A DNA stretch of 64,000 nucleotides from NCBI GenBank assembly GCA_002269645.1, contig NIVC01003039.1:1-64000 (forward strand). Direction: 5' to 3'. Of the stretch, positions 1 to 64,000 are shown piece by piece. The DNA comes from Macrostomum lignano (taxonomy: Eukaryota). Positions within the stretch are counted from its first letter, which is position 1; each line of letters starts with the position of its first letter. The notes under the pieces were generated by a model, which saw nothing but the letters and a program-made list of their open reading frames with translations, did not search any database and had not been told where the DNA came from. The translations under genes were made by a program, and so were the position numbers.

Positions 1-72
1 CTGATGATCTCGTCCTCCTCGGCATGTACTCCTCTTCGGCGTCGGAATAGGGCAGGTCCTCGTTGGTGACGT
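1..72 (-). CDS. RIMBP2: RIMBP exon (partial, truncated by window edge)
   Basis: CCCTCCAG acceptor, phase 1 matches the 1516 donor; [23 protein letters not shown]. Confidence 0.65.
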
Positions 73-3000
73 CTGGAGGGTTGGCAGTCAGTTCTATGCT
101 TGAGCGATTTCCGATGCATATCGTTGCAATAAGCTTAGTGAAATAAGACAACTGGCACTCTGATCCTGGCTTCTGTCATATGACTCCATGTCCCTGTCAT
201 ATGACTCCATGTCCCTGTCATATGACTCCATGTCCCTGTCATATGACTCCATGTCCCTGTCATTTGACTCCATGTCCCTGTCATTTGACTCCATGTCCCT
301 GTCATTTGACTCCATGTCCCTGTCATATGACTCCATGTCCCTGTCATTTGACTCCATGTCCCTGTCATTTGACTCCATGTCCCTGTCATTTGACTCCATG
401 TCCCTGTCATATGACTCCATGTCCCTGTCATATGACTCCATGTCCCTGTCATTTGACTCCATGTCCCTGTCATTTGACTCCATGTCCCTGTCATATGACT
501 TCATATGATCTCCTTAATCCCTGTCACTCTCATCTCACTAATCCCTTACACTCTGATCTCCTTAATCCTTGTCACTTTCATCTCACTAATCCCTGTCACT
601 CTCATCTCACTAATCCCTGTCACATCTCATCTCACTAATCCCTGTCACACTGATCTCACTAATCCCTGTCACACTGATCTCACTAATCCCTGTCACTCTG
701 ATCTCACTAATTCCTGTCACTCTGATCTCCTTAATCCCTGTCACTCTGTTCTCACTAATCCCTGTCACTCTGATCTCACTAATCCCTGTCACTCTGATCT
801 CCCTAATCCCTGTCACTCTGATCTCACTAATCGCTGTCACACTGATCTCCCTAATCCCTGTCACACTGATCTCCCTAATCCCTGTCACTCTGATCTCACT
901 AATCCCTGTCACACTGATCTCCCTAATCCCTGTCACTCTGACTCCCTAATCCCTGTCACTCTGATCTCCTAATCCCTATCACTCTGATCTCCCTAATCCC
1001 TGCCACTCTGATCTCACTAATCCCTGTCACTCTGATCTCCCTAATCCCTGTCACACTGATCTCCCTAATCCCTGTCACTCTGATCTCCCTAATCCCTGTC
1101 ACTCTGATCTCCCTAATCCCTGTCACTCTGACTCCCTAATCCCTGTCACTCTGATCTCCCTAATCCCTGTCACTCTGACTCCCTAATCCCTGTCACTCTG
1201 ACTCCCTAATCCCTGTCACTCTGATCTCCTTAATCCCTGTCACTCTGATCTCACTAATCCCTGTCACTCTGATCTCCCTAATCCCTGTCACTCTGATCTC
1301 CCTAATCCCTGTCACTCTGATCTCACTAATCCCTGTCACTCTGATCTCACTAATCCCTGTCACTCTGATCTCCCTAATCCCTGTCACTCTGACTCCCTAA
1401 TCCCTGTCAGTCTGACTCCCTAATCCCTGTCACTCTGTACCTCTGTCCCTGTACCCGCCCTGTCACTCTGTCCCTGTACCCGCCCGAAAGACAAGAAAAG
1501 AAAGCAAGAACTCACGAATTTCAGGTACAGAAACATTCTTTGACAGCCGTTTGTGACCTTGTCTGTAGGCTCTGTAATCTTCTGTAGGCGATTTGCCAAC
1601 CTGGAATAAAAAAAAACAATTTCATATAATATCAAATAAATGAAATGAAATGAAATAACTAAATTAAACAGGACAAGAAAAGTAAATCACTGAACAACAC
1701 CAAGTAGAAAAACGAATTATAAGAATAAAAATGACTACAAGCCAACCAACGCCACACTGAAGCCGTCACCATGATAGAAAATTTATTTATCAAGTGCCAT
1801 AAAACAGGTTCCTTGCCACCTCAACACGAAAGCTCCACCTCAGCTGGAGCCTTCGCCTCCTCCGGCGAGGTTCTTCGGGTCCAGCTTCTTGAACATGCTC
1901 GCCGTGCCCTCGCCGAACGCTTCAAATCTCTTCTTGGTGTCCCCACCGAAGGCGTCGAACTTTTTCTTAGTATCCTCGTTGAACGCTGCGAATTTCTTTT
2001 TATTTTCCTCGTTGAAGGCTTCGAATTTTTTTCGATTCTCCTCGTTCGCTTCGCGGATCTTTTCGCCCGTCTCATCAGCGATTTCCTCCACTTTTTCTTG
2101 GAATTCGTGGAAGCCTTTCTTTAGCCGGCCTAAGAAGCTCGAGTCCTCGGGATCGTTGGGATCGCCTTCGGCACCTTCAACACCTTCGGCACCTTCGGCA
2201 CCTTCGGCACCTTCAGCACCTTCGGCACCTTCAGCGCCTTCAGCAGCCGCAGCTTCAGCAGCCGCAGCTTCAGCAGCCGCAGCTTCAGCGGCCGCAGCTT
2301 CAGCAGCCGCAGCTTCAGCAGCCACGGCAGCCTCCTCTTCAGGCGTTGGCAGGGGTTCACCCCTAGGGCCCCGCTGCCTACCCTCGGCCGCTTCGTCGAC
2401 TGTCCGACCAAACTCGTCCAACAGTTCCCCACCGGGTCCTCGGACAACCTGTCCGGTGGATTTGTCTTCGAGCACGCCGAACTCGTTGACCCGCCAGCCG
2501 CACTCGGAGGCCAGCAGCTGACCGTTCGCCGGGTCGCGAGGCGCGCCGCACACTGGGCGACACCGAGCGTCGAAGTAGTGACCCTGGGCGTCTCTCAACG
2601 GCGCCCCGGTTGAGGCGTCGACCAGCAGGCCGAATTCGTTCTCGCGTCTTTCCGCCGAGTCGATAACGGCTTGACTGTCGGCGTCAACAAGCTGCTGTTC
2701 GTCGGCCAGACAGACTTTCCGGCAAGCCAGCGGCCGACCTCCGGCGTCGAGCAGCTCACCGCTTGGCCCAAGCACGGGCTGCCCGGTGTCCGAGCTGGTC
2801 AGCACCCCGAGCTCGTTCGGCTCGGCCGGCGACACCAAACTGCCGTCTGGGCGGCGGACTCCGTGCACCGGACGACATTCGGAGTCGAAAAACTCGCCGG
2901 ACGGACCTCGGACTGGCCGGCCGGACTCGTCCAGCAGGACGCCATTGTCGTTGACGCCGCCAGTTGGCAGCGGCGTGCCAGTCGACGCGTTCAACAGTCG

Positions 3001-6000
3001 GCCAGTGGACGCATCAAGCCGGGCCCGGCGACAATCGATTGGCCGGCCGGACGGGTCGAGCAGCTGGCCGTCCGGCCCCGGCTCGCTCAGCACGTCGTAG
3101 TAGTTTGGCTGCTGGGCCTCGTCGTCGACCAGCTGGCCGTTCGGCAGCCGCCGGCCGTAAACGACGGCGCCGTCGGGAGCGCCATAAAATTCTCCGTTTA
3201 GTCCGCGAAGCGGCAGCCCGCGCGAGTCGGCCAGCACGTTGAACTCGTTGGCCACGGCGTCGGCCACTTCGTCCGGCGAGTCAACACGACGACAGGCGAT
3301 TTCGGCTGCCGTTGCGTCCAATAGTTCGCGTCCGGTCGGCCCGGACAGTGGCCGGTTGTCTGTCCCGGACACTAACACGCCGAAGTAGTTGAGCTTTGGA
3401 GGCGGGTCGTCTGGCTTGCACGCCAGCAGACGGCCATCGTCGGGATGTCGGAGGCCGCCGAGAGCGGGCCGGCCGCCGGCAGCAAAGAACTCGCCGCGGC
3501 TGCCTCGCAGCGGCACGGAGCCGAAAGTCAGGATGCCGTGTGAGTTCGCCGCGGCGTCGGGAAACGCGTCCAACGGAGCAGCACCGTCCGGGACTGGCCG
3601 GCAGGCGATCGGCCGACCGTCCGAGTCGATTAGAGTGCCGTCCGGTCGGGCGAGAGCTAGGCCAGTGTCCGGATTAGCCAGGACGCCGAACCAGTTGACG
3701 GCGGGCGGCGGGTCGCCCAGCAGCTCGCCGTCGGGGCCACGCGGCCCGTAGACCGGCTGGCCGTTGGAGGAGAAAAACTCGCCAGACTGGCCTCGGATCG
3801 GGACGCCGTTTTCGTCGATTAGCACGCCGTTAGCGTTGACGCTTGTAGCGTCGCCGAAGGTCGTAGAATTATTATATCCATTAGACTCCGGTACAAGACG
3901 GCCGTCCGGGGTTCGAGTCGCGATTCGACAAAGTATGGGAGCGCCGTCTGGCGGAGATCGGAATTCGCCGCTCAGAGTTCGCAGCGGCTGACCGGTTGAG
4001 GGATCAACCAGGATGCCGAATTCGTTGGTTTGGGCCTGACATAAGGGGCGCGCATGCGGTAGTGGTGGTGGTGGAAGGGTGCTGGTTTAATGATGCAAGC
4101 TGTGCTTTGATTGACAGGCACGGAATAACGATGCTTCTATTTTTATGTGCAAAGGAGGATAAAAAGTTTATAGGGCAGGGATATAGGACAGGGAAACTAT
4201 GGGTAGGAGTTGGGGTGGGTGTTTTATACACCCAGAGGAGGCTATAGTGTACATTAGGGCAGGAAAACGAAGGGTAGGAGTTGGGGTGGATGTTTTATTC
4301 ACCCAGAGGAGGCTATAGTGTACATTAGGGCAGGCAAACTAAGGGTAGGAGTTGGGGTGGGTGTTTTATACACCCAGAGGAGGCTACGGTATATATTAGG
4401 GCAGGAACAGCGAAGCTAGGAGTTGGGGTGGGTGTTTTTTACACCCAGAGGAGGCTACAGTGTACATTAGGGCAGGAAAACTGAGGGTAGGAGTTGGGTG
4501 GGTGTCTTATAGACCCTGAGGAAGCTATAGTTTTACCTAAATGTAATAAGTAACAATATTGGCTTATATCGACTTATAGAAAACGTTTAAATAGCACAAT
4601 CTACAACAAAATAAACGAGAGTAAGTTGATATCTTTTGTGAAGTTAAGACACAATCTATACAACATCAAAAGGCTACCACAGACACGTGAGAAAGGAAAA
4701 ATCACTACGGATTCTAAGAAAGCTAAAATTGCTGCCAAATTGGTCTAGGCGTTACCCTCGGATTGCGCGAAGCGGACAACAGGTGCTGCCTGCGCAATCG
4801 ATGGAATTTCGATGGACTAACGCTGCGGCTTCGAATCATTCGGTGGTCCATCAGGGCTGAGGTGTTCGAGGCGGCGGCGGCGGCAGCGCCTCGCCTACTG
4901 GAGCGATGATGCTGGGAATGAGGCTGGCGCAGGCTGCCATGCTGAGGCCAGTCATCCTGCTGCTGCACCAGCTGCTGATGATGAGGCGGCAGCTGCCAGT
5001 CATCAAAGGAGGCCTGCATCTGCAGCTGCCTGTAACCGCCGCCGCCGCCAACAGTGTTGGCATTGTCGTACATGGAGGCGGGACCTGCAACGCCGTCGTT
5101 GGGATGACGAAGCAGGCCGCCCTGCTGCTGCTGCTGATGGTGATAAGCTTGATTATAACCGGCATGAACACCTGTTGGCGACCCGGTTAGATGAGGCGGC
5201 ATACCAGCGGTTCTACTGAACCTGGACGACGGGCCAAGATTCAAAGGCCTACCAGACGTGGAAAGTCTTTGTTGTTGCTGCTGCTGTTGTTGTTGCAGGA
5301 GCAGAAGTTGCTGCTGTTGCTGCTTTCCGAAAGCCAGATGACGCTGCTGTTTTTTTTGTTTAAAACAACGGCATTTGTTTGGCGTTGTAGGATTTGAGGT
5401 TTATGGGATTTGGGGATTTAAAGGGAACAGGGTGGGTGAGAAAAAGAATTATTTTTATCCCTTTTAGAAGCTCTTGTAAAATAAAAAGTAAAAGTAGTTT
5501 TAGTTCAAAGGAAGCAACGTCGCATATCGCCCATAAACCATAGGAGACCTATAGTTGCAAGATTACGAGTATTAGGATTAAGAATCTCTGTGAATTCCAA
5601 CATGCCGATAAAGTTACGAGTAATAAATAATTATGAATTAGCCTAAAAAAGCAAATTTTCTAAAATAAACGATTTTTTATGTATGATGCGCAATTGCGGC
5701 ACGATGGTTTTAAATAAAATTGACTTTCGATACATATCGGTACAACGAGAAAACTCTTTTTTTCGATGGTTAAGTTTTAAAAAATGCAATAATGACTTAG
5801 AATCGAGGCAATAGAAATTCTTTAATTTCGATAGAAATTAAGTCATTTATAAACAATCCTTTCTCCGATACATACCAGGAAGTTTGGCAATTCCTGAAAA
5901 CTGTTCTTTCGATACATATCGGAAAGTGTGGGAAATTCTTAAAAACTGCTCTTTCGACACATATCGGAAAGTGTGGAAAGTCTTGAAAACTGCTTTTTCG

Positions 6001-9000
6001 ATACATATTGGAAAGTGTGGGAAATTCTTGAAAACTGCTGTTTCGATACATATCGGTAGCAAAAATGAACTTACATCTTCTGGCCTAGGCAAATCGATAG
6101 ACGAATTAGCGGCAGACAGAGTCAGCGAGCACGGCGGGTCCGAGTCTAAACTCTCCACAGTCTGACCATTGTGAGTACCGACTGTGCGCACGGTCAGGAA
6201 GGCGGTGTGAGGTGGCAGGGAGTTCTGGGCGAGCAGGCAGTGATCTGAGTACGCGTCCAAGCACTCCGTGACCCGGTGCCTGCCGTCAGCGTACACTGCG
6301 TAGCCGGTGACCCGAACACCGTTGGACACGCCGTCGGAGTTGGCAACGGTGACCGGTAGCCAGGTGACTAGCAGGGAATGGTCCTGAGGCCCGGGCTCGA
6401 TTTGAACGTCCAGAGGAGCGTCGGGCAGGCCGCCGGGCGTGGTTCGAAACTCCAAGGTGGCGGTGAGGAGAGGCACGGAGGTGCCCGTAGTTTTCGGAGG
6501 CCTGGCCCGCACGCACACCTGTCAGAGAGAGAGAGAGAGAGAGGCGCCTTTGTCGAGTCGTACATTTTAAGTTGCACCTTTTGACAAAAAACGCCTGTAA
6601 ACTACTTATAGTAGAGTGCATTTGAACAAAATTACATGTACGTAAATGAGTATAGGGATATTTCAAAATGGTCATATGATGTATGAGATGATGTCTGACA
6701 CTGCCAATCAGATAAGATGTCAGGAAGGATGTCAGGATGTTAGATGAGATTGGGTAGAGTCAGGGGAGGTGAAAAAATACAAAGCATATTCATCATTAGA
6801 AGCCGCAAACCTTGTAAAGAGTGTCGGCAGTGAGACCGCTAATGAGCAGCTTGTAGTTGCCAGGCGGGCACTGTTTGTACTCTTTGCCGTTGACCGTCAC
6901 CACGTGTTGAAGGCTGGAAGCAGCCGGCAAGAACATGAGCACCGCTGAGCCTGGGGTTACGTTTGATACCTGGAGTTTTGTTAAAAATAACAGTGATATT
7001 ATTAGTTTATAAAAGTTTGTCATGGATGAGTGTTAATAAAAGGTTGTCAAGTTCTGTGATCATGGTCTGGTCATGGTCTCCAAGGGCTGACGGGGCTGTC
7101 AGTCTCCAAGGGCTAACGGGGCTGTCAGTCTCCAAGGGTTGTCAGTCTCCAAGGGCTGTCAGTCTCCAAGGGCTGTCAGAGTCTCCAAGGGCTGTCAGAG
7201 TCTCCAAGGGCTGTCAGAGTCTCCAAGGGCTGCCAGAGTCTCCAAGGGCTGTCAGAGTCTCCAAGGGCTGCCAGAGTCTCCAAGGGCTGCCAGAGTCTCC
7301 AAGGGCTGTCAGAGTCTCCAAGGGCTGCCAGAGTCTCCAAGGGCTGTCAGTGTCTCCCAAGGCTGACGGGCTGTCAGTGTCTCCCAAGGCTGACGGGCTG
7401 TCAGTGTCTCCCAAGGGCTGCCAGAGTCTCCAAGGGCTGTCAGTGTCTCCCAAGGCTGACGGGCTGTCAGAGTCTCCCAAGGCTGACGGGCTGTCAGAGT
7501 CTCCCAAGGCTGACGGGGCTGCCAGAGTCTCCCAAGGCTGACGGGCTGTCAGAGTCTCCGAAGGCTGACGGGCTGTCAGAGTCTCCCAAGGCTGACGGGC
7601 TGTCAGAGTCTCCCAAGGCTGACGGGCTGTCAGAGTCTCCCAAGGCTGACGGGCTGTCAGAGTCTCCCAAGGCTGACGGGCTGTCAGAGTCTCCCAAGGC
7701 TGACGGGCTGTCAGAGTCTCCCAAGGCTGATGGGGCTGCCAGAGTCTCCAAGGGCTGTCAGTCACCAAGGGGTGTCGGGGTTTCCAAAAAGGTCTGCAGA
7801 TGTGTGATGGGATCTGTAACAACAGACACGCTATCTCTAGACGAGACGAATCGGGATACTGTAAGGTCGCTAAAGCCTCGAATGATTATTTCGTAGAATT
7901 TTCAAAGGTTGCTCTTTATTCTCTATAATTTTTCGATCTAAGCTTTGTTAGGACCAGATATTGGTCATAAAATTTAATCCAACCTGTAGATAAGTAGGCG
8001 CCAGGTGCGAGTCGCGATCCTTGCCAGTCAGCAATGTACAGGCCGGGTCTTTGGATGTCAGACCCCTGGTAGTAACTGATCGCACACAGATCCTGTGCCT
8101 CTCCTTCGGATTAATACCTTCAATAAGTGCTTTAGTCTTCTCGCCGGCACTAACCGAGCACTTGAATTTGCCATCAACGTAGACGTGATAAGCAGATAAA
8201 GGGTCGTGCATCAGCACGCTAGTCGGATCGTGAGCCGGGGGTCGCCAGCCAATCACAATCGAGCTAGCCAGTTGTCTTTCTAAAGCTAGAAATCTAGGCG
8301 GAGAAACAGTATCATCCGAGAGACCCTCGGCTCGAATGATTTCCTCTTCGTAGGAGTAGGTTCCGCCCGTAGACAGCTGCTCAGCGGCTGGATAGGCCGA
8401 GGAGACCGGGTCGTAGCCGGAGAATCCAGTCTCAAATGCGGCAACATCGTCGTCTTGAGGAGGAGTGGTTGTTTTAGTGCGCGAATTTAAGAACTAAAAA
8501 AGCCAATAAAATGGAGATTGGGGAGATACAGGGAATTGGGTGGGTGTGTGCAGATAGGCAAGGAATGGAGACGAAAATGTGGGGGAGACAGGGAATGGGG
8601 TGGGTGCGCGCATAGAGTGGCAAGAAATGGAGATAAAAATGAGGGAGTGGGGAGACGGAATGGGGTGGGTGCGCGCATAGAGTGGCAAGGAATGGCGACG
8701 AAAATAATGGGGTGGGGGAGACAGGGAATGGGGTGGGTGCGCGCATAGAGTGGCAAGGAATGGCGACGAAAATAAGGGGGTGGGGAGACAGGGAATGGGG
8801 TTGGTGCGCGCATAGAGTGGTAAAGAATGGAGACGAAAATAAGGGGGTCGGGGAGACAGGAAAGGGGGTGGGTGCGCGCATAGAGTGGCAAGAATTGGAA
8901 GTGAAATTGGGGTGGTAGGGAGACAGAGAGTGGGTGGATGCACGTATAGAGTGGTAAGGAATATAACAAGGACGACTTAAGTAGGAAGGGAAACCTCGTT

Positions 9001-12000
9001 TCTTAGAAAATTTTAGAAGGCAGGTTTTCCCGAAAAAATACACTACGGAGATAGGAAGTTTGCATTTTTTCAGCACAAAAATTGTTATTGCTATTGATAG
9101 GAGGCAGATCCAGTGTTCATCTTTTGATATGTTGTGCCTTTCTTAGTGCTCTATCGATATTCATAGAGCTTTTCGTTCAGAAAATTAGGATTCTATGCTA
9201 ATTTTTTATTCTACGTACATTTTCCTGTACCTAAAAATCATAAAAATGCATGACACAACTCGAATCTTTGGTTCTATGAATCTATTTTATCATCTATGTT
9301 ACAAATATTTGTTACACAGTCAGCTGAGAATGATAAAATAGACTCATAAAACCAAAGAGCCGAGCTGTGCCATTTCAATGGCTTTTAGGCACAAGACACG
9401 TGCAAATGTAATTTTTTTACATTTTACATTTTTTACATTTTTACATGTGGAGTGGCGGGCAGTCCAGCTAGGCTGATGGAGGGTATAAACAAGAGATAAA
9501 ACAGAGGAAAGCACTAAAATCAATATTATTTACTCGTATAAAAGCGTTTATCTGATCGTGTTTAGTTTTGAGCAATTAAACTTGCAAAACAGTTAAATTA
9601 AACCTAGAAATCAAACGGCTAGTATAGCATAAGTTGACCTCATCAAGTGTTTAAATCTGCAATAATATTCCGATTTTACTACTAATGCAGGCTAAGTAGC
9701 CACCCGAGGCATTCCGCTGCTACTTTCTATAAAAAATTCATATTGACGACGAGAAAAAACTAGGGCCCCTTGGTTCTCCAGTAAGCTGAATAAACAAAAA
9801 ATGATAAATATATTTGCATAACTGCTGTAGCAAAAATGCTGATTGGAAAAGCGTAATAAAAAACTAACAAGGTAATAAGTAGCTCATACTTGAAATAAAC
9901 TAAATTATTATTGTTTATAATGCTTACTAGAAAATCGCCTTCCACGGCTTCCGGTGTCTAAATATTCAACAAGAGAGACAAAATTATGACAGAGGAGAAC
10001 AATTACCTGATGACAATAGCTAACCCAGTGCTCAATATGAACAGAGTAAAACAAATCAGTCATCCAGTGCTAGAATTAATTATTAATCCCCTAAACTCCC
10101 CAATTTGGTATCGAATCTGTGCGTTACCATTGACAGGTTTTGCTTGTCAAATGAATTAGGAAAATTAAATTACAGCCCCCGTCCAGCTTATTCAATCAAA
10201 TATCAATAACTGCAACTGGATTGGGAAATCTAGAAATTGAAGATGAATAGAATAAATTAAATTATAAATACATGGCTTGATAGTGTATAAAGCTAGTAAA
10301 TGAGTCCTAGCGATAAGAGCACAATGCGCTAGTATGGGTATTTATATACACAACTGTTATTCAATAATTCGACTCACTAGGCAGTGGCTCGACGTAGTTG
10401 GAGGGCACATAGCCTCTCTTGCCGTCCATCATCTCGCCATAGTAATAGCCATCCTGCCGTGTAAATAGAAAGAGATTATATTTATAAGCATGATTTTAGA
10501 TGTGTGCTAAACATTCGTTCCATTTGGATTTGGGGAGCTTATGTAAGCGTTTGGTTGATTTTAGGATAAACATAAGAGATCATTTAAGTCCTAATTACCT
10601 CTGGGATCTGGGACTATTTGAGTCTTAAGTACCTCTGGGATCTGGGACTATTTGAGTCTTAAGTACCTCTGGGATCTGGAACTTTTTGAATCTTAATTAC
10701 CTCTGGGATCTGGGACTATTTGAGTCTTAAGTACCTCTGGGATCTGGGACTATTTGAGTCTTGAGTACCTCTGGGATCTGGGACTATTTGAGTCTTGAGT
10801 ACCTCTGGGATCTGGGACTATTTGAGTCTTAAGTACCTCTGGGATCTGGAACTTTTTGAATCTTAATTACCTCTGGGATCTGGGACTATTTGAGTCTTGA
10901 GTACCTCTGGGATCTGGGACGATTTGAGTCTTAAGTACCTCTGGGATATGGAACTTTTTGAATCTTAATTACCTCTGGGATCTGGGACTATTTGAGTCTT
11001 AAGTATCTCTGGGATATGGAACTTTTTGAATCTTAATTACCTCTGGGATCTGGGACTATTTGAGTCTTGAGTACCTCTGGGATCTGGGACGATTTGAGTC
11101 TTAAGTACCTCTGGGATATGTGACTCTTTGAGTCTTAATTACCTCTGGGATGTGGGACTAGTTGAGTCTTAATTACCTCTGGGATATGGGACTCTTTGCG
11201 TCTTAAATACCTCTGGGATCTGAGACTATTTGAGTCTTAAATACCTCTGGGATCTGAGACTATTTGAGTCTTAAATACCTCTGGGATCTGAGACTATTTG
11301 AGTCTTAATTACCTCTGGGATCAGAGACTATTTGAGTCTTAATTAGCTCTGGGATCTGAGACTATTTGAGTCTTAATTACCTCTGGGATCTGAGACTATT
11401 TGAGTCTTAATTACCTCTGGGATCTGAGACTATTTGAGTCTTAATTACCTCTGGGATCTGAGACTATTTGAGTCTTAATTACCTCTGGGATCAGAGACTA
11501 TTTGAGTCTTAATTACCTCTGGGATCTGATATGATGAAATCTGAAATGCTTTTAAAATCTTAAATAATTCGTTTGCAGTTTGTCAACTTTGGGAACTGTT
11601 AAATAGGATTTTAAACAGCTGACGTCATCCAGCCCATCCCTTATCAATAAATTTTAAATTTGTTGGAAGGTTGCAATATTTCAACAAAAAAGAGAAAAAC
11701 TTTGCGTAAAAAATTCCGATAGCAAAGAGAACAAAACCAAAAGCAGTTTTAATGCGTTACAAAATTAGCTTCTTTTAGCTTGGCAACAAAATTTAACGAC
11801 AACATCTAACGCCAAAATTCACTGCAAATTGCCCAGTTATAAATTTTTTCAAAACCTTGTTATACAAAGCAAACTAAGAATAGAAATCTTGTTTGGTTTT
11901 TTACGGAGCGCTAAATTTTTAAGGATAAAAACTAGAAACTTTTTTTCTCGATACTACTGCCGAACGATGACGTCATAGTAGCTAGCAGTTACGCATATTT

Positions 12001-14403
12001 CGCTAATTTTTACAGTCAACTAAAGTCAACTCTAGGTCAATTTATACTACTCATACACTGTGTGTTTTCAGTAGTAGTTACGTGTGTTTTTTCAAGATTT
12101 CTTATCTACTAATGCAATAAAAATAACCAACACACACCTCGAAATAGTTGCTAAATACCAAAAGGTAGCAATAAAAACTACGAAAAGGTTAAATAGAGTC
12201 TTGTCAACCTGATCGCAGTCCCCGTGCACAAGGACATAGTCGCCCACGGAGAGCGTCAGCTCATCCTCGGGTCGGTCGTTAGGAGAGCAAGAGTACGGAT
12301 CGTAGCTGTACTTGGCCACGAATGCCCGTTTACCTGGATCCGACTGAGTTAGTTTTTTGGTCCGCAGAAATTTCGTTTTAGTTTTAGTTTAGTTTGATTG
12401 AAAACAGTACATGTGGTTTGTAATAATTATAATACCATTTTAGGGATAGTAAGTAGTCATCTGTTACATTTAAAATAATTTTATCAAAGCTAATAGTACA
12501 ATTTAAATTTAATAAACGCTGCACAGAATTTATATCAAGAAATATAATTATTTGGTTACAGAGACAATCAAGGTATAATAGATATAAGAAAGAATAAAAA
12601 TGCAAAGCACATGCACTCTCACACGAAAAAAGTAGGAAAACACGAGAGAATAGATACAAGAAGGAAGAGAGACTAGACACCTAGACACTGTGGAAGAGAT
12701 ATAGGGAGAGAGAGACTAGACTGTGAGGGAGAGAGAGGAGAGAGACTAGACACTGTGAGGGAGAGAGAGGAGAGAGACTAAACACTGTGTGGGGAGAGGG
12801 GAGAGACTAGACACTGTGAAAGAGATAGAGGGGAGAGATACTAGACACTGTGAGGGAGATAGAGGAGAGAGACTAGACACTGTGAGGGAGGGAGAGGAGA
12901 GAGATTAGACACTGTGAGAGGGAGAGAGGAGAGAGACTAGACACTGTGAGGGAGGGAGAGGAGAGAGATTAGACACTGTGAGAGGGAGAGAGGAAAGAGA
13001 CTAGACACTGTGAGGGGGGAGAGGAGAGATACTAGACACTGTGTGGGGAGAGAGGAGAGAGACTAGACACTGTGAGGGGGAGAGAAGAGAGACTAGACAC
13101 TGTGAGGGGGAGAGAAGAGAGACTAGACACTGTGAGGGAGAGAGAGTAGAGAGAATAGACACTGTGAAAGAGATAGAGAGGAGAGAGACTAGACACTGTG
13201 AGGGGAGAGAGTAGAGAGACTAGACACTGTGAAAGCGATAGAGAGGAGAGAGACTAGACACTGTGAGGGGGGAGAGGAGAGAGACTAGACACTTTGAGGG
13301 GGAGAGATAGGGAGAGAGACTAGACACTGTGAAGGGAGAGAGGAGAGAGACTAGATACAGACAGACTAAGACTCCAGTAGAGCAAGGTAATGAATGTATA
13401 CAGGACGCAAGAGATGCAAGCAGATGCGAGAGCTACACACATGGGGAAATGCAATCCGTAATCCTAATTATCCCGGTGTCTCACCAGCCTATTAACACAG
13501 CGCTCCAGGCAAACTGATGGTCATTCCCAGACTCCTGAGTTGATAAACTCATCCGGAAGCCTCAGGCTACGGGTAGAGGCACTTTTTTCATACGGGGCGT
13601 CTATCCAATAACCCAACCAACTGCGAGAGATTAAGATTTCCCACCGCTACTCAGCCTGAGAAGTGCTCATTCTAGTGAGCACACTCGAACTAATGGAACT
13701 AGCCTATATACATATATGGGAATAGAATTACTTGGGCACAGCGAGTAACCTCTTAAAGAGAAAAAACAAGACAGGGGTTTTATTGCTAGAAATCTCACTC
13801 TCTGTCTCTCTCTCTCTCTCGCCCAAGCTTTGATTGACTGCCAACCCTCCCCACAACCCACTACCAAACTCTCGCATGAGCTCGCTTCTGCCGGGCATTG
13901 CTCAACAAGGGGCTTTATATATCAACAGGATATCTGGGCAACCCCCGTCCCACTCTCTTCTCCCTTCTCATCCGCCTAGAGCCTTCCCGCACACTACTGC
14001 TCTAATCTCTAATTCCAGATTGCTCCTCCAACGATTGCTTCTCCGAAGCTTATCCCTGATCCTTATTCTCTCCCACCCACCCCGCTGTGCCCGCCTAAAC
14101 AGGCATCTGCCAGCACTGCGGAATAGCAGAGGGACACAGGGCCTTCGTCTCAGCCAATTATCTATAACTCAGAGGGGGGCGAGGAGGCGAAAGCCAGAAT
14201 GAAAACTGTGCATGATTTGGAGGATTAGCTTGGGATGAAGGAAGCTGGAGAGGAACAGGCTGCAATTCTGGGTGGCCGCAGCACGCAAAGATGAAGGGGA
14301 AGGCAGAGTGGAAGGGAAAGCGTTCTGTGCCAGCTCGTATATAATATTTATAGATAATAAAGTCATCGGTAGAGCAAAGCTGCTTAAATAGATAAATAAA
14401 TAA

Positions 14404-14447
<44 letters not shown>

Positions 14448-14532
14448 ATAGATGATAGATAGATAGATAGATAGATAGATAAATAGATAGACAGACAGAT
14501 AGATAGATAGATAGATAGATAGATAAATAGAT

Positions 14533-14609
<77 letters not shown>

Positions 14610-14638
14610 ATAGATGATAGATAGATAGATAGATAGAC

Positions 14639-14696
<58 letters not shown>

Positions 14697-14702
14697 ATAG
14701 AT

Positions 14703-14777
<75 letters not shown>

Positions 14778-17230
14778 GGATAGATGATGGATAGCAGAAA
14801 ATGCCTAGGCACTCTGATCTCAGTAACCAATACCCAGACTAAGAGCAGAGCTAATTGAGCTGATCGCATTAGTGGACACAATCAATAGAAAAAATACAAC
14901 ACGGAACAAACTTAATACATTCAGTCTCATAAAGCTTAAATTGACCGACCGCAGCAAGTACTGTAATAACTAATGCTAAATGCTAAGACTAAAGAACAGA
15001 GCGAGTTACCAATTGCTACACACAGAAGAAAAACAAATAAAATCAATTAATAAGTAAACGCTAATTTTATGTATCCCATTGACTCACCTTGGGATAACTT
15101 TGCAAAGCCGCTTGCGATAAAGAATAGTGAGCACTGTTGCTATGCTGCATGGAGTGATGAGGCTGAGCCCGGGAGGCTGTCGGCCCACCGTATCCCATCG
15201 AAGAATGATGTTGAACGGGCGGCGGAGGCTGGGGCGCTGAATGCAACTGAGGCGAAGTTCTTCTGTGATGGTAATCGGCGCCACCACCACCGGAATGATG
15301 GCCAGGATTATGGGTTGAGCTTGGGAAATAATCCTCTGCGGAAAGAGTTTTAAATTCAGGCGTGTATACATTGTGTACAGGTTGTAGAGGTTGGTGGGGA
15401 GTGTATGTACATTGGGGTAGAAGTTGTAGAGGTTGGTGGGGCGTGTGTGTACATTGGGCAGAGGTTACAGAGGTTGGTGGGGAGTGTGTGTACATTGGGC
15501 AGAGGTTACAGAGGTTGGTGGGGAGTGTGTGTAAATTGGGCAGAGGTTACAGAGGTTGGTGGGGAGTGTGTGTACATTGGGCAGAGGTTACAGAGGTTGG
15601 TGGGGAGTGTGTGTACATTGGGCAGAGGTTACAGAGGTTGGTGGGGAGTGTGTGTACATTGGGCAGAGGTTAAAGAGGTTGGTGGGGAGTGTGTGTACAT
15701 TGGGCAGAGGTTACAGAGGTTGGTGGGGAGTGTGTGTACATTGGGCAGAGGTTAAAGAGGTTGGTGGGGAGTGTGTGTACATTGGGCAGAGGTTAAAGAG
15801 GTTGGTGGGGAGTGTGTGTACGAGTACATTGGGCAGAGGTTACAGAGGTTGGTGGGGAGTGTATGTACATTGGGGTAGAGGTTGGAGAGATTAGTCGGGC
15901 GTGGATGTACAGAGGGGGTAGAGGCTGTAGGGATTCGGCTGTCGGTAGCGCGTGTACATTAGTGTTGAGGGCTGGTAGGAATATGCAGGTATGTACTTTA
16001 ACAACCCCCAAACCCCTAGGATGTCATCAGAATAATCAGTGAAGTATAGATAAATTATTTAGGCTTTCTATTATAAAACTGGGTAACCAAATTTCTAAGT
16101 ACAAGCCCAAAACCGATACAAGGACTCAATCAGTAATTAAAAGTTCAGGAAAAAATCCACTAAACTAGGGGAACTGAAAACCGCGAACAAAAATCAACAA
16201 ATGACCATTTTCCAGCTAAACACTTCACCTCAAAAAACACGGGAAAGGGAAGGCGACAAACGGCACTATTGAAAAATCCTCACGCCACAAAACTATCCAT
16301 CAACACAACAGGTCTACTGAAGATGAATAAAAACCGACGACACACCTGGACAAACACGAAAATCCAACAGGAAAGCAAGGCACGCCACTTAAAGTACACG
16401 AAGAAATAAATAACGAGTGATCCTCTCGACCAGGAAATTAAAATTTTACTGCCACCTTGTGCGGAGCAAAATTTGTTTACCAGAACGAAGCATCAAATCG
16501 GAAAACAGGTCGTCTACGAAAGAATAAGTGGCCCAGGGCAGGCCGCTGCCGCCGTTGCGTACGGGCGGCGGCTGCCCGGCGGGAACTGAGCCTGCGAGCA
16601 GGGGGTTGGGGACTGCGCTGTGCCTCCTGCGCTTCATTGTCTGGCTGTCATTGAGCTGTCATTGAGCCGATCTGTCTGACAGCTTGTCTGACCTGTCAGT
16701 CTGTGTGACCTGTCTGTCTGTCTGTCAGCCTGTGTGGTCTGTCTGTCTGTCAGCCTGTGTGGTCTGTCTGTCTGTCAGCCTGTGTGGTCTGTCTGTCTGT
16801 CGGCCTGTGTGGTCTGTCTGTCTGTCAGCCTGTGTGGTCTGTCTGTCTGTCGGCCTGTGTGGTCTGTCTGTCTGTCAGCCTGTGTGGTCTGTCTGTCTGT
16901 CAGCCTGTGTGACCTGTCTGACCTATCAGCCTGTGTGGTCTGTCTGACCTGTCAGTCTGTGTGACCTGTCTGTCTGTCTGACCTGTCAGTCTGTGTGACC
17001 TGTCTGTCTGTCTGTCAGCCTGTGTGGTCTGCCTGTCTGTCAGCCTGTGTGGTCTGTCTGTCTGTCTGTCAGCCTGTGTGGTCTGCCTGTCTGTCAGCCT
17101 GTGTGGTCTGCCTGTCTGTCAGCCTGTGTGGTCTGTCTGTCTGTCAGCCTGTGTGGTCTGTCTGTCTGTCAGCCTGTGTGGTCTGTCTGTCTGTCAGCCT
17201 GTGTGGTCTGCCTGTCTGTCAGCCTGTGTG

Positions 17231-17261
<31 letters not shown>

Positions 17262-17384
17262 AGCCTGTGTGATCTGTCTGTCTGTCTGTCAGCCTGTGTG
17301 GTCTGTCTCTGTCAGCCTGTGTGGTCTGCCTGTCTGTCAGCCTGTGTGGTCTGTCTGTCTGTCAGCCTGTGTGGTCTGCCTGCC

Positions 17385-17417
<33 letters not shown>

Positions 17418-19523
17418 TACTGACTCGGTGCAAAACTGTCCGAGAATTCCCGTTCAAGAAACTTGCATCAATACAAATATCGAACACATCACGCACAGGG
17501 CAGTTGCAGAGCAACTGTGCGAATGAAAACTTCAGACCCAGCAAGCAGCTTACGAGGCTGGAAGCCGTTAGAGCTGGCCATGTAGTCGGGCCCCACAACT
17601 GTCGGTGTTGAGTTGTGCTGCGGCGGCTGCTGCTGCATCGGCGCAACGCCGAGGCCTCGAAGTTCGTCATATTTCTGCTTTTTCTTGGCCGCCTCAAGCT
17701 CCAGCATCAGCTCCTCGTGGCGCAGCGACTGCAGCTCGGCGCGCTTCTCCAATTCGCGCAGTTGCGTCTGATGAGATTAGATATCATGGAGAGATGAGAT
17801 AAGTGTGAGATTAGATACCATGGAGAGATGAGGTAAGTGTGAGCTTAGATACTATGGAAATATGGGTAAGTGTGAGATTGATACCATGGAGAGATGAGAT
17901 AAGTGTGAGATTAGATAGAATGCGGAGATGAGATAGATTAGATATTATGGAGAGATAAGATAAATGAGATTAGATATCAAGGAGAGATGAGGTAAGTATG
18001 AAATTAGATATCATAGAGAGATGAAGTAAGTACGAGATTAGATATTATGGAAAGATGAGGTAAGTATGAGATTAGATACGCGCTCGTATCATGGAGAGAT
18101 GAGAGGTCATGGAAAGGTGGGATAGTATTAGATTAGATACCATGGAGAGATGAGATAAATATGAGATTAGATACCATTGAGAGATGAGGTAAATATGAGA
18201 TTAGATACCATGGAGAGATGAGATAAATATGAGATTAGATACCATGGAGAGATGAGATAAATATGAGATTAGATACCATGGAGAGATGAGATAAATATGA
18301 GATTGGATATCATGAAGAGATGAGGTAAATGTGAGATTAGATACCATGGAGAGATGAGATAAATATGAGATTAGATACCATGGAGAGATGAGATAAATAT
18401 GAGATTAGATACCATGGAGAGATGAGATAAATATGAGATTGGATATCATGAAGAGATGAGGTAAATGTGAGATTAGATATCACATGGAGAGACGAGGTAA
18501 GTGTGAGATTAGATATCATGGAGAGACGAGGTAAGTGTGAGATTAGATATCATGGAGAGACGAGGTAAGTGTGAGATTAGATATCATGAAGAGATGAGAT
18601 AAATGTGAGATTAGATATCACATGGAGAGACGAGGTAAGTGTGAGATTAGATATCATGGAGAGATGAGAGGTCAAAAAGAGGTGGGAAAGTAAGAGATTA
18701 CATACTACGTAGAGATGATATTGTTAGATAATATACTCGTAGAATAGAGGTGGGATAATATGCGACTAGTTGAAGTCGATTACGAGACAAGATCTCTGTT
18801 TTAGTAAGAGACTGGATCGACTAATAATGGTATATTAGAGTGATACTCGGACAGACTGGCCACACTAATAGCATATCCCAAATGCACTATTGACAGCCTC
18901 ACGGCACACTGACACCGGATACCATGTATGACGGGAAATCCGTGCCTCAATCCATCTCACTCTCAGCTAGCAGCTGAACTCAAGCGAGCCAATCTTTTCA
19001 AACTAAACTCACCTTCAGCGAGTCCACAGTCTCTTCATTGGCCCTGGCCGCGTAATTATCCGGCCCCTATGGACAGATTGGCGATAATTATTATTAGTAG
19101 CATTATATATAGTAATACGAGCCTAGCAATAGTTTGCTAGTATTAGAATAATCATGATAATGGTGTTTATCTAAACTATGTACACACACTAATACATAAT
19201 TAATCAAACAGCAGGCCTGGCCTCCAATTCAAATCAACCCTTCGACTCTACACAGCAGCCGAAATCATAGCAGCTCTATTGAAACAGAACGGGCAGGGTC
19301 GCCACCGCCAGTTGTCACAAGCACAAAGAGAATGGAGCGACCGACGAGTCAATATTAGTTGTGGGGATTCGAGCTGAGGACGGATAAGTTGAGAACCAGG
19401 CGCTGCCTGCGGAGATAACAGAGATGCAGGCGAGGGAGCTGCAGGAAGTATGGAGAGAGATCGGGTAGAGTGGGGTGAGAATAACTAAAGAGCTTAGAGA
19501 CAGACAGAAAAACAGACAGACAA

Positions 19524-19574
<51 letters not shown>

Positions 19575-19577
19575 CTA

Positions 19578-19610
<33 letters not shown>

Positions 19611-19613
19611 CTA

Positions 19614-19650
<37 letters not shown>

Positions 19651-19677
19651 CTAAGACAGACACTAAGAAAGACACTA

Positions 19678-19726
<49 letters not shown>

Positions 19727-19733
19727 GTCAGGC

Positions 19734-19804
<71 letters not shown>

Positions 19805-19817
19805 AAGACAGACACTA

Positions 19818-19910
<93 letters not shown>

Positions 19911-22900
19911 GCAGATGCAGTGAAGCAGTGTATGGAACAAAATAAGGTCATCGTGAACGGGGCAGCGAAATGAGCCGCGAGCAAGCAGAAGCCCCAGTTT
20001 ACTCAGATGAGAAGCGGGCACGTGCGCAGATACAGCAGGCAGGCGCCCAGATCAAGTATGATGATACACAGCGCCCGCAAAAACCTACTCAAGCATCGAT
20101 AGCTCCGTCTGACCAATTTTTTTTCTCTCTCTCTCTCGCCCCCCCCCCCACACCCATTGCAGCCTCCCGGGACTGAAACTACATCAAGGACATTCGTTGT
20201 CGCATTCTAAATTATGCATAGAGAATCAACATCCAGTGGTGGCGGGGGGGGGGGGTTGCTGGGCTAGCAACAGTGGCCGGCAAGGCCTGACAGCCAGACG
20301 GTTTAAACAGCCGATAGCTTAAGCCCAGGGAAACGAATGACCAGGAAGCACCGGGCGTAGAGAAAATTGAAAGATAAATCTTCCAACAGCTAGGCGCAAT
20401 GTCATGTGAGAACGAGAGGGATCGCGCGGCTCGCAGGGGACACAAGTCGGCATGGGGATCGAGGGAGTAAAGAGGGAAGAAAGCTGTGCAGAAATCGAAT
20501 ATCAGCCTCTAGCAAAGCGACATCTTGTCTTAGTGTTTCTGCATCTGTCCTTCCGTCTCCGGGAGGATATTTGGAAAAACTACAGTCACATGAATCTCCA
20601 GCTCTGAAGACTGGCCGACAGATTGCTTGGCTTACAACATTGGAGATGGCATATCTAGCATTGTGATCCGTCAGAACTGGGAACCAGAGGGGTGACAGTC
20701 GGACAGAACTGGACAAGAAGAGCATTCATGTAGTTGATGGGGCATGATGGAGAAAGAGGATCTGATTTACAGACCTGAGCTTCTGAAAGACTCAAGGTGA
20801 GGGAGTGAGACAGACGAGAAGGGAAGAGAGCAGCTGAGAGCAGTGTTTACTGCCTGGCCTGAGCTCAGAGACTGCGCACGCTGCTCAGATGGCCAAAAAG
20901 GAAGGCAGCGTGACAGGTGACTCGGGGTCAGTGTGGCATTCTAAATAGCAAGGCCAGACATTTTGACTTTCTGAGTTCCGACAGTCAGATCTAATTGTAA
21001 GACAGTTCAGCTTTTCAGAAAATATTATTATCATAAATTTTAAAACTACTTTCTCACAATCAGAAGATAGAAGCTCTAAAAAACTATGTAGCCGTAGCTG
21101 TGGGAAATATATTCGGAAACGGCATGCCCAACAACTAAGGAAATACTTCATCCTTTGCCTCTCCTCCCTCCTGCCCTTCCCTGCCTCTCCTCCTGCCCCT
21201 CCCTGCCTCTCCCTGCCCCTCCCTGCCTCTCCCTGCCTCCCCTCCTGCCCCTCCCTGCCTCTCCCTGCCTCTCCCTGCCCCTCCCTGCCTCTCCCTGCCT
21301 CCCCTCCTGCCCCTCCTCCTGCCCCTCCCTGCCTCCCCTCCTGCCCCTCCCTGCCCCTCCCTGCCTCTCCCTGCCTCCCCTCCTGCCCCTCCCTGCCTCC
21401 CCTCCTGCCCCTCCCTGCCCCTCCCTGCCTCCCCTCCTGCCCTCCCTGCCCCTCCCTGCCTCCCCTCCTGCCCCTCCCTGCCTCCCCTCCTGCCCCTCCC
21501 TGCCCCTCCCTGCCTCCCCCTCCTGCCCCTCCCTGCCCCTCCCTGCCTCCCCTCCTGCCCCTCTCTCCCTACCTTCCTCTCTGCTCTTCCCGCTTTTTCT
21601 GTCCCCCATTCGTCCATGCCTGCTGTATATTGTACATAAATCTCACCCTTCATCTCCTCCTATGCCTCTTCTCACCCCTTTCTCCTCTCCTTCCTCAATC
21701 ATTCCTTTATCCTCACCACCACCTGTCCTCTTAGCCTTTGTTTGCTCTCCTGTCTCTATCCACACCAGGCGCGACCTCCCGCAGAGCCCAATTAGCATAA
21801 TGATGAAGGGTGGCTCTCAGCTGCCGCAGTAGCCGTAAAAAAGCAACTGTCTTTTTAAAAAATTAAAAGAAAAGTTTTTGCTCCCTGGAGTGTGAAAATT
21901 TGGGCGATAGTGAAAAACGTTAAAGCACTTTCCGTTTCCCCAGGGTCTCAGCTCAGGCTAAGTAAAGCAACTTAAACTTATTATATAAAAAGAATCGCAC
22001 ATTCATTTTCGTAATGGCAGTTCACCATCTCTCACTAACAGACCTTCAGCCAATTTGAAATCAAAGCCGTATGTAAAAAGCATGAGGAGTTCATAATAAA
22101 TTAGGAAATAGCCATCACCCAAACTTAACAGCAAAAGGCTTAAGAAAATCTTTTGGCTATAATAATTATTTCTAACCTCTCTTTACTCTTTGCGAACCTG
22201 CTAGTCATGCCTTAATCGTGATACTGATCGACATAATTACCAAAATTTTAGGGGCTTAGAATCGAAATCTCAAACTGCAAAGAAGATTTTAATTTAGAAT
22301 TTTTCTCTTTTCAATATCTAATGAGACAGAAATTTCTTTCTGTTCCTCTAGAAGAAGCGCGTCTTGAGCAGAAACGGCGGCTACCTTCTTCATATAGAAT
22401 GACTCGCGAGATTTCTCGTCAATCAGGTGTTTTAAACGCGCGTGCTCGGACTCCAGCTCGCGTTTCTTCTCGAGCGACTCGCGCATGTGCTAAAAATATA
22501 ATTTTAAATGGTGACTCATTATATAATGGTAGCTAAAAATAGAATTTTAAATGGTGACTCATCATATAATGGTAGCTAAAAATATAATTTTAAATGGTGA
22601 CTCATTATATAATGGTAGCTAAAAATATAATTTTAAATGGTGACTATTATATAATGGTAGCTAAAAATAGAATTTTAAATGGTGACTCATTATATAATGG
22701 TAGCTAAAAATAGAATTTTAAATGGTGACTCATAATATAATGGTAGCTAAAAATAGAACGGCGGGTGATTAGTCACCGCGAAATGATCTAAAAGTCAGCA
22801 ACTGTTTATAATGGACGTCGCTAAAGGAAGGAAAGCGATTTTTAGGATAATTTAGCAACTATCACCTTGTCGATGTTCTAATTTTCATCATATTGAAGAA

Positions 22901-24934
22901 AATTTTGGCGCTAAAATCTTATATTAGAAATAACTAAGAGATAACAACTTTGGGGACGATTTTAGGGTCATAACTTCGGGGATAACTTACGATCACGGCT
23001 TAGGGAATAATTTATGGATCATAACTTTGAGGATAACTTAGGGGTCACGACTTTGGGAATAATTTAGGGTTCACAGCTTTGGAATAAGGAAGAGGGCTGC
23101 AACAAACTAAGCAACCAGCCGACTCACCTTCATAATGAGCTCCATTTCCGCCATTTGCAAGCGCAGAAAGTCAGCCTCCTGCCGGCTGACAGCCAAGTCT
23201 GTACCAACTTCTTGCAGGCTGAGGGTCAGTTCCTGATTGATCTGCTTCACCTGACCGTTCGCAGTAGGTAAGTAAGAAATCGGATAAGGAAAACCAACAA
23301 TCCTCAAAAGCGCCAATAATTTTAAGCGATTTAAAAAGTAAAACCCAAATGCCAAAATGAAAATCGGAAAAAAAATATTTCGCAGCGAAATACCTGCTCG
23401 GCATCCTGCAGCTGAGTCTGCAAATCGGAATTTTTAACGCTTAATTCAGTGTTGAGCTCTCGCAATTCTGACAAATTGTTCTCCTGAAAATTAACGGTTT
23501 GTCAGATTGAGAATTGAAACACTCGGTGTGTAGGCCTAGGCATAGTAAACGTTCCTCGAATATTTAAAAGGTTTGGGATAAATAAATGGCAAAGAACCGA
23601 AGGTCATTTTAGGATAATTCACGAATAACCAGGTTCGGGATAGCTGAAGGAGATAAAATCCCAGAGAATCTTTTTTGGGGATAACTGAAGGGGATAATAT
23701 CCCAGGAATCATTTTTAGAGATAACTGAAGGGGATAAAATCCCAGGAATCATTTTTAGAGATAACTGAAGGGGATAAAATCCCAGGAATCATTTTTAGAG
23801 ATAACTGAAGGGGATAAAATCTCAGGAATCTTTTTTAGGGTGACTGGAGGGGATAAAATTCCATGAATCATTTTTGGGGATAACTGAAGGGGATAATATA
23901 CCATCAATCAGTTTTGGGAATAACTGAAGGGGATGATATCCCATGAATCATTTTTGGGGATAACTGAAGGGATAATATACCATCAATCAGTTTTGGGGGT
24001 AACTGAAGGGGATAATATCCCATGAATCATTTTTGGGGATAACTGAAGGGGATAATATACCATCAATCAGTTTTGGGGATAACTGAAGGGGATGATATCC
24101 CATGAATCATTTTTGGGGATAACTGAAGGGGATAATATACCATCAATCAGTTTTGGGGTAACTGAAGGGGATAATATCCCATGAATCATTTTTGGGGATA
24201 ACTGAAGGGGATAATATACCATCAATCAGTTTTGGGGATAACTGAAGGGGATGATATCCCATGAATCATTTTTGGGGATAACTGAAGGGGATAATATACC
24301 ATCAATCAGTTTTGGGGATAACTGAAGGGGATGATATCCCATGAATCATTTTTGGGGATAACTGAAGGGGATAATATACCATCAATCAGTTTTGGGGTAA
24401 CTGAAGGGGATAATATCCCATGAATCATTTTTGGGGATAACTGAAGGGGATAATATCCCATGAATCATTTTTGGGGATAACTGAAGGGGATAATATCCCA
24501 TGAATCATTTTTGGGGATAACTGAAGGGGATAATATACCATCAATCAGTTTTGGGGATAACTGAAGGGGATAATATCCCATGAATCATTTTTGGGGATAA
24601 CTGAAGGGATGATATCCCATGAATCATTTTTGGGGTAACATGCGGGGATAATTAAAGCGGATTCCTTCAGAAGTCAAGATTATGGGAAAAAATATTAAAG
24701 AAAATGTACAAAAAACAGCAAATCAATAGAGAAGACAAACCAAATCAGTCTGGGCGGTGTGCTCTTCTTGAAGCTGAGATTTTAGCTGCTCATTCTCGCC
24801 AGACAAAGCCGCGAGACTGCTTTCCTGAAGAAGAGAAGGGAAGCGAGGGGAGCACTGGTTACACAAGGACATTTAATGTCTGCAGAGTGCAGATGGATGT
24901 AATAAACAGCATGGGATGATGGGGCCGCGCAGAA

Positions 24935-24967
<33 letters not shown>

Positions 24968-25050
24968 CAAAGACAGACAGACAGACAGACAGACACTAAG
25001 ACAGACAGTCAGACAGACAGACAGACAGACAGACACTAAGACAGACACTA

Positions 25051-25102
<52 letters not shown>

Positions 25103-28100
25103 GAACAGACGCGGAGAGCCAGGCAGAGACAGTGAGCTCTCAAAAGCCACCGTCTCGAGTTTAAAGAACCCGGCGCTCTGCTGCCCTGCAGCTGCGGTTG
25201 AGCTGAGGAAATCGCATTAACCCACTAGCAAACAGGCTGTCTCTTCCCCACTTCCTCTGCTTTTGTAGCTCCCACAGTGCACTTAGTTTAATAGAACAGA
25301 AGTTATATGATAGTTTAGTCTGATAGATAAAGTACGCAGTAATATTTCTCTGATAAATGCAATAAATGATATAACTAGTGTGGTATATAAAAGCCAATAT
25401 ACAGTAGTACATGTTATCTTCTCTATATTAGATCTCAATCCTATATATCCAAGATGTCTATCCTAGATGTCGATCCTCTCTATCCTAGATATCTATTCTC
25501 TCTATCCTAGATATCTATCCTCTCTATCCTAGATATCTATTCTCTCTATCCTAGATATCTATCCTCTCTATCCTAGATATCTATCCTCTCTATCCTAGAT
25601 ATCTATCCTCTCTATCCTAGATATCTATCCTCTCTATCTTAGATATCTATCGTCTCTATCCTAGATATCTATCCTCTCGATTCTATATGTCTTTTCCTTT
25701 CCATCCTAGATGTATATTCTCTCCACCATAGATGTATATTCTCTCCATCCTAGATGTATATTCTCTCCATCCTAGATATATATTCTCTCCATCCTAGATG
25801 TATATTCTCTCCATCCTAGATATATATTCTCTCCATCCTAGATATATATTCTCTCCATCCTAGATATATATTCTCTCCATCCTAGATATATATTCTATCC
25901 ATCCTAGATATATATTCTCTCCATCCTAGATATATATTCTCTCCATCCTAGATATACATTCTCTCCATCCTAGATATATATTCTCTCCATCCTAGATATA
26001 CATTCTCTCCATCCTAGATATATATTCTCTCCATCCTAGATATATATTCTCTCCATCCTAGATATATATTCTCTCCATCCTAGATATATATTCTCTCCAT
26101 CCTAGATATATATTCTCTCCATCCTAGATGCATTTTCTCTCCATCCTAGATGTATATTTTCTGCATTACCGATGTCTATCCTCTATCCTATAATGTCTAT
26201 CGTATTTATCCTAGATGTCTGTTATATCTATTCTTAACAGTCTTTTTTAGTTATATTCTTAAAAGTCTATTCTCACTCATCTATGTGTCCATACGTGCAA
26301 TTCTCTCTATTTAACGCTTGTAGATGTCTAATCTGTTAAAAAAGCAACTAAAAACCAATGGAGCACTACTCACCAGATAGTTCGCCTGTCTGGCCTCCTC
26401 TCTGAGCTGCTCAAGTTCGGCTTCTAAATCGCGTTTCGACTGTTCAACCTGAGCAGCCTCCTCTGTGAGCAGTTTCAAACGCTCGGAGGCTGGGACTTCG
26501 TCTGATAGCAGGTCCTTATGAGTTTTTTAGGGCAACAGAGAATAGCGCTTTGATAACAGAATGAAACAGTTAAACTACAATTGTTTCCTGTTGTTAGGAC
26601 GCAAATTCTATACTGGATTAAATAATAAAATGCACACGCACTAAGCTCAGAGCAGCTAAGAGCTCAGAGGGGGTGGGTACTTGGATTGGGAGTAAATTGG
26701 ATAGGGAAAGAATGGGAAGAGAGGAATGATGGGGTTGCTGCTCTGCGATGGGGAGACTGAGAATACGCAGCAAGCCAAGCCTCCTTTCGCGTACGCAAGC
26801 AACTGTACTGCAAGGTGGCTCAAAAGCAGGCTGCTCTCTCAGTTGCAGACTCAGGCCGACTGTACATTCATTCTCCGCACCCACCTCAGCGAGAGGGGAA
26901 GAGAGGGGGGAGAGGAGCAGGGAAGGGAGAGTCTGGAGAGCCCGATCAATCAATACATTTGGTATAGAAAGTGGGGAGAGAGGAGAGGATAGGGCAAGGC
27001 GATTTGAGAAGGCGGTTCTAGAATACTCGTAGAACTCTGAGCTCACTCCCTCCCTCCCTGCTTGGCCCCTAGCCAAAAGGCTCAGCCAAGCGGTTAGTGG
27101 CTTCCCAACCGGCAGCAGCAGCAGGCCGTGTGGAGTCTCAAGGCGAGCTTTTCTTGGCCGGGGTAAAAGTTGGGAATTAGCACGGGGGGGCTGTAGGAGG
27201 ATGGGGTGAAGAAAGTTCACACTACAGGAGGCGCACGAGCATCTCGGAGACTAGGATGGGGAGGCCGGAGAGGCTGAGGGGAGAGAAAAAAGGGGGGAGG
27301 CCGAAAACGGTGGCAGACAGAGATATTCCCTAACCATAATCCCCAATGCGGAGCGCTCTCCCTATTCCCCCTGGGAGCAGAGTTGTGTATAGAAATGAAT
27401 GGGAAGGCGATTCCAAGCCTTTGCAGATGCCCAGATTAGCTTTAACCCGGCCTGAAATCCCTCTTCAAACACATCTCGAAATCCCCTTAGATAGCGCCAC
27501 AGAGAAGGGTATTGGTTTCCAAATTTTCAAATCATTTAAATAGAAATTAAAACAAATATAAAATCCGATTACGCGTGTACATATTTAGCAGACTTAAGCT
27601 AATGACTGTTTGAGATCAACAAATAAAAAGCAAATGTATCTCAAAATGAAAATGGCACTGCCAATATCTAGTGGCAAATGTATCTCAAAATGAAAATGGC
27701 ACTCGCCAATAGCTAGTGGCAAATGTATCTCAAAATGAAAATGGCACTCGCCAATATCTAGTGGCAAATGTATCTCAAAATGAAAATGGCACTCGCCAAT
27801 ATCTAGTGGCAAATGTATCTCAAAATGAAAATGGCACTCGCCAATATCTAGTGGCAAATTTATCTCAAAATGAAAATGGCACTGCCAATATCTAGTGGCA
27901 AATGTATCTCAAAATGAAAATGGCACTCGCCAATAGCTAGTGGCAAATGTATCTCAAAATGAAAATGGCACTCGCCAATATCTAGTGGCAAATGTATCTC
28001 AAAATGAAAATGGCACTCGCCATTATCTAGTGGCAAATGTATCTCAAAATGAAAATGGCACTCGCCATTATCTAGTGGCAAATGTATCTCAAAATGAAAA

Positions 28101-31100
28101 TGGCACTCGCCATTATCTAGTGGCAAATGTATCTCAAAATGAAAATGGCACTCGCCATTATCTAGTGGCAAATGTATCTCAAAATGAAAATGGCACTCGC
28201 CATTATCTAGTGGCAAATGTATCTCAAAATGAAAATGGCACTCGCCAATATCTAGTGGCAAATGTATCTCAAAATGAAAATGGCACTCGCCAATATCTAG
28301 TGGCAAATGTATCTTAAAATGAAAATGGCACTGCCAGTGTCTGCCACTATCTAGTGGCAAATGAGTCTCAAATGGCACTGCCACTATCTAGTGACAAATG
28401 AGTCCAAACAAAAATGGCGCTGATTGTATTTAGTGACAAAGTAACTACATAAAAGGTAACCCGCAAAAAGTGCACTCACCTGATTCCAGGTGAGCTGTCG
28501 CTCAAGCAACAATCTTTCGCGTTGAGCAGTTTTGAGCATGCCCTCCAGAGCCTCGGAGTTGGGATTGTTTCTGGTCTGAAATGCCGCATAGAGCTAAAAA
28601 GTCAGAGGGGCCTCAGTGGGTGAGCAACTCCAACATGGCTCTGCTGTTGGAGGGAGAAATTAGTTAGTCAGGAATTTCTCACTAATGTGGAGAGAATTGC
28701 CTAACTGATGAGGGGAAAAATCTGTCAATCGATGAAAGAGGAATTTCTGACTTCAAAAAGAGAATCTCACACTTAAAAATAAAGAAATACCCCACTTAAA
28801 GAAATATCACACTTAAAATAGAGAAATCTCTCCGTTCAAGGGGTATTTCTCTCCCTTCAAGGGGCATTTCTTTCTTTTCAAGAGGGACTTGAAAGATTTC
28901 CCTCTTGAAAGATAAGGACCAAACTTAAAATAGAGAAATACCCCACCTAAAATAGAGAAATACTCCACTTAAAATAGAGAAATTCCCTCTTGAAAAGAAA
29001 TAAATACCCCTAAAGGGAGAGAAATACCCCTTAAAGGGAGAGAAATACCCCTTAAAGGGAGAGAAATACCCCTTTCGAAAAAAATATTCTCCTTGAGAGG
29101 AAAACCACAATAAAAAAGATATAAATAGCCTGCTACAAAATAGAAAAGAAAGTTCTTAATTTAATAAAGAAAAAATTCTTCGTTTAATAAGAGGGGAAAA
29201 CCTAAGTAAATAAAAAAAATCCTCGCGATATATCAGGGAATCATCTCTTAAATAAAGGGTAATTACGTACTTTAGTCGGATAATAAATTAATTTACTAAT
29301 CCAAATAAATCTCTGAGCACAGTCTCCTTACCTTATAGTTAAGCTGGTCAACTCTGTGCCTGAGCCCGGCCAGCTCATTGTCCTTCTCGGACAGCAGCTT
29401 GGCATTCTCGGCCAGGTCCCTCATCCGGCGCCGCTCGTAGTCGCGTCGGATTTCGTCCAGCGACGGCTGAAAATTTTTATCGGTAAAAACGCAAAATACA
29501 GAAAAGTGGCTACTGACTACTTGCAGTACCTAAAGTCAGAAAAACCAATATTGAAAATATCGACTATAAAAACGACTCTAAATTTTCTCTTAAAAAGTGC
29601 TGGATTCTGGGAAAATTGCATAAATAGTGTCAAAAATTCTTGAAAATATTACGCCGAAAATTGGAATATTTTTATTATTTTTAAGTATCACCCTAAATAA
29701 AGCAAGATTCTTATAAATCTTAGAAATCTTACTTTAAATAGAGGATTCTTTGAAATCTTAGAAATATTCTTAGAAATCTCACTTTAAATAGAGAAAGATT
29801 CTTTGAAATCTTAGAGAAAGATTCTTAGAAATCTCACTTTAAATAGAGAAAGATTCTTAGAAATCTTAGAGAAAGATTCTTAGAAATCTCACTTTAAATA
29901 GAGAAAGATTCTTTGAAATCTTAGAGAAAGATTCTTAGAAATCTCACTTTAAATAGAGAAAGATTCTTTGAAATCTTAGAGAAAGATTCTTAGAAATCTC
30001 ACTTTAAATAGAGAAAGATTCTTAGAAATCTTAGAAATATTCTTAGAAATCTCACTTTAAATAGAGAAAAATTCTTAGAAATCTCACCCTAAATAAAGCA
30101 AGATTCTTAGAAATCCCACCTGAAAGAGTGTCAGATTCCTAGAAAAGCCGCCCAATCCCGCCTCTCACCTGCTGGGCAGACCTGGCCTTCTCCTCCAACC
30201 GTCTGGCAATGGCCGCCAGCTCTGCGTTGCGCTTCTTTAAACTTTTCACTCGCTCCTCGGCGGCCTGGCTGGCCTGATCGCTGCGCTCGGACTAGTGGGG
30301 ATTCGGGATCAGAAAGCGGTTCGGTTTGGGACAGATTTTACTTTGAATTGTATTTTGGGAAGACTGGGATGAGATTAGGAGGGTTAAAATGTGGCTTTTG
30401 ATGGAACTGTAGGATGCGACTGAGATGGGATTCGGTTAGGATTGAGATAGAATTCAAAGTAGACTGAGATGGGATTCTGACTGGACTGCGACAGGACTAT
30501 AGGATGTGACTAAAATAGGACTGAGATTAGACTGAGATGGGATTGAGATGGGATTGAGAAGTGACTATAGAATGTGACTGAGATGGGACCGAAGTGGGAT
30601 TGAGATGGGATTGAGAAGTGACTATAGAATGTGACTGAGATGGGACCGAAGTGGGATTAAGATGGGACTATAGAATGTAACTGAGATGGTACTGAGATGG
30701 GATTGAGATGGGACTATAGAATGTGACTGAGATAGGACTGAGATGGGTCTGAGATGGGATTGAGATGGGACTATAGAATGTGACTGAGATAGGACTGAGA
30801 TGGGATTGAGATGGGATTGAGATGGGACTATAGAATGTGACTGAGATAAGACCATAAGACGAGACTAGATAGGATATAAGATGAGACTAGATGAGACTAT
30901 AAGATGCGACTGGGATGGGACTATAAGATGAGACTAGATGGAACTATAAGATGAGACTAGATGGGACTATAAGATGGAACAGAGATGGGACTATGAGATG
31001 AGACTAGACAGGACTATAAGATGGAACAGAGATGGGACTATGAGATGAGACTAGACAGAACTATAAGATGAGACTAGATGGAACCATAAGATGAGACTAG

Positions 31101-34100
31101 ATGGAACCATACGATGAGACTAGATGGGACTACATGTATAAGATGAGACTAGATGGGACCCTACGATGAAACTAGATGGGACTCTAAGATGAGACTAGAT
31201 GGGACTCTAAGATGAGACTAGATGGGACTAAAAGATGAGACTAGATGGAACTATAAGATGAGACTAGATGCGACTATAAGATGGAACTGAGATGGGACCA
31301 TGAGATGAGACTAGACAGGACTATAAGATGAGACTGAGATGGTCCGGGATTTAAAAAGTTTATGCAGGATTATTAAGAGATTACGATGATAACACGATTA
31401 AAATTAGTGGGTCACCGTGGGATTGGGATCATGGGAACCTATTTCACAAATAAAATCCCTCACCAGATTGGCATAGTCAGTTTTCAATCGGTCAAGTTCA
31501 GTCTGCAGTTCGTGGACAAGCTGATCCCGTTCCAGCCAGCGCTTGTTGACAAACTTTTCGATTGCCTTCGTCTGAATAACCGGGGGGGACATGCAAATAA
31601 ATTCAGCGATTATAATGAGGCACTAAATTAAAATAAAGAGTGCTTTCGCTACACTCTACTTTAATAAGTAGTGCGATAAAGGAAGAACAGAAGGAAACAA
31701 AAAAATAATAATATACAGATTTACACTCCGCTTTCACTCAATAGTAAAGAAAAAAATGGGTTGAACACAGACAATTTTTTTTCATTTCAAAATATTTGAG
31801 CACAATATTAACGCATTTGTGCTGTGTGCGAAATTTCATAGGGTAAGTGTAATATCGACAGATAATACTAATTCAGACAGTAAGTGGCTGTGCTTAACGA
31901 GTAAATACGTTACGATTAAGAAGTAAATTGTGACTAAGTCCTGACTCGTAAATTCAATAAGTAAGACTAGATTAGCTATCCATTACTATTCCTGAGTTGA
32001 AAAGATGATTTCTGAGATGTCAAGGCTTAATGTGGAATTGCTGAGATGTCAAGGCTGACGGGGGGAATTGCTGAGATGTCAAGGCTGACGGGGGAATTGC
32101 TGAGATGTCAAGGCTTAATGTGGAATTACTGAGATGTTAAGGCTGACGGGGGAATTACTGAGATGTCAAGGCTGACGGGGGAATTGCTGAGATGTCAAGG
32201 CTGACGGGGGGGAATTGCTGCGATGTCAAGGCTGACGGGGGAATTGCTGCGATGTCAAGGCTGACGGGGGAATTGCTGAGATGTCAAGGCTGACGGGGGA
32301 ATTGCTGAGATGTCAAGGCTGACGGGGGAATTGCTGAGATGTCAAGGCTGACGGGGGGAATTGCTGAGATGTCAAGGCTGACGGGGGAAATTGCTAAGAT
32401 ACTAAGGCGGAGGTCAGAAGCTACATGTAGTTTTTTTCAATGTTACATTCTTTGATTTCTCCCCAACGGGGGGCGTAGCTTGCTAGTCCATTACTATTCC
32501 TGTGTTGAAGAGATCATTCATGAGGCCAGACTAGCAATCCATTACTATTGCCATGCAAAATAAACCATTAGAAGCCACAACTTCAACTCGGGTATTGGCA
32601 CGCAGTACAATATGAATAAAAATTTTCGAAGGGTAATATAAAAAGATAAACTAAAGTTTTATTGTAAACTGAATCAAGCATAAAGAAACACGTTGGCAAC
32701 ATGTGCCGCCTTTACCTGACCAACACGGCTGATGCCACCTTGAATTGAATTGTCAAAAAGTTGGCTCACGTATAAAAGACACAAAGCTTACATACCCACA
32801 ATCGTCAATTATTAAATTGGCTAATTCTGTTCCTCTACAGTTACTCGTTTGCCGACTTGCAAAGTTGAAAGAGCAAGAGATTAAGCCCTGACTGGTAACT
32901 CCCCCCTCTAACAGCCTGACTACCAATGAGAGAGGATTCTATAGCAAGTGCCCATGCACAACCGTCTGCTAAGCAAAAGGAACTGAAGAATATAAAATCG
33001 ATAATCTCGGAGCGCAATGTCAGGCCAAGACAATTCGACTCTTACACTTAACCAAGGCGATCTAAAACTGAGAATCTGGAAAGAACTTTAACCGTTGGCA
33101 CAAAGGCCCAATTATAAACAAAGCATTACCGCTACTTTGTACAATGTTAAGCAAACCGACTGCAACTGACATAAGCGCCTACCTTTCAGCCGACTGCAAC
33201 TGACATAAGCGCCTACCTTTCAGCTGACTGCACCTGACATAAGCGCCTACCTTTCAGCTGACTGCACCTGACATAAGCGCCTACCTTTCAGCTGACTGCA
33301 CCTGACATAAGCGCCTACCTTTCAGCTGACTGCACCTGACATAAGCGCCTACCTTTCAGCTGACTGCACCTGACATAAGCGCCTACCTTTCAGCTGACTG
33401 CACCTGACATAAGCGCCTACCCTTCAGCTGACTGCAACTGACATAAGCGCCTACCCTTCAGCTGACTGCACCTGACATAAGCGCCTACCTTTCAGCTGAC
33501 TGCACCTGACATAAGCGCCTACCCTTCAGCTGACTGCAACTGACATAAGCGCGAGCTATTAAAATTATATACACAGGCGCGCTAATGTCAAGCCATGGTT
33601 TGTCTGGGTCTGTTGAGCCCAGGGTCCGAATTCAGGATGCCAAAGTGGAAACCAGGATGCCAGCTGGTATCAATGAAAAGGTTGAAAATCAAATAAAATA
33701 CCTTGATCTCTTCCCTACCCTTTTGCACTGCTGAGCTTCTCTGATCCACACAAGTTGCAGAAGTTTGCAGACTTTATAATTACAGATTACTCAAATTGTA
33801 CAGATGATTGAAGTCTTTAAGTCTACAAAATTATTCTTACTTTAGTTAAAATATAATTTGCAGAAAATATGAAACTCAAATTGACTGGTATCCGAGGGTC
33901 CAAATTCTTTAAACCACAACTTTTATTCAGCTATTATACAAAACAAAAGTCTTAGGGAGAGTATCCGGAACACAGCTAGCATTCCATATTGCCACTTGGA
34001 GTTCGCCTTGGCCCCTAACCGACAGCCCCCACCTCGGTCTCTCCCTGGCTTATAGAAATATTTTTGGGCGTTGCTTTACGCAAATATTACTCATAAAGTA

Positions 34101-36443
34101 CATGGCACAGTTACCCAGCTATACAGCTAACTGTAAGAAATAAGCATTAAAATTTGTAGAAAACAAAACTAATTACCGCTGTTAAAACAGTTGAAACAAA
34201 AATCTCTAATTTTTGAAGAGTGCGTGTACATATTCATGGAAAAAAGTGATTAAAAAGAATTCAATCGATAATGGCTGACCTCAAATAATTATGCAGCTCA
34301 TTTAGACACAATAATAAAAGTTATAACTGACTGCATCCCCGTACTCTGAAATACAAAATAAATCAATATATAAAATCGCGCTTTTCGTGTCCGTACTACC
34401 CTACTGATCAAGTAGTTAGTAGTGTTGATGTCATTTTACTGTCTATTTTATATTCTCTCATTTGTCAGAAAGCAATATAAAGCAATGGAAAGGTACTACT
34501 TGAAAATCAAAAAGGTAGGTCAACTACGTGTATTCTGACCCAACTTAATTTTATTCTTTTGTCTTGCATAAATTTGACCGACAGATTTGGAGCACAGCTC
34601 TTGAGTAAAGCTTCCTAATTAATTGAAGTCTACTAGAGAGAGCAGAGCGCATATCTAGACAAGAATAACAGCAAAGCCACCTGCTTCTAGAGTCGCTTCA
34701 GTTCATTTTTATAGAAGCTCTGCCCTCTCACCAGCGTTTTTTATATAAAGAAAATATGAGAATGCAGCAGAATAAGAGAATGGCAAAGATGTCAAAGAGC
34801 TAGCACTGCTCTAAATAAGGACAATCCTGGCGCATAGCGGGACGGAGCTGTAAAAAGTTCAAAACTTATTAACTGCAGGTTGAACAATTTCCTATGCGTG
34901 AGAAACTCGTTTTTAGATTGAGATTCAATAAGCGCACTAGTGGGGGCTGACCGAGTGCTTACTGACCCGTTTTGCCTTCATTTGCGTAATAAAAAATTTG
35001 AGATAAAATATATGCCTTAATATGAATTATAAACTTCGACTAAGATTATATCTATCCTTTTATCTGAAATACATCTATCCCTTCACCAACGCTTCACCTG
35101 TCCCTTCACCAATCCTTCATCTGTCCCTTCATCAATCCTTCATCTGTCCCTTCACCAATCCTTCATCTGTCCCTTCACCAATCCTTCATCTGTCCCTTCA
35201 CCAATCCTTCATCTGTCCCTTCACCAATCCTTCATCTGTCCCTTCACCAATCCTTTATCTGTCCCTTCACCAATCCTTTATCTGTCCCTTCACCAATCCT
35301 TCATCTGTCCCTTCACCAATCCTTCATCTGTCCCTTCACCAATCCTTCATCTGTCCCTTCACCAATCCTTCATCTGTCCCTTCACCAATCCTTCATCTGT
35401 CCCTTCATCTGTCCCTTCACCAACCCTACATCTATCCCTTCATCTGTCCCTTCATCTATCCCTTCATCAATCCTTCATCTGTCCCTTCACCAATCCTTCA
35501 TCCGTCCCTTCATCTGTCCCTTCATCTGTCCCTTCATCTGTCCGTTCATCTGTCCCTTCACCAACCCTACATCTATCCCTACATCTATCCCTTCATCTGT
35601 CCCTTCATCTGTCCCTTCACCAATCCTACATCTGGCCCTTCACTAACCCTACATACATCCCATTCACCAATTCTAAACGTATCTCTTCACCACCCTACAC
35701 CTATCCCTTCATCCTCACTACCCAGAATCTCTCACCAGCGCGTTAAGCGTCCTCTGCGCCGATTCCCATTCGCCGTCGCCATCTTCGTCGGCAGCGTCCA
35801 CCGCGGCAGCGAGATGCCGACGCAGGGCACCCAGCTCGCCGGCCAGCGCCGCCTCGCGACCCTCCAGGCTCTGCCCGGCGCCCAGCCGGTCTCTCAGCTC
35901 GCGATTGGCGTACCTGGCCGCTTTCAGCTCTTTCTGCAGCCGGTTGACCAGCTCGGCGTTGCTGCCGGCCTTCTGCAGCAGCTGCTGCTGCTGGCGGAGC
36001 TCAGTCGACTCGGCCTGGGCAGCTCGCCTGAGCGCCCGCTCGGAGTCCAGCCGGGCCATCAGGCGGTCCAGAACTCGGCGCACCTCGGCCGGATTCGCAA
36101 CCCGATCCGGCGAAGCTCGCACCGCCGCCGCTGCGGCTGCCGTTGTGGTCGAAGACGCCGCCGAATAGGCCGACCGTTGGCTTCGCTCCGACGGCGAGCG
36201 TCGCTGCTGCTGCTGCTGATTTTGGCTTCGCCGACGCGCCGACGAAGCCGATGGGCGTCTTCGCGAGTCCTTCTCGGAGTCGGCGTCTTCGTCTTCGACA
36301 TCGTCTGCGTTGTCGACATCCTCGAGTTCGGTGTCGCTGTCTCGGTGGTCTGTGCGATCATTCGACCGGCTGGATGGGTGGCCGGCTCGCCGATGCGGCT
36401 GCTGCTGCGGAGGCTGAGGCTGGCGATAAGCTCCGAGCTCCAT
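1..36443 (-). CDS. RIMBP2: RIM-binding protein (RIMBP2/TSPOAP1/Drosophila Rbp-like) gene model, 3'-incomplete (runs off left edge)
   Basis: Hand-spliced exons in transcript order: 36443-35736, 31571-31464, 30291-30169, 29466-29332, 28575-28480, 26514-26374, 24824-24741, 23483-23394, 23250-23128, 22489-22385, 17767-17554, (16591-16481), 15335-15088, 12343-12209, 10453-10378, 8453-7984, 6969-6811, 6518-6075, 5346-4756, 1600-1516, 72-1. All junctions are GT-AG with consistent phases. Domain order coiled coil - SH3 - FN3x3 and motifs [50 protein letters not shown] match the RIMBP family as recalled. Confidence 0.9.
175..505 (+). repeat. 21-bp minisatellite CAT(A/T)TGACTCCATGTCCCTGT
   Basis: About 16 tandem copies. 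Confidence 0.95.
505..1460 (+). repeat. 24-bp minisatellite CTAATCCCTGTCACTCTGATCTC(A/C)
   Basis: About 39 copies; shares CCCTGTCA with the adjacent 21-mer array. Confidence 0.95.
1516..1600 (-). CDS. RIMBP2: RIMBP exon of the read-through (full-length) isoform
   Basis: TTTTTTTATTCCAG|[28 protein letters not shown]|GTGAGT; phase 0-1. Confidence 0.72.
1782..1787 (-). terminator. Polyadenylation signal AATAAA of the alternative terminal exon
   Basis: TTTATT on the + strand, 53 nt 3' of the TGA, followed on the - strand by a GT/T-rich tract (GTGTGGCGTTGGTTGGCTTGT). Confidence 0.5.
1840..4035 (-). CDS. Putative alternative terminal exon of RIMBP: 731-aa unrecognised repeat domain, EAAAA/GAE linker and 11-mer amphipathic tail
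   Basis: Acceptor CCCCTTATGTCAG|GCC at 4035, phase 0, matching the donor at 4756; open for 732 codons to TGA at 1840-1842; AATAAA 53 nt downstream; repeats conserved at protein but not DNA level. Confidence 0.72.
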   Translation of the reverse strand, partial: AQTNEFGILVDPSTGQPLRTLSGEFRSPPDGAPILCRIATRTPDGRLVPESNGYNNSTTFGDATSVNANGVLIDENGVPIRGQSGEFFSSNGQPVYGPRGPDGELLGDPPPAVNWFGVLANPDTGLALARPDGTLIDSDGRPIACRPVPDGAAPLDAFPDAAANSHGILTFGSVPLRGSRGEFFAAGGRPALGGLRHPDDGRLLACKPDDPPPKLNYFGVLVSGTDNRPLSGPTGRELLDATAAEIACRRVDSPDEVADAVANEFNVLADSRGLPLRGLNGEFYGAPDGAVVYGRRLPNGQLVDDEAQQPNYYDVLSEPGPDGQLLDPSGRPIDCRRARLDASTGRLLNASTGTPLPTGGVNDNGVLLDESGRPVRGPSGEFFDSECRPVHGVRRPDGSLVSPAEPNELGVLTSSDTGQPVLGPSGELLDAGGRPLACRKVCLADEQQLVDADSQAVIDSAERRENEFGLLVDASTGAPLRDAQGHYFDARCRPVCGAPRDPANGQLLASECGWRVNEFGVLEDKSTGQVVRGPGGELLDEFGRTVDEAAEGRQRGPRGEPLPTPEEEAAVAAEAAAAEAAAAEAAAAEAAAAEAAAAEGAEGAEGAEGAEGAEGAEGVEGAEGDPNDPEDSSFLGRLKKGFHEFQEKVEEIADETGEKIREANEENRKKFEAFNEENKKKFAAFNEDTKKKFDAFGGDTKKRFEAFGEGTASMFKKLDPKNLAGGGEGSS
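4190..4535 (+). repeat. 71-bp tandem repeat (GGGTAGGAGTTGGGGTGGGTG...)
   Basis: About 5 copies, starts at 4201, 4272, 4343. Confidence 0.85.
4756..5346 (-). CDS. RIMBP2: RIMBP Gln/His-rich disordered exon after FN3-3
   Basis: 591 nt open ([13 protein letters not shown]...SRNPR); acceptor ACAG|CAG, donor AGG|GTAACG; phase 0-0. Confidence 0.75.
5860..6060 (+). repeat. ~43-bp tandem repeat (TTCGATACATATCGGAAAGTGTGG...)
   Basis: 4-5 diverged copies directly after the FN3-3 exon donor. Confidence 0.8.
6075..6518 (-). CDS. RIMBP2: RIMBP end of FN3-2 and FN3 domain 3
   Basis: VCVRARP...[15 protein letters not shown]...LLVTWLP...[15 protein letters not shown]...LTVRT...ESLDS; donor GAT|GTAAGT; phase 0-0. 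Confidence 0.92.
6811..6969 (-). CDS. RIMBP2: RIMBP FN3 domain 2
   Basis: [53 protein letters not shown]; phase 0-0. Confidence 0.88.
7060..7765 (+). repeat. Compound minisatellite (CAGAGTCTCCAAGGGCTG / ...CAAGGCTGACGGGCTGT)
   Basis: Short monomer on the left grading into a longer monomer on the right. Confidence 0.92.
7984..8453 (-). CDS. RIMBP2: RIMBP FN3 domain 1
   Basis: ...[22 protein letters not shown]...YHVYVDGK...KTKALIEG...RICVRSVT...CTLLTGKD...APTYLQ; phase 1-0. Confidence 0.92.
8520..8960 (+). repeat. ~65-bp G-rich tandem repeat (GGGGTGGGTGCGCGCATAGAGTGG...)
   Basis: About 7 diverged copies. Confidence 0.85.
10378..10453 (-). CDS. RIMBP2: RIMBP SH3 domain 1, second half
   Basis: [25 protein letters not shown] (SH3 GxxPxNY motif); donor GTGAGT; phase 0-1. 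Confidence 0.92.
10590..11530 (+). repeat. 34-bp minisatellite ACCTCTGGGATCTG(G/A)GACTATTTGAGTCTTAA(G/T)T
   Basis: About 27 copies. Confidence 0.95.
12209..12343 (-). CDS. RIMBP2: RIMBP SH3 domain 1, first half
   Basis: [45 protein letters not shown]; phase 0-0. Confidence 0.92.
12670..13350 (+). repeat. ~30-bp purine-rich minisatellite GAGACTAGACACTGTGAGGG...
   Basis: About 22 copies. Confidence 0.9.
14385..14790 (+). repeat. (GATA)n microsatellite
   Basis: About 100 units with interruptions. Confidence 0.97.
15088..15335 (-). CDS. RIMBP2: RIMBP His/Pro/Ser-rich linker exon
   Basis: [18 protein letters not shown]...LQSYPK; TTTCCGCAG / GTGAGT; phase 1-0. Confidence 0.78.
15370..15880 (+). 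repeat. 41-bp minisatellite GTGTGTACATTGGGCAGAGGTTACAGAGGTTGGTGGGGAGT
   Basis: About 12 copies. Confidence 0.93.
16481..16591 (-). CDS. RIMBP2: Probable RIMBP cassette exon (phase 1-1)
   Basis: Pyrimidine-rich acceptor CCCCCTGCTCGCAG and donor GTAAAC; 111 nt open ([36 protein letters not shown]); GC-rich island in the intron; no homology support. Confidence 0.5.
16670..17415 (+). repeat. (TCTG)n-derived minisatellite with CAGCCTGTGTGG spacer
   Basis: 24-32-bp units. Confidence 0.92.
17554..17767 (-). CDS. RIMBP2: RIMBP exon, end of coiled coil
   Basis: [36 protein letters not shown]...; donor GTAAGC, phase 0-1. Confidence 0.82.
17770..18700 (+). repeat. 34-bp minisatellite GAGATTAGATACCATGGAGAGATGAGATAAATAT
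   Basis: About 27 diverged copies abutting a RIMBP splice acceptor. Confidence 0.9.
19500..19912 (+). repeat. (CAGA)n microsatellite
   Basis: About 100 units. Confidence 0.97.
21155..21575 (+). repeat. Polypyrimidine low-complexity repeat (CCCTGCCTC/CCCTCC)
   Basis: C/T-only apart from single G; G-rich on the RIMBP sense strand. Confidence 0.9.
22385..22489 (-). CDS. RIMBP2: RIMBP coiled-coil exon
   Basis: [35 protein letters not shown]; TTTTTAG acceptor; donor AAG|GTAGCC is the best guess. Confidence 0.75.
22490..22758 (+). repeat. 43-bp minisatellite GCTAAAAATATAATTTTAAATGGTGACTCATTATATAATGGTA
   Basis: About 6 copies; the monomer includes the RIMBP splice acceptor. Confidence 0.92.
23128..23250 (-). 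CDS. RIMBP2: RIMBP coiled-coil exon
   Basis: [41 protein letters not shown]; donor GTGAGT; 123 nt, phase 0-0. Confidence 0.8.
23394..23483 (-). CDS. RIMBP2: RIMBP coiled-coil exon
   Basis: [30 protein letters not shown]; TTTTCAG / GTATTT; 90 nt, phase 0-0. Confidence 0.8.
23640..24650 (+). repeat. ~39-bp minisatellite GGGGATAACTGAAGGGGATAATATCCCATGAATCATTTTT
   Basis: About 26 copies, two alternating variants. Confidence 0.93.
24741..24824 (-). CDS. RIMBP2: RIMBP coiled-coil exon
   Basis: [28 protein letters not shown]; CTTCTCTTCTTCAG acceptor; 84 nt, phase 0-0. Confidence 0.75.
24930..25108 (+). repeat. (CAGA)n microsatellite
   Basis: About 44 units. Confidence 0.95.
25450..26160 (+). repeat. 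22-bp minisatellite ATCCTAGATAT(A/C)TATTCTCTC(C/T)
   Basis: About 32 copies. Confidence 0.93.
26374..26514 (-). CDS. RIMBP2: RIMBP coiled-coil exon
   Basis: [47 protein letters not shown]; donor GTGAGT; 141 nt, phase 0-0 (acceptor weaker). Confidence 0.78.
27630..28390 (+). repeat. 45-bp minisatellite TAGTGGCAAATGTATCTCAAAATGAAAATGGCACTCGCCAATATC
   Basis: About 16 copies. Confidence 0.95.
28480..28575 (-). CDS. RIMBP2: RIMBP coiled-coil exon
   Basis: [32 protein letters not shown]; TTTCAG / GTGAGT; 96 nt, phase 0-0. Confidence 0.82.
28770..29080 (+). repeat. Degenerate ~21-bp A-rich repeat (CTTAAAGGGAGAGAAATACCC)
   Basis: Several imperfect copies. Confidence 0.7.
29332..29466 (-). CDS. 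RIMBP2: RIMBP coiled-coil exon
   Basis: [45 protein letters not shown]; TTTTCAG / GTAAGG; 135 nt, phase 0-0. Confidence 0.85.
29700..30120 (+). repeat. AT-rich minisatellite (TTCTTAGAAATCTCACTTTAAATAGAGAAAGA)
   Basis: Compound units with a ~55-bp period. Confidence 0.88.
30169..30291 (-). CDS. RIMBP2: RIMBP coiled-coil exon with family motif
   Basis: [41 protein letters not shown], resembling the TSPOAP1/RIMBP3 N-terminal NAELAxIAxRLEE motif; 123 nt, phase 0-0. Confidence 0.88.
30400..31340 (+). repeat. Degenerate minisatellite (GGGACTATAAGATGAGACTAGAT and variants)
   Basis: ~23-bp units on the right, 10-bp GATTGAGATG-derived units on the left. Confidence 0.88.
31464..31571 (-). CDS. RIMBP2: RIMBP coiled-coil exon
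   Basis: TTCAG|[36 protein letters not shown]|GTGAGG; 108 nt, phase 0-0. Confidence 0.8.
32010..32400 (+). repeat. 29-bp minisatellite CTGAGATGTCAAGGCTGACGGGGGAATTG
   Basis: About 13 copies; inverted relatives at 44395-44520. Confidence 0.93.
33160..33555 (+). repeat. 34-bp minisatellite CTGCACCTGACATAAGCGCCTACCTTTCAGCTGA
   Basis: About 11 copies. Confidence 0.95.
35070..35710 (+). repeat. 23-bp minisatellite CCTTCATCTGTCCCTTCACCAAT
   Basis: About 25 copies, degenerating to the right. Confidence 0.92.
35736..36443 (-). CDS. RIMBP2: RIMBP first coding exon (low-complexity acidic/Ser-Arg N-terminus, start of coiled coil)
   Basis: ORF 35718..36443 (MELGAYRQ...TLNAL); donor CTG|GTGAGA at 35735, phase 0; acceptor CTGCAG 10 nt upstream of the ATG (exon starts 36453). 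Confidence 0.75.
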
Positions 36444-36569
36444 CGTGCTGAGTCTGCAGCAAAGATTTGTTTTAAATATAAATATACATATACATACATA
36501 TATGATTGGCCCCTATAATTAATATGAATGAATATGATTGAAACAAAAAAACTTTACTTATTAGATGAC

Positions 36570-36650
36570 AAGTAGAGTAGAGTAGAGTAGAGTAAATTAG
36601 AGTAAGTAGATTAGAGTAGAGTAAGTAGAGTAGAGTAGAATAAGTAGAGT
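36570..36650 (+). repeat. (AGAGT)n microsatellite
   Basis: About 15 units. Confidence 0.85.
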
Positions 36651-37919
36651 TCCGCTGTAGCCAAAATTTTTGCATATCTATATCCATATCTGTATCTCGG
36701 ATGCTTGAGTCCAAAGCCCAAAAAGGGACTTTCTTTAGAGCTCCTAATGGCTCCCATCGTATTGAAAATAAAATTATTCAACTTAACTTCAGTCTCTACC
36801 ATCTCTATCACACAATGTGCACATGGCGTCAAAAATCTCATCTACAACCCTCGGGACTTTAATTCGTTCATTTCCACTACAGTCTACCATCCCCATAAAG
36901 TCAAGGGCTCCTGGTCTTCCTAAAAACCTCTATATCTATAATTTTATGTTAGCTACAGAACTCAAAGTGCTAGCCCAATTAACTATTTAATGGAGAACTT
37001 AAAGGATCTCTGTAAATTAATTGTCTACAGTCAGTTTCACACAATTACTTAAATAAAACCTACTAATAAAAAAATACCAAAATAAATTTAAAATATTTGA
37101 GAGAAGCTTTAAAGAGTAGTATATTTCCCAGTACTATAAAAAATAATTATAGTATACATTGATTGATATTTATAAAAATCAAAAAATTAAAATATTACAT
37201 TATTTATAGCTTACTAGCTAGTTAATTTTATATAGGCTCCTATATATTGCCATACAATAGGACAAATTTTCCATAAAATCATAATTAGTAGAATAAGTTT
37301 GGCACTTTTTTAGTTGTACAGTATAGCTATCTATTAGCAATGAAAAAACAGACTAAAAGTAAGCATGTCACAAGCATCCAAACAAGCACTTGATTTAATT
37401 TGAAATCAGTCAAGTAGGTAAGGAGATTATACGAGCTAAATATAAAATCATCCTTCCCATCTATAATTTGATATTCATTTAGAAATGCAAACTTTAAATT
37501 TAGTACATAGGAGGCAAATCCAAGAAATCAATCTTAAATGATCAAATATACTATTGGGCTATACTATAATGGTATGGAAGGGATGGTAGGGATTAATGTG
37601 AAGATGAATAATTTCACTTTCAATGTGAGAGAGCTCTTAAGTCCCTAGGGTTGGGGACTAAAGCAACAGAGATATTTGATACCACATGTACATTGTGGTT
37701 GGCATAATAGGGGACAAGGTAAAAATGAATAAGAATAAAACAAATGAAGAAGCCACAGCCACCTAGCATTTGCCACCATCAAAGAAGGCTTGACTGTAAA
37801 CAATTGAGGCCTTTGCTGCCAAATCTTCTTACAAACCAACTGACAAGCAGGCTATCACTCTCACAGAAGATCTCAGTAAGCATTGGAGATTTTGTTACTT
37901 AAGCTACTTAAACAATACA

Positions 37920-38250
37920 AAAAGAGATATAAGAGAGGAGAGGAAAGAGAGTAGAGAAAAGGTGAGAAGAGAGGGGAGAGAGAAGGGAAGAGAGAAGAGG
38001 TGAGAGGAGAGAAGAGAGGGGAGAGAAAAAGAAAGAGGAGAGAAGGGAGAGAGGGTAGAGGGGAGAGAAGAGGAGAGAAGGGAGAGTAAAAGAAAGAGAG
38101 GAGAAAGGAGAGAGGAGAGAAGAGAGGAGAGGAGAGGGGAGAGAAGAGAGAGGGGAGAAAGGAGAGGGGAGAGAAGAAAGGGGAAAAGGGGAGAGAGGAA
38201 AAAGAACAGAGGGGAGAGGGGAGAGAGGAGAGAGGGAAGAAAGGAGAGAT
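37920..38250 (+). repeat. GA-rich polypurine tract
   Basis: About 330 nt, almost exclusively A/G. Confidence 0.9.
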
Positions 38251-40249
38251 AAGAGTTTGTTTTAACCACATTAGTTACATGTATATAACTTTGTTTAGTC
38301 CATTCTATAAAAGATGAAATTGCTCCACTTACAATAGATGAACTAATAGATTTAATCTCTACATAAAAAATGATATATTATATAAATATTTTTAGGATAA
38401 GAATAGGTTCAAGTTCAACAATATAGTATTTCAATGTTTTGTGACTAGTATCCAAGTATAACTGAATTTTAAATATCATCAGCAATAATAAAAAAGTGGC
38501 ATAGTAGAATACATTTTTGGGAACAACCTAATTATCTATGCACTATCTATTTACTCATATGTATTTCTATCCATTGTTTCTATGCCTGGGTAAAACATAT
38601 CATATAGAAAATTGGAATCAAACATTCAAAAATACAAATTAGATAAACAAATAATTTGTGCCATGATAATGCACTAAATGCATGTGCACCAGAATTTTCT
38701 GTGGCAAAGGCCATTTTCCTGACTATAGATCATCATTAAATATATTATTTATTTTATCTTTTAAAAAGTTATTATTATTAGTATATAAAAAATAAATGGC
38801 ATAAAAATTGATGCTTTTCAATCTTGGTATACTGACATTATGTGAAATGCTAACATTTGACTTAATAACTTTGGCATTCTATGCCAGCTTCAGTAGGCCT
38901 TTTTATTTCAAATAAAACTTATAAATTTTCAAAAGAGCCAAGTAATATCCAATATAGTATTAGCTATAGCATAGTATCTATTATGCTCATTGATGCAACC
39001 AGAAAATTTTGATGAGGGATAGATTCAGGGGGTAAAGATCCAAAGGAGGCAGCAAAAAAAACTGGGGACACCCCTTTAATTTGGCCAAAATTCATTTGGT
39101 CCTCCCTTTTATTTCTTTTTCGGTCTTAATCAAAAGAGGGCAACCACCACTTACCCCCCACTTAGGTGCACCCTGATTATGCCTACTGTATCAAATTGCA
39201 TTCAGTATTTTAATAAATTTATCAAATAATTTATTTTTAAGAGAAATGTCCAGATATATATAGGTACATACCTAAAAAATCATTTTCACAAAAAAATTGG
39301 CAGTCTTTATCTCCAATAAACTGACTTAACATTGCTTTATATATAGAATATAGCTGCAAATTAATATATCAATAAATTAGGCCTAATGAGATTTGGTTTA
39401 TTGCTTCAAGAACAAAACAGATTAGACAGATTTTGTTTAGTATTAACAAAAAGAAATCAAGTTAACGAAATAGACATGGGAGTAGCCAAATACAAAATGC
39501 GTAAATATATGCACATTTTACAAGTATAAAGGTACTGCGTAGAGGTCTATTACGACCTAGGAATTGAAACATATTAACTATTGCAATTATATCTTCCTTG
39601 ACCTTGAGTCCTTGACAAGAGAAGCTGCGTAGAAAACTGAAATATATCAGCAATTAAAACCTTTGATCAACACAATCCAAACTACAGTAACACGTCAGAA
39701 ACAGAAAGTCATCAAAAGAGTTAAGAAAGAGTTCGACTGTAGTAGTGAGACCAAATGAGTGAAACATGAGCCCACAGACACACGCGCATTGATCAGATCA
39801 TTGCCAAAAAGAAATAAGTTAAATACATTGCTAATGTAATCATTTTTTATAATTTGTACTGCAAGTAAAAATTGTTTTTATATTTTCAAAAATATATATT
39901 TCACATTTAAGCTTTTTTGACTAAAATTTGTATTGCTTCAAAAAGAAACCTGATATTACTTTTGTTAATAAACATTCATGGCTGGTAAATTGTATTACAA
40001 TGCTCACAGATAGGCTCGTTCTCGTGCATCGAGTGTTTCTTGAGCGTCAGTTTATGTTGGTAAATTCAAAAGTAATGTTTATGTATCTTGCTATAACTTT
40101 TAGAAAGCTGATGATACAAGTAAATTAATTTTCACCTGCGATATTGTTCCATAGCAAAATATTTCAATGTAAATCAATCTACATGTATACATGCACGTAA
40201 ACGTACCTATTGCATGTACATGTATACTACACTTATGTAGCTTATCGAG

Positions 40250-41575
40250 TTTGATGAAATTAAGGTCTCTCGGTATAAGACCATGAACTCTCTAGTGTCC
40301 TCGTCGAAACTGGACGTATGGGCTAACCGCGGCGGGACTCGGCATGAAAATGACCATGCAGGTTGGCCGGCCGTCGCCCTCCGTGACCACGAAGGTGTGG
40401 CGCATTGGCGATCGTGCCCTGGTCGCAGAACCGTCGGTGTAGACTGTCCAGGCCGGTGGGGACAGCGAGGCAACGAGCTCCCGGATGCGGTCGGTGGCAG
40501 CGCTGCGGATGAAGTTCCGGTTCGATGGGCGTGGCGGACGTTTTCAATAGGTTGAGGTAAAAACTGCGTCAGCCTCCCGGAAGGCTGAGAGGGGGTAGGT
40601 TCGCTTGGCGGAAAGAAAGGTTGACGATGGTTGACGTTTGTTCGGCAGGACTTTGCATTAGCTTTAGAAGCCGCGGGAGCCGCCAGTTGGGGGCGGACAA
40701 GGTGGTGTATATGGTGGTCCCAGAGGCGGCGCGACGCGGCGGGTGGTCGTCGGAAAGCCGAAACGCTTTCTCCCACGACCGCGCCTGGCGTGCATGCCGT
40801 AGCTGACGACACTGGCCTCCAGCCGGAGAGTCTCGACCGGCGTGTCTGCAGTTGGCCGGTGGTGCGGACGAGGGCGCGGTTCTGGGTGCGCTCCAGCTCG
40901 TCGCGGTGTGATTCACTGATCCACGGCTTCCAGGCCGGCACGAAATTCCATCACTGATTTGATGAGCGCATTGAAGACGTGCAGCGCCAGCCCAAGTCCT
41001 GATTGGCGAGGGCGGCCAGCAATGTTGCAGCACTCAACGTCTTTTGTCGAGGATGACGCCAAGAAAGCGTGGGTTGGGATCCACAGACAGGGGCGTGCCC
41101 TCGAGCAGGATCTGAGGCTGGAGACAAGGCTTTGCTAGTATCGTACTAGTGAACAGAGCGATGACGCTCTTCGAAGGTTCAGGATCCCTGGCTACCGAGT
41201 CGAGGCCCTCCTAGAGAGATTAGGTAGCCGCTGCCACAGAGCTGTTCTGGACCCGCGGATGGCGAGGTCGTCAGTGTAGAGGGTCGGGGCGGCTCTAGGC
41301 GGGCAGACCCGCCCCACGCCGTTGATGAATTCAGCAGAAAAAGGAACAGGCGAGCACTGAACCTTAATTGCGGCAGGCCCCGGCGAAGCGGCTGCGGACG
41401 GCTCAGGGCGCCGTTGATGCAGGTTGACCGTGGTCACGATAGCAGCCTCTTCGTGGCGACCCGTACCCATCCCCTGGATGGGAGACGAATATGCTACCCG
41501 TACAGGCCTCCACGATAGACCGCAGTCCTGGGGCTTGTCGGAGGCCTTTCCGTTGTCGATTCCAGTTTCCATCTA
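40250..41575 (-). mobile_element. Decayed non-LTR retrotransposon (I/Ingi-like) reverse transcriptase fragment
   Basis: Frameshifted RT motifs GLPQ..GSVL..LF..FIN, LYTDDLAI, PNPRFLGVILDKR, followed by PAWKPWIS...LERTQNRAL..TG; stops and frameshifts throughout. Confidence 0.8.
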
Positions 41576-41769
41576 AATATACTAAATCTCTAATCTATAT
41601 ACTAAAAATAGTTTGTCGGTATTAGGTATCTATATCTATCTACATGTATCTAGATATCTACATTTTTAGTATATGGGATGTGATCGATTTCAGAAATTGA
41701 TTCTAAAAACTAAAACCAGTCAGTACGCGAACGATCTGGCCATCTGAGTCAGCTCAAGCCCAAGGTACT

Positions 41770-42100
41770 TGCATAGCGGAGCATCTTCAGAAATACACAG
41801 GGGTCCTCTAGCCCTGGCTAATTGGCAGGTACATGTATGGCATCACGGCGAACGTCAAGAAAAGCTAGGCTGTCAAATTCTACGACAGATAGTGCAGGTT
41901 AGAGCCCGGACTGGACCCCCAGCCCTCAAACTCAACGGCGAGGAAATTCCTTACAGAGAGACTGTCACACGTTCTTAGGCGATTGATAGGAAGCTTAGCC
42001 TCGTCCCCGAAACCCGCTGGCAGATCTCCAGCCATCCGCCATATGCTAAATATGCCCGCAGCCGCATCTGTCTGTGGCCAGCACCAGCGGCACCCTGCCA
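41770..42100 (+). mobile_element. Short decayed LINE RT fragment, opposite orientation
   Basis: LKLNGEEIPYRETVT followed, across a frameshift, by FLG..IDRKLS (RT domain-7-like). Confidence 0.45.
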
Positions 42101-42249
42101 CTCACTCTGAAAAAAACCCACTGTTAATTGCAGAGCAGCCATCAAAGAAACAGAACCCGTTTTACACACACAAGCTCATTAGTGAATGAATTTTGCGCAA
42201 TTGAGTTGCAGTAATGACCAGATGAGCAATGACCAGTTAAACAAAGACT

Positions 42250-42780
42250 GTGACTGCTAACTGGTTAAGTTAACCAGTAGGTGCAGCGCAGCTCAGGCTT
42301 CACATGAACTCCCATGCACAGAATTTCTCAGACGAGCTTGCACTCTTCTGCCTCGGTGCAGTTCTTCCAATTCACCAGCCTGAGGTCAGCGGCAGGTCAC
42401 TGTCAGTTGCTTGCAATCTCCTTCTGTGCCTCTGCATTCACCAGCTGTACAAAATGGCGATCATCTCATCATGTGATGAGCAAAATCACAAAGAAGTCAA
42501 CGGCCTCAGAATCCTCTGGAATTTCAATCCACGGGTTGACACCAGGAGTTGTCGTGAGATGCCGGCGCAGGGAGTCAGACATTGCGGTCACAATCGACTT
42601 CTTCCCATTCTTCCCCTTCTGCTTGCTCTTCCTGTACTTCGACTTGTAGGCCTTCTTCTGCGTTCGACGCGTCAGCGGTAACAAATGATTCATTGTCATC
42701 ATCATTGCACTGTCAGCTGCCTTGGATAGCTCACTCTCCGACTCGCTCATGTCCAATCAAGACGATGGAGAGCTTCAGCA
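42250..42780 (-). mobile_element. piggyBac (PGBD4-like) transposase N-terminal remnant
   Basis: Acidic SESESEL start and basic tract, then across frameshifts AVDFF..DEMIAIL-VQLVNAEA and NWKNCTEAE...ILCMGVHVKPELR..YW, matching the piggyBac F..F.DE....IV..TN.YA / W...T..E...MG....P.L..YW pattern. Confidence 0.6.
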
Positions 42781-42849
42781 GCAGCTGTACGCCGTCGGAC
42801 TTGCTGCTGGGCCATGGTCAGTTGCTACGGCTCCTGCTGCTGCGGCTGC

Positions 42850-44340
42850 TGTTGTTGTTGTTGATGCCAACCACCTTTCATCAACGGCTAGGGGCCTCCT
42901 CCCTGGCCCCCACGGCGGGTGTCCTCTCCACCACTCCCAGTACTTCAGAGCTTTCTTCCGGTTGTTCACAAACCGCCCGAAGGCCACTGCAACACCACGC
43001 CCTCCTCCTTCCATCTGTCACCGGGCAGTCCCAGACTTGCTGCATTGTCTCGTCTAGCATGTCGCAACACCGGCATAAGCTTTTGTCCTGGAGCCCTATC
43101 CTCTTCCTGTAGGCCGCTAATTCGATCGAGTGGCCTGTGCGCATCCTTCTGAAGCTCACTTCCTCCCTCCTACTACTGAACCACGGGTCCCTATTATTAC
43201 CACACGTGCTCTGGTACACCCTCATCATTCTCTCGTGTCTCCAGCCACGTATCCGCGTACCGTAGTACCGTACCGCCTCGCTCTTTTTGCCACCGTGCTA
43301 GCCAGCACTCTAGCTCCGTCATGCTCAACCTCTCCTACCGCTTCGCCAGCCACCTCCTCCGCCTCCTCATTTCCTCCGATTCCGCAGTGACTAGGGATCC
43401 AGAGCAGGATCAACAGCTTACCCGCCTGGTCCAGCTTGCCGAAGTCTTACCTGACCAGCTTGGCCAGCGGGTTTCTGCCAACCTTGCTGACCACCTGGAG
43501 GCCACTCTTGCGATCTGTACATAACACCGCTTTCATCCAACGAATACCGCGTTTCTGTCAGCCATCTCGTCGCATCCCATATAGCGTGAGCGTCGACGAT
43601 GCGATCCTGCCTCCTGACACTTTACTAGACGCCAGGTTCCGCTCTCCATGTCGCCACTCATGACAACCATTCCGCCACCTCCGGCTCCAATAGTTGTTCA
43701 CTGAACCGTCCGTAAAAAAGCTAGGACATCCGCACCTTCGCTGGCTTCCTCGCTGCAAGGGTGCCTAGTTTTCTGCAATCCTCTTCTTCGGCCGGCGGGA
43801 ACCTTCCGCTTGGATCGACACACCCCTCCACGTCATTCCTGGTCTTTCTTTTTTTCACGTCCTCGAACCTTGGTACATCCAGCTGCCACTGATCCTTAGC
43901 AGCCCCCATGCAAAGCCCTCCCGTTCCAGCACGCGCCTATTCAGGCGGCCTTTCCCTCTGTCTTCCGCCAATCTTCTGATCGAGCCATCTCCCACCTGAG
44001 AATTCTATCCAGCCTCTGGACAGCTCTCCAGCTCGCCAGCCCACAGAGCTCCTCGGTGCCGCTCTCTTCCCTTGACTCCCTCAATCGGTGTCGTAGCCAT
44101 CATGCCTCCAATACTCTCGTAGCTTTTCTCTGGAGCACTTCCAGCTTAGCCCAGCTCTTCTCTCCAAGCCACGGCATACAGGCAGTCGATCCATACATAA
44201 TTTTACTCTCGAAAATCGTCTCTCACGTTTGCCTAAGAAGCTTGTTTTGCCAGCCCGTCGCTGCTCGCCAGATTCTTGAGCAGCTGGACGCGTCCCCTTA
44301 CAGATCTCTTGCACGTGCTTAACGAAACTCAGCTTGCTAT
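42850..44340 (-). mobile_element. 5'-truncated I-clade LINE (RNase H and C-terminal CCHC-like region) with (CAA)n 3' tail
   Basis: FFTDGS, LLWIPSHCGIGGNEEAE (RNase H), RMRTGH..L..Y..RIG....CRCC...ETMQQVWDCP; CAACAACAACAAC tail near 42850-42862; disrupted frames. Confidence 0.85.
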
Positions 44341-44394
44341 CTCAGCCTAGGCTCAGCCTTGCCATTCCCTATCAATTCCCATATGTGAGCCTTT

Positions 44395-44520
44395 TGATCG
44401 ACATCTCAGCAATTCCCAATGATATGAACCTTGACATCTCAGCAATTCCCCCGTCAGCCTTGACATCTCAGCAACTCTCCCCGTAAGCCTTGACATCTCA
44501 TAAATTCCCCTGTAAGCTTT
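44395..44520 (-). repeat. Inverted copies of the 32-kb 29-bp minisatellite
   Basis: TTGACATCTCAGCAATTCCCCCGTCAGCC is the reverse complement of the 32010-32400 monomer. Confidence 0.8.
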
Positions 44521-44916
44521 GAAATCATATGCATATAAGTAAGAACGAATAATGACAAGTAATTTGAGTTACATGTATGTTGACTTTGTGTACAGCATTT
44601 TTATAACAAAAAAAGTGTTATATTTTTATTTATGATACTGAAAACTAATATTTACATTTGTGACTTCGTTGAGTCAAAGTTTTAGAAAATTATTTTGCTT
44701 GATGCTTTAATTTAGTTTTGTGTTAATTTTCATGACTCAACTCAGGTATTAATTTGCAATTTGCCGAGCGAGGCTTTACCTGAGCTTTCTGTGTAATAGA
44801 CTACACTACCTAAATTTAAAACTCTTCTTTATTTGCACCGACTTTGCATTAAACAGTCAGAAGAGCAAAATAAAAGGTTTAACGCTTCAAGCGCTTTCTG
44901 TGAACTCTTATTTAAA

Positions 44917-45119
44917 ATGGCTAGCTATCTTGCTATTCCTGTTAAAAAGGCAGGCGAGGTCGACTTCCGAAAACCTTTTAAAACATTTATTGAACAGACA
45001 TATTCGAGCCAACAATATGAGACATTAAAATCTTCTATCGAGGATTTTCAAAACCTGCGTTCTAAGGTGGTCGCTAAACTTAGTGATCGGCATGAGTCTA
45101 CACTGGATGTACTGCTTAA
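44917..45119 (+). CDS. PDCD6IP: ALIX exon 1 (Bro1 N-terminus)
   Basis: MASYLAIPVKKAGEVDFRKPFKTFIEQTY...LDVLL; donor AA|GTAAGT, phase 2. Confidence 0.92.
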
Positions 45120-48100
45120 GTAAGTTATTTTATTCATTGTATTGTAATTAAAACAATTTTGATTGGGTCTAATAAAGTAGGCCTATTCTAAGCGTTGTAG
45201 ATGCTTTTCATTTGTTTTCTTCTGACTTAAGGGCAGGATGCTACAAACAAATTTTATAAGTATATATAGCCAGTATATAATGAAATGCAAGTCTCATGAT
45301 TTTATTGCATGTTTTTTGTTAGTTAAAATATTAAATTGTTAAATTGCTAGTTAATTTGTTTGTTTGTTAATTTGTTTTTTTGTGGTTTGTTTTAGGCCTG
45401 GGCCTATTCTATATATAAAACAAGGCCAGATAAGGTTCCATAGTGTAGAAGGACAGGTATATGACAGATATTTTCATTGTATACCCCATAGCCATAGGCC
45501 TAGTCCAAAGATAACCAGTCATTTTGCCCATAAACCATTTTGGCCATTGACATTTCACCCCTACACCATTTTGCCCCACAGACCATTTTGCCTATAGACT
45601 GTTTTGTCCATAGACTCTTTTGGCCATGGACTGTTTCTAAACTTTATGGTTTTAAACTTAGTGTTTCGATTTGCTATAACCAAAACCCTTTCTCATCCTC
45701 AGCTGTTCAAATTGGCTTTAATTGCCATACTTTCAGAAGGAATGACTTTTAAAAGACTTGTAATAATTCACATCATAAGAAACAAAATTGTAATAACATA
45801 ATTGTTGTAGCAGCAATTTAGATCATAGTTTTTTACACATTAAAACTAAAAATTAGCACCAAAAAAAGAAAAGAAAGATATATGTATGGCTGTATCTCTA
45901 AATTACATAATCACCATTTTGGCCAAAATGCCTATAATAGCCAAACTGGTTTATGGGCAAAATGGACTATGGCCATAGTCCGGATCATGCTAGGTGTATG
46001 CCTGAACAAAAATTGAATAATTACAAATACATGCCGAAAAAAATTTAGTGCACGCCCATTCTCAAAAATATACTGGTGTTGCAGCAATAAATGACCTTTT
46101 TTATGTTGTGATAATAAAAGACCTTTTTTTAAATTGCATAATAGACCCTCATTATTAGATAATTTTGTTGCTTTTAAAGCTTTTTCGGCGATAATATTTA
46201 CAGCGGAAAGTTTATACACGCAAAGATTTGTTTAAATACTCTATTACAAGCTAGAAAAAAACCAGAAAGCTTGAAATTAATTTTGGCATGCAAGGCCAAT
46301 GCATGCTTGAATTTTTGGGCATATACTATATAGAGGTCGGACGGGATTGAAATCTTCGGGCGGGATCGGGATTGGGAATAATTTTTTTCTCGGGATCGGG
46401 ATTGGGATTCGGGAATCGGGATCAGGCCTTTTAGTATATTGTAGCTTGTAGGTCCATATAAAGTTTAAAAAAAATTGAGCTAAAAATGTCAAGATCAAAA
46501 AGTAGAATACAACAAAATTGATGCAAAGTTTTGTAACCAACAAATTAATAATGTAATGAGTACAAGATAAAACAAAATACATTCAAGTAATCACTAATTC
46601 TATAAATTTTAATCAAAAGACCTGTTCCCATTTTTCGTGTTTTTTAGGGTCGGGATTCTAGTCCCGCGGGAATCCAATTTTCCTTGGGATCCCGAGATTT
46701 CGGGATCTGGATTGGGATCCCGTCCAACCTCTAATACTATATGATCCAGAGTATGGGACTATGGGCAAAATGGTCTGGGGGTGAAATGTCTATGGCCAAA
46801 ATAGTTTAGAGGCGTAACAACCAGAATTCAGTCTAGATCATGTTAGGTGCATGCCCAAACAAAAATTAGATAATCACAAATGCACATTGAAAAAAAATGG
46901 AGTGCATGCCCATTCTTAAAACTATACTAGTATTGCAACAATAAATGAACTTTTTATATTAGGGTGACAATAAATGACTTTTTTATCTTTTCTATTTTAC
47001 AATAACTCTTCTGCATAATTCTATAAAGTGAACACTAGGTGTGCATGCATAATATTTTCTTAGGAGTCTTGCATGCCATTGTGCATGCTTAGTTTTATCC
47101 TGCAAGGTCAATGCATGCCTAAATTTTTGGGTATATACTATATGATCTGGAGTATGGCATATACCAATGCTAGCCATTATACATATTGTACATCATTAAT
47201 TTTTGCCATGGCCCTTTGTTGTGCATGTTGTACCATTGTACATTAAATAGATTTATAAGTTCACAACAAGACTTTGATTTTTTAGTGGTTACATTATTAC
47301 CATTTAGATTAATTGTAGATTTGTTGAAATATTTTCTATGATATGCTATATGCCTATCATACTTTATTACATTAGAATGCTTATTAAAAGCAAAGTTTAC
47401 AATAGTTTAGGTGCAATCTCATAACTTATTTTTCATTTTAGGCCTCATTTGCATTGCTTTAAAATAAGAAAAAAAGAGAAATTACATTCAGCCTTAAAAT
47501 TACAAATTGAAATTGGGCATAAGTTGCAATTTTGCACTTTGTCTCTAATAAAAAATGTAAAACACAGGTTATAATATATCTATTAGGCATATACCAACAG
47601 ACTCAGGATGGAAAATTGTTGATATTTACTTTATAGTAGGTCCAAAAGAAATACCATGTGTATTTTAATGCCATTGCAATATTTTCACTTCAAAAAAAAT
47701 CATTATGACATTTTATGTTTTTGCCTATTTAGGCATTTTAGGTATATAGTATAATGCATAGCTTTGATAATGGTGACATGCCAAAAAATTAGTAAAAAAA
47801 CTTTGCCAACTCCTTGATACATGCTATGCATATGGTATTAGTGAACCTTGTTGCTCATGAGAATTTTCATCAAAAATAGTATATTCTTCAAGGATATAAC
47901 ATATTAATATTTTAAAATAATTTAAAGAAATTATCAAATATGTCAAAGCCTTTGTTTAGTATATTTTTTTCTATATTAAGGCCCAAGTTTCCTTAGTTTA
48001 AATGTCTTGATTTTTCATCAATATATATGAAGTCCAATTGACAGTATAGGCAGTGTATTCTAAGTTTCGTTTTGTATATAATACAATATTAAAAAGCCTA

Positions 48101-51100
48101 TTTGTTGCATAGGAAGATTCTGCATTGTGATGTATATAAGTCCCACATTTGAGTTGGCAGCTGTCTTGGAGGATGTGTGTTTAACCCAGCTGGCCAGTCC
48201 ACTCAGCTTTAGATATAAGCACATTATATAGGCATATAGGCACATAAGTAACTATACACCTCGACATAGACTAAGTTGATTATAGTTAGTTTTGCACTAC
48301 CTGCTTTTTTACTGCTTAAGGTTTAAGAATTTTCAAATAGCTTTATTAATTTTTCCACAAATCTGAATTTCAGATACCATGATCAACTTTGTGCTATTGA
48401 AAGCAAGTTGCCAATTTCTGAGAATTCAGTAAGTTTTGCACTTATTGCTTGAAATTGGCCTGTTCTGTGTGATATATTTATATTGTTCCTTTTTCAAATA
48501 TTGCAGATCCGCATTGACTTCAAGTATCATGATGCGTTTGAGAAAGAGAGCCTCTTCAGTGGAAAAAATGCTTTAAGTAAGTGCTCAAGTCTAGACTTCT
48601 AATTAGCTGGCGAGGCTATAAATTTACTCGTGCCGTTTACCCGCAGAGATCAGCTCTGGCGCATTCGAGAAGATGTGCGTCCTATTCAACATAGCTGCAC
48701 TGCAGACTCAGGTGGCCGGTCAGCAGAACTCGGACGATGCCGGTCTGCAAGCCTGCGCAAAATTTTTTCGCCAAGCCGCTGGCGCATTGGGCTACGTCAA
48801 GGACAATGCAACAGTTCTGTGCGGCCGAGAACTCAGCTCGGACATGAGCTCGGACGCCCTGTCCGCAATGATATCGCTGTGCTTGGCCCAGGCGCAGGAG
48901 ACTGTGTACAGGAAGGCGGCTAAGGATCGAATGAAATCGGCTATGGTGGCCAAGATTGCTATGTACGCTGCCGATCTGTACTCGGATACGCTGCGCTATA
49001 TGCAATTGTCAAGCGTGAAGTCTATGTGGCCGAAGGATTGGCTCAATGTTGTCGCCGCTAAACAGGTTGGTTGCTTTTGTAGAAATCGTAAAAAGTTTTT
49101 TTAAATGATTTTTTTTACTTTTTTCATAAATTCGTTTGATATTCGGCTGCAAGGCATTCTTGAAAAAATTATCTCAACTATACTACATTTTTTAAGAAGC
49201 AGATTATAAGAATCACTCCTGAACAGACTATTTGAGAATGGCCCCTGAACAGACTATTTGAGAATGGTCCCTGAACAGACTATTTGAGAATGGCCCCTGA
49301 ACAGACTATTTGAGAATGGTCCCTGAACAGACTATTTGAGAATGGCCCCTGAACAGACTATTTGAGAATGGTCCCGAACAGACTATTTGAGAATGGCCCC
49401 TGAACAGACTATTTGAGAATGGCCCCTGAACAGACTGTTTGAGAATGGCCCCTGAACAGACTGTTTGAGAATGGCCCCTGAACAGACTATTTGAGAATGG
49501 CCCCTGAACAGACTATTTGAGAATGGCCCCTGAACAGACTATTTGAGAATGGCCCCTGAACAGACTATTTGAGAATGGCCCCTGAACAGACTATTTGAGA
49601 ATGGCCCCTGAACAGACTATTTGAGAATGGCCCCTGAACAGACTATTTGAGAATGGTCCCTGAACAGACTATTTGAGAATGGTCCCTGAACAGACTGTTT
49701 GAGAATGGCCCCTGAACAGACTATTTGAGAATGGCCCCTGAACAGACTGTTTGAGAATGGTCCCTGAACAGACTATTTGAGAATGGCCCCTGAACAGACT
49801 ATTTGAGAATGGCCCCTGAACAGACTATTTGAGAATGGCCCCTGAACAGACTGTTTGAGAATGGCCCCTGAACAGACTATTTGAGAATGGCCCCTGAACA
49901 GACTGTTTGAGAATGGCCCCTGAACAGACTATTTGAGAATGGTCCCGAACAGACTATTTGAGAATGGTCCCTGAACAGACTATTTGAGAATGGCCCCTGA
50001 ACAGACTATTTGAGAATGGTCCCTGAACAGACTATTTGAGAATGGTCCCTGAACAGACTATTTGAGAATGGCCCCTGAACAGACTATTTGAGAATGGCCC
50101 CTGAACAGACTATTTGAGAATGGTCCCTGAACAGACTGTTTGAGAATGGTCCCTGAACAGACTATTTGAGAATGGCCCCTGAACAGACTATTTGAGAATG
50201 GCCCCTGAACAGACTATTTGAGAATGGCCCCTGAACAGACTATTTGAGAATGGCCCCTGAACAGACTATTTGAGAATGGCCCCTGAACAGACTATTTGAG
50301 AATGGTCCCTGAACAGACTATTTGAGAATGGCCCCTGAACAGACTATTTGAGAATGGTCCCTGAACAGACTATTTGAGAATGGCCCCTGAACAGACTATT
50401 TGAGAATGGCCCCTGAACAGACTATTTGAGAATGGTCCCTGAACAGACTATTTGAGAATGGTCCCTGAACAGACTGTTTGAGAATGGCCCCTGAACAGAC
50501 TATTTGAGAATGGCCCCTGAACAGACTATTTGAGAATGGCCCCTGAACAGACTATTTGAGAATGGTCCCTGAACAGACTGTTTGAGAATGGCCCCTGAAC
50601 AGACTATTTGAGAATGGCCCCTGAACAGACTATTTGAGAATGGCCCCTGAACAGACTATTTGAGAATGGTCCCTGAACAGACTATTTGAGAATGGTCCCG
50701 AACAGACTATTTGAGAATGGCCCCTGAACAGACTATTTGAGAATGGCCCCTGAACAGACTATTTGAGAATGGTCCCTGAACAGACTATTTGAGAATGGTC
50801 CCTGAACAGACTATTTGAGAATGGCCCCTGAACAGACTATTTGAGAATGGCCCCTGAACAGACTATTTGAGAATGGTCCCTGAACAGACTATTTGAGAAT
50901 GGCCCCTGAACAGACTATTTGAGAATGGCCCCTGAACAGACTATTTGAGAATGGCCCCTGAACAGACTATTTGAGAATGGCCCCTGAACAGACTATTTGA
51001 GAATGGCCCCTGAACAGACTATTTGAGAATGGCCCCTGAACAGACTATTTGAGAATGGCCCCTGAACAGACTATTTGAGAATGGCCCTGAACAGACTATT

Positions 51101-54100
51101 TGAGAATGGCCCTGAACAGACTATTTGAGAATGGTCCCTGAACAGACTATTTGAGAATGGCCCCTGAACAGACTATTTGAGAATGGCCCCTGAACAGACT
51201 ATTTGAGAATGGTCCCTGAACAGACTATTTGAGAATGGCCCCTGAACAGACTATTTGAGAATGGTCCCTGAACAGACTATTTGAGAATGGCCCCTGAACA
51301 GACTATTTGAGAATGGTCCCTGAACAGACTATTTGAGAATGGCCCCTGAACAGACTATTTGAGAATGGTCCCTGAACAGACTATTTGAGAATGGCCCCTG
51401 AACAGACTATTTGAGAATGGTCCCTGAACAGACTATTTGAGAATGGCCCCTGAACAGACTATTTGAGAATGGTCCCTGAACAGACTATTTGAGAATGGCC
51501 CCTGAACAGACTATTTGAGAATGGCCCCTGAACAGACTATTTGAGAATGGCCCCTGAACAGACTATTTGAGAATGGTCCCTGAACAGACTATTTGAGAAT
51601 GGCCCCTGAACAGACTATTTGAGAATGGTCCCTGAACAGACTATTTGAGAATGGCCCCTGAACAGACTATTTGAGAATGGTCCCTGAACAGACTATTTGA
51701 GAATGGCCCCTGAACAGACTATTTGAGAATGGTCCCTGAACAGACTATTTGAGAATGGCCCTGAACAGACTATTTGAGAATGGCCCCTGAACAGACTATT
51801 TGAGAATGGTCCCTGAACAGACTATTTGAGAATGGCCCCTGAACAGACTATTTGAGAATGGCCCCTGAACAGACTATTTGAGAATGGCCCCTGAACAGAC
51901 TATTTGAGAATGGCCCCTGAACAGACTATTTGAGAATGGCCCTGAACAGACTATTTGAGAATGGCCCCTGAACAGACTATTTGAGAATGGCCCCTGAACA
52001 GACTATTTGAGAATGGCCCCTGAACAGACTATTTGAGAATGGTCCCTGAACAGACTATTTGAGAATGGCCCCTGAACAGACTATTTGAGAATGGCCCTGA
52101 ACAGACTATTTGAGAATGGCCCCTGAACAGACTATTTGAGAATGGTCCCTGAACAGACTATTTGAGAATGGCCCCTGAACAGACTATTTGAGAATGGCCC
52201 CTGAACAGACTATTTGAGAATGGTCCCTGAACAGACTATTTGAGAATGGCCCCTGAACAGACTATTTGAGAATGGCCCCTGAACAGACTATTTGAGAATG
52301 GCCCTGAACAGACTATTTGAGAATGGCCCCTGAACAGACTATTTGAGAATGGCCCTGAACAGACTATTTGAGAATGGTCCCTGAACAGACTATTTGAGAA
52401 TGGCCCCTGAACAGACTATTTGAGAATGGCCCCTGAACAGACTATTTGAGAATGGCCCTGAACAGACTATTTGAGAATGGTCCCTGAACAGACTATTTGA
52501 GAATGGTCCCGAACAGACTATTTGAGAATGGCCCCTGAACAGACTATTTGAGAATGGCCCCTGAACAGACTATTTGAGAATGGTCCCTGAACAGACTATT
52601 TGAGAATGGTCCCTGAACAGACTATTTGAGAATGGCCCCTGAACAGACTATTTGAGAATGGCCCCTGAACAGACTATTTGAGAATGGTCCCTGAACAGAC
52701 TATTTGAGAATGGCCCCTGAACAGACTATTTGAGAATGGCCCCTGAACAGACTATTTGAGAATGGCCCCTGAACAGACTATTTGAGAATGGCCCTGAACA
52801 GACTATTTGAGAATGGCCCCTGAACAGACTATTTGAGAATGGCCCCTGAACAGACTATTTGAGAATGGCCCCTGAACAGACTATTTGAGAATGGCCCCTG
52901 AACAGACTATTTGAGAATGGCCCTGAACAGACTATTTGAGAATGGTCCCTGAACAGACTATTTGAGAATGGCCCCTGAACAGACTATTTGAGAATGGCCC
53001 CTGAACAGACTATTTGAGAATGGTCCCTGAACAGACTATTTGAGAATGGCCCCTGAACAGACTATTTGAGAATGGTCCCTGAACAGACTATTTGAGAATG
53101 GCCCCTGAACAGACTATTTGAGAATGGTCCCTGAACAGACTATTTGAGAATGGCCCCTGAACAGACTATTTGAGAATGGCCCCTGAACAGACTATTTGAG
53201 AATGGCCCCTGAACAGACTATTTGAGAATGGTCCCTGAACAGACTATTTGAGAATGGCCCCTGAACAGACTATTTGAGAATGGTCCCTGAACAGACTATT
53301 TGAGAATGGCCCCTGAACAGACTATTTGAGAATGGCCCCTGAACAGACTATTTGAGAATGGTCCCTGAACAGACTATTTGAGAATGGTCCCTGAACAGAC
53401 TATTTGAGAATGGCCCCTGAACAGACTATTTGAGAATGGCCCCTGAACAGACTATTTGAGAATGGCCCCTGAACAGACTATTTGAGAATGGCCCCTGAAC
53501 AGACTATTTGAGAATGGCCCCTGAACAGACTATTTGAGAATGGTCCCTGAACAGACTATTTGAGAATGGCCCCTGAACAGACTATTTGAGAATGGCCCCT
53601 GAACAGACTATTTGAGAATGGTCCCTGAACAGACTATTTGAGAATGGTCCCTGAACAGACTATTTGAGAATGGCCCCTGAACAGACTATTTGAGAATGGT
53701 CCCTGAACAGACTATTTGAGAATGGCCCCTGAACAGACTATTTGAGAATGGTCCCTGAACAGACTATTTGAGAATGGCCCCTGAACAGACTATTTGAGAA
53801 TGGTCCCTGAACAGACTATTTGAGAATGGCCCCTGAACAGACTATTTGAGAATGGTCCCTGAACAGACTATTTGAGAATGGCCCCTGAACAGACTATTTG
53901 AGAATGGCCCCTGAACAGACTATTTGAGAATGGTCCCTGAACAGACTATTTGAGAATGGCCCTGAACAGACTATTTGAGAATGGTCCCTGAACAGACTAT
54001 TTGAGAATGGCCCCTGAACAGACTATTTGAGAATGGCCCTGAACAGACTATTTGAGAATGGCCCCTGAACAGACTATTTGAGAATGGTCCCTGAACAGAC

Positions 54101-57100
54101 TATTTGAGAATGGCCCCTGAACAGACTATTTGAGAATGGTCCCTGAACAGACTATTTGAGAATGGCCCCTGAACAGACTATTTGAGAATGGTCCCTGAAC
54201 AGACTATTTGAGAATGGCCCCTGAACAGACTATTTGAGAATGGCCCTGAACAGACTATTTGAGAATGGCCCTGAACAGACTATTTGAGAATGGCCCCTGA
54301 ACAGACTATTTGAGAATGGCCCCTGAACAGACTATTTGAGAATGGTCCCTGAACAGACTATTTGAGAATGGCCCCTGAACAGACTATTTGAGAATGGTCC
54401 CTGAACAGACTATTTGAGAATGGCCCTGAACAGACTATTTGAGAATGGTCCCTGAACAGACTATTTGAGAATGGCCCCTGAACAGACTATTTGAGAATGG
54501 CCCCTGAACAGACTATTTGAGAATGGCCCCTGAACAGACTATTTGAGAATGGTCCCTGAACAGACTATTTGAGAATGGCCCCTGAACAGACTATTTGAGA
54601 ATGGTCCCTGAACAGACTATTTGAGAATGGCCCCTGAACAGACTATTTGAGAATGGCCCCTGAACAGACTATTTGAGAATGGCCCCTGAACAGACTATTT
54701 GAGAATGGCCCTGAACAGACTATTTGAGAATGGCCCCTGAACAGACTATTTGAGAATGGCCCTGAACAGACTATTTGAGAATGGCCCCTGAACAGACTAT
54801 TTGAGAATGGTCCCTGAACAGACTATTTGAGAATGGCCCTGAACAGACTATTTGAGAATGGCCCTGAACAGACTATTTGAGAATGGCCCTGAACAGACTA
54901 TTTGAGAATGGTCCCTGAACAGACTATTTGAGAATGGCCCCTGAACAGACTATTTGAGAATGGCCCCTGAACAGACTATTTGAGAATGGCCCTGAACAGA
55001 CTATTTGAGAATGGCCCTGAACAGACTATTTGAGAATGGTCCCTGAACAGACTATTTGAGAATGGCCCCTGAACAGACTATTTGAGAATGGCCCTGAACA
55101 GACTATTTGAGAATGGTCCCTGAACAGACTATTTGAGAATGGCCCTGAACAGACTATTTGAGAATGGCCCCTGAACAGACTATTTGAGAATGGTCCCTGA
55201 ACAGACTATTTGAGAATGGTCCCTGAACAGACTATTTGAGAATGGTCCCTGAACAGACTATTTGAGAATGGTCCCTGAACAGACTATTTGAGAATGGTCC
55301 CTGAACAGACTATTTGAGAATGGCCCTGAACAGACTATTTGAGAATGGCCCCTGAACAGACTATTTGAGAATGGCCCCTGAACAGACTATTTGAGAATGG
55401 TCCCTGAACAGACTATTTGAGAATGGCCCCTGAACAGACTATTTGAGAATGGTCCCTGAACAGACTATTTGAGAATGGTCCCTGAACAGACTATTTGAGA
55501 ATGGCCCTGAACAGACTATTTGAGAATGGCCCCTGAACAGACTATTTGAGAATGGTCCCTGAACAGACTATTTGAGAATGGCCCCTGAACAGACTATTTG
55601 AGAATGGCCCCTGAACAGACTATTTGAGAATGGCCCTGAACAGACTATTTGAGAATGGCCCTGAACAGACTATTTGAGAATGGCCCCTGAACAGACTATT
55701 TGAGAATGGTCCCTGAACAGACTGTTTGAGAATGGCCCCTGAACAGACTATTTGAGAATGGCCCCTGAACAGACTATTTGAGAATGGTCCCTGAACAGAC
55801 TATTTGAGAATGGTCCCTGAACAGACTATTTGAGAATGGCCCCTGAACAGACTATTTGAGAATGGTCCCTGAACAGACTATTTGAGAATGGCCCCTGAAC
55901 AGACTATTTGAGAATGGTCCCTGAACAGACTATTTGAGAATGGCCCCTGAACAGACTATTTGAGAATGGTCCCTGAACAGACTATTTGAGAATGGCCCCT
56001 GAACAGACTATTTGAGAATGGCCCCTGAACAGACTATTTGAGAATGGCCCCTGAACAGACTATTTGAGAATGGCCCCTGAACAGACTATTTGAGAATGGC
56101 CCCTGAACAGACTATTTGAGAATGGCCCCTGAACAGACTATTTGAGAATGGCCCCTGAACAGACTATTTGAGAATGGTCCCTGAACAGACTATTTGAGAA
56201 TGGCCCCTGAACAGACTATTTGAGAATGGCCCCTGAACAGACTATTTGAGAATGGTCCCTGAACAGACTATTTGAGAATGGTCCCTGAACAGACTGTTTG
56301 AGAATGGCCCCTGAACAGACTATTTGAGAATGGTCCCTGAACAGACTATTTGAGAATGGCCCCTGAACAGACTATTTGAGAATGGTCCCTGAACAGACTG
56401 TTTGAGAATGGCCCCTGAACAGACTATTTGAGAATGGTCCCTGAACAGACTATTTGAGAATGGCCCCTGAACAGACTATTTGAGAATGGTCCCTGAACAG
56501 ACTATTTGAGAATGGTCCCTGAACAGACTATTTGAGAATGGCCCTGAACAGACTATTTGAGAATGGTCCCTGAACAGACTATTTGAGAATGGCCCCTGAA
56601 CAGACTATTTGAGAATGGCCCTGAACAGACTATTTGAGAATGGTCCCTGAACAGACTATTTGAGAATGGCCCCTGAACAGACTATTTGAGAATGGTCCCT
56701 GAACAGACTATTTGAGAATGGCCCTGAACAGACTATTTGAGAATGGTCCCTGAACAGACTATTTGAGAATGGTCCCTGAACAGACTATTTGAGAATGGCC
56801 CCTGAACAGACTATTTGAGAATGGTCCCTGAACAGACTATTTGAGAATGGTCCCTGAACAGACTATTTGAGAATGGCCCCTGAACAGACTATTTGAGAAT
56901 GGTCCCTGAACAGACTATTTGAGAATGGTCCCTGAACAGACTATTTGAGAATGGTCCCGAACAGACTATTTGAGAATGGCCCCTGAACAGACTATTTGAG
57001 AATGGTCCCTGAACAGACTATTTGAGAATGGTCCCTGAACAGACTATTTGAGAATGTCCCTGAACAGACTATTTGAGAATGTCCCTGAACAGACTATTTG

Positions 57101-60100
57101 AGAATGGCCCTGAACAGACTATTTGAGAATGGCCCCTGAACAGACTATTTGAGAATGGCCCTGAACAGACTATTTAGAATGGCCCTGAACAGACTATTTG
57201 AGAATGGTCCCTGAACAGACTATTTGAGAATGGCCCCTGAACAGACTATTTGAGAATGGCCCCTGAACAGACTATTTGAGAATGGCCCCTGAACAGACTA
57301 TTTGAGAATGGTCCCTGAACAGACTATTTAGAATGGCCCCTGAACAGACTATTTGAGAATGGCCCCTGAACAGACTATTTGAGAATGGTCCCTGAACAGA
57401 CTATTTGAGAATGGTCCCTGAACAGACTATTTGAGAATGGCCCTGAACAGACTATTTGAGAATGGCCCCTGAACAGACTATTTGAGAATGGCCCCTGAAC
57501 AGACTATTTGAGAATGGTCCCTGAACAGACTGTTTGAGAATGGTCCCTGAACAGACTGTTTGAGAATGGCCCCTGAACAGACTATTTAAGAATGGCCCCT
57601 GAACAGACTATTTGAGAATGGTCCCTGAACAGACTGTTTGAGAATGGTCCCTGAACAGACTATTTGAGAATGGTCCCTGAACAGACTATTTGAGAATGGC
57701 CCCTGAACAGACTATTTGAGAATGGCCCCTGAACAGACTGTTTGAGAATGGCCCCTGAACAGACTATTTGAGAATGGCCCCTGAACAGACTATTTGAGAA
57801 TGGCCCCTGAACAGACTATTTGAGAATGGCCCTGAACAGACTATTTGAGAATGGCCCCTGAACAGACTATTTGAGAATGGTCCCTGAACAGACTATTTGA
57901 GAATGGCCCCTGAACAGACTGTTTGAGAATGGCCCCTGAACAGACTATTTGAGAATGGTCCCTGAACAGACTATTTGAGAATGGCCCCTGAACAGACTAT
58001 TTGAGAATGGTCCCTGAACAGACTATTTGAGAATGGCCCCTGAACAGACTATTTGAGAATGGCCCCTGAACAGACTATTTGAGAATGGCCCCTGAACAGA
58101 CTATTTGAGAATGGCCCCTGAACAGACTATTTGAGAATGGTCCCTGAACAGACTATTTGAGAATGGTCCCTGAACAGACTATTTGAGAATGGTCCCTGAA
58201 CAGACTATTTGAGAATGGTCCCTGAACAGACTATTTGAGAATGGTCCCTGAACAGACTATTTGAGAATGGCCCCTGAACAGACTATTTGAGAATGGCCCC
58301 TGAACAGACTATTTAAGAATTCTGAGAATGGTCCCTGAACAGACTATTTAAGAATTCTGAGAATGGTCCCTGAACAGACTATTTAAGAATTCTGAGAATG
58401 GTCCCTGAACAGACTATTTGAGAATTCTGAGAATGGTCCCTGAACTGCGATAAAAGCTTTCTAATACCTTAAGCTGCATCTGTTAATCTCTCGTCCCCTT
58501 AGGCTGGCTTCCACGCGCTGGCCGAATTCTACCAAGCCGAGACCTGCGGCGAGGCCAGGAAATTCGGCGAGCAAATTGCCCGTCTGCAGCACTCTGACCA
58601 GCTGTTCAAAGAGTCGGACAAGCGGTCCGGCAGCTCCACCCAGATGCCGTTCAAAGCCGAGTGGACTAAGGCTAAGAAAGCTTTGGAGACTGTTGAGAAA
58701 GATAATAATACTATCTATCACGAGCAGGTAAGCTCACGAATGCTTCATAACCTCACGTAAAATCTAGAATAGGACGCTGACCCTCCCAGATCCTGAGTTG
58801 CTGGGCCAGCCTCCCAGATCCTGAGTTGCTGGGCCAGCCTCCCAGATCCTGAGTTGCTGGGCCAGCCTCCCAGATCCTCAGTTGCTGGGCCAGCCTCCCA
58901 GATCCTCAGTTGCTGGGCCAGCCTCCCAGATCCTCAGTTGCTGAGCCAGCCTCCCAGATCGTCAGTTGCTGGGCCAGCCTCCAAGATCCTCAGCTGCTGG
59001 GCCAGCCTCGGAGATCCTCAGTTGCTGGGCCAGCCTCCCAGATTCTCAGTTGCTGGGCCAGCCTCCCAGATCCTCAGTTGCTGGGCCAGCCTCCCAGATC
59101 CTCAGTTGCTGGACCAGCCTCCCAGATCCTCAGTTGCTGAGCCAGCCTCCCAGATCCTCAGTTGCTGAGCCAGCCTCCCAGATCCTCAGTTGCTAGGCCA
59201 TTTCGATCCGAATTCGCTAACCTGCTCCAGGTGCCACCGGTGAACTCGCTCTCGGCCATAGACAAGGCCGCCATCGCCAAGGCCATCCCCATGGCCTACC
59301 CAATGTCCGAAGGCTTTCGCGACAGCTTCGACAGGCTGGTGCCCATGCACATCCATCAGTCCTTGCTGAACTTCGAAGCTTGCCGTAATGACGCCTGCCA
59401 GAAGGAGCTGGGCCGCCTGCGCGAGGCCACCAGCCTGATGCAGGGCGTGCTAACCTCGCTGAACCTGCCGATGTCGCTAGAAGACTCTGGCTCGGCCAGC
59501 GTGCCGCCTTCGCTGCTTGACAAGGCCCGCGATCTGGTTGACAAAGGCGGCTACGAGAAGTTGCGCGAATTGTCCTCTGAGAATCCCGAGCTGCACAAGC
59601 GCAATCGCGAAATACTGGACGAAGCCCTGCGCTTGCTAGACGAGGAGCAGGAAGCCGATAATAAGCTGCGGGAACAGTTCAAGGAGAAATGGCAGCGAAC
59701 TCCGTCTGAACGGCTTAACGATAAACTGCGCAGCGAGGCTATGAACTTCAAGTGAGAATTTTTTCTCTTGTGAGATTCCTGCGATGCTTTTTTAGTAAAG
59801 ACTCGTAACTTTTTTCGTCTGATGCTTTTCCGTCAGAGGTGTGAGATTTCCTAAGAGCTACTATCAATTATGAGATTTCCTATGATATGCTATCAATTGT
59901 GAGATTTCCATGATGCTATTCAGTCTGAGGCGTGAGATTTCCCATGAGATGCTATTCAGTCTGAGGCTTGAGATTTCCCATAAGATGCTATTCAGTCTGA
60001 GGCGTGAGATTTACCATGAGATGCTATTCAGTCTGAGGCGTGAGATTTCCCATGAGATGCTATTCAGTCTGAGGCGTGAGATTTACCATGAGATGCTATT

Positions 60101-63100
60101 CAGTCTGAGGCGTGAGATTTCCCATGAGATGCTATTCAGTCTGAGGCGTGAGATTTCCCATGAGATGCTATTCAGTCTGAGGCGTGAGTTTTCCCATGAG
60201 ATGCTATTCAGTCTGAGGAATGAGATTTCCCATGAGATGCTATTCAGTCTGAGGAATGAGATTTCCCGTGGGATGCAACTGTCTGAGAGCGTGAGTCTGA
60301 GAGCGTGAGATTTTCCATGAGATTCTATTCAGTCTGTGGCGTGAGATTTCCCATGAGATTCTATTCAGTCTGAGAGCGTGAGATTTCCCATGAGCTGCAA
60401 CTCAGTCTGAGAGCGTGAGATTTCCCGTGAGATGCTATTCAGTCTGAGGCGTGAGATTTCCCATGAGATGCTATTCAGTCTGAGGCGTGAGATTTCCCAT
60501 GAGATGCTATTCAGTCTGAGGCGTGAGTTTTCCCATGAGATGCTATTCAGTCTGAGGAATGAGATTTCCCATGAGATGCTATTCAGTCTGAGGAATGAGA
60601 TTTCCCATGAGATGCTATTCAGTCTGAGGAATGAGATTTCCCATGAGATGCTATTCAGTCTGAGGAATGAGATTTCCCATGAGATGCTATTCAGTCTGAG
60701 GAATGAGATTTCCCATGGGATGCAACTGTCTGAGAGCGTGAGTCTGAGAGCGTGAGATTTTCCATGAGATTCTATTCAGTCTGTGGCGTGAGATTTCCCA
60801 TGAGATTCTATTCAGTCTGAGAGCGTGAGATTTCCCATGAGCTGCAACTCAGTCTGAGAGCGTGAGATTTCCCGTGAGATGCTATTCAGTCTGAGGCGTG
60901 AGATTTCCCATGAGATGCTATTCAGTCTGAGGCGTGAGATTTCCCATGAGATGCTATTCAGTCTGAGAGCGTGAGATTTCCCATGAGATCCTTCAGTCTG
61001 AGGAGTTGTATGCCTAAAACTGTCTAAATTTAAAAATACCAATTTTGTTGCTGCAATGCTACTAATATAGTAAACTAGGACAGTAGCTTAAAAGCGCATG
61101 TCCCGCTAAAAAACACACCCGCCAGGCAAATGCTGGAGAACGCGTCAAGCGCCGATCGCACTGTGCAACAGAAAATCGCCGACAATTCCGAGGGTCTCAC
61201 CGTACTGAGCGGCGGCGAATCCAAGATCAAAGCCGCCCTACCGACAGCCGGCGGCCAAGCTGCCAGCGGCGGCTCCGGCGGCGAAGCTTTGAAAGCTGAC
61301 CTGCGCAAACTCTGCCAACAGGCCGAGTCGCTGAAAGGGGAGCGAACCGGACTGGAGAAGCAGCTGCAGGACGCCATGGCCAGCCAGCCGGACGGTCTGG
61401 CCACAGAATTAAGCAACGCCATGTCCGATAGCAGCGGCCAGGCCGACGTGTCCTCGCTTGTCAACGACAAAGTCAACGAGTTGCTCAGGCCGTTGAGGCA
61501 GAAAGTTGACGAACAGCTGCAACAGCAGGAGAGTCTTCTGGCTGAGGTGAGAGATGCGCGACCGGGACTTGTAGGGTTTGTTGCTTTTGAGCGCGAATTG
61601 CAAGTTGAATGCCTTAATTTGGGAAACCTGGGTGTGCTGAAAATTCCTAGTCTTTTATTCACTTAACTCCTAGCTCTGGATATCCTAGCATCAGTCTAAA
61701 TACCCTAGCACCACTCTAGACACGCTAGCACCACACAAGACACCCTAGTACCACTCTAGACACCCTAGCACCACTCTAGACACCCTAGTACCACTCTAGA
61801 CACCCTAGTACCACTCTAGACACCCTAGTACCACTCTAGACACCCTAGCATCACTCTAGACACCCTAGCACCACTCTAGACACCCTAGTACCACTCTAGA
61901 CACCCTAGTACCACTCTAGACACCCTAGTACCACTCTAGACACCCTAGCATCACTCTAGACACCCTAGCACCACTCTAGACACCCTAGTACCACTCTAGA
62001 CACCCTAGTACCACTCTAGACACCCTAGTACCACTCTAGACACCCTAGCATCACTCTAGACACCCTAGCACCACTCTAGACACCCTAGTACCACTCTAGA
62101 CACCCTAGTACCACTCTAGACACCCTAGTACCACTCTAGACACGCTAGCACCACACAAGACACCCTAGTACCACTCTAGACACCCTAGCACCACTCTAGA
62201 CACCCTAGTACCACTCTAGACACCCTAGTACCACTCTAGACACCCTAGTACCACTCTAGACACCCTAGCATCACTCTAGACACCCTAGTACCACTCTAGA
62301 CACCCTAGTACCACTCTAGACACCCTAGTACCACTCTAGACACCCTAGCATCACTCTAGACACCCTAGCACCACTCTAGACACCCTAGTACCACTCTAGA
62401 CACCCTAGTACCACTCTAGACACCCTAGTACCACTCTAGACACCCTAGCATCACTCTAGACACTCTAGCACCACTCTAGATACCTTAGTACCACTCTAGA
62501 CACCCTAGTACCACTCTAGACACCCTAGCACCACTCTAGATACCCTAGTACCACTCTAGACACCCTAGTACCACTCTAGACACGCTAGAATCACTATAGA
62601 CACCCTAGCACCACTCTAGATACCCTAGTACCACTCTAGACACCCTAGTACCACTCTAGACACCCTAGCACCACTCTAGACACCCCAGCATCACTCTAGA
62701 CACCCTAGCACCACTCTAGATACCCTAGCACCACTCTAGACACCCTAGCACCACTCTAGATACCCTAGCATCACTCTAGACACCCTAGCACCACTCTAGA
62801 TACCCTAGTACCACTCTAGACACTCTAGTACCACTCTAGACACCCTAGAACCACTCTAGACACCCTAGTACCACTCTAGACACCCTAGTACCACTCTAGA
62901 CACCCTAGTACCACTCTAGACACCCTAGCATCACTCTAGACACCCTAGCATCAGTCTAAACGTACCCGCTGCTCCCGCCAGGTGCAATCAAAGAACACGG
63001 AGTGGAGCGGCGGCTCGCAGAGCACAGCAGGCAGCCGGCAGGCCTGGCTCACAAAGCTCGGCAAAGCCTACGACGCGTTCATTGAAGTGCTTGGCAATTT

Positions 63101-63302
63101 GAAAGAAGGCCAGAAGTTCTACTCCGACCTGACCGAAGTGCTGCTAAAGCACCAGAGTCGAGTCAGCGATTTCTGTTTCGCTCGTAAAACAGAAAAAGAC
63201 GAATTGATGCGCGATTTGCAGTCGGCCATCGCCAGGCAGCAGCCAGCTCAGTCCGCGCCGTCTGCCCCGGCCTTTCATGCCACCACCGCCGGCACTGGAC
63301 AG
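44917..63302 (+). CDS. PDCD6IP: ALIX / programmed cell death 6-interacting protein (Bro1 + V domain) gene model, 3'-incomplete
   Basis: Exons 44917-45119, 48374-48428, 48507-48576, 48647-49065, 58503-58727, 59231-59751, 61126-61546, 62982-63302 splice in frame (2235 nt, 745 codons). Near-identical ALIX segments: NREILDEALRLLDEEQEADNKLREQFKEKWQRTPS, LNLPMSLED, NLKEGQKFYSDLTE, FARKTEKDELMRDLQSAIAR. Confidence 0.95.
45480..47160. repeat. Diverged ~440-bp tandem duplication plus short inverted arrays in ALIX intron 1
   Basis: 45977.. AGTCCGGATCATGCTAGGTGTATGCC is similar to 46830.. AGTCTAGATCATGTTAGGTGCATGCC. CATTTTGCCCATAAACC-type units at 45518-45640 recur inverted at 45945-45970 and 46755-46805. 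Confidence 0.6.
46331..46733. mobile_element. 403-bp MITE, hAT-type (8-bp TSD)
   Basis: 17-bp TIRs TAGAGGTCGGACGGGAT / ATCCCGTCCAACCTCTA (1 mismatch); perfect 8-bp direct repeat ATACTATA at 46323-46330 and 46734-46741; no ORF with transposase similarity. Confidence 0.88.
48374..48428 (+). CDS. PDCD6IP: ALIX exon 2
   Basis: YHDQLCAIESKLPISENS; TTTCAG / GTAAGT; phase 2-0. Confidence 0.92.
48507..48576 (+). CDS. PDCD6IP: ALIX exon 3 (Phe105-loop region)
   Basis: IRIDFKYHDAFEKESLFSGKNAL; TTGCAG / GTAAGT; phase 0-1. Confidence 0.9.
48647..49065 (+). CDS. PDCD6IP: ALIX exon 4 (Bro1 core)
   Basis: FEKMCVLFNIAALQTQVA...LAQAQETVYRKA...AAKQ; phase 1-0. Confidence 0.95.
49218..58444 (+). repeat. ~9.2-kb satellite, 25-bp monomer CTGAACAGACTATTTGAGAATGG(C/T)CC, about 370 copies, in ALIX intron 4
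   Basis: Direct inspection; highly homogeneous, with C/T, 1-bp deletion and A/G variants. Confidence 0.98.
58503..58727 (+). CDS. PDCD6IP: ALIX exon 5 (Bro1 C-terminal part)
   Basis: AGFHALAEFYQA...KFGEQIARLQH...EKDNNTIYHEQ; CCCCTTAG / GTAAGC; phase 0-0. Confidence 0.93.
58780..59195 (+). repeat. 28-bp minisatellite GGGCCAGCCTCCCAGATCCTCAGTTGCT
   Basis: About 15 copies in ALIX intron 5. Confidence 0.95.
59231..59751 (+). CDS. PDCD6IP: ALIX exon 6 (Bro1 end, V domain start)
   Basis: VPPVNSLSAIDKAAIAK...RSEAMNF; donor AA|GTGAGA; phase 0-2. Confidence 0.95.
59850..61000 (+). repeat. 36-bp minisatellite GAGATGCTATTCAGTCTGAGGCGTGAGATTTCCCAT
   Basis: About 30 copies in ALIX intron 6. Confidence 0.95.
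61126..61546 (+). CDS. PDCD6IP: ALIX exon 7 (V domain)
   Basis: QMLENASSADRTVQQK...QQQESLLAE; donor GAG|GTGAGA; phase 2-0. Confidence 0.9.
61682..62960 (+). repeat. 20-bp minisatellite GACACCCTAG(T/C)ACCACTCTA
   Basis: About 63 copies in ALIX intron 7. Confidence 0.96.
62982..63302 (+). CDS. PDCD6IP: ALIX exon 8 (V domain end, start of Pro-rich tail)
   Basis: VQSKNTEW...AYDAFIEVLGNLKEGQKFYSDLTEVL...SAPSAPAFH; donor CAG|GTGAAA; phase 0-0. Confidence 0.93.
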
Positions 63303-63464
63303 GTGAAAAATTATGTGCCTGTGCTTTTTTAGATTGTAAATCGTACAGGTAGATTCTCACAGGGTGTACAGCGGGCTTGACTTTTATCGTCAGACATGTA
63401 CATTCTGCTTTAGATATTGGCTTTACAGGCACGAAATCGTGTACAAAATTGAAAAGCCCATATG

Positions 63465-64000
63465 TAGTCCAGATTCTATATCTTAGAGATTCAGTAATCC
63501 ATGAGCAGCTTCCAGTCTAGATTCTATATCTTAGAGATTCAGTAATCCATGAGCAGCTTCCAGTCTAGATTCTATATCTTAGAGATTCAGTAATCCATGA
63601 GCAGCTTCCAGTCTAGATTCTATATCTTAGAGATTCAGTAATCCATGAGCAGCTTCCAGTCTAGATTCTATATCTTAGAGATTCAGTAATCCATGAGCAG
63701 CTTCCAGTCTGTATTATATATCTTAGAGATTCAGTAATCCATGAGCAGCTTCCAGTCTAGATTCTATATCTTAGAGATTCAGTAATCCATGAGCAGCTTC
63801 CAGTCTGTATTATATATCTTAGAGATTCAGTAATCCATGAGCAGCTTCCAGTCCAGATTCTATATCTTAGAGATTCAGTAATCCATGAGCAGCTTCCAGT
63901 CTAGATTCTATATCTTAGAGATTCAGTAATCCATGAGCAGCTTCCAGTCTAGATTCTATATCTTAGAGATTCAGTAATCCATGAGCAGCTTCCAGTCCAG
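63465..64000 (+). repeat. 48-bp minisatellite CTAGATTCTATATCTTAGAGATTCAGTAATCCATGAGCAGCTTCCAGT
   Basis: At least 11 copies in ALIX intron 8, truncated by the window edge. Confidence 0.95.

Follow-up and report, generated by a model that had tools for sequence, protein, structure and literature searches.

The RIMBP host gene and its splice sites

Read on the minus strand of the window (the whole 64,000-nt stretch of DNA analysed here), the locus contains a gene with three FN3 exons and a Gln-rich linker exon, and in the intron that follows the linker lies a long open frame. The host features around it are these:

5850 to 8493, minus strand: three RIMBP FN3/Ig exons, which identify the host (Pfam PF25523 and Macrostomum lignano fragment alignment)
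4757 to 5283, minus strand: Gln-rich RIMBP linker exon after the FN3-3 exon; it ends at base 4756 in a phase-0 donor
4036 to 4755, minus strand: intron 4756->4035, or outron if the exon is trans-spliced (sequence reading)
4035 to 4037, minus strand: splice acceptor, phase 0, TTATGTCAG/GCC (AG 4037-4036, first exon base 4035)
1516 to 1600, minus strand: next RIMBP exon, 85 nt (T-rich tract and CAG/G phase-0 acceptor; GTGAGT donor, phase 1)
1 to 72, minus strand: beginning of the RIMBP exon after that, which keeps phase with exon 1600-1516 and continues past the window edge

Host exon 6521-5850 (minus strand) matches the Ig_RIMBP2 family (Pfam PF25523) at E 3.7e-30 and 104 bits, and exon 8493-7951 (minus strand) gives a second match at E 8.9e-7. 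The middle FN3 exon, 7032-6799, found no match in Pfam and lies inside the alignment (94% coverage, 48% identity) to an M. lignano FN3 fragment, the best relative of the host FN3 region. The original prediction called the host a RIMBP, and the stronger Ig_RIMBP2 match and the fragment alignment agree; judged from these sequence matches, the host gene is a RIMBP in which the three central FN3/Ig_RIMBP2 domains are present. Upstream of the FN3 array, exon 12388-12095 may encode part of SH3-1 (Pfam SH3_9 weak, E = 0.087). Similar to Drosophila Rbp and vertebrate RIMBP1/2, the host follows the canonical order, from coiled-coil exons at the N-terminus through a candidate SH3-1 exon to three FN3/Ig_RIMBP2 domains. 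RIMBP domain order is conserved across animals, FN3-3 and SH3-2 being joined by a linker that is long and variable, and SH3-2/3 have been the main focus of past work.

The linker's open frame (5400-4726) continues the reading frame from the FN3-3 exon, whose phase-0 donor is at 6075, and the 5' boundary of the linker exon is uncertain, with several possible phase-0 acceptors at about 5330-4911. Its donor on the minus strand reads ...AAT CCG AGG / GTAACG (GT 4755-4754, phase 0); this AGG/GTAACG site is the top-scoring donor in the 3' half of the exon and the final GT ahead of an in-frame stop 10 codons on. No AG other than acceptor 4035, which reads ...CCCCTTATGTCAG / GCC CAA ACC, keeps frame with a phase-0 donor in the stretch from the upstream stop (4089-4087) to the first repeat of the open frame, and the 65-70% pyrimidine content upstream of it compares with 55-95% for the other acceptors of the gene. 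Between the two sites the intron contains 4.9 tandem copies of a 71-nt unit (4184-4531), with TATAAAA-like motifs, and a single AATAAA at 4299-4294; a scan of 4036..4755 for mini-exons that start at an ATG and end in a usable phase-0 donor found none. The two short exons 1600-1516 and 72-1 are the post-linker host exons visible within the window; homology support for exon 1600-1516 was not found. It had been proposed that donor 4756 has two phase-0 partners, at 4035 and at 1600, and every one of these positions could be read directly on the minus strand; the exon at acceptor 1600 is in phase with donor 4756 and then joins the exon at 72 in frame.

A coding 3'-terminal exon within the RIMBP intron

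The open frame runs from 4035 to 1843 on the minus strand (731 codons; 2,196 nt with its stop) and comprises the following:

2371 to 4026, minus strand: repeat region, aa 4-555, 11 units of about 46-50 aa (sequence reading and AlphaFold2)
2161 to 2340, minus strand: low-complexity spacer, aa 566-625, (AAEAA)n then (GAE)n (sequence reading)
1879 to 2136, minus strand: C-terminal amphipathic helix, aa 634-719, about eight 11-residue repeats (11-mer register and AlphaFold2)
1840 to 1842, minus strand: stop codon TGA of the 731-codon frame (sequence reading)
1742 to 1787, minus strand: likely poly(A) signals: AATAAA at 1787-1782, then a GU-rich stretch at 1757-1742 (sequence reading)

Altogether 748 codons are open; in 500 shuffles the mean was 171 and the longest frame reached 401. 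The frame has a GC of 0.735/0.53/0.733 at codon positions 1/2/3, similar to the host exons, and its synonymous-codon usage (RSCU) correlates with theirs at r = 0.69. The 11 repeats share 38% identity at the protein and 50% at the DNA level, and their conserved Gly, Pro, Arg and Leu positions are written in mixed synonymous codons. With 748 open codons, host-like codon usage and old repeats in mixed synonymous codons, 4035-1840 on the minus strand is therefore genuine protein-coding sequence. The earlier description of a 2196-nt stop-terminated exon with AATAAA 53 nt downstream reads as it was given, and the GU-rich element that comes after the AATAAA (1787-1782) reads GTGTGGCGTTGGTTGG and occupies 1757-1742; on the same strand AATAAA is present in just 3.6% of 100-nt windows.

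We consider it improbable that the frame is a silent relic or pseudo-exon, that is, a fragment of a once-coding repeat gene left behind in the intron that is neither spliced nor translated any more. The missing start codon and the absence of a homolog or annotated protein with this module from the databases searched would suit such a fragment; however, the 748-codon frame is intact with zero stops or frameshifts over 11 diverged repeats, its codon usage is host-like, and none of the signals (acceptor, stop, AATAAA, GU-rich element) is damaged or out of place.

No in-frame ATG occurs before residue 713, aa 1-555 contain no Met at all, and the lone Met is near the C-terminus. Nor does the open frame contain an internal phase-0 donor, every good GT in it being phase 1. 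As phase-1 internal donors clash with acceptor 1600, the 731-aa frame cannot be an internal exon, and with no usable ATG, no intronic first exon and no in-phase donor it must be a terminal exon, reached through a splice at 4035. Thus 4035-1840 is a 3'-terminal exon within the RIMBP intron 4756-1600, entered at the phase-0 acceptor 4035, and it has the layout of an alternative last exon: an in-frame acceptor, its own stop and a poly(A) signal, all ahead of exon 1600. It is highly improbable that the module is constitutive in RIMBP, whether as an internal exon joined onto 1600 or as the sole C-terminus of the RIMBP of this species. The variable FN3-3/SH3-2 linker would leave room for a constitutive module, and SH3-2/3 do not appear within the window; however, exon 1600 read after a phase-1 donor runs into a stop, and the splice signals of exons 1600-1516 and 72- are strong, both exons being in phase with donor 4756.

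Composition and relatives of the 731-aa module

The repeat region is built from one N-terminal unit and five super-repeats, each about 100 aa long and 39-50% identical to one another, with the unit consensus NxFGVLxDxxTGxPLRGPxGEFFDxxGRPVxxRRxPDGxLL. AlphaFold2 models one super-repeat, given a five-row alignment, entirely as strands with a mean pLDDT of 73.7, and the region is predicted from this model to be rich in beta-hairpins. At the C-terminus AlphaFold2 places a helix at 634-716 with a pLDDT of about 80; its hydrophobic moment is 0.34 at 98 degrees versus 0.10 +/- 0.05 in shuffles, with a narrow hydrophobic face of Phe and Ala, Lys at the flanks and Glu/Asp opposite.

The original prediction called the module unrecognised, and this was borne out in every library searched: searches of 1.84 billion representative proteins, of Pfam and of PDB found no family or homolog of the 731-aa sequence. 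The super-repeats have no match in Pfam, a profile search of the module against PDB sequences returned a best E of 0.54, and none of the RIMBPs in the databases matched with a tail of this type. Whichever gene the exon belongs to, the evidence for an orphan repeat family in the 731-aa protein is good, and searches of about 1.8 billion representative proteins detected no relatives of it.

Known families of similar composition were considered and rejected. A collagen triple-helix falls short (PF01391, 16.9 bits versus a cutoff of 27.2) and there are only about 9 GAE triplets; apolipoprotein A1/A4/E (PF01442) scores 14.4 bits versus a cutoff of 90, and the phasin PhaP 13.1 bits versus 28.3. Similar to the class A amphipathic 11-mer helices of apolipoproteins A/E, perilipins, alpha-synuclein and LEA proteins, the C-terminal segment has an 11-residue periodicity over about 86 aa, a moment that is high at about 98-100 degrees and a long helix predicted with confidence; however, it belongs to none of these families and has its own distinct 11-residue repeat sequence. 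Known beta-hairpin repeat folds (cell-wall-binding/CROP, Rhs-YD) were likewise rejected, the best Foldseek E being 0.14 with a TM of about 0.2. The top Foldseek matches, all non-significant, were themselves hairpin-repeat proteins, and the module resembles glucansucrase domain V, clostridial toxin CROPs and Rhs/YD solenoids in its hairpin repeats, at a level of match that is non-significant. In sequence, the actinobacterial-looking protein P0002, which falls in no Pfam family, has a short 'NGELLGPDGQPL(R/L)GP' tandem repeat that resembles the repeat of the module, and the two share the core motif G-E-(L/F)-(L/F)-x-x-x-G-x-P-(L/V)-x-G every 12-16 residues. The match is marginal (phmmer E = 8e-4 in 1.84e9 proteins), and the module units are longer than those of P0002, with a 46-50-aa and an about 100-aa repeat. 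The resemblance to P0002 and to hairpin solenoids is probably convergent.

A proposed alternative C-terminus for RIMBP

The sequence is compatible with both an alternative RIMBP tail and a separate nested gene, which leaves the original prediction partly supported. That prediction took the exon as an alternative terminal exon of RIMBP: its coding nature, its terminal position and its unrecognised module all hold, and 4756 is a candidate partner of 4035 that agrees with it in phase. Since most donors of the host gene are phase 0, this frame match is weak evidence. Donor 4756 is nevertheless the likeliest partner, being the nearest upstream cis donor on a transcript that must cross 4035 to reach the downstream RIMBP exons; moreover, it is a decent phase-0 site, and the context of acceptor 4035 is typical of the gene. 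Tentatively, then, exon 4035-1840 may well be an alternative last exon of RIMBP that is cis-spliced from donor 4756. An isoform of '~2080 aa' had been proposed, which is of the right order, a rough exon sum giving about 1,400 aa upstream rather than an exact gene model.

With a 4756->4035 junction the isoform would retain the coiled coil, the presumed SH3-1 and all three FN3 domains, and would lose the exons from 1600 onwards, the expected place of SH3-2/3. Its replacement tail would consist of the beta-hairpin repeat array of about 550 aa, the Ala/Glu and Gly-Ala-Glu spacer and the 86-aa amphipathic 11-mer helix, whereas known RIMBPs have SH3-2/SH3-3 at their C-terminus. These C-terminal domains bind RIM, Ca2+ channels and Unc13A via PxxP motifs; Aplip1 is a further ligand of SH3-II/III, and the N-terminal region of RIMBP binds the BRP scaffold (PMC7337501). 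In the proposed working, the N-terminal part of the isoform would still dock into the active-zone scaffold, and RIM, Ca2+ channels and Unc13, which SH3-2/3 bind at PxxP motifs, would no longer be coupled to the protein. For the amphipathic helix, binding to a membrane or lipid surface, e.g. vesicles, is conceivable; this functional reading is predicted from a model of moderate confidence and the helical-moment calculation. If such an isoform exists, it would be a natural RIMBP with the docking half kept and the channel- and RIM-coupling half swapped for a new module, a ready-made tool to separate the two RIMBP functions and a case of lineage-specific active-zone rewiring.

A possible spliced-leader start for the same exon

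The original prediction had named a nested trans-spliced gene as the scenario that would overturn it, and the sequence agrees equally well with this scenario and with the isoform. Here a spliced leader (SL) would be trans-spliced at 4035 and the AUG at the leader's 3' terminus would serve as initiator, giving a 732-aa cytosolic product unrelated to RIMBP function, from a transcript that starts in the 720-nt upstream stretch or is excised from the RIMBP precursor. We regard such an independent gene as possible but on the whole doubtful. The closest relative of the host gene, whose 48% identity is the basis for presuming a flatworm source, is from M. lignano. The SL of that species ends in ...TTGCATG, occurs on about 30% of genes (PMC8629364) and is conserved in other Macrostomum species (PMC10468722), and the terminal AUG is conserved among flatworm SLs (PMC12582326) and documented as an initiator (PMC8629364, PMC9851317, PMC12582326). 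The frame itself supplies no start ATG and its acceptor is exactly phase 0, so that an SL/4035 junction (...GCATG/GCC CAA) is in frame; furthermore, the exon has its own poly(A) signal, and as the first repeat begins 3 codons past acceptor 4035 a RIMBP-derived linker is not needed. More than 40 Schistosoma mansoni cDNAs need the SL AUG as initiator, according to Cheng 2006 as cited in PMC9851317, and similar to those genes the frame here lacks an initiator, starts at the acceptor and is in frame with an AUG-ending leader. Unlike them, its acceptor is within a same-strand intron of a host gene with an in-frame cis donor 720 nt upstream, and with so good a donor on the same precursor at least partial cis-splicing at 4035 is expected. 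Against an independent gene there is also the result that no SL gene or SL sequence, that of M. lignano included, was found in the window, an Rfam search likewise being empty; no promoter is identifiable for it, and the acceptor TGTCAG is an incomplete match to the YTNCAG trans-acceptor motif of M. lignano. If a nested SL-AUG gene is present, it would show how in trans-splicing animals ATG-less intronic frames come to be fused into host gene models.

In a flatworm, acceptor 4035 may receive a spliced leader in addition to the RIMBP donor. Dual use of the site, with cis-splicing giving the RIMBP fusion and trans-splicing a stand-alone protein, would yield two products from one exon, and both junctions are in frame. 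In parasitic flatworms acceptors are extensively shared by cis- and trans-splicing, with internal SL sites confirmed by RT-PCR (PMC12582326); however, these belong to another clade than the one presumed here, and dual use shares the limits of both the fusion and the nested-gene readings. We judge it quite unlikely. The fullest form of the fusion reading, which we think unlikely as a whole, would be a lineage-specific RIMBP isoform of a flatworm-like animal in which SH3-2/3 are replaced by a hairpin array and a membrane-binding helix, the same exon perhaps being freed by SL trans-splicing under cis/trans competition.

The RIMBP host gene

On the minus strand, stop-to-stop frames give the following order for the gene in which the 731-codon open frame studied here (the module) is found:

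ATG at 36443, minus strand: first exon
Between the first exon and the SH3-like exon, minus strand: a series of coiled-coil exons
12388-12095, minus strand: SH3-like exon
After the SH3-like exon, minus strand: three FN3 exons, then the Gln-rich linker exon

That this gene is RIMBP, as originally predicted, follows from Pfam PF25523 (RIMBP2-like Ig domain), which scores 3.7e-30 on 6521-5850 and 8.9e-7 on 8493-7951, and from a search with the FN3 region, whose best match, a Macrostomum lignano fragment (48% identity, 94% coverage, E = 3e-60), clearly outranks the RIMBPs of vertebrates and arthropods. The DNA thus probably comes from a flatworm or a related animal, one that is not represented in the protein databases. 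This fragment could not be traced to any contig in a comparative-locus look-up. The SH3-2/3 exons would lie past the left edge of the window. We found that almost all confidently placed donors in the coiled-coil part (15088-35736, minus strand) are of phase 0, so that exon skipping or alternative joining would usually be in frame and arguments from phase compatibility are weakened. Almost every RIMBP intron also carries long minisatellite arrays (21-mer x15.8, 24-mer x39, 71-mer x4.9 and others; examples at 173-504, 506-1437, 4184-4531, 7200-7800, 14200-14900, 19400-20000 and 27600-28400), a genome-wide habit of the species that is not tied to the module.

Boundaries of the module exon

The minus strand was read directly over 1-5400 and translated over 4200-1837, and the coordinates predicted for the module exon and its flanking sites all proved correct (a slash marks the splice junction):

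Last exon base 4756, minus strand: donor of the Gln-rich exon, AAT CCG AGG/GTAACG, phase 0
First exon base 4035, minus strand: module acceptor, CCCCTTATGTCAG/GCC CAA ACC
4035 to TGA 1842-1840, minus strand: module frame, 731 codons, 2,196 nt including the stop
1787-1782, minus strand: AATAAA, 53 nt past the stop
1757-1742, minus strand: GU-rich element (GTGTGGCGTTGGTTGG) downstream of the AATAAA
1600-1516, minus strand: next RIMBP exon, with a T-rich tract and CAG/G acceptor and a /GTGAGT donor, starting in phase 0

The donor at 4756 is the best in the 3' half of the Gln-rich exon, and its GT is the last one preceding an in-frame stop 10 codons downstream. Upstream of the acceptor at 4035 the pyrimidine content is 65-70%, which falls inside the range seen at other acceptors of the gene. 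The AATAAA motif occurs in only 3.6% of 100-nt windows on the minus strand. Reading the strand likewise confirmed that exon 1600-1516 joins in frame to the exon beginning at 72.

The repeat region of the product has no methionine, the only one in the module being at aa 713, and since the intron at 4036-4755 holds no mini-exon that combines an ATG with a usable phase-0 donor, the start must come by splicing. A first exon of the module's own within this intron was rejected: we found only three ATG...GT combinations, and each has either a poor donor or a geometry that is impossible. The sole AG that keeps the frame with a phase-0 donor in the stretch from the upstream stop (4089-4087) to the first repeat (4026) is 4037-4036; the AG at 4082, the alternative acceptor, lies out of phase and opens into a short frame. 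All reasonable GT sites within the module frame are of phase 1 and entry into exon 1600 in that phase meets a stop, so onward splicing from an internal donor was rejected and the module exon is, judged from its splice sites, a terminal exon. With exon 1600 available in frame as the other continuation, it is very improbable that the module is a constitutive part of RIMBP.

The module frame stays open for 17 codons upstream of the acceptor (4038-4086, minus strand) and there reads as a PxxP-like string, which is probably a coincidence given that it overlaps the C-rich tract of the acceptor. Where the donor at 4756 is left unused the RIMBP frame stops after 10 more codons (4723-4756, minus strand), and about 430 nt beyond that stop lies an AATAAA (4294-4299, minus strand) within a copy of the 71-nt repeat. 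It is conceivable that RIMBP has a short 3' end that retains the intron, in which case the position of the module exon would be like that of a downstream cistron.

Coding status of the frame

Against the 748 codons of the open frame, 500 shuffles gave 171 on average and 401 at most. Its GC content at codon positions 1/2/3 (0.735/0.53/0.733) has the same pattern as in the first exon and the FN3-3 exon, and its RSCU correlates with that of the host exons at 0.69, both of which argue against a foreign origin; a bacterial or transposon origin was rejected on this host-like codon usage together with the lack of prokaryotic or viral homologs among the representative proteins searched. The repeat units share on average 38% identity in protein and 50% in DNA, values that mark them as old, and their conserved Gly, Pro, Arg and Leu residues are written with mixed synonymous codons (e.g. 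GGC/GGG/GGA/GGT and CGA/CGC/CGG/CGT/AGA), which we read as a signature of selection on the protein and not of a recent DNA repeat. By sequence criteria the frame is thus coding on four counts, namely openness, codon usage, repeat structure and synonymous-codon mixing. Set beside these features, the idea that the exon is a silent relic appears quite improbable.

Anatomy and relatives of the product

The repeat array at residues 4-555 consists of 11 units, each 46-50 aa long, which group into five super-repeats of ~100 aa with 39-50% identity, and is followed by a low-complexity spacer of (AAEAA)n then (GAE)n at aa 566-625 and by an 86-aa run of 11-residue repeats at aa 634-719. At 98 degrees this last stretch has a hydrophobic moment of 0.34 (shuffles: 0.10 +/- 0.05), and single-sequence AlphaFold2 places a long helix over it (pLDDT ~80), the model being poor outside this C-terminal helix. 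When one super-repeat was modeled with its five internal copies as the alignment, AlphaFold2 predicted an all-strand, hairpin-rich structure (pLDDT 73.7). Foldseek gave no significant match to that model (best E-value 0.14), the top, non-significant matches being hairpin-repeat proteins, among them glucansucrase domain V, clostridial toxin repeats and Rhs. The module has no signal peptide.

The original description of the module as unrecognised held up in every search we made. A word-indexed search with all 731 aa gave no match, although low-complexity words may have crowded its list of 8,000 candidates, and an exhaustive phmmer run with the 555-aa repeat region as query, covering 1.84e9 representative proteins, returned two marginal matches only (E ~1e-4), both simple-repeat resemblances. 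A profile of the 11 repeat units matched nothing, and no match above threshold came from Pfam, from PDB sequences or from a profile search of PDB. The window's own ORF likewise has no record in the collections searched; these evidently lack the source genome and its close relatives, and the absence of homologs is therefore weaker evidence than it appears. One of the marginal matches, an actinobacterial-looking protein (P0002), carries at residues ~510-740 a 12-13-aa tandem repeat, NGELLGPDGQPL(R/L)GP, whose short motif also forms the core of the repeat in the module; it belongs to no Pfam family and is probably a convergent hairpin repeat.

Proposed uses of the exon: cis-spliced isoform or trans-spliced nested gene

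The original prediction was that splicing from 4756 to 4035 yields a RIMBP that ends in the module in place of SH3-2/3, and a cis route of this kind would indeed give that isoform. RIMBP transcription has to run past the acceptor at 4035 en route to the exons at 1600 and 72, exposing it to the donor at 4756 on every precursor, so some fusion transcript is expected if the acceptor works. The host, the coding frame and the terminal exon of that proposal stand; the phase match between 4756 and 4035 is weak evidence, as most confidently placed donors of the gene are of phase 0, and a spliced-leader (SL) route is equally in frame. We hold the cis isoform only tentatively, at somewhat under an even chance, as the main use of the exon. 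Literature searches turned up no usable account of a RIMBP isoform that lacks SH3-2/3.

The M. lignano SL, CGGTCTCTTACTGCGAAGACTCAATTTATTGCATG, is found on ~30% of genes (PMC8629364) and is conserved in other Macrostomum species (PMC10468722), as is its terminal AUG across flatworm leaders (PMC12582326); in S. mansoni, according to the citation of Cheng 2006 in PMC9851317, the SL AUG is the initiator for mRNAs with no start of their own. Joined at 4035, the leader reads ATG/GCC CAA ACC, in frame, and an ATG-less frame with a poly(A) site of its own, opening three codons ahead of the first repeat, has the look of a nested gene dependent on the SL AUG. However, the flatworm affiliation of the DNA is only inferred, neither the M. 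lignano SL sequence nor any Rfam family was found in the window, the fit of the acceptor to YTNCAG, the trans-acceptor motif of M. lignano, is only partial, and such a gene has no demonstrable promoter, leaving trans-splicing at 4035 as the exon's only use rather unlikely. In flatworms, acceptors that serve both cis- and trans-splicing are widespread, and there are true internal SL sites as well (PMC12582326), which makes the two readings compatible; an acceptor at 4035 put to both uses is, in our estimate, improbable.

Taken together, the observation is confirmed and its interpretation as a RIMBP isoform is partly supported: the exon falls within known kinds, either as an alternative last exon or as a nested gene that relies on the SL, and that it carries an orphan repeat protein is well-supported. 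RIMBP SH3-II/III bind Ca2+ channels, RIM, Unc13A and the transport adaptor Aplip1, and the N-terminal region provides the link to the BRP scaffold (PMC7337501). The cis isoform would keep scaffold docking, lose the SH3-2/3 contacts and gain a hairpin-repeat array and a class-A-like amphipathic helix, which could associate with the surface of a membrane or lipid. Made as a free protein, the module would instead be a repeat protein of the cytosol whose tail binds membranes.

Other features of the window

An ALIX/PDCD6IP-like gene occupies the opposite strand at 48673-63332:

48673-49104, plus strand: BRO1 domain (2.4e-36)
59162-59755 and 61130-61666, plus strand: ALIX V-domain exons

Several open frames of 110-240 aa at 40207-43228 (minus strand) have no Pfam match, and 42881-43228 (minus strand) seems, by eye, to resemble ORF2 of a non-LTR retrotransposon at its Cys-rich C-terminal end.

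Follow-up and report, generated by a model that had tools for sequence, protein, structure and literature searches.

On the minus strand near the start of the window (the whole 64,000-nucleotide stretch of Macrostomum lignano DNA analysed here), a run of 11-residue repeats encodes what we interpret as a conserved amphipathic helix module of RIM-BP, about 85 residues long and lying between FN3-3 and SH3-II. Lipid binding appears to be the best-supported mechanism, and our preferred reading is that the conserved module may bind a lipid surface and, in the window, may end a short RIM-BP. This reading is tentative, and we put its probability at roughly 0.45.

The repeat and the predicted helix

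Minus-strand translation over 1840–2166, together with residue-lag analysis, gave seven 11-residue units at 1891–2121, identical to those read in a preliminary description of this DNA. Identity is 0.50 at lag 11, 0.36 at lag 22 and 0.25 at lag 33, with all other lags at or below 0.22, and TRF finds a 33-bp period at 1963–2046. Phe, Ile or Val occupy fixed positions overall, as had been described, although units 1 and 2 are more degenerate and hold Val or Ile in place of Phe. Units 5 and 6 have seven of eleven residues in common and show five synonymous codon differences; because the units differ by synonymous codons, the repeat is best regarded as old and constrained at the protein level, and not as the product of recent DNA slippage.

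The hydrophobic moment of the 77 residues is maximal at 98–99° (3.64–3.67 residues per turn), and this 3-11 periodicity extends over about 90 residues, as in the synucleins. The moment has a z-score of 4.3–5.8 on three scales and the observed value was reached in 0–1 of 5000 shuffles; the 11-mer periodicity far exceeds the chance level, and the amphipathic 3-11 pattern proposed previously is borne out. Hydrophobic power is 0.341 at a period of 3.667 residues versus 0.109 at the heptad period of 3.5, and the power spectrum does not show the 3.5-residue hydrophobic periodicity of a canonical heptad coiled coil.

AlphaFold2 (AF2) predicts a single continuous helix, without fold-back, for residues 21–104 of the 118 modelled (pLDDT 81–90). 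From this model, the moment (muH) and the alignment with a second Macrostomum lignano sequence we predict one unbroken amphipathic helix at 1882–2136 on the minus strand (85 residues, FLGRL...FKKL), about 12.5 nm long if helical. The placement at 1845–2150 given previously does hold the repeat, but the strand is minus and the predicted helix runs from FLGRL (2136), nine residues before unit 1, to FKKL (1882). AF2 predictions of long helices do not discriminate among lipid-binding helices, coiled coils and single alpha-helices, and bioinformatic prediction is no proof that an amphipathic helix forms (PMC6164224). A Foldseek search of the helix model against the PDB gave no match, as expected for a lone helix.

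The helical wheel and hydrophobic moment, which the preliminary description had proposed computing, gave a class-A wheel and a muH of 0.38 at 98° over the whole length (0.23–0.59 in 18-residue windows). Phe is at wheel positions 0 and 3, Thr or Asn at 7 and Asn or Gly at 4; Lys is at positions 8 and 10, on both edges, Glu or Asp at 1, 5 and 6, and the polar back is filled by Glu, Asp and Ala. The pattern is thus that of class A, with an apolar stripe of Phe/Thr-Asn/Phe, Lys edges and an acidic back, and since the helix periodicity is 11/3 the stripe would be straight and axial. Hydrophobic residues fill just two of the four positions on the apolar face. The hydrophobic fraction is 0.32, the aromatic fraction 0.14 (Phe makes up 14% of the residues) and the charged fraction 0.46, with a muH of about 0.38–0.42. 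Mean hydrophobicity is close to 0, as is net charge (+1 for the window module and -1 to -2 for the module of the RIM-BP A0A1I8HA44, depending on boundaries), and the central 23 residues of the helix carry a charge of -4 to -6. HeliQuest-type D values reach at least 0.68 ('possible') chiefly in the second half, which is rich in Lys, and no more than three windows, at residues 37 and 69, exceed 1.34.

Both flanks of the predicted helix are distinctive. Directly upstream is an acidic Ala/Glu/Gly low-complexity stretch (2167–2340, minus strand), built of (AEAAA)n and (AEG)n with TRF periods of 9, 15 and 18; with its 10-residue lead-in (65 residues, 2137–2340) it contains 20 Asp or Glu and no Lys or Arg. 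Alignment shows that the lead-in (2137–2166) has a D-P..D motif that is kept in A0A1I8HA44. Downstream, 13 residues follow the helix (1843–1881), in which DP aligns as a conserved helix stop; similarity to A0A1I8HA44 ceases after ...KKLDP..L, and 16 residues separate the last 11-mer from the stop codon, a TGA at 1840–1842.

The exon and its place in the RIM-BP gene

The repeat is located at the 3' end of a large exon on the minus strand (1840–4035), with an open frame of 732 codons including the stop and a phase-0 acceptor (...ccccttatgtcag/GCC). The probability that 732 codons lack a stop by chance, at the exon's own base composition, is 2e-9, and GC content at the three codon positions is 0.73/0.52/0.69. 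No in-frame ATG precedes the tail within the exon, which must therefore splice to an upstream exon. Most of its length (2341–4035, 565 residues) encodes about 12 degenerate repeats of about 47 residues, which we define by the unit NEFGVL.D..TG.P.RG..GEFF...GRPV.G.R.PDG.L. This NEFGVL domain has no Pfam match and no counterpart in A0A1I8HA44, and word-indexed searches with the whole exon or with the domain alone gave no homologue among the 8000 candidates listed. Its AF2 model, made without an alignment, has a pLDDT of 40 and is unusable. A weak match of the NEFGVL repeats to the GRLID repeat was also seen.

The exon closes the reading frame in the window, with a stop, no GT donor and a downstream AATAAA. 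We considered a donor that would bypass the stop and rejected it, because there is no GT dinucleotide between the last 11-mer unit and the TGA. The AATAAA polyadenylation-signal consensus lies 53 nt past the stop (1782–1787, minus strand) and is weak evidence since the flank is AT-rich. An internal acceptor that would give a module-only exon like that of A0A1I8HA44 was likewise rejected, as the AGs near 2340–2420 are in phase 2 and have no polypyrimidine tract. The preliminary description of the repeat as a C-terminal tail is therefore apt for the reading frame in the window, but the module is internal in A0A1I8HA44 and a tail is not its defining context.

The helix module belongs to a RIM-BP locus. 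Using tblastn with the Macrostomum lignano RIM-BP, we found SH3-I, FN3-1, FN3-2 and FN3-3 in this order along the minus strand: SH3-I in two exons (12328–12212 and 10453–10370, together spanning 10370–12328), the matched parts of the FN3-1 and FN3-2 exons at 7981–8307 and 6808–6996, and the FN3-3 exon at 6075–6518 (tblastn match 6485–6123, with Ig_RIMBP2 matches), which ends in a phase-0 donor, GAT/gtaagt. The FN3 exons match proteins bearing PF25523, and the best FN3 match, in a caridean shrimp, is only 58%. The order characteristic of RIM-BP, SH3-I followed by three FN3/Ig_RIMBP2 domains, is thus present upstream of the module and on the same strand. Splice-site reading adds a candidate Gln/Ser/Arg-rich linker exon at 4756–5346 (minus strand), with a phase-0 acceptor and a phase-0 donor (AGG/gtaacg), and the phase-0 acceptor at 4035 agrees with the donors at both 6075 and 4756. 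It also gives a candidate next RIM-BP exon at 1516–1600 (minus strand, ttttttttattccag/GTTGGC...GAAATTC/gtgagt, phase-0 acceptor), 240 nt after the stop and weakly resembling the A0A1I8HA44 linker; this candidate would serve when the large exon is skipped. Within the RIM-BP gene, the large exon follows FN3-3 and is itself followed by further candidate exons. Exons for SH3-II and SH3-III would fall beyond window position 1, and a protein ending at the 1840 stop would be without both. Window positions 1–85 were considered as the start of SH3-II, and with an E value of 0.4–1 we treated the match as chance. The RIM-BP assignment made in the preliminary description is thus upheld by the exons for SH3-I and the three FN3 domains, which precede the module on its own strand, and by a module at the matching position of A0A1I8HA44.

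Conservation and likeness to known 11-mer helices

The RIM-BP A0A1I8HA44, from the same species, contains the same module at 57% identity, compared with 45–47% for the FN3 domains; a search of 1.84 billion representative proteins gave no other true homologue. As in the window gene, SH3-I, three FN3/Ig_RIMBP2 domains and an acidic low-complexity stretch precede the module; the acidic stretch is in the same place and equally acidic. The two differ in that the A0A1I8HA44 module has one 11-mer fewer, is internal and is followed by SH3-II and SH3-III (SH3_2 at 788–847), whereas the window frame stops 13 residues past the helix and its exon adds the 565-residue repeat domain. Identical residues cluster on the apolar face (6/7, 6/7, 4/7 and 7/7, against 3/7 at the polar-face centre), and identity is also high at polar positions N4 and T7 and in one 12-residue block. 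The module was not detected in the FN3-3/SH3-II interval searched in the RIM-BP locus of the shrimp Halocaridina, it was not found in the corresponding interval of three other animal RIM-BP contigs, and a scan of metagenomes with the aligned pair of modules matched 600 patterns and gave no relative. It appears to be restricted to a lineage.

Exchangeable apolipoproteins are the sole profile similarities of the module. The only Pfam match is to PF01442 (Apolipoprotein A1/A4/E), at 19.9 bits against a gathering threshold of 90 (E 6.7e-4), and the two-sequence profile finds ApoA-IV in the PDB at E 1.2e-5, with no single significant stretch. Apolipoproteins A-I, A-IV and E share with the module an 11-residue period, Lys at the polar/apolar boundary, an acidic polar-face centre and the class-A wheel. 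The module differs in having no Pro-punctuated 22-mer tandem helices (one Pro among 92 residues, at the very end, and a lag-22 identity of 0.36, below the 0.50 at lag 11) and Phe, not Leu, on the apolar face; moreover its host is a cytosolic scaffold whereas apolipoproteins are secreted. The similarity is most likely convergent.

The composition of the module is inside the range of the proven lipid-binding helices of PMC5889406 Table 1, and the nearest are CCT-alpha domain M (0.48/0.32/0.10/0.49 in that table) and ApoA-I (0.39/0.40/0.065/0.35). Domain M and the module have a hydrophobic fraction of 0.32, aromatic fractions of 0.10–0.14, charged fractions of 0.46–0.49 and a high moment in common, as well as 11-mer repeats and a mixture of acidic and basic residues; domain M differs as an auto-inhibitory element of an enzyme and has no detectable sequence relationship. 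The EFQEKVEE of the module may resemble the domain M repeat. FFAT (EFFDAxE) and the appendage-binding motifs FxDxF and [DE]nFxxFxxxR, considered for the F-[DE]-A-F units, presumably differ from them in spacing and key positions.

Alpha-synuclein is like the module in being presynaptic, in its 3-11 periodicity over about 85–90 residues, in its interface Lys residues, in placing a hydroxylated or small residue at the centre of its apolar face and in an acidic flanking region. The module, however, has an aromatic fraction of 0.14 versus 0.02, a charged fraction of 0.46 versus 0.24 and a hydrophobic fraction of 0.32 versus 0.47 (PMC5889406); its net charge is near 0 whereas alpha-synuclein is positive, and its acidic flank, unlike that of alpha-synuclein, is N-terminal. 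KTKEGV is absent, and the synuclein family PF01387 gave no Pfam match with the E limit set at 10, although few matches above about 0.1 survive the HMMER filters. Perilipin PF03036 and LEA_4 PF02987 gave no Pfam match either. The perilipin 11-mer region and group 3 LEA proteins share the 11-mer period and segments predicted to pass from unfolded to helix, but lack bulky aromatics and are weakly amphipathic, whereas the module is Phe-based with a higher moment; Phe accounts for 0.14 of its residues and for 0.002–0.01 in Plin3 and Plin4 (PMC5889406). The chemistry of the module is thus unlike that of LEA proteins, perilipins and synuclein, with which the preliminary description had compared its periodicity. 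Compositionally, the module is nearer to apolipoproteins and CCT-alpha domain M than to synuclein, and it passes the threshold of no family.

Lipid surface or protein partner

If the preferred reading of a lipid-surface helix is correct, inclusion of the large exon would give a RIM-BP with the N-terminal region, SH3-I, the FN3 domains and the helix in place of SH3-II and SH3-III; expression of such a short isoform is an inference. The segment alone would be poorly structured or unstable, and would take up its 3-11 helical form when lying flat against lipid, Phe pairs entering packing defects and Lys residues snorkelling. RIM-BP would thereby gain a direct and reversible contact with the vesicle or presynaptic membrane, probably sensitive to curvature or packing. 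The upstream acidic stretch could tune this binding; the part of PMC6164224 that cites Chong et al. 2014 describes acidic flanks as modulating the curvature sensitivity of amphipathic helices. Because net charge and mean hydrophobicity are both near 0, electrostatic attraction to the anionic lipids of synaptic vesicles would be weak. The preliminary description suggested that the helix may tether RIM-BP directly to vesicle membranes instead of through SH3-RIM contacts, which fails as a general property of the module since in A0A1I8HA44 it coexists with SH3-II and SH3-III.

A serious rival to lipid binding, although we judge it somewhat unlikely, is that the module is a protein-protein helix, for RIM-BP self-association (as a hendecad Phe-zipper or bundle) or for docking to a partner or to a RIM-BP domain; it would then add valency to the active-zone scaffold with no lipid contact. 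A single helix without fold-back would expose 12 Phe on one face of a monomer, and a partner surface is therefore needed to bury them. The 57% identity exceeds that of the FN3 domains and includes polar positions, which more often marks a specific protein interface than generic adsorption to lipid; the near-zero net charge and acidic centre are unfavourable on anionic membranes, and all the contacts known for RIM-BP, a multivalent scaffold, are with proteins. On the other hand, the hendecad core positions e and h are Asn/Gly and Thr/Asn, which are poor for a coiled-coil core, the heptad signal is absent, the AF2 helix does not fold back on itself, and Lys edges with an acidic back are the classic class-A pattern of lipid-surface helices. 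A good deal less probable is a role purely as a spacer, charged and either helical or disordered, much like a single alpha-helix (SAH): the module would then have no specific binding surface and would set the distance between the FN3 array and whatever follows it. Such a spacer would suit the 46% of charged residues, the long isolated AF2 helix and the 27 opposite-charge versus 14 like-charge i to i+3/4 pairs, but the salt-bridge enrichment is mild (z of 2.2 for the window module and 1.4 for A0A1I8HA44) and is accompanied by a coherent Phe stripe (z of 4–6), for which, as for the preferential conservation of the apolar face, an SAH offers no reason.

The exon could also lie outside RIM-BP mRNAs: it might close a separate gene nested on the same strand, or might be unexpressed or decaying, its stop then being a lesion. 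This we regard as very improbable. The exon matches no protein among the 8000 candidates listed, A0A1I8HA44 reads through the module where the window frame stops, and the NEFGVL domain has no counterpart there, all of which would fit. Yet the frame is open over 732 codons (P of 2e-9), the units diverge synonymously as expected under protein-level constraint, the missing in-frame ATG requires an upstream exon, the acceptor and the donors of both upstream RIM-BP exons are all in phase 0, and A0A1I8HA44, a RIM-BP, carries the homologous module in frame and in the corresponding place.

RIM-BP has a core role in organising the sites of neurotransmitter release. Its described contacts are all protein-protein: its SH3 domains have RIM, Ca channels and Aplip1 as partners, and its N-terminal region has BRP and Unc13A (PMC7337501, PMC4536467). 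The long stretch from FN3-3 to SH3-II is treated as a linker. The words 'lipid' and 'amphipathic' are absent from PMC7337501, and the module is unmentioned in the Drosophila structure-function study; a search of the literature on RIM-BP splice variants found nothing relevant. A wider proposal, which we hold to be doubtful, is that some invertebrate RIM-BPs have a built-in membrane helix that senses curvature or packing, together with an alternative last exon that replaces SH3-II and SH3-III. A lipid anchor would then take the place of the SH3 pair that binds RIM, Ca channels and Aplip1, the release-site scaffold would touch the vesicle or plasma membrane directly, and the helix would be an active-zone functional analogue of synuclein or apolipoprotein-type helices.

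Synucleins are not known outside vertebrates. The module matters because it is more strongly conserved than the FN3 domains and is chemically like helices that lie on lipid surfaces. Should it prove to bind membrane, it would connect scaffold and membrane in a new way, and would be an independent 11-mer solution at the synapse in animals without synucleins. An alternative terminal exon, if real, would imply a naturally occurring RIM-BP isoform that is not coupled to RIM or Ca channels.

The large exon and its place in the RIM-BP gene

The large exon runs on the minus strand from its first base at 4035, behind the acceptor ccccttatgtcag/GCC (phase 0), to a TGA at 1842–1840. It lies in a stretch (4086–1843, −) that translates as a single open frame without interruption, and the final 108 residues before the stop carry the 11-mer repeat, identical to the tail read in the preliminary description. 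The chance probability of its 732 codons without a stop is about 2e-9 at local composition, and no ATG is found in this frame ahead of the tail, so the exon must join an upstream one. Upstream on the same strand are the RIM-BP exons for SH3-I (12328–12212 and 10453–10370), FN3-1 (8307–7981), FN3-2 (6996–6808) and FN3-3 (6518–6075, donor GAT/gtaagt, phase 0), and a candidate Gln/Ser/Arg-rich exon (5346–4756) in phase 0 at either end. The large exon has the RIM-BP orientation and is phase-compatible with both upstream donors (6075 and 4756). A small, well-formed candidate exon (1600–1516, −) starts 240 nt past its stop, and further downstream an open stretch (1–85, −) runs off the window start; these probably continue the canonical RIM-BP linker toward SH3-II, and their likeness to the flatworm linker is only faint. 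From the flanking RIM-BP exons and the downstream candidate exon we infer that the large exon lies inside the RIM-BP gene. The earlier assignment of the tail to RIM-BP is thus borne out by the exons upstream, and also by the presence of the module in a flatworm RIM-BP.

There is no GT dinucleotide from the last 11-mer unit to the stop, and an AATAAA is located 53 nt past it; the simplest reading is that the large exon is an alternative last exon of RIM-BP. The proposal of tethering by the helix tail instead of SH3-RIM contacts is compatible with this genome, where the large exon terminates the frame before SH3-II and SH3-III. In the flatworm protein the module is internal and coexists with those two SH3 domains, which come after it beyond a linker rich in Ser, Arg and Gln.

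The same exon encodes a 565-residue domain (2341–4035, −) of about 12 degenerate repeats of about 47 residues, with the pattern NEFGVL.D..TG.P.RG..GEFF...GRPV.G.R.PDG.L and regularly placed Cys. It has no Pfam match and no homologue beyond one weak match to the GRLID repeats of an amoebozoan protein, is missing from the flatworm RIM-BP, and is predicted by AlphaFold2 with a pLDDT of 40. The introns are dense with minisatellites of 19–71-bp units (e.g. 173–1437, 49218–58320 and many others); two such arrays, one of 21-mers and one of 24-mers, lie between RIM-BP exons, and in the neighboring gene a 26-mer repeated 352 times makes up 9.1 kb. An ALIX/PDCD6IP-like gene with BRO1 and ALIX V-domain exons occupies 48673–63332 (+). 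About 12 kb separate the start of its exons from what may be the initial coding exon of RIM-BP (36443–35718, −); given this spacing and the opposite strands, the two genes appear to be head-to-head.

The 11-residue repeat and its predicted helix

Residue identity within the repeat is 0.50 at a lag of 11, 0.36 at 22 and 0.25 at 33, and at most 0.22 at every other lag; a 33-bp DNA period was found by TRF at 1963–2046. Over 77 residues the hydrophobic moment peaks at 98–99° (3.64–3.67 residues per turn) with z-scores of 4.3–5.8 on three hydrophobicity scales, a value reached by at most 1/5000 shuffles, and the power at the heptad period of 3.5 is one third of that at 3.667. The 11-residue periodicity and amphipathicity noted previously are therefore confirmed. 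Adjoining units keep their residues while differing at several synonymous codons, which points to a repeat that is old and under constraint at the protein level.

With a two-sequence alignment, AlphaFold2 predicts one unbroken helix of 84–85 residues, from FLGRL to FKKL (2136–1882, −), with pLDDT 81–90, pTM 0.33 and no fold-back. We computed the 3-11 helical wheel suggested in the preliminary description, and an amphipathic stripe is present: the apolar sector comprises positions 3 (Phe), 7 (Thr/Asn), 0 (Phe, with Val/Ile in the first units) and 4 (Asn/Gly), bordered by Lys at positions 10 and 8, with Glu, Asp and Ala on the opposite face. Mean hydrophobicity is about 0. The moment, 0.38 for the helix as a whole, varies from 0.23 to 0.59 in 18-residue windows and is greatest in the more hydrophobic first turns. 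Directly ahead of the helix lies a purely acidic stretch (2167–2340, −) that is itself encoded by microsatellites, (AEAAA)n and (AEG)n.

Relatives of the module

Word-indexed homology searches came back empty; an exhaustive scan with HMMER, across 1.84 billion representative proteins, gave 6 hits. Only one of them is a genuine homologue: A0A1I8HA44 (UniRef), from the flatworm Macrostomum lignano, which its Pfam domains (Ig_RIMBP2, fn3 and SH3) mark as a RIM-BP. Its residues 499–586 are 57% identical to 2163–1867 of the window and one 11-mer shorter, and in both sequences the module follows FN3-3 and then a strongly acidic, Ala-rich low-complexity stretch. The two modules agree best along the apolar face (6/7, 6/7, 4/7 and 7/7 identical residues by position) and least at the center of the polar face (3/7). 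With its 10-residue lead-in the acidic stretch (2137–2340, −) has 20 D/E and no K/R, and the flatworm Ala/Thr/Glu stretch has 18 and none; equal acidity at the same position suggests conservation of the property rather than the sequence. The FN3 domains are only 45–47% identical between the two, below the module, and FN3-3 is closer to that of a shrimp (58%) than to A0A1I8HA44 (45.5%), which indicates that the two module bearers are not closely related species.

Using tblastn and a two-sequence HMM at maximum sensitivity on six-frame translations, we saw no trace of the module in the whole FN3-3 to SH3-II interval of the shrimp Halocaridina rubra (JAXCGZ010013332.1) or of three other animal contigs (L002, L004 and L005). 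FN3-3 and SH3-II are both present in each of these RIM-BP loci, suggesting that the module is not universal and is either lineage-restricted or repeatedly lost.

Lys borders and an acidic back give the wheel the class-A arrangement of exchangeable apolipoproteins. The hydrophobic, aromatic and charged fractions (0.32, 0.14 and 0.46) adjoin those of CCT-alpha domain M (0.48/0.32/0.10/0.49, the last three values being these fractions) and ApoA-I (0.39/0.40/0.065/0.35), and are distant from those of alpha-synuclein (0.30/0.47/0.02/0.24) and Plin3/4 (Table 1 of Copic et al. 2018, PMC5889406). PDB searches returned ApoA-I, ApoA-IV, ApoE and a weak KMP-11 match, and nothing else; Pfam gave only sub-threshold matches, to Apolipoprotein A1/A4/E (19.9 bits, cut-off 90) and PhaP_Bmeg, and synuclein, perilipin and LEA profiles did not match. 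The synuclein, LEA and perilipin analogies drawn earlier are weaker than one of apolipoprotein or CCT type. Judged by wheel and profile matches, the module would work like a 3-11 class-A amphipathic helix while belonging to none of the families compared. Three further HMMER hits (P0039, P0040 and P0042) are environmental proteins whose long 11-mer arrays (e.g. KAFKEFGQDTD about 25 times) resemble the module in their F-x-x-F-G-x-D-T-x-K pattern; they too match the apolipoprotein profile, P0039 above the Pfam cut-off. We take this similarity to be one of periodic composition, probably convergent, and not of common descent.

Possible roles of the helix

With twelve Phe aligned along one side, a 12.5-nm helix would, as a monomer, need a partner surface there. 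A lipid surface is the candidate with the most support, at a probability of roughly 0.45. It is favored by the straight 11/3 stripe with its Lys borders and acidic back, by a composition that falls among those of helices proven to bind lipid, and by the conserved acidic flank, since such flanks tune curvature sensitivity according to PMC6164224. Tethering to vesicles, as originally proposed, is a hypothesis within this reading. It is possible, though less probable, that the Phe face is instead a protein interface for self-association or partner docking, which would fit the unusually high residue identity, polar positions included, and a helix that is acidic in its central segment yet has a net charge near zero (+1 for this module, −1 to −2 for the flatworm one). 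We consider it improbable that the module is a passive charged spacer, as this leaves the Phe stripe unexplained, and more improbable still that the large exon is nested or unexpressed, given its open frame, missing ATG, phase match and flatworm counterpart.

A full-text search for RIM-binding protein with amphipathic helix returned unrelated reviews and no description of a RIM-BP with such an element, and a Drosophila RIM-BP structure-function paper (PMC7337501) mentions no lipid or amphipathic features. So far the module appears in two lineages only. The 11-mer amphipathic helix is a known kind of element, and RIM-BP would be a new and interesting host for it.
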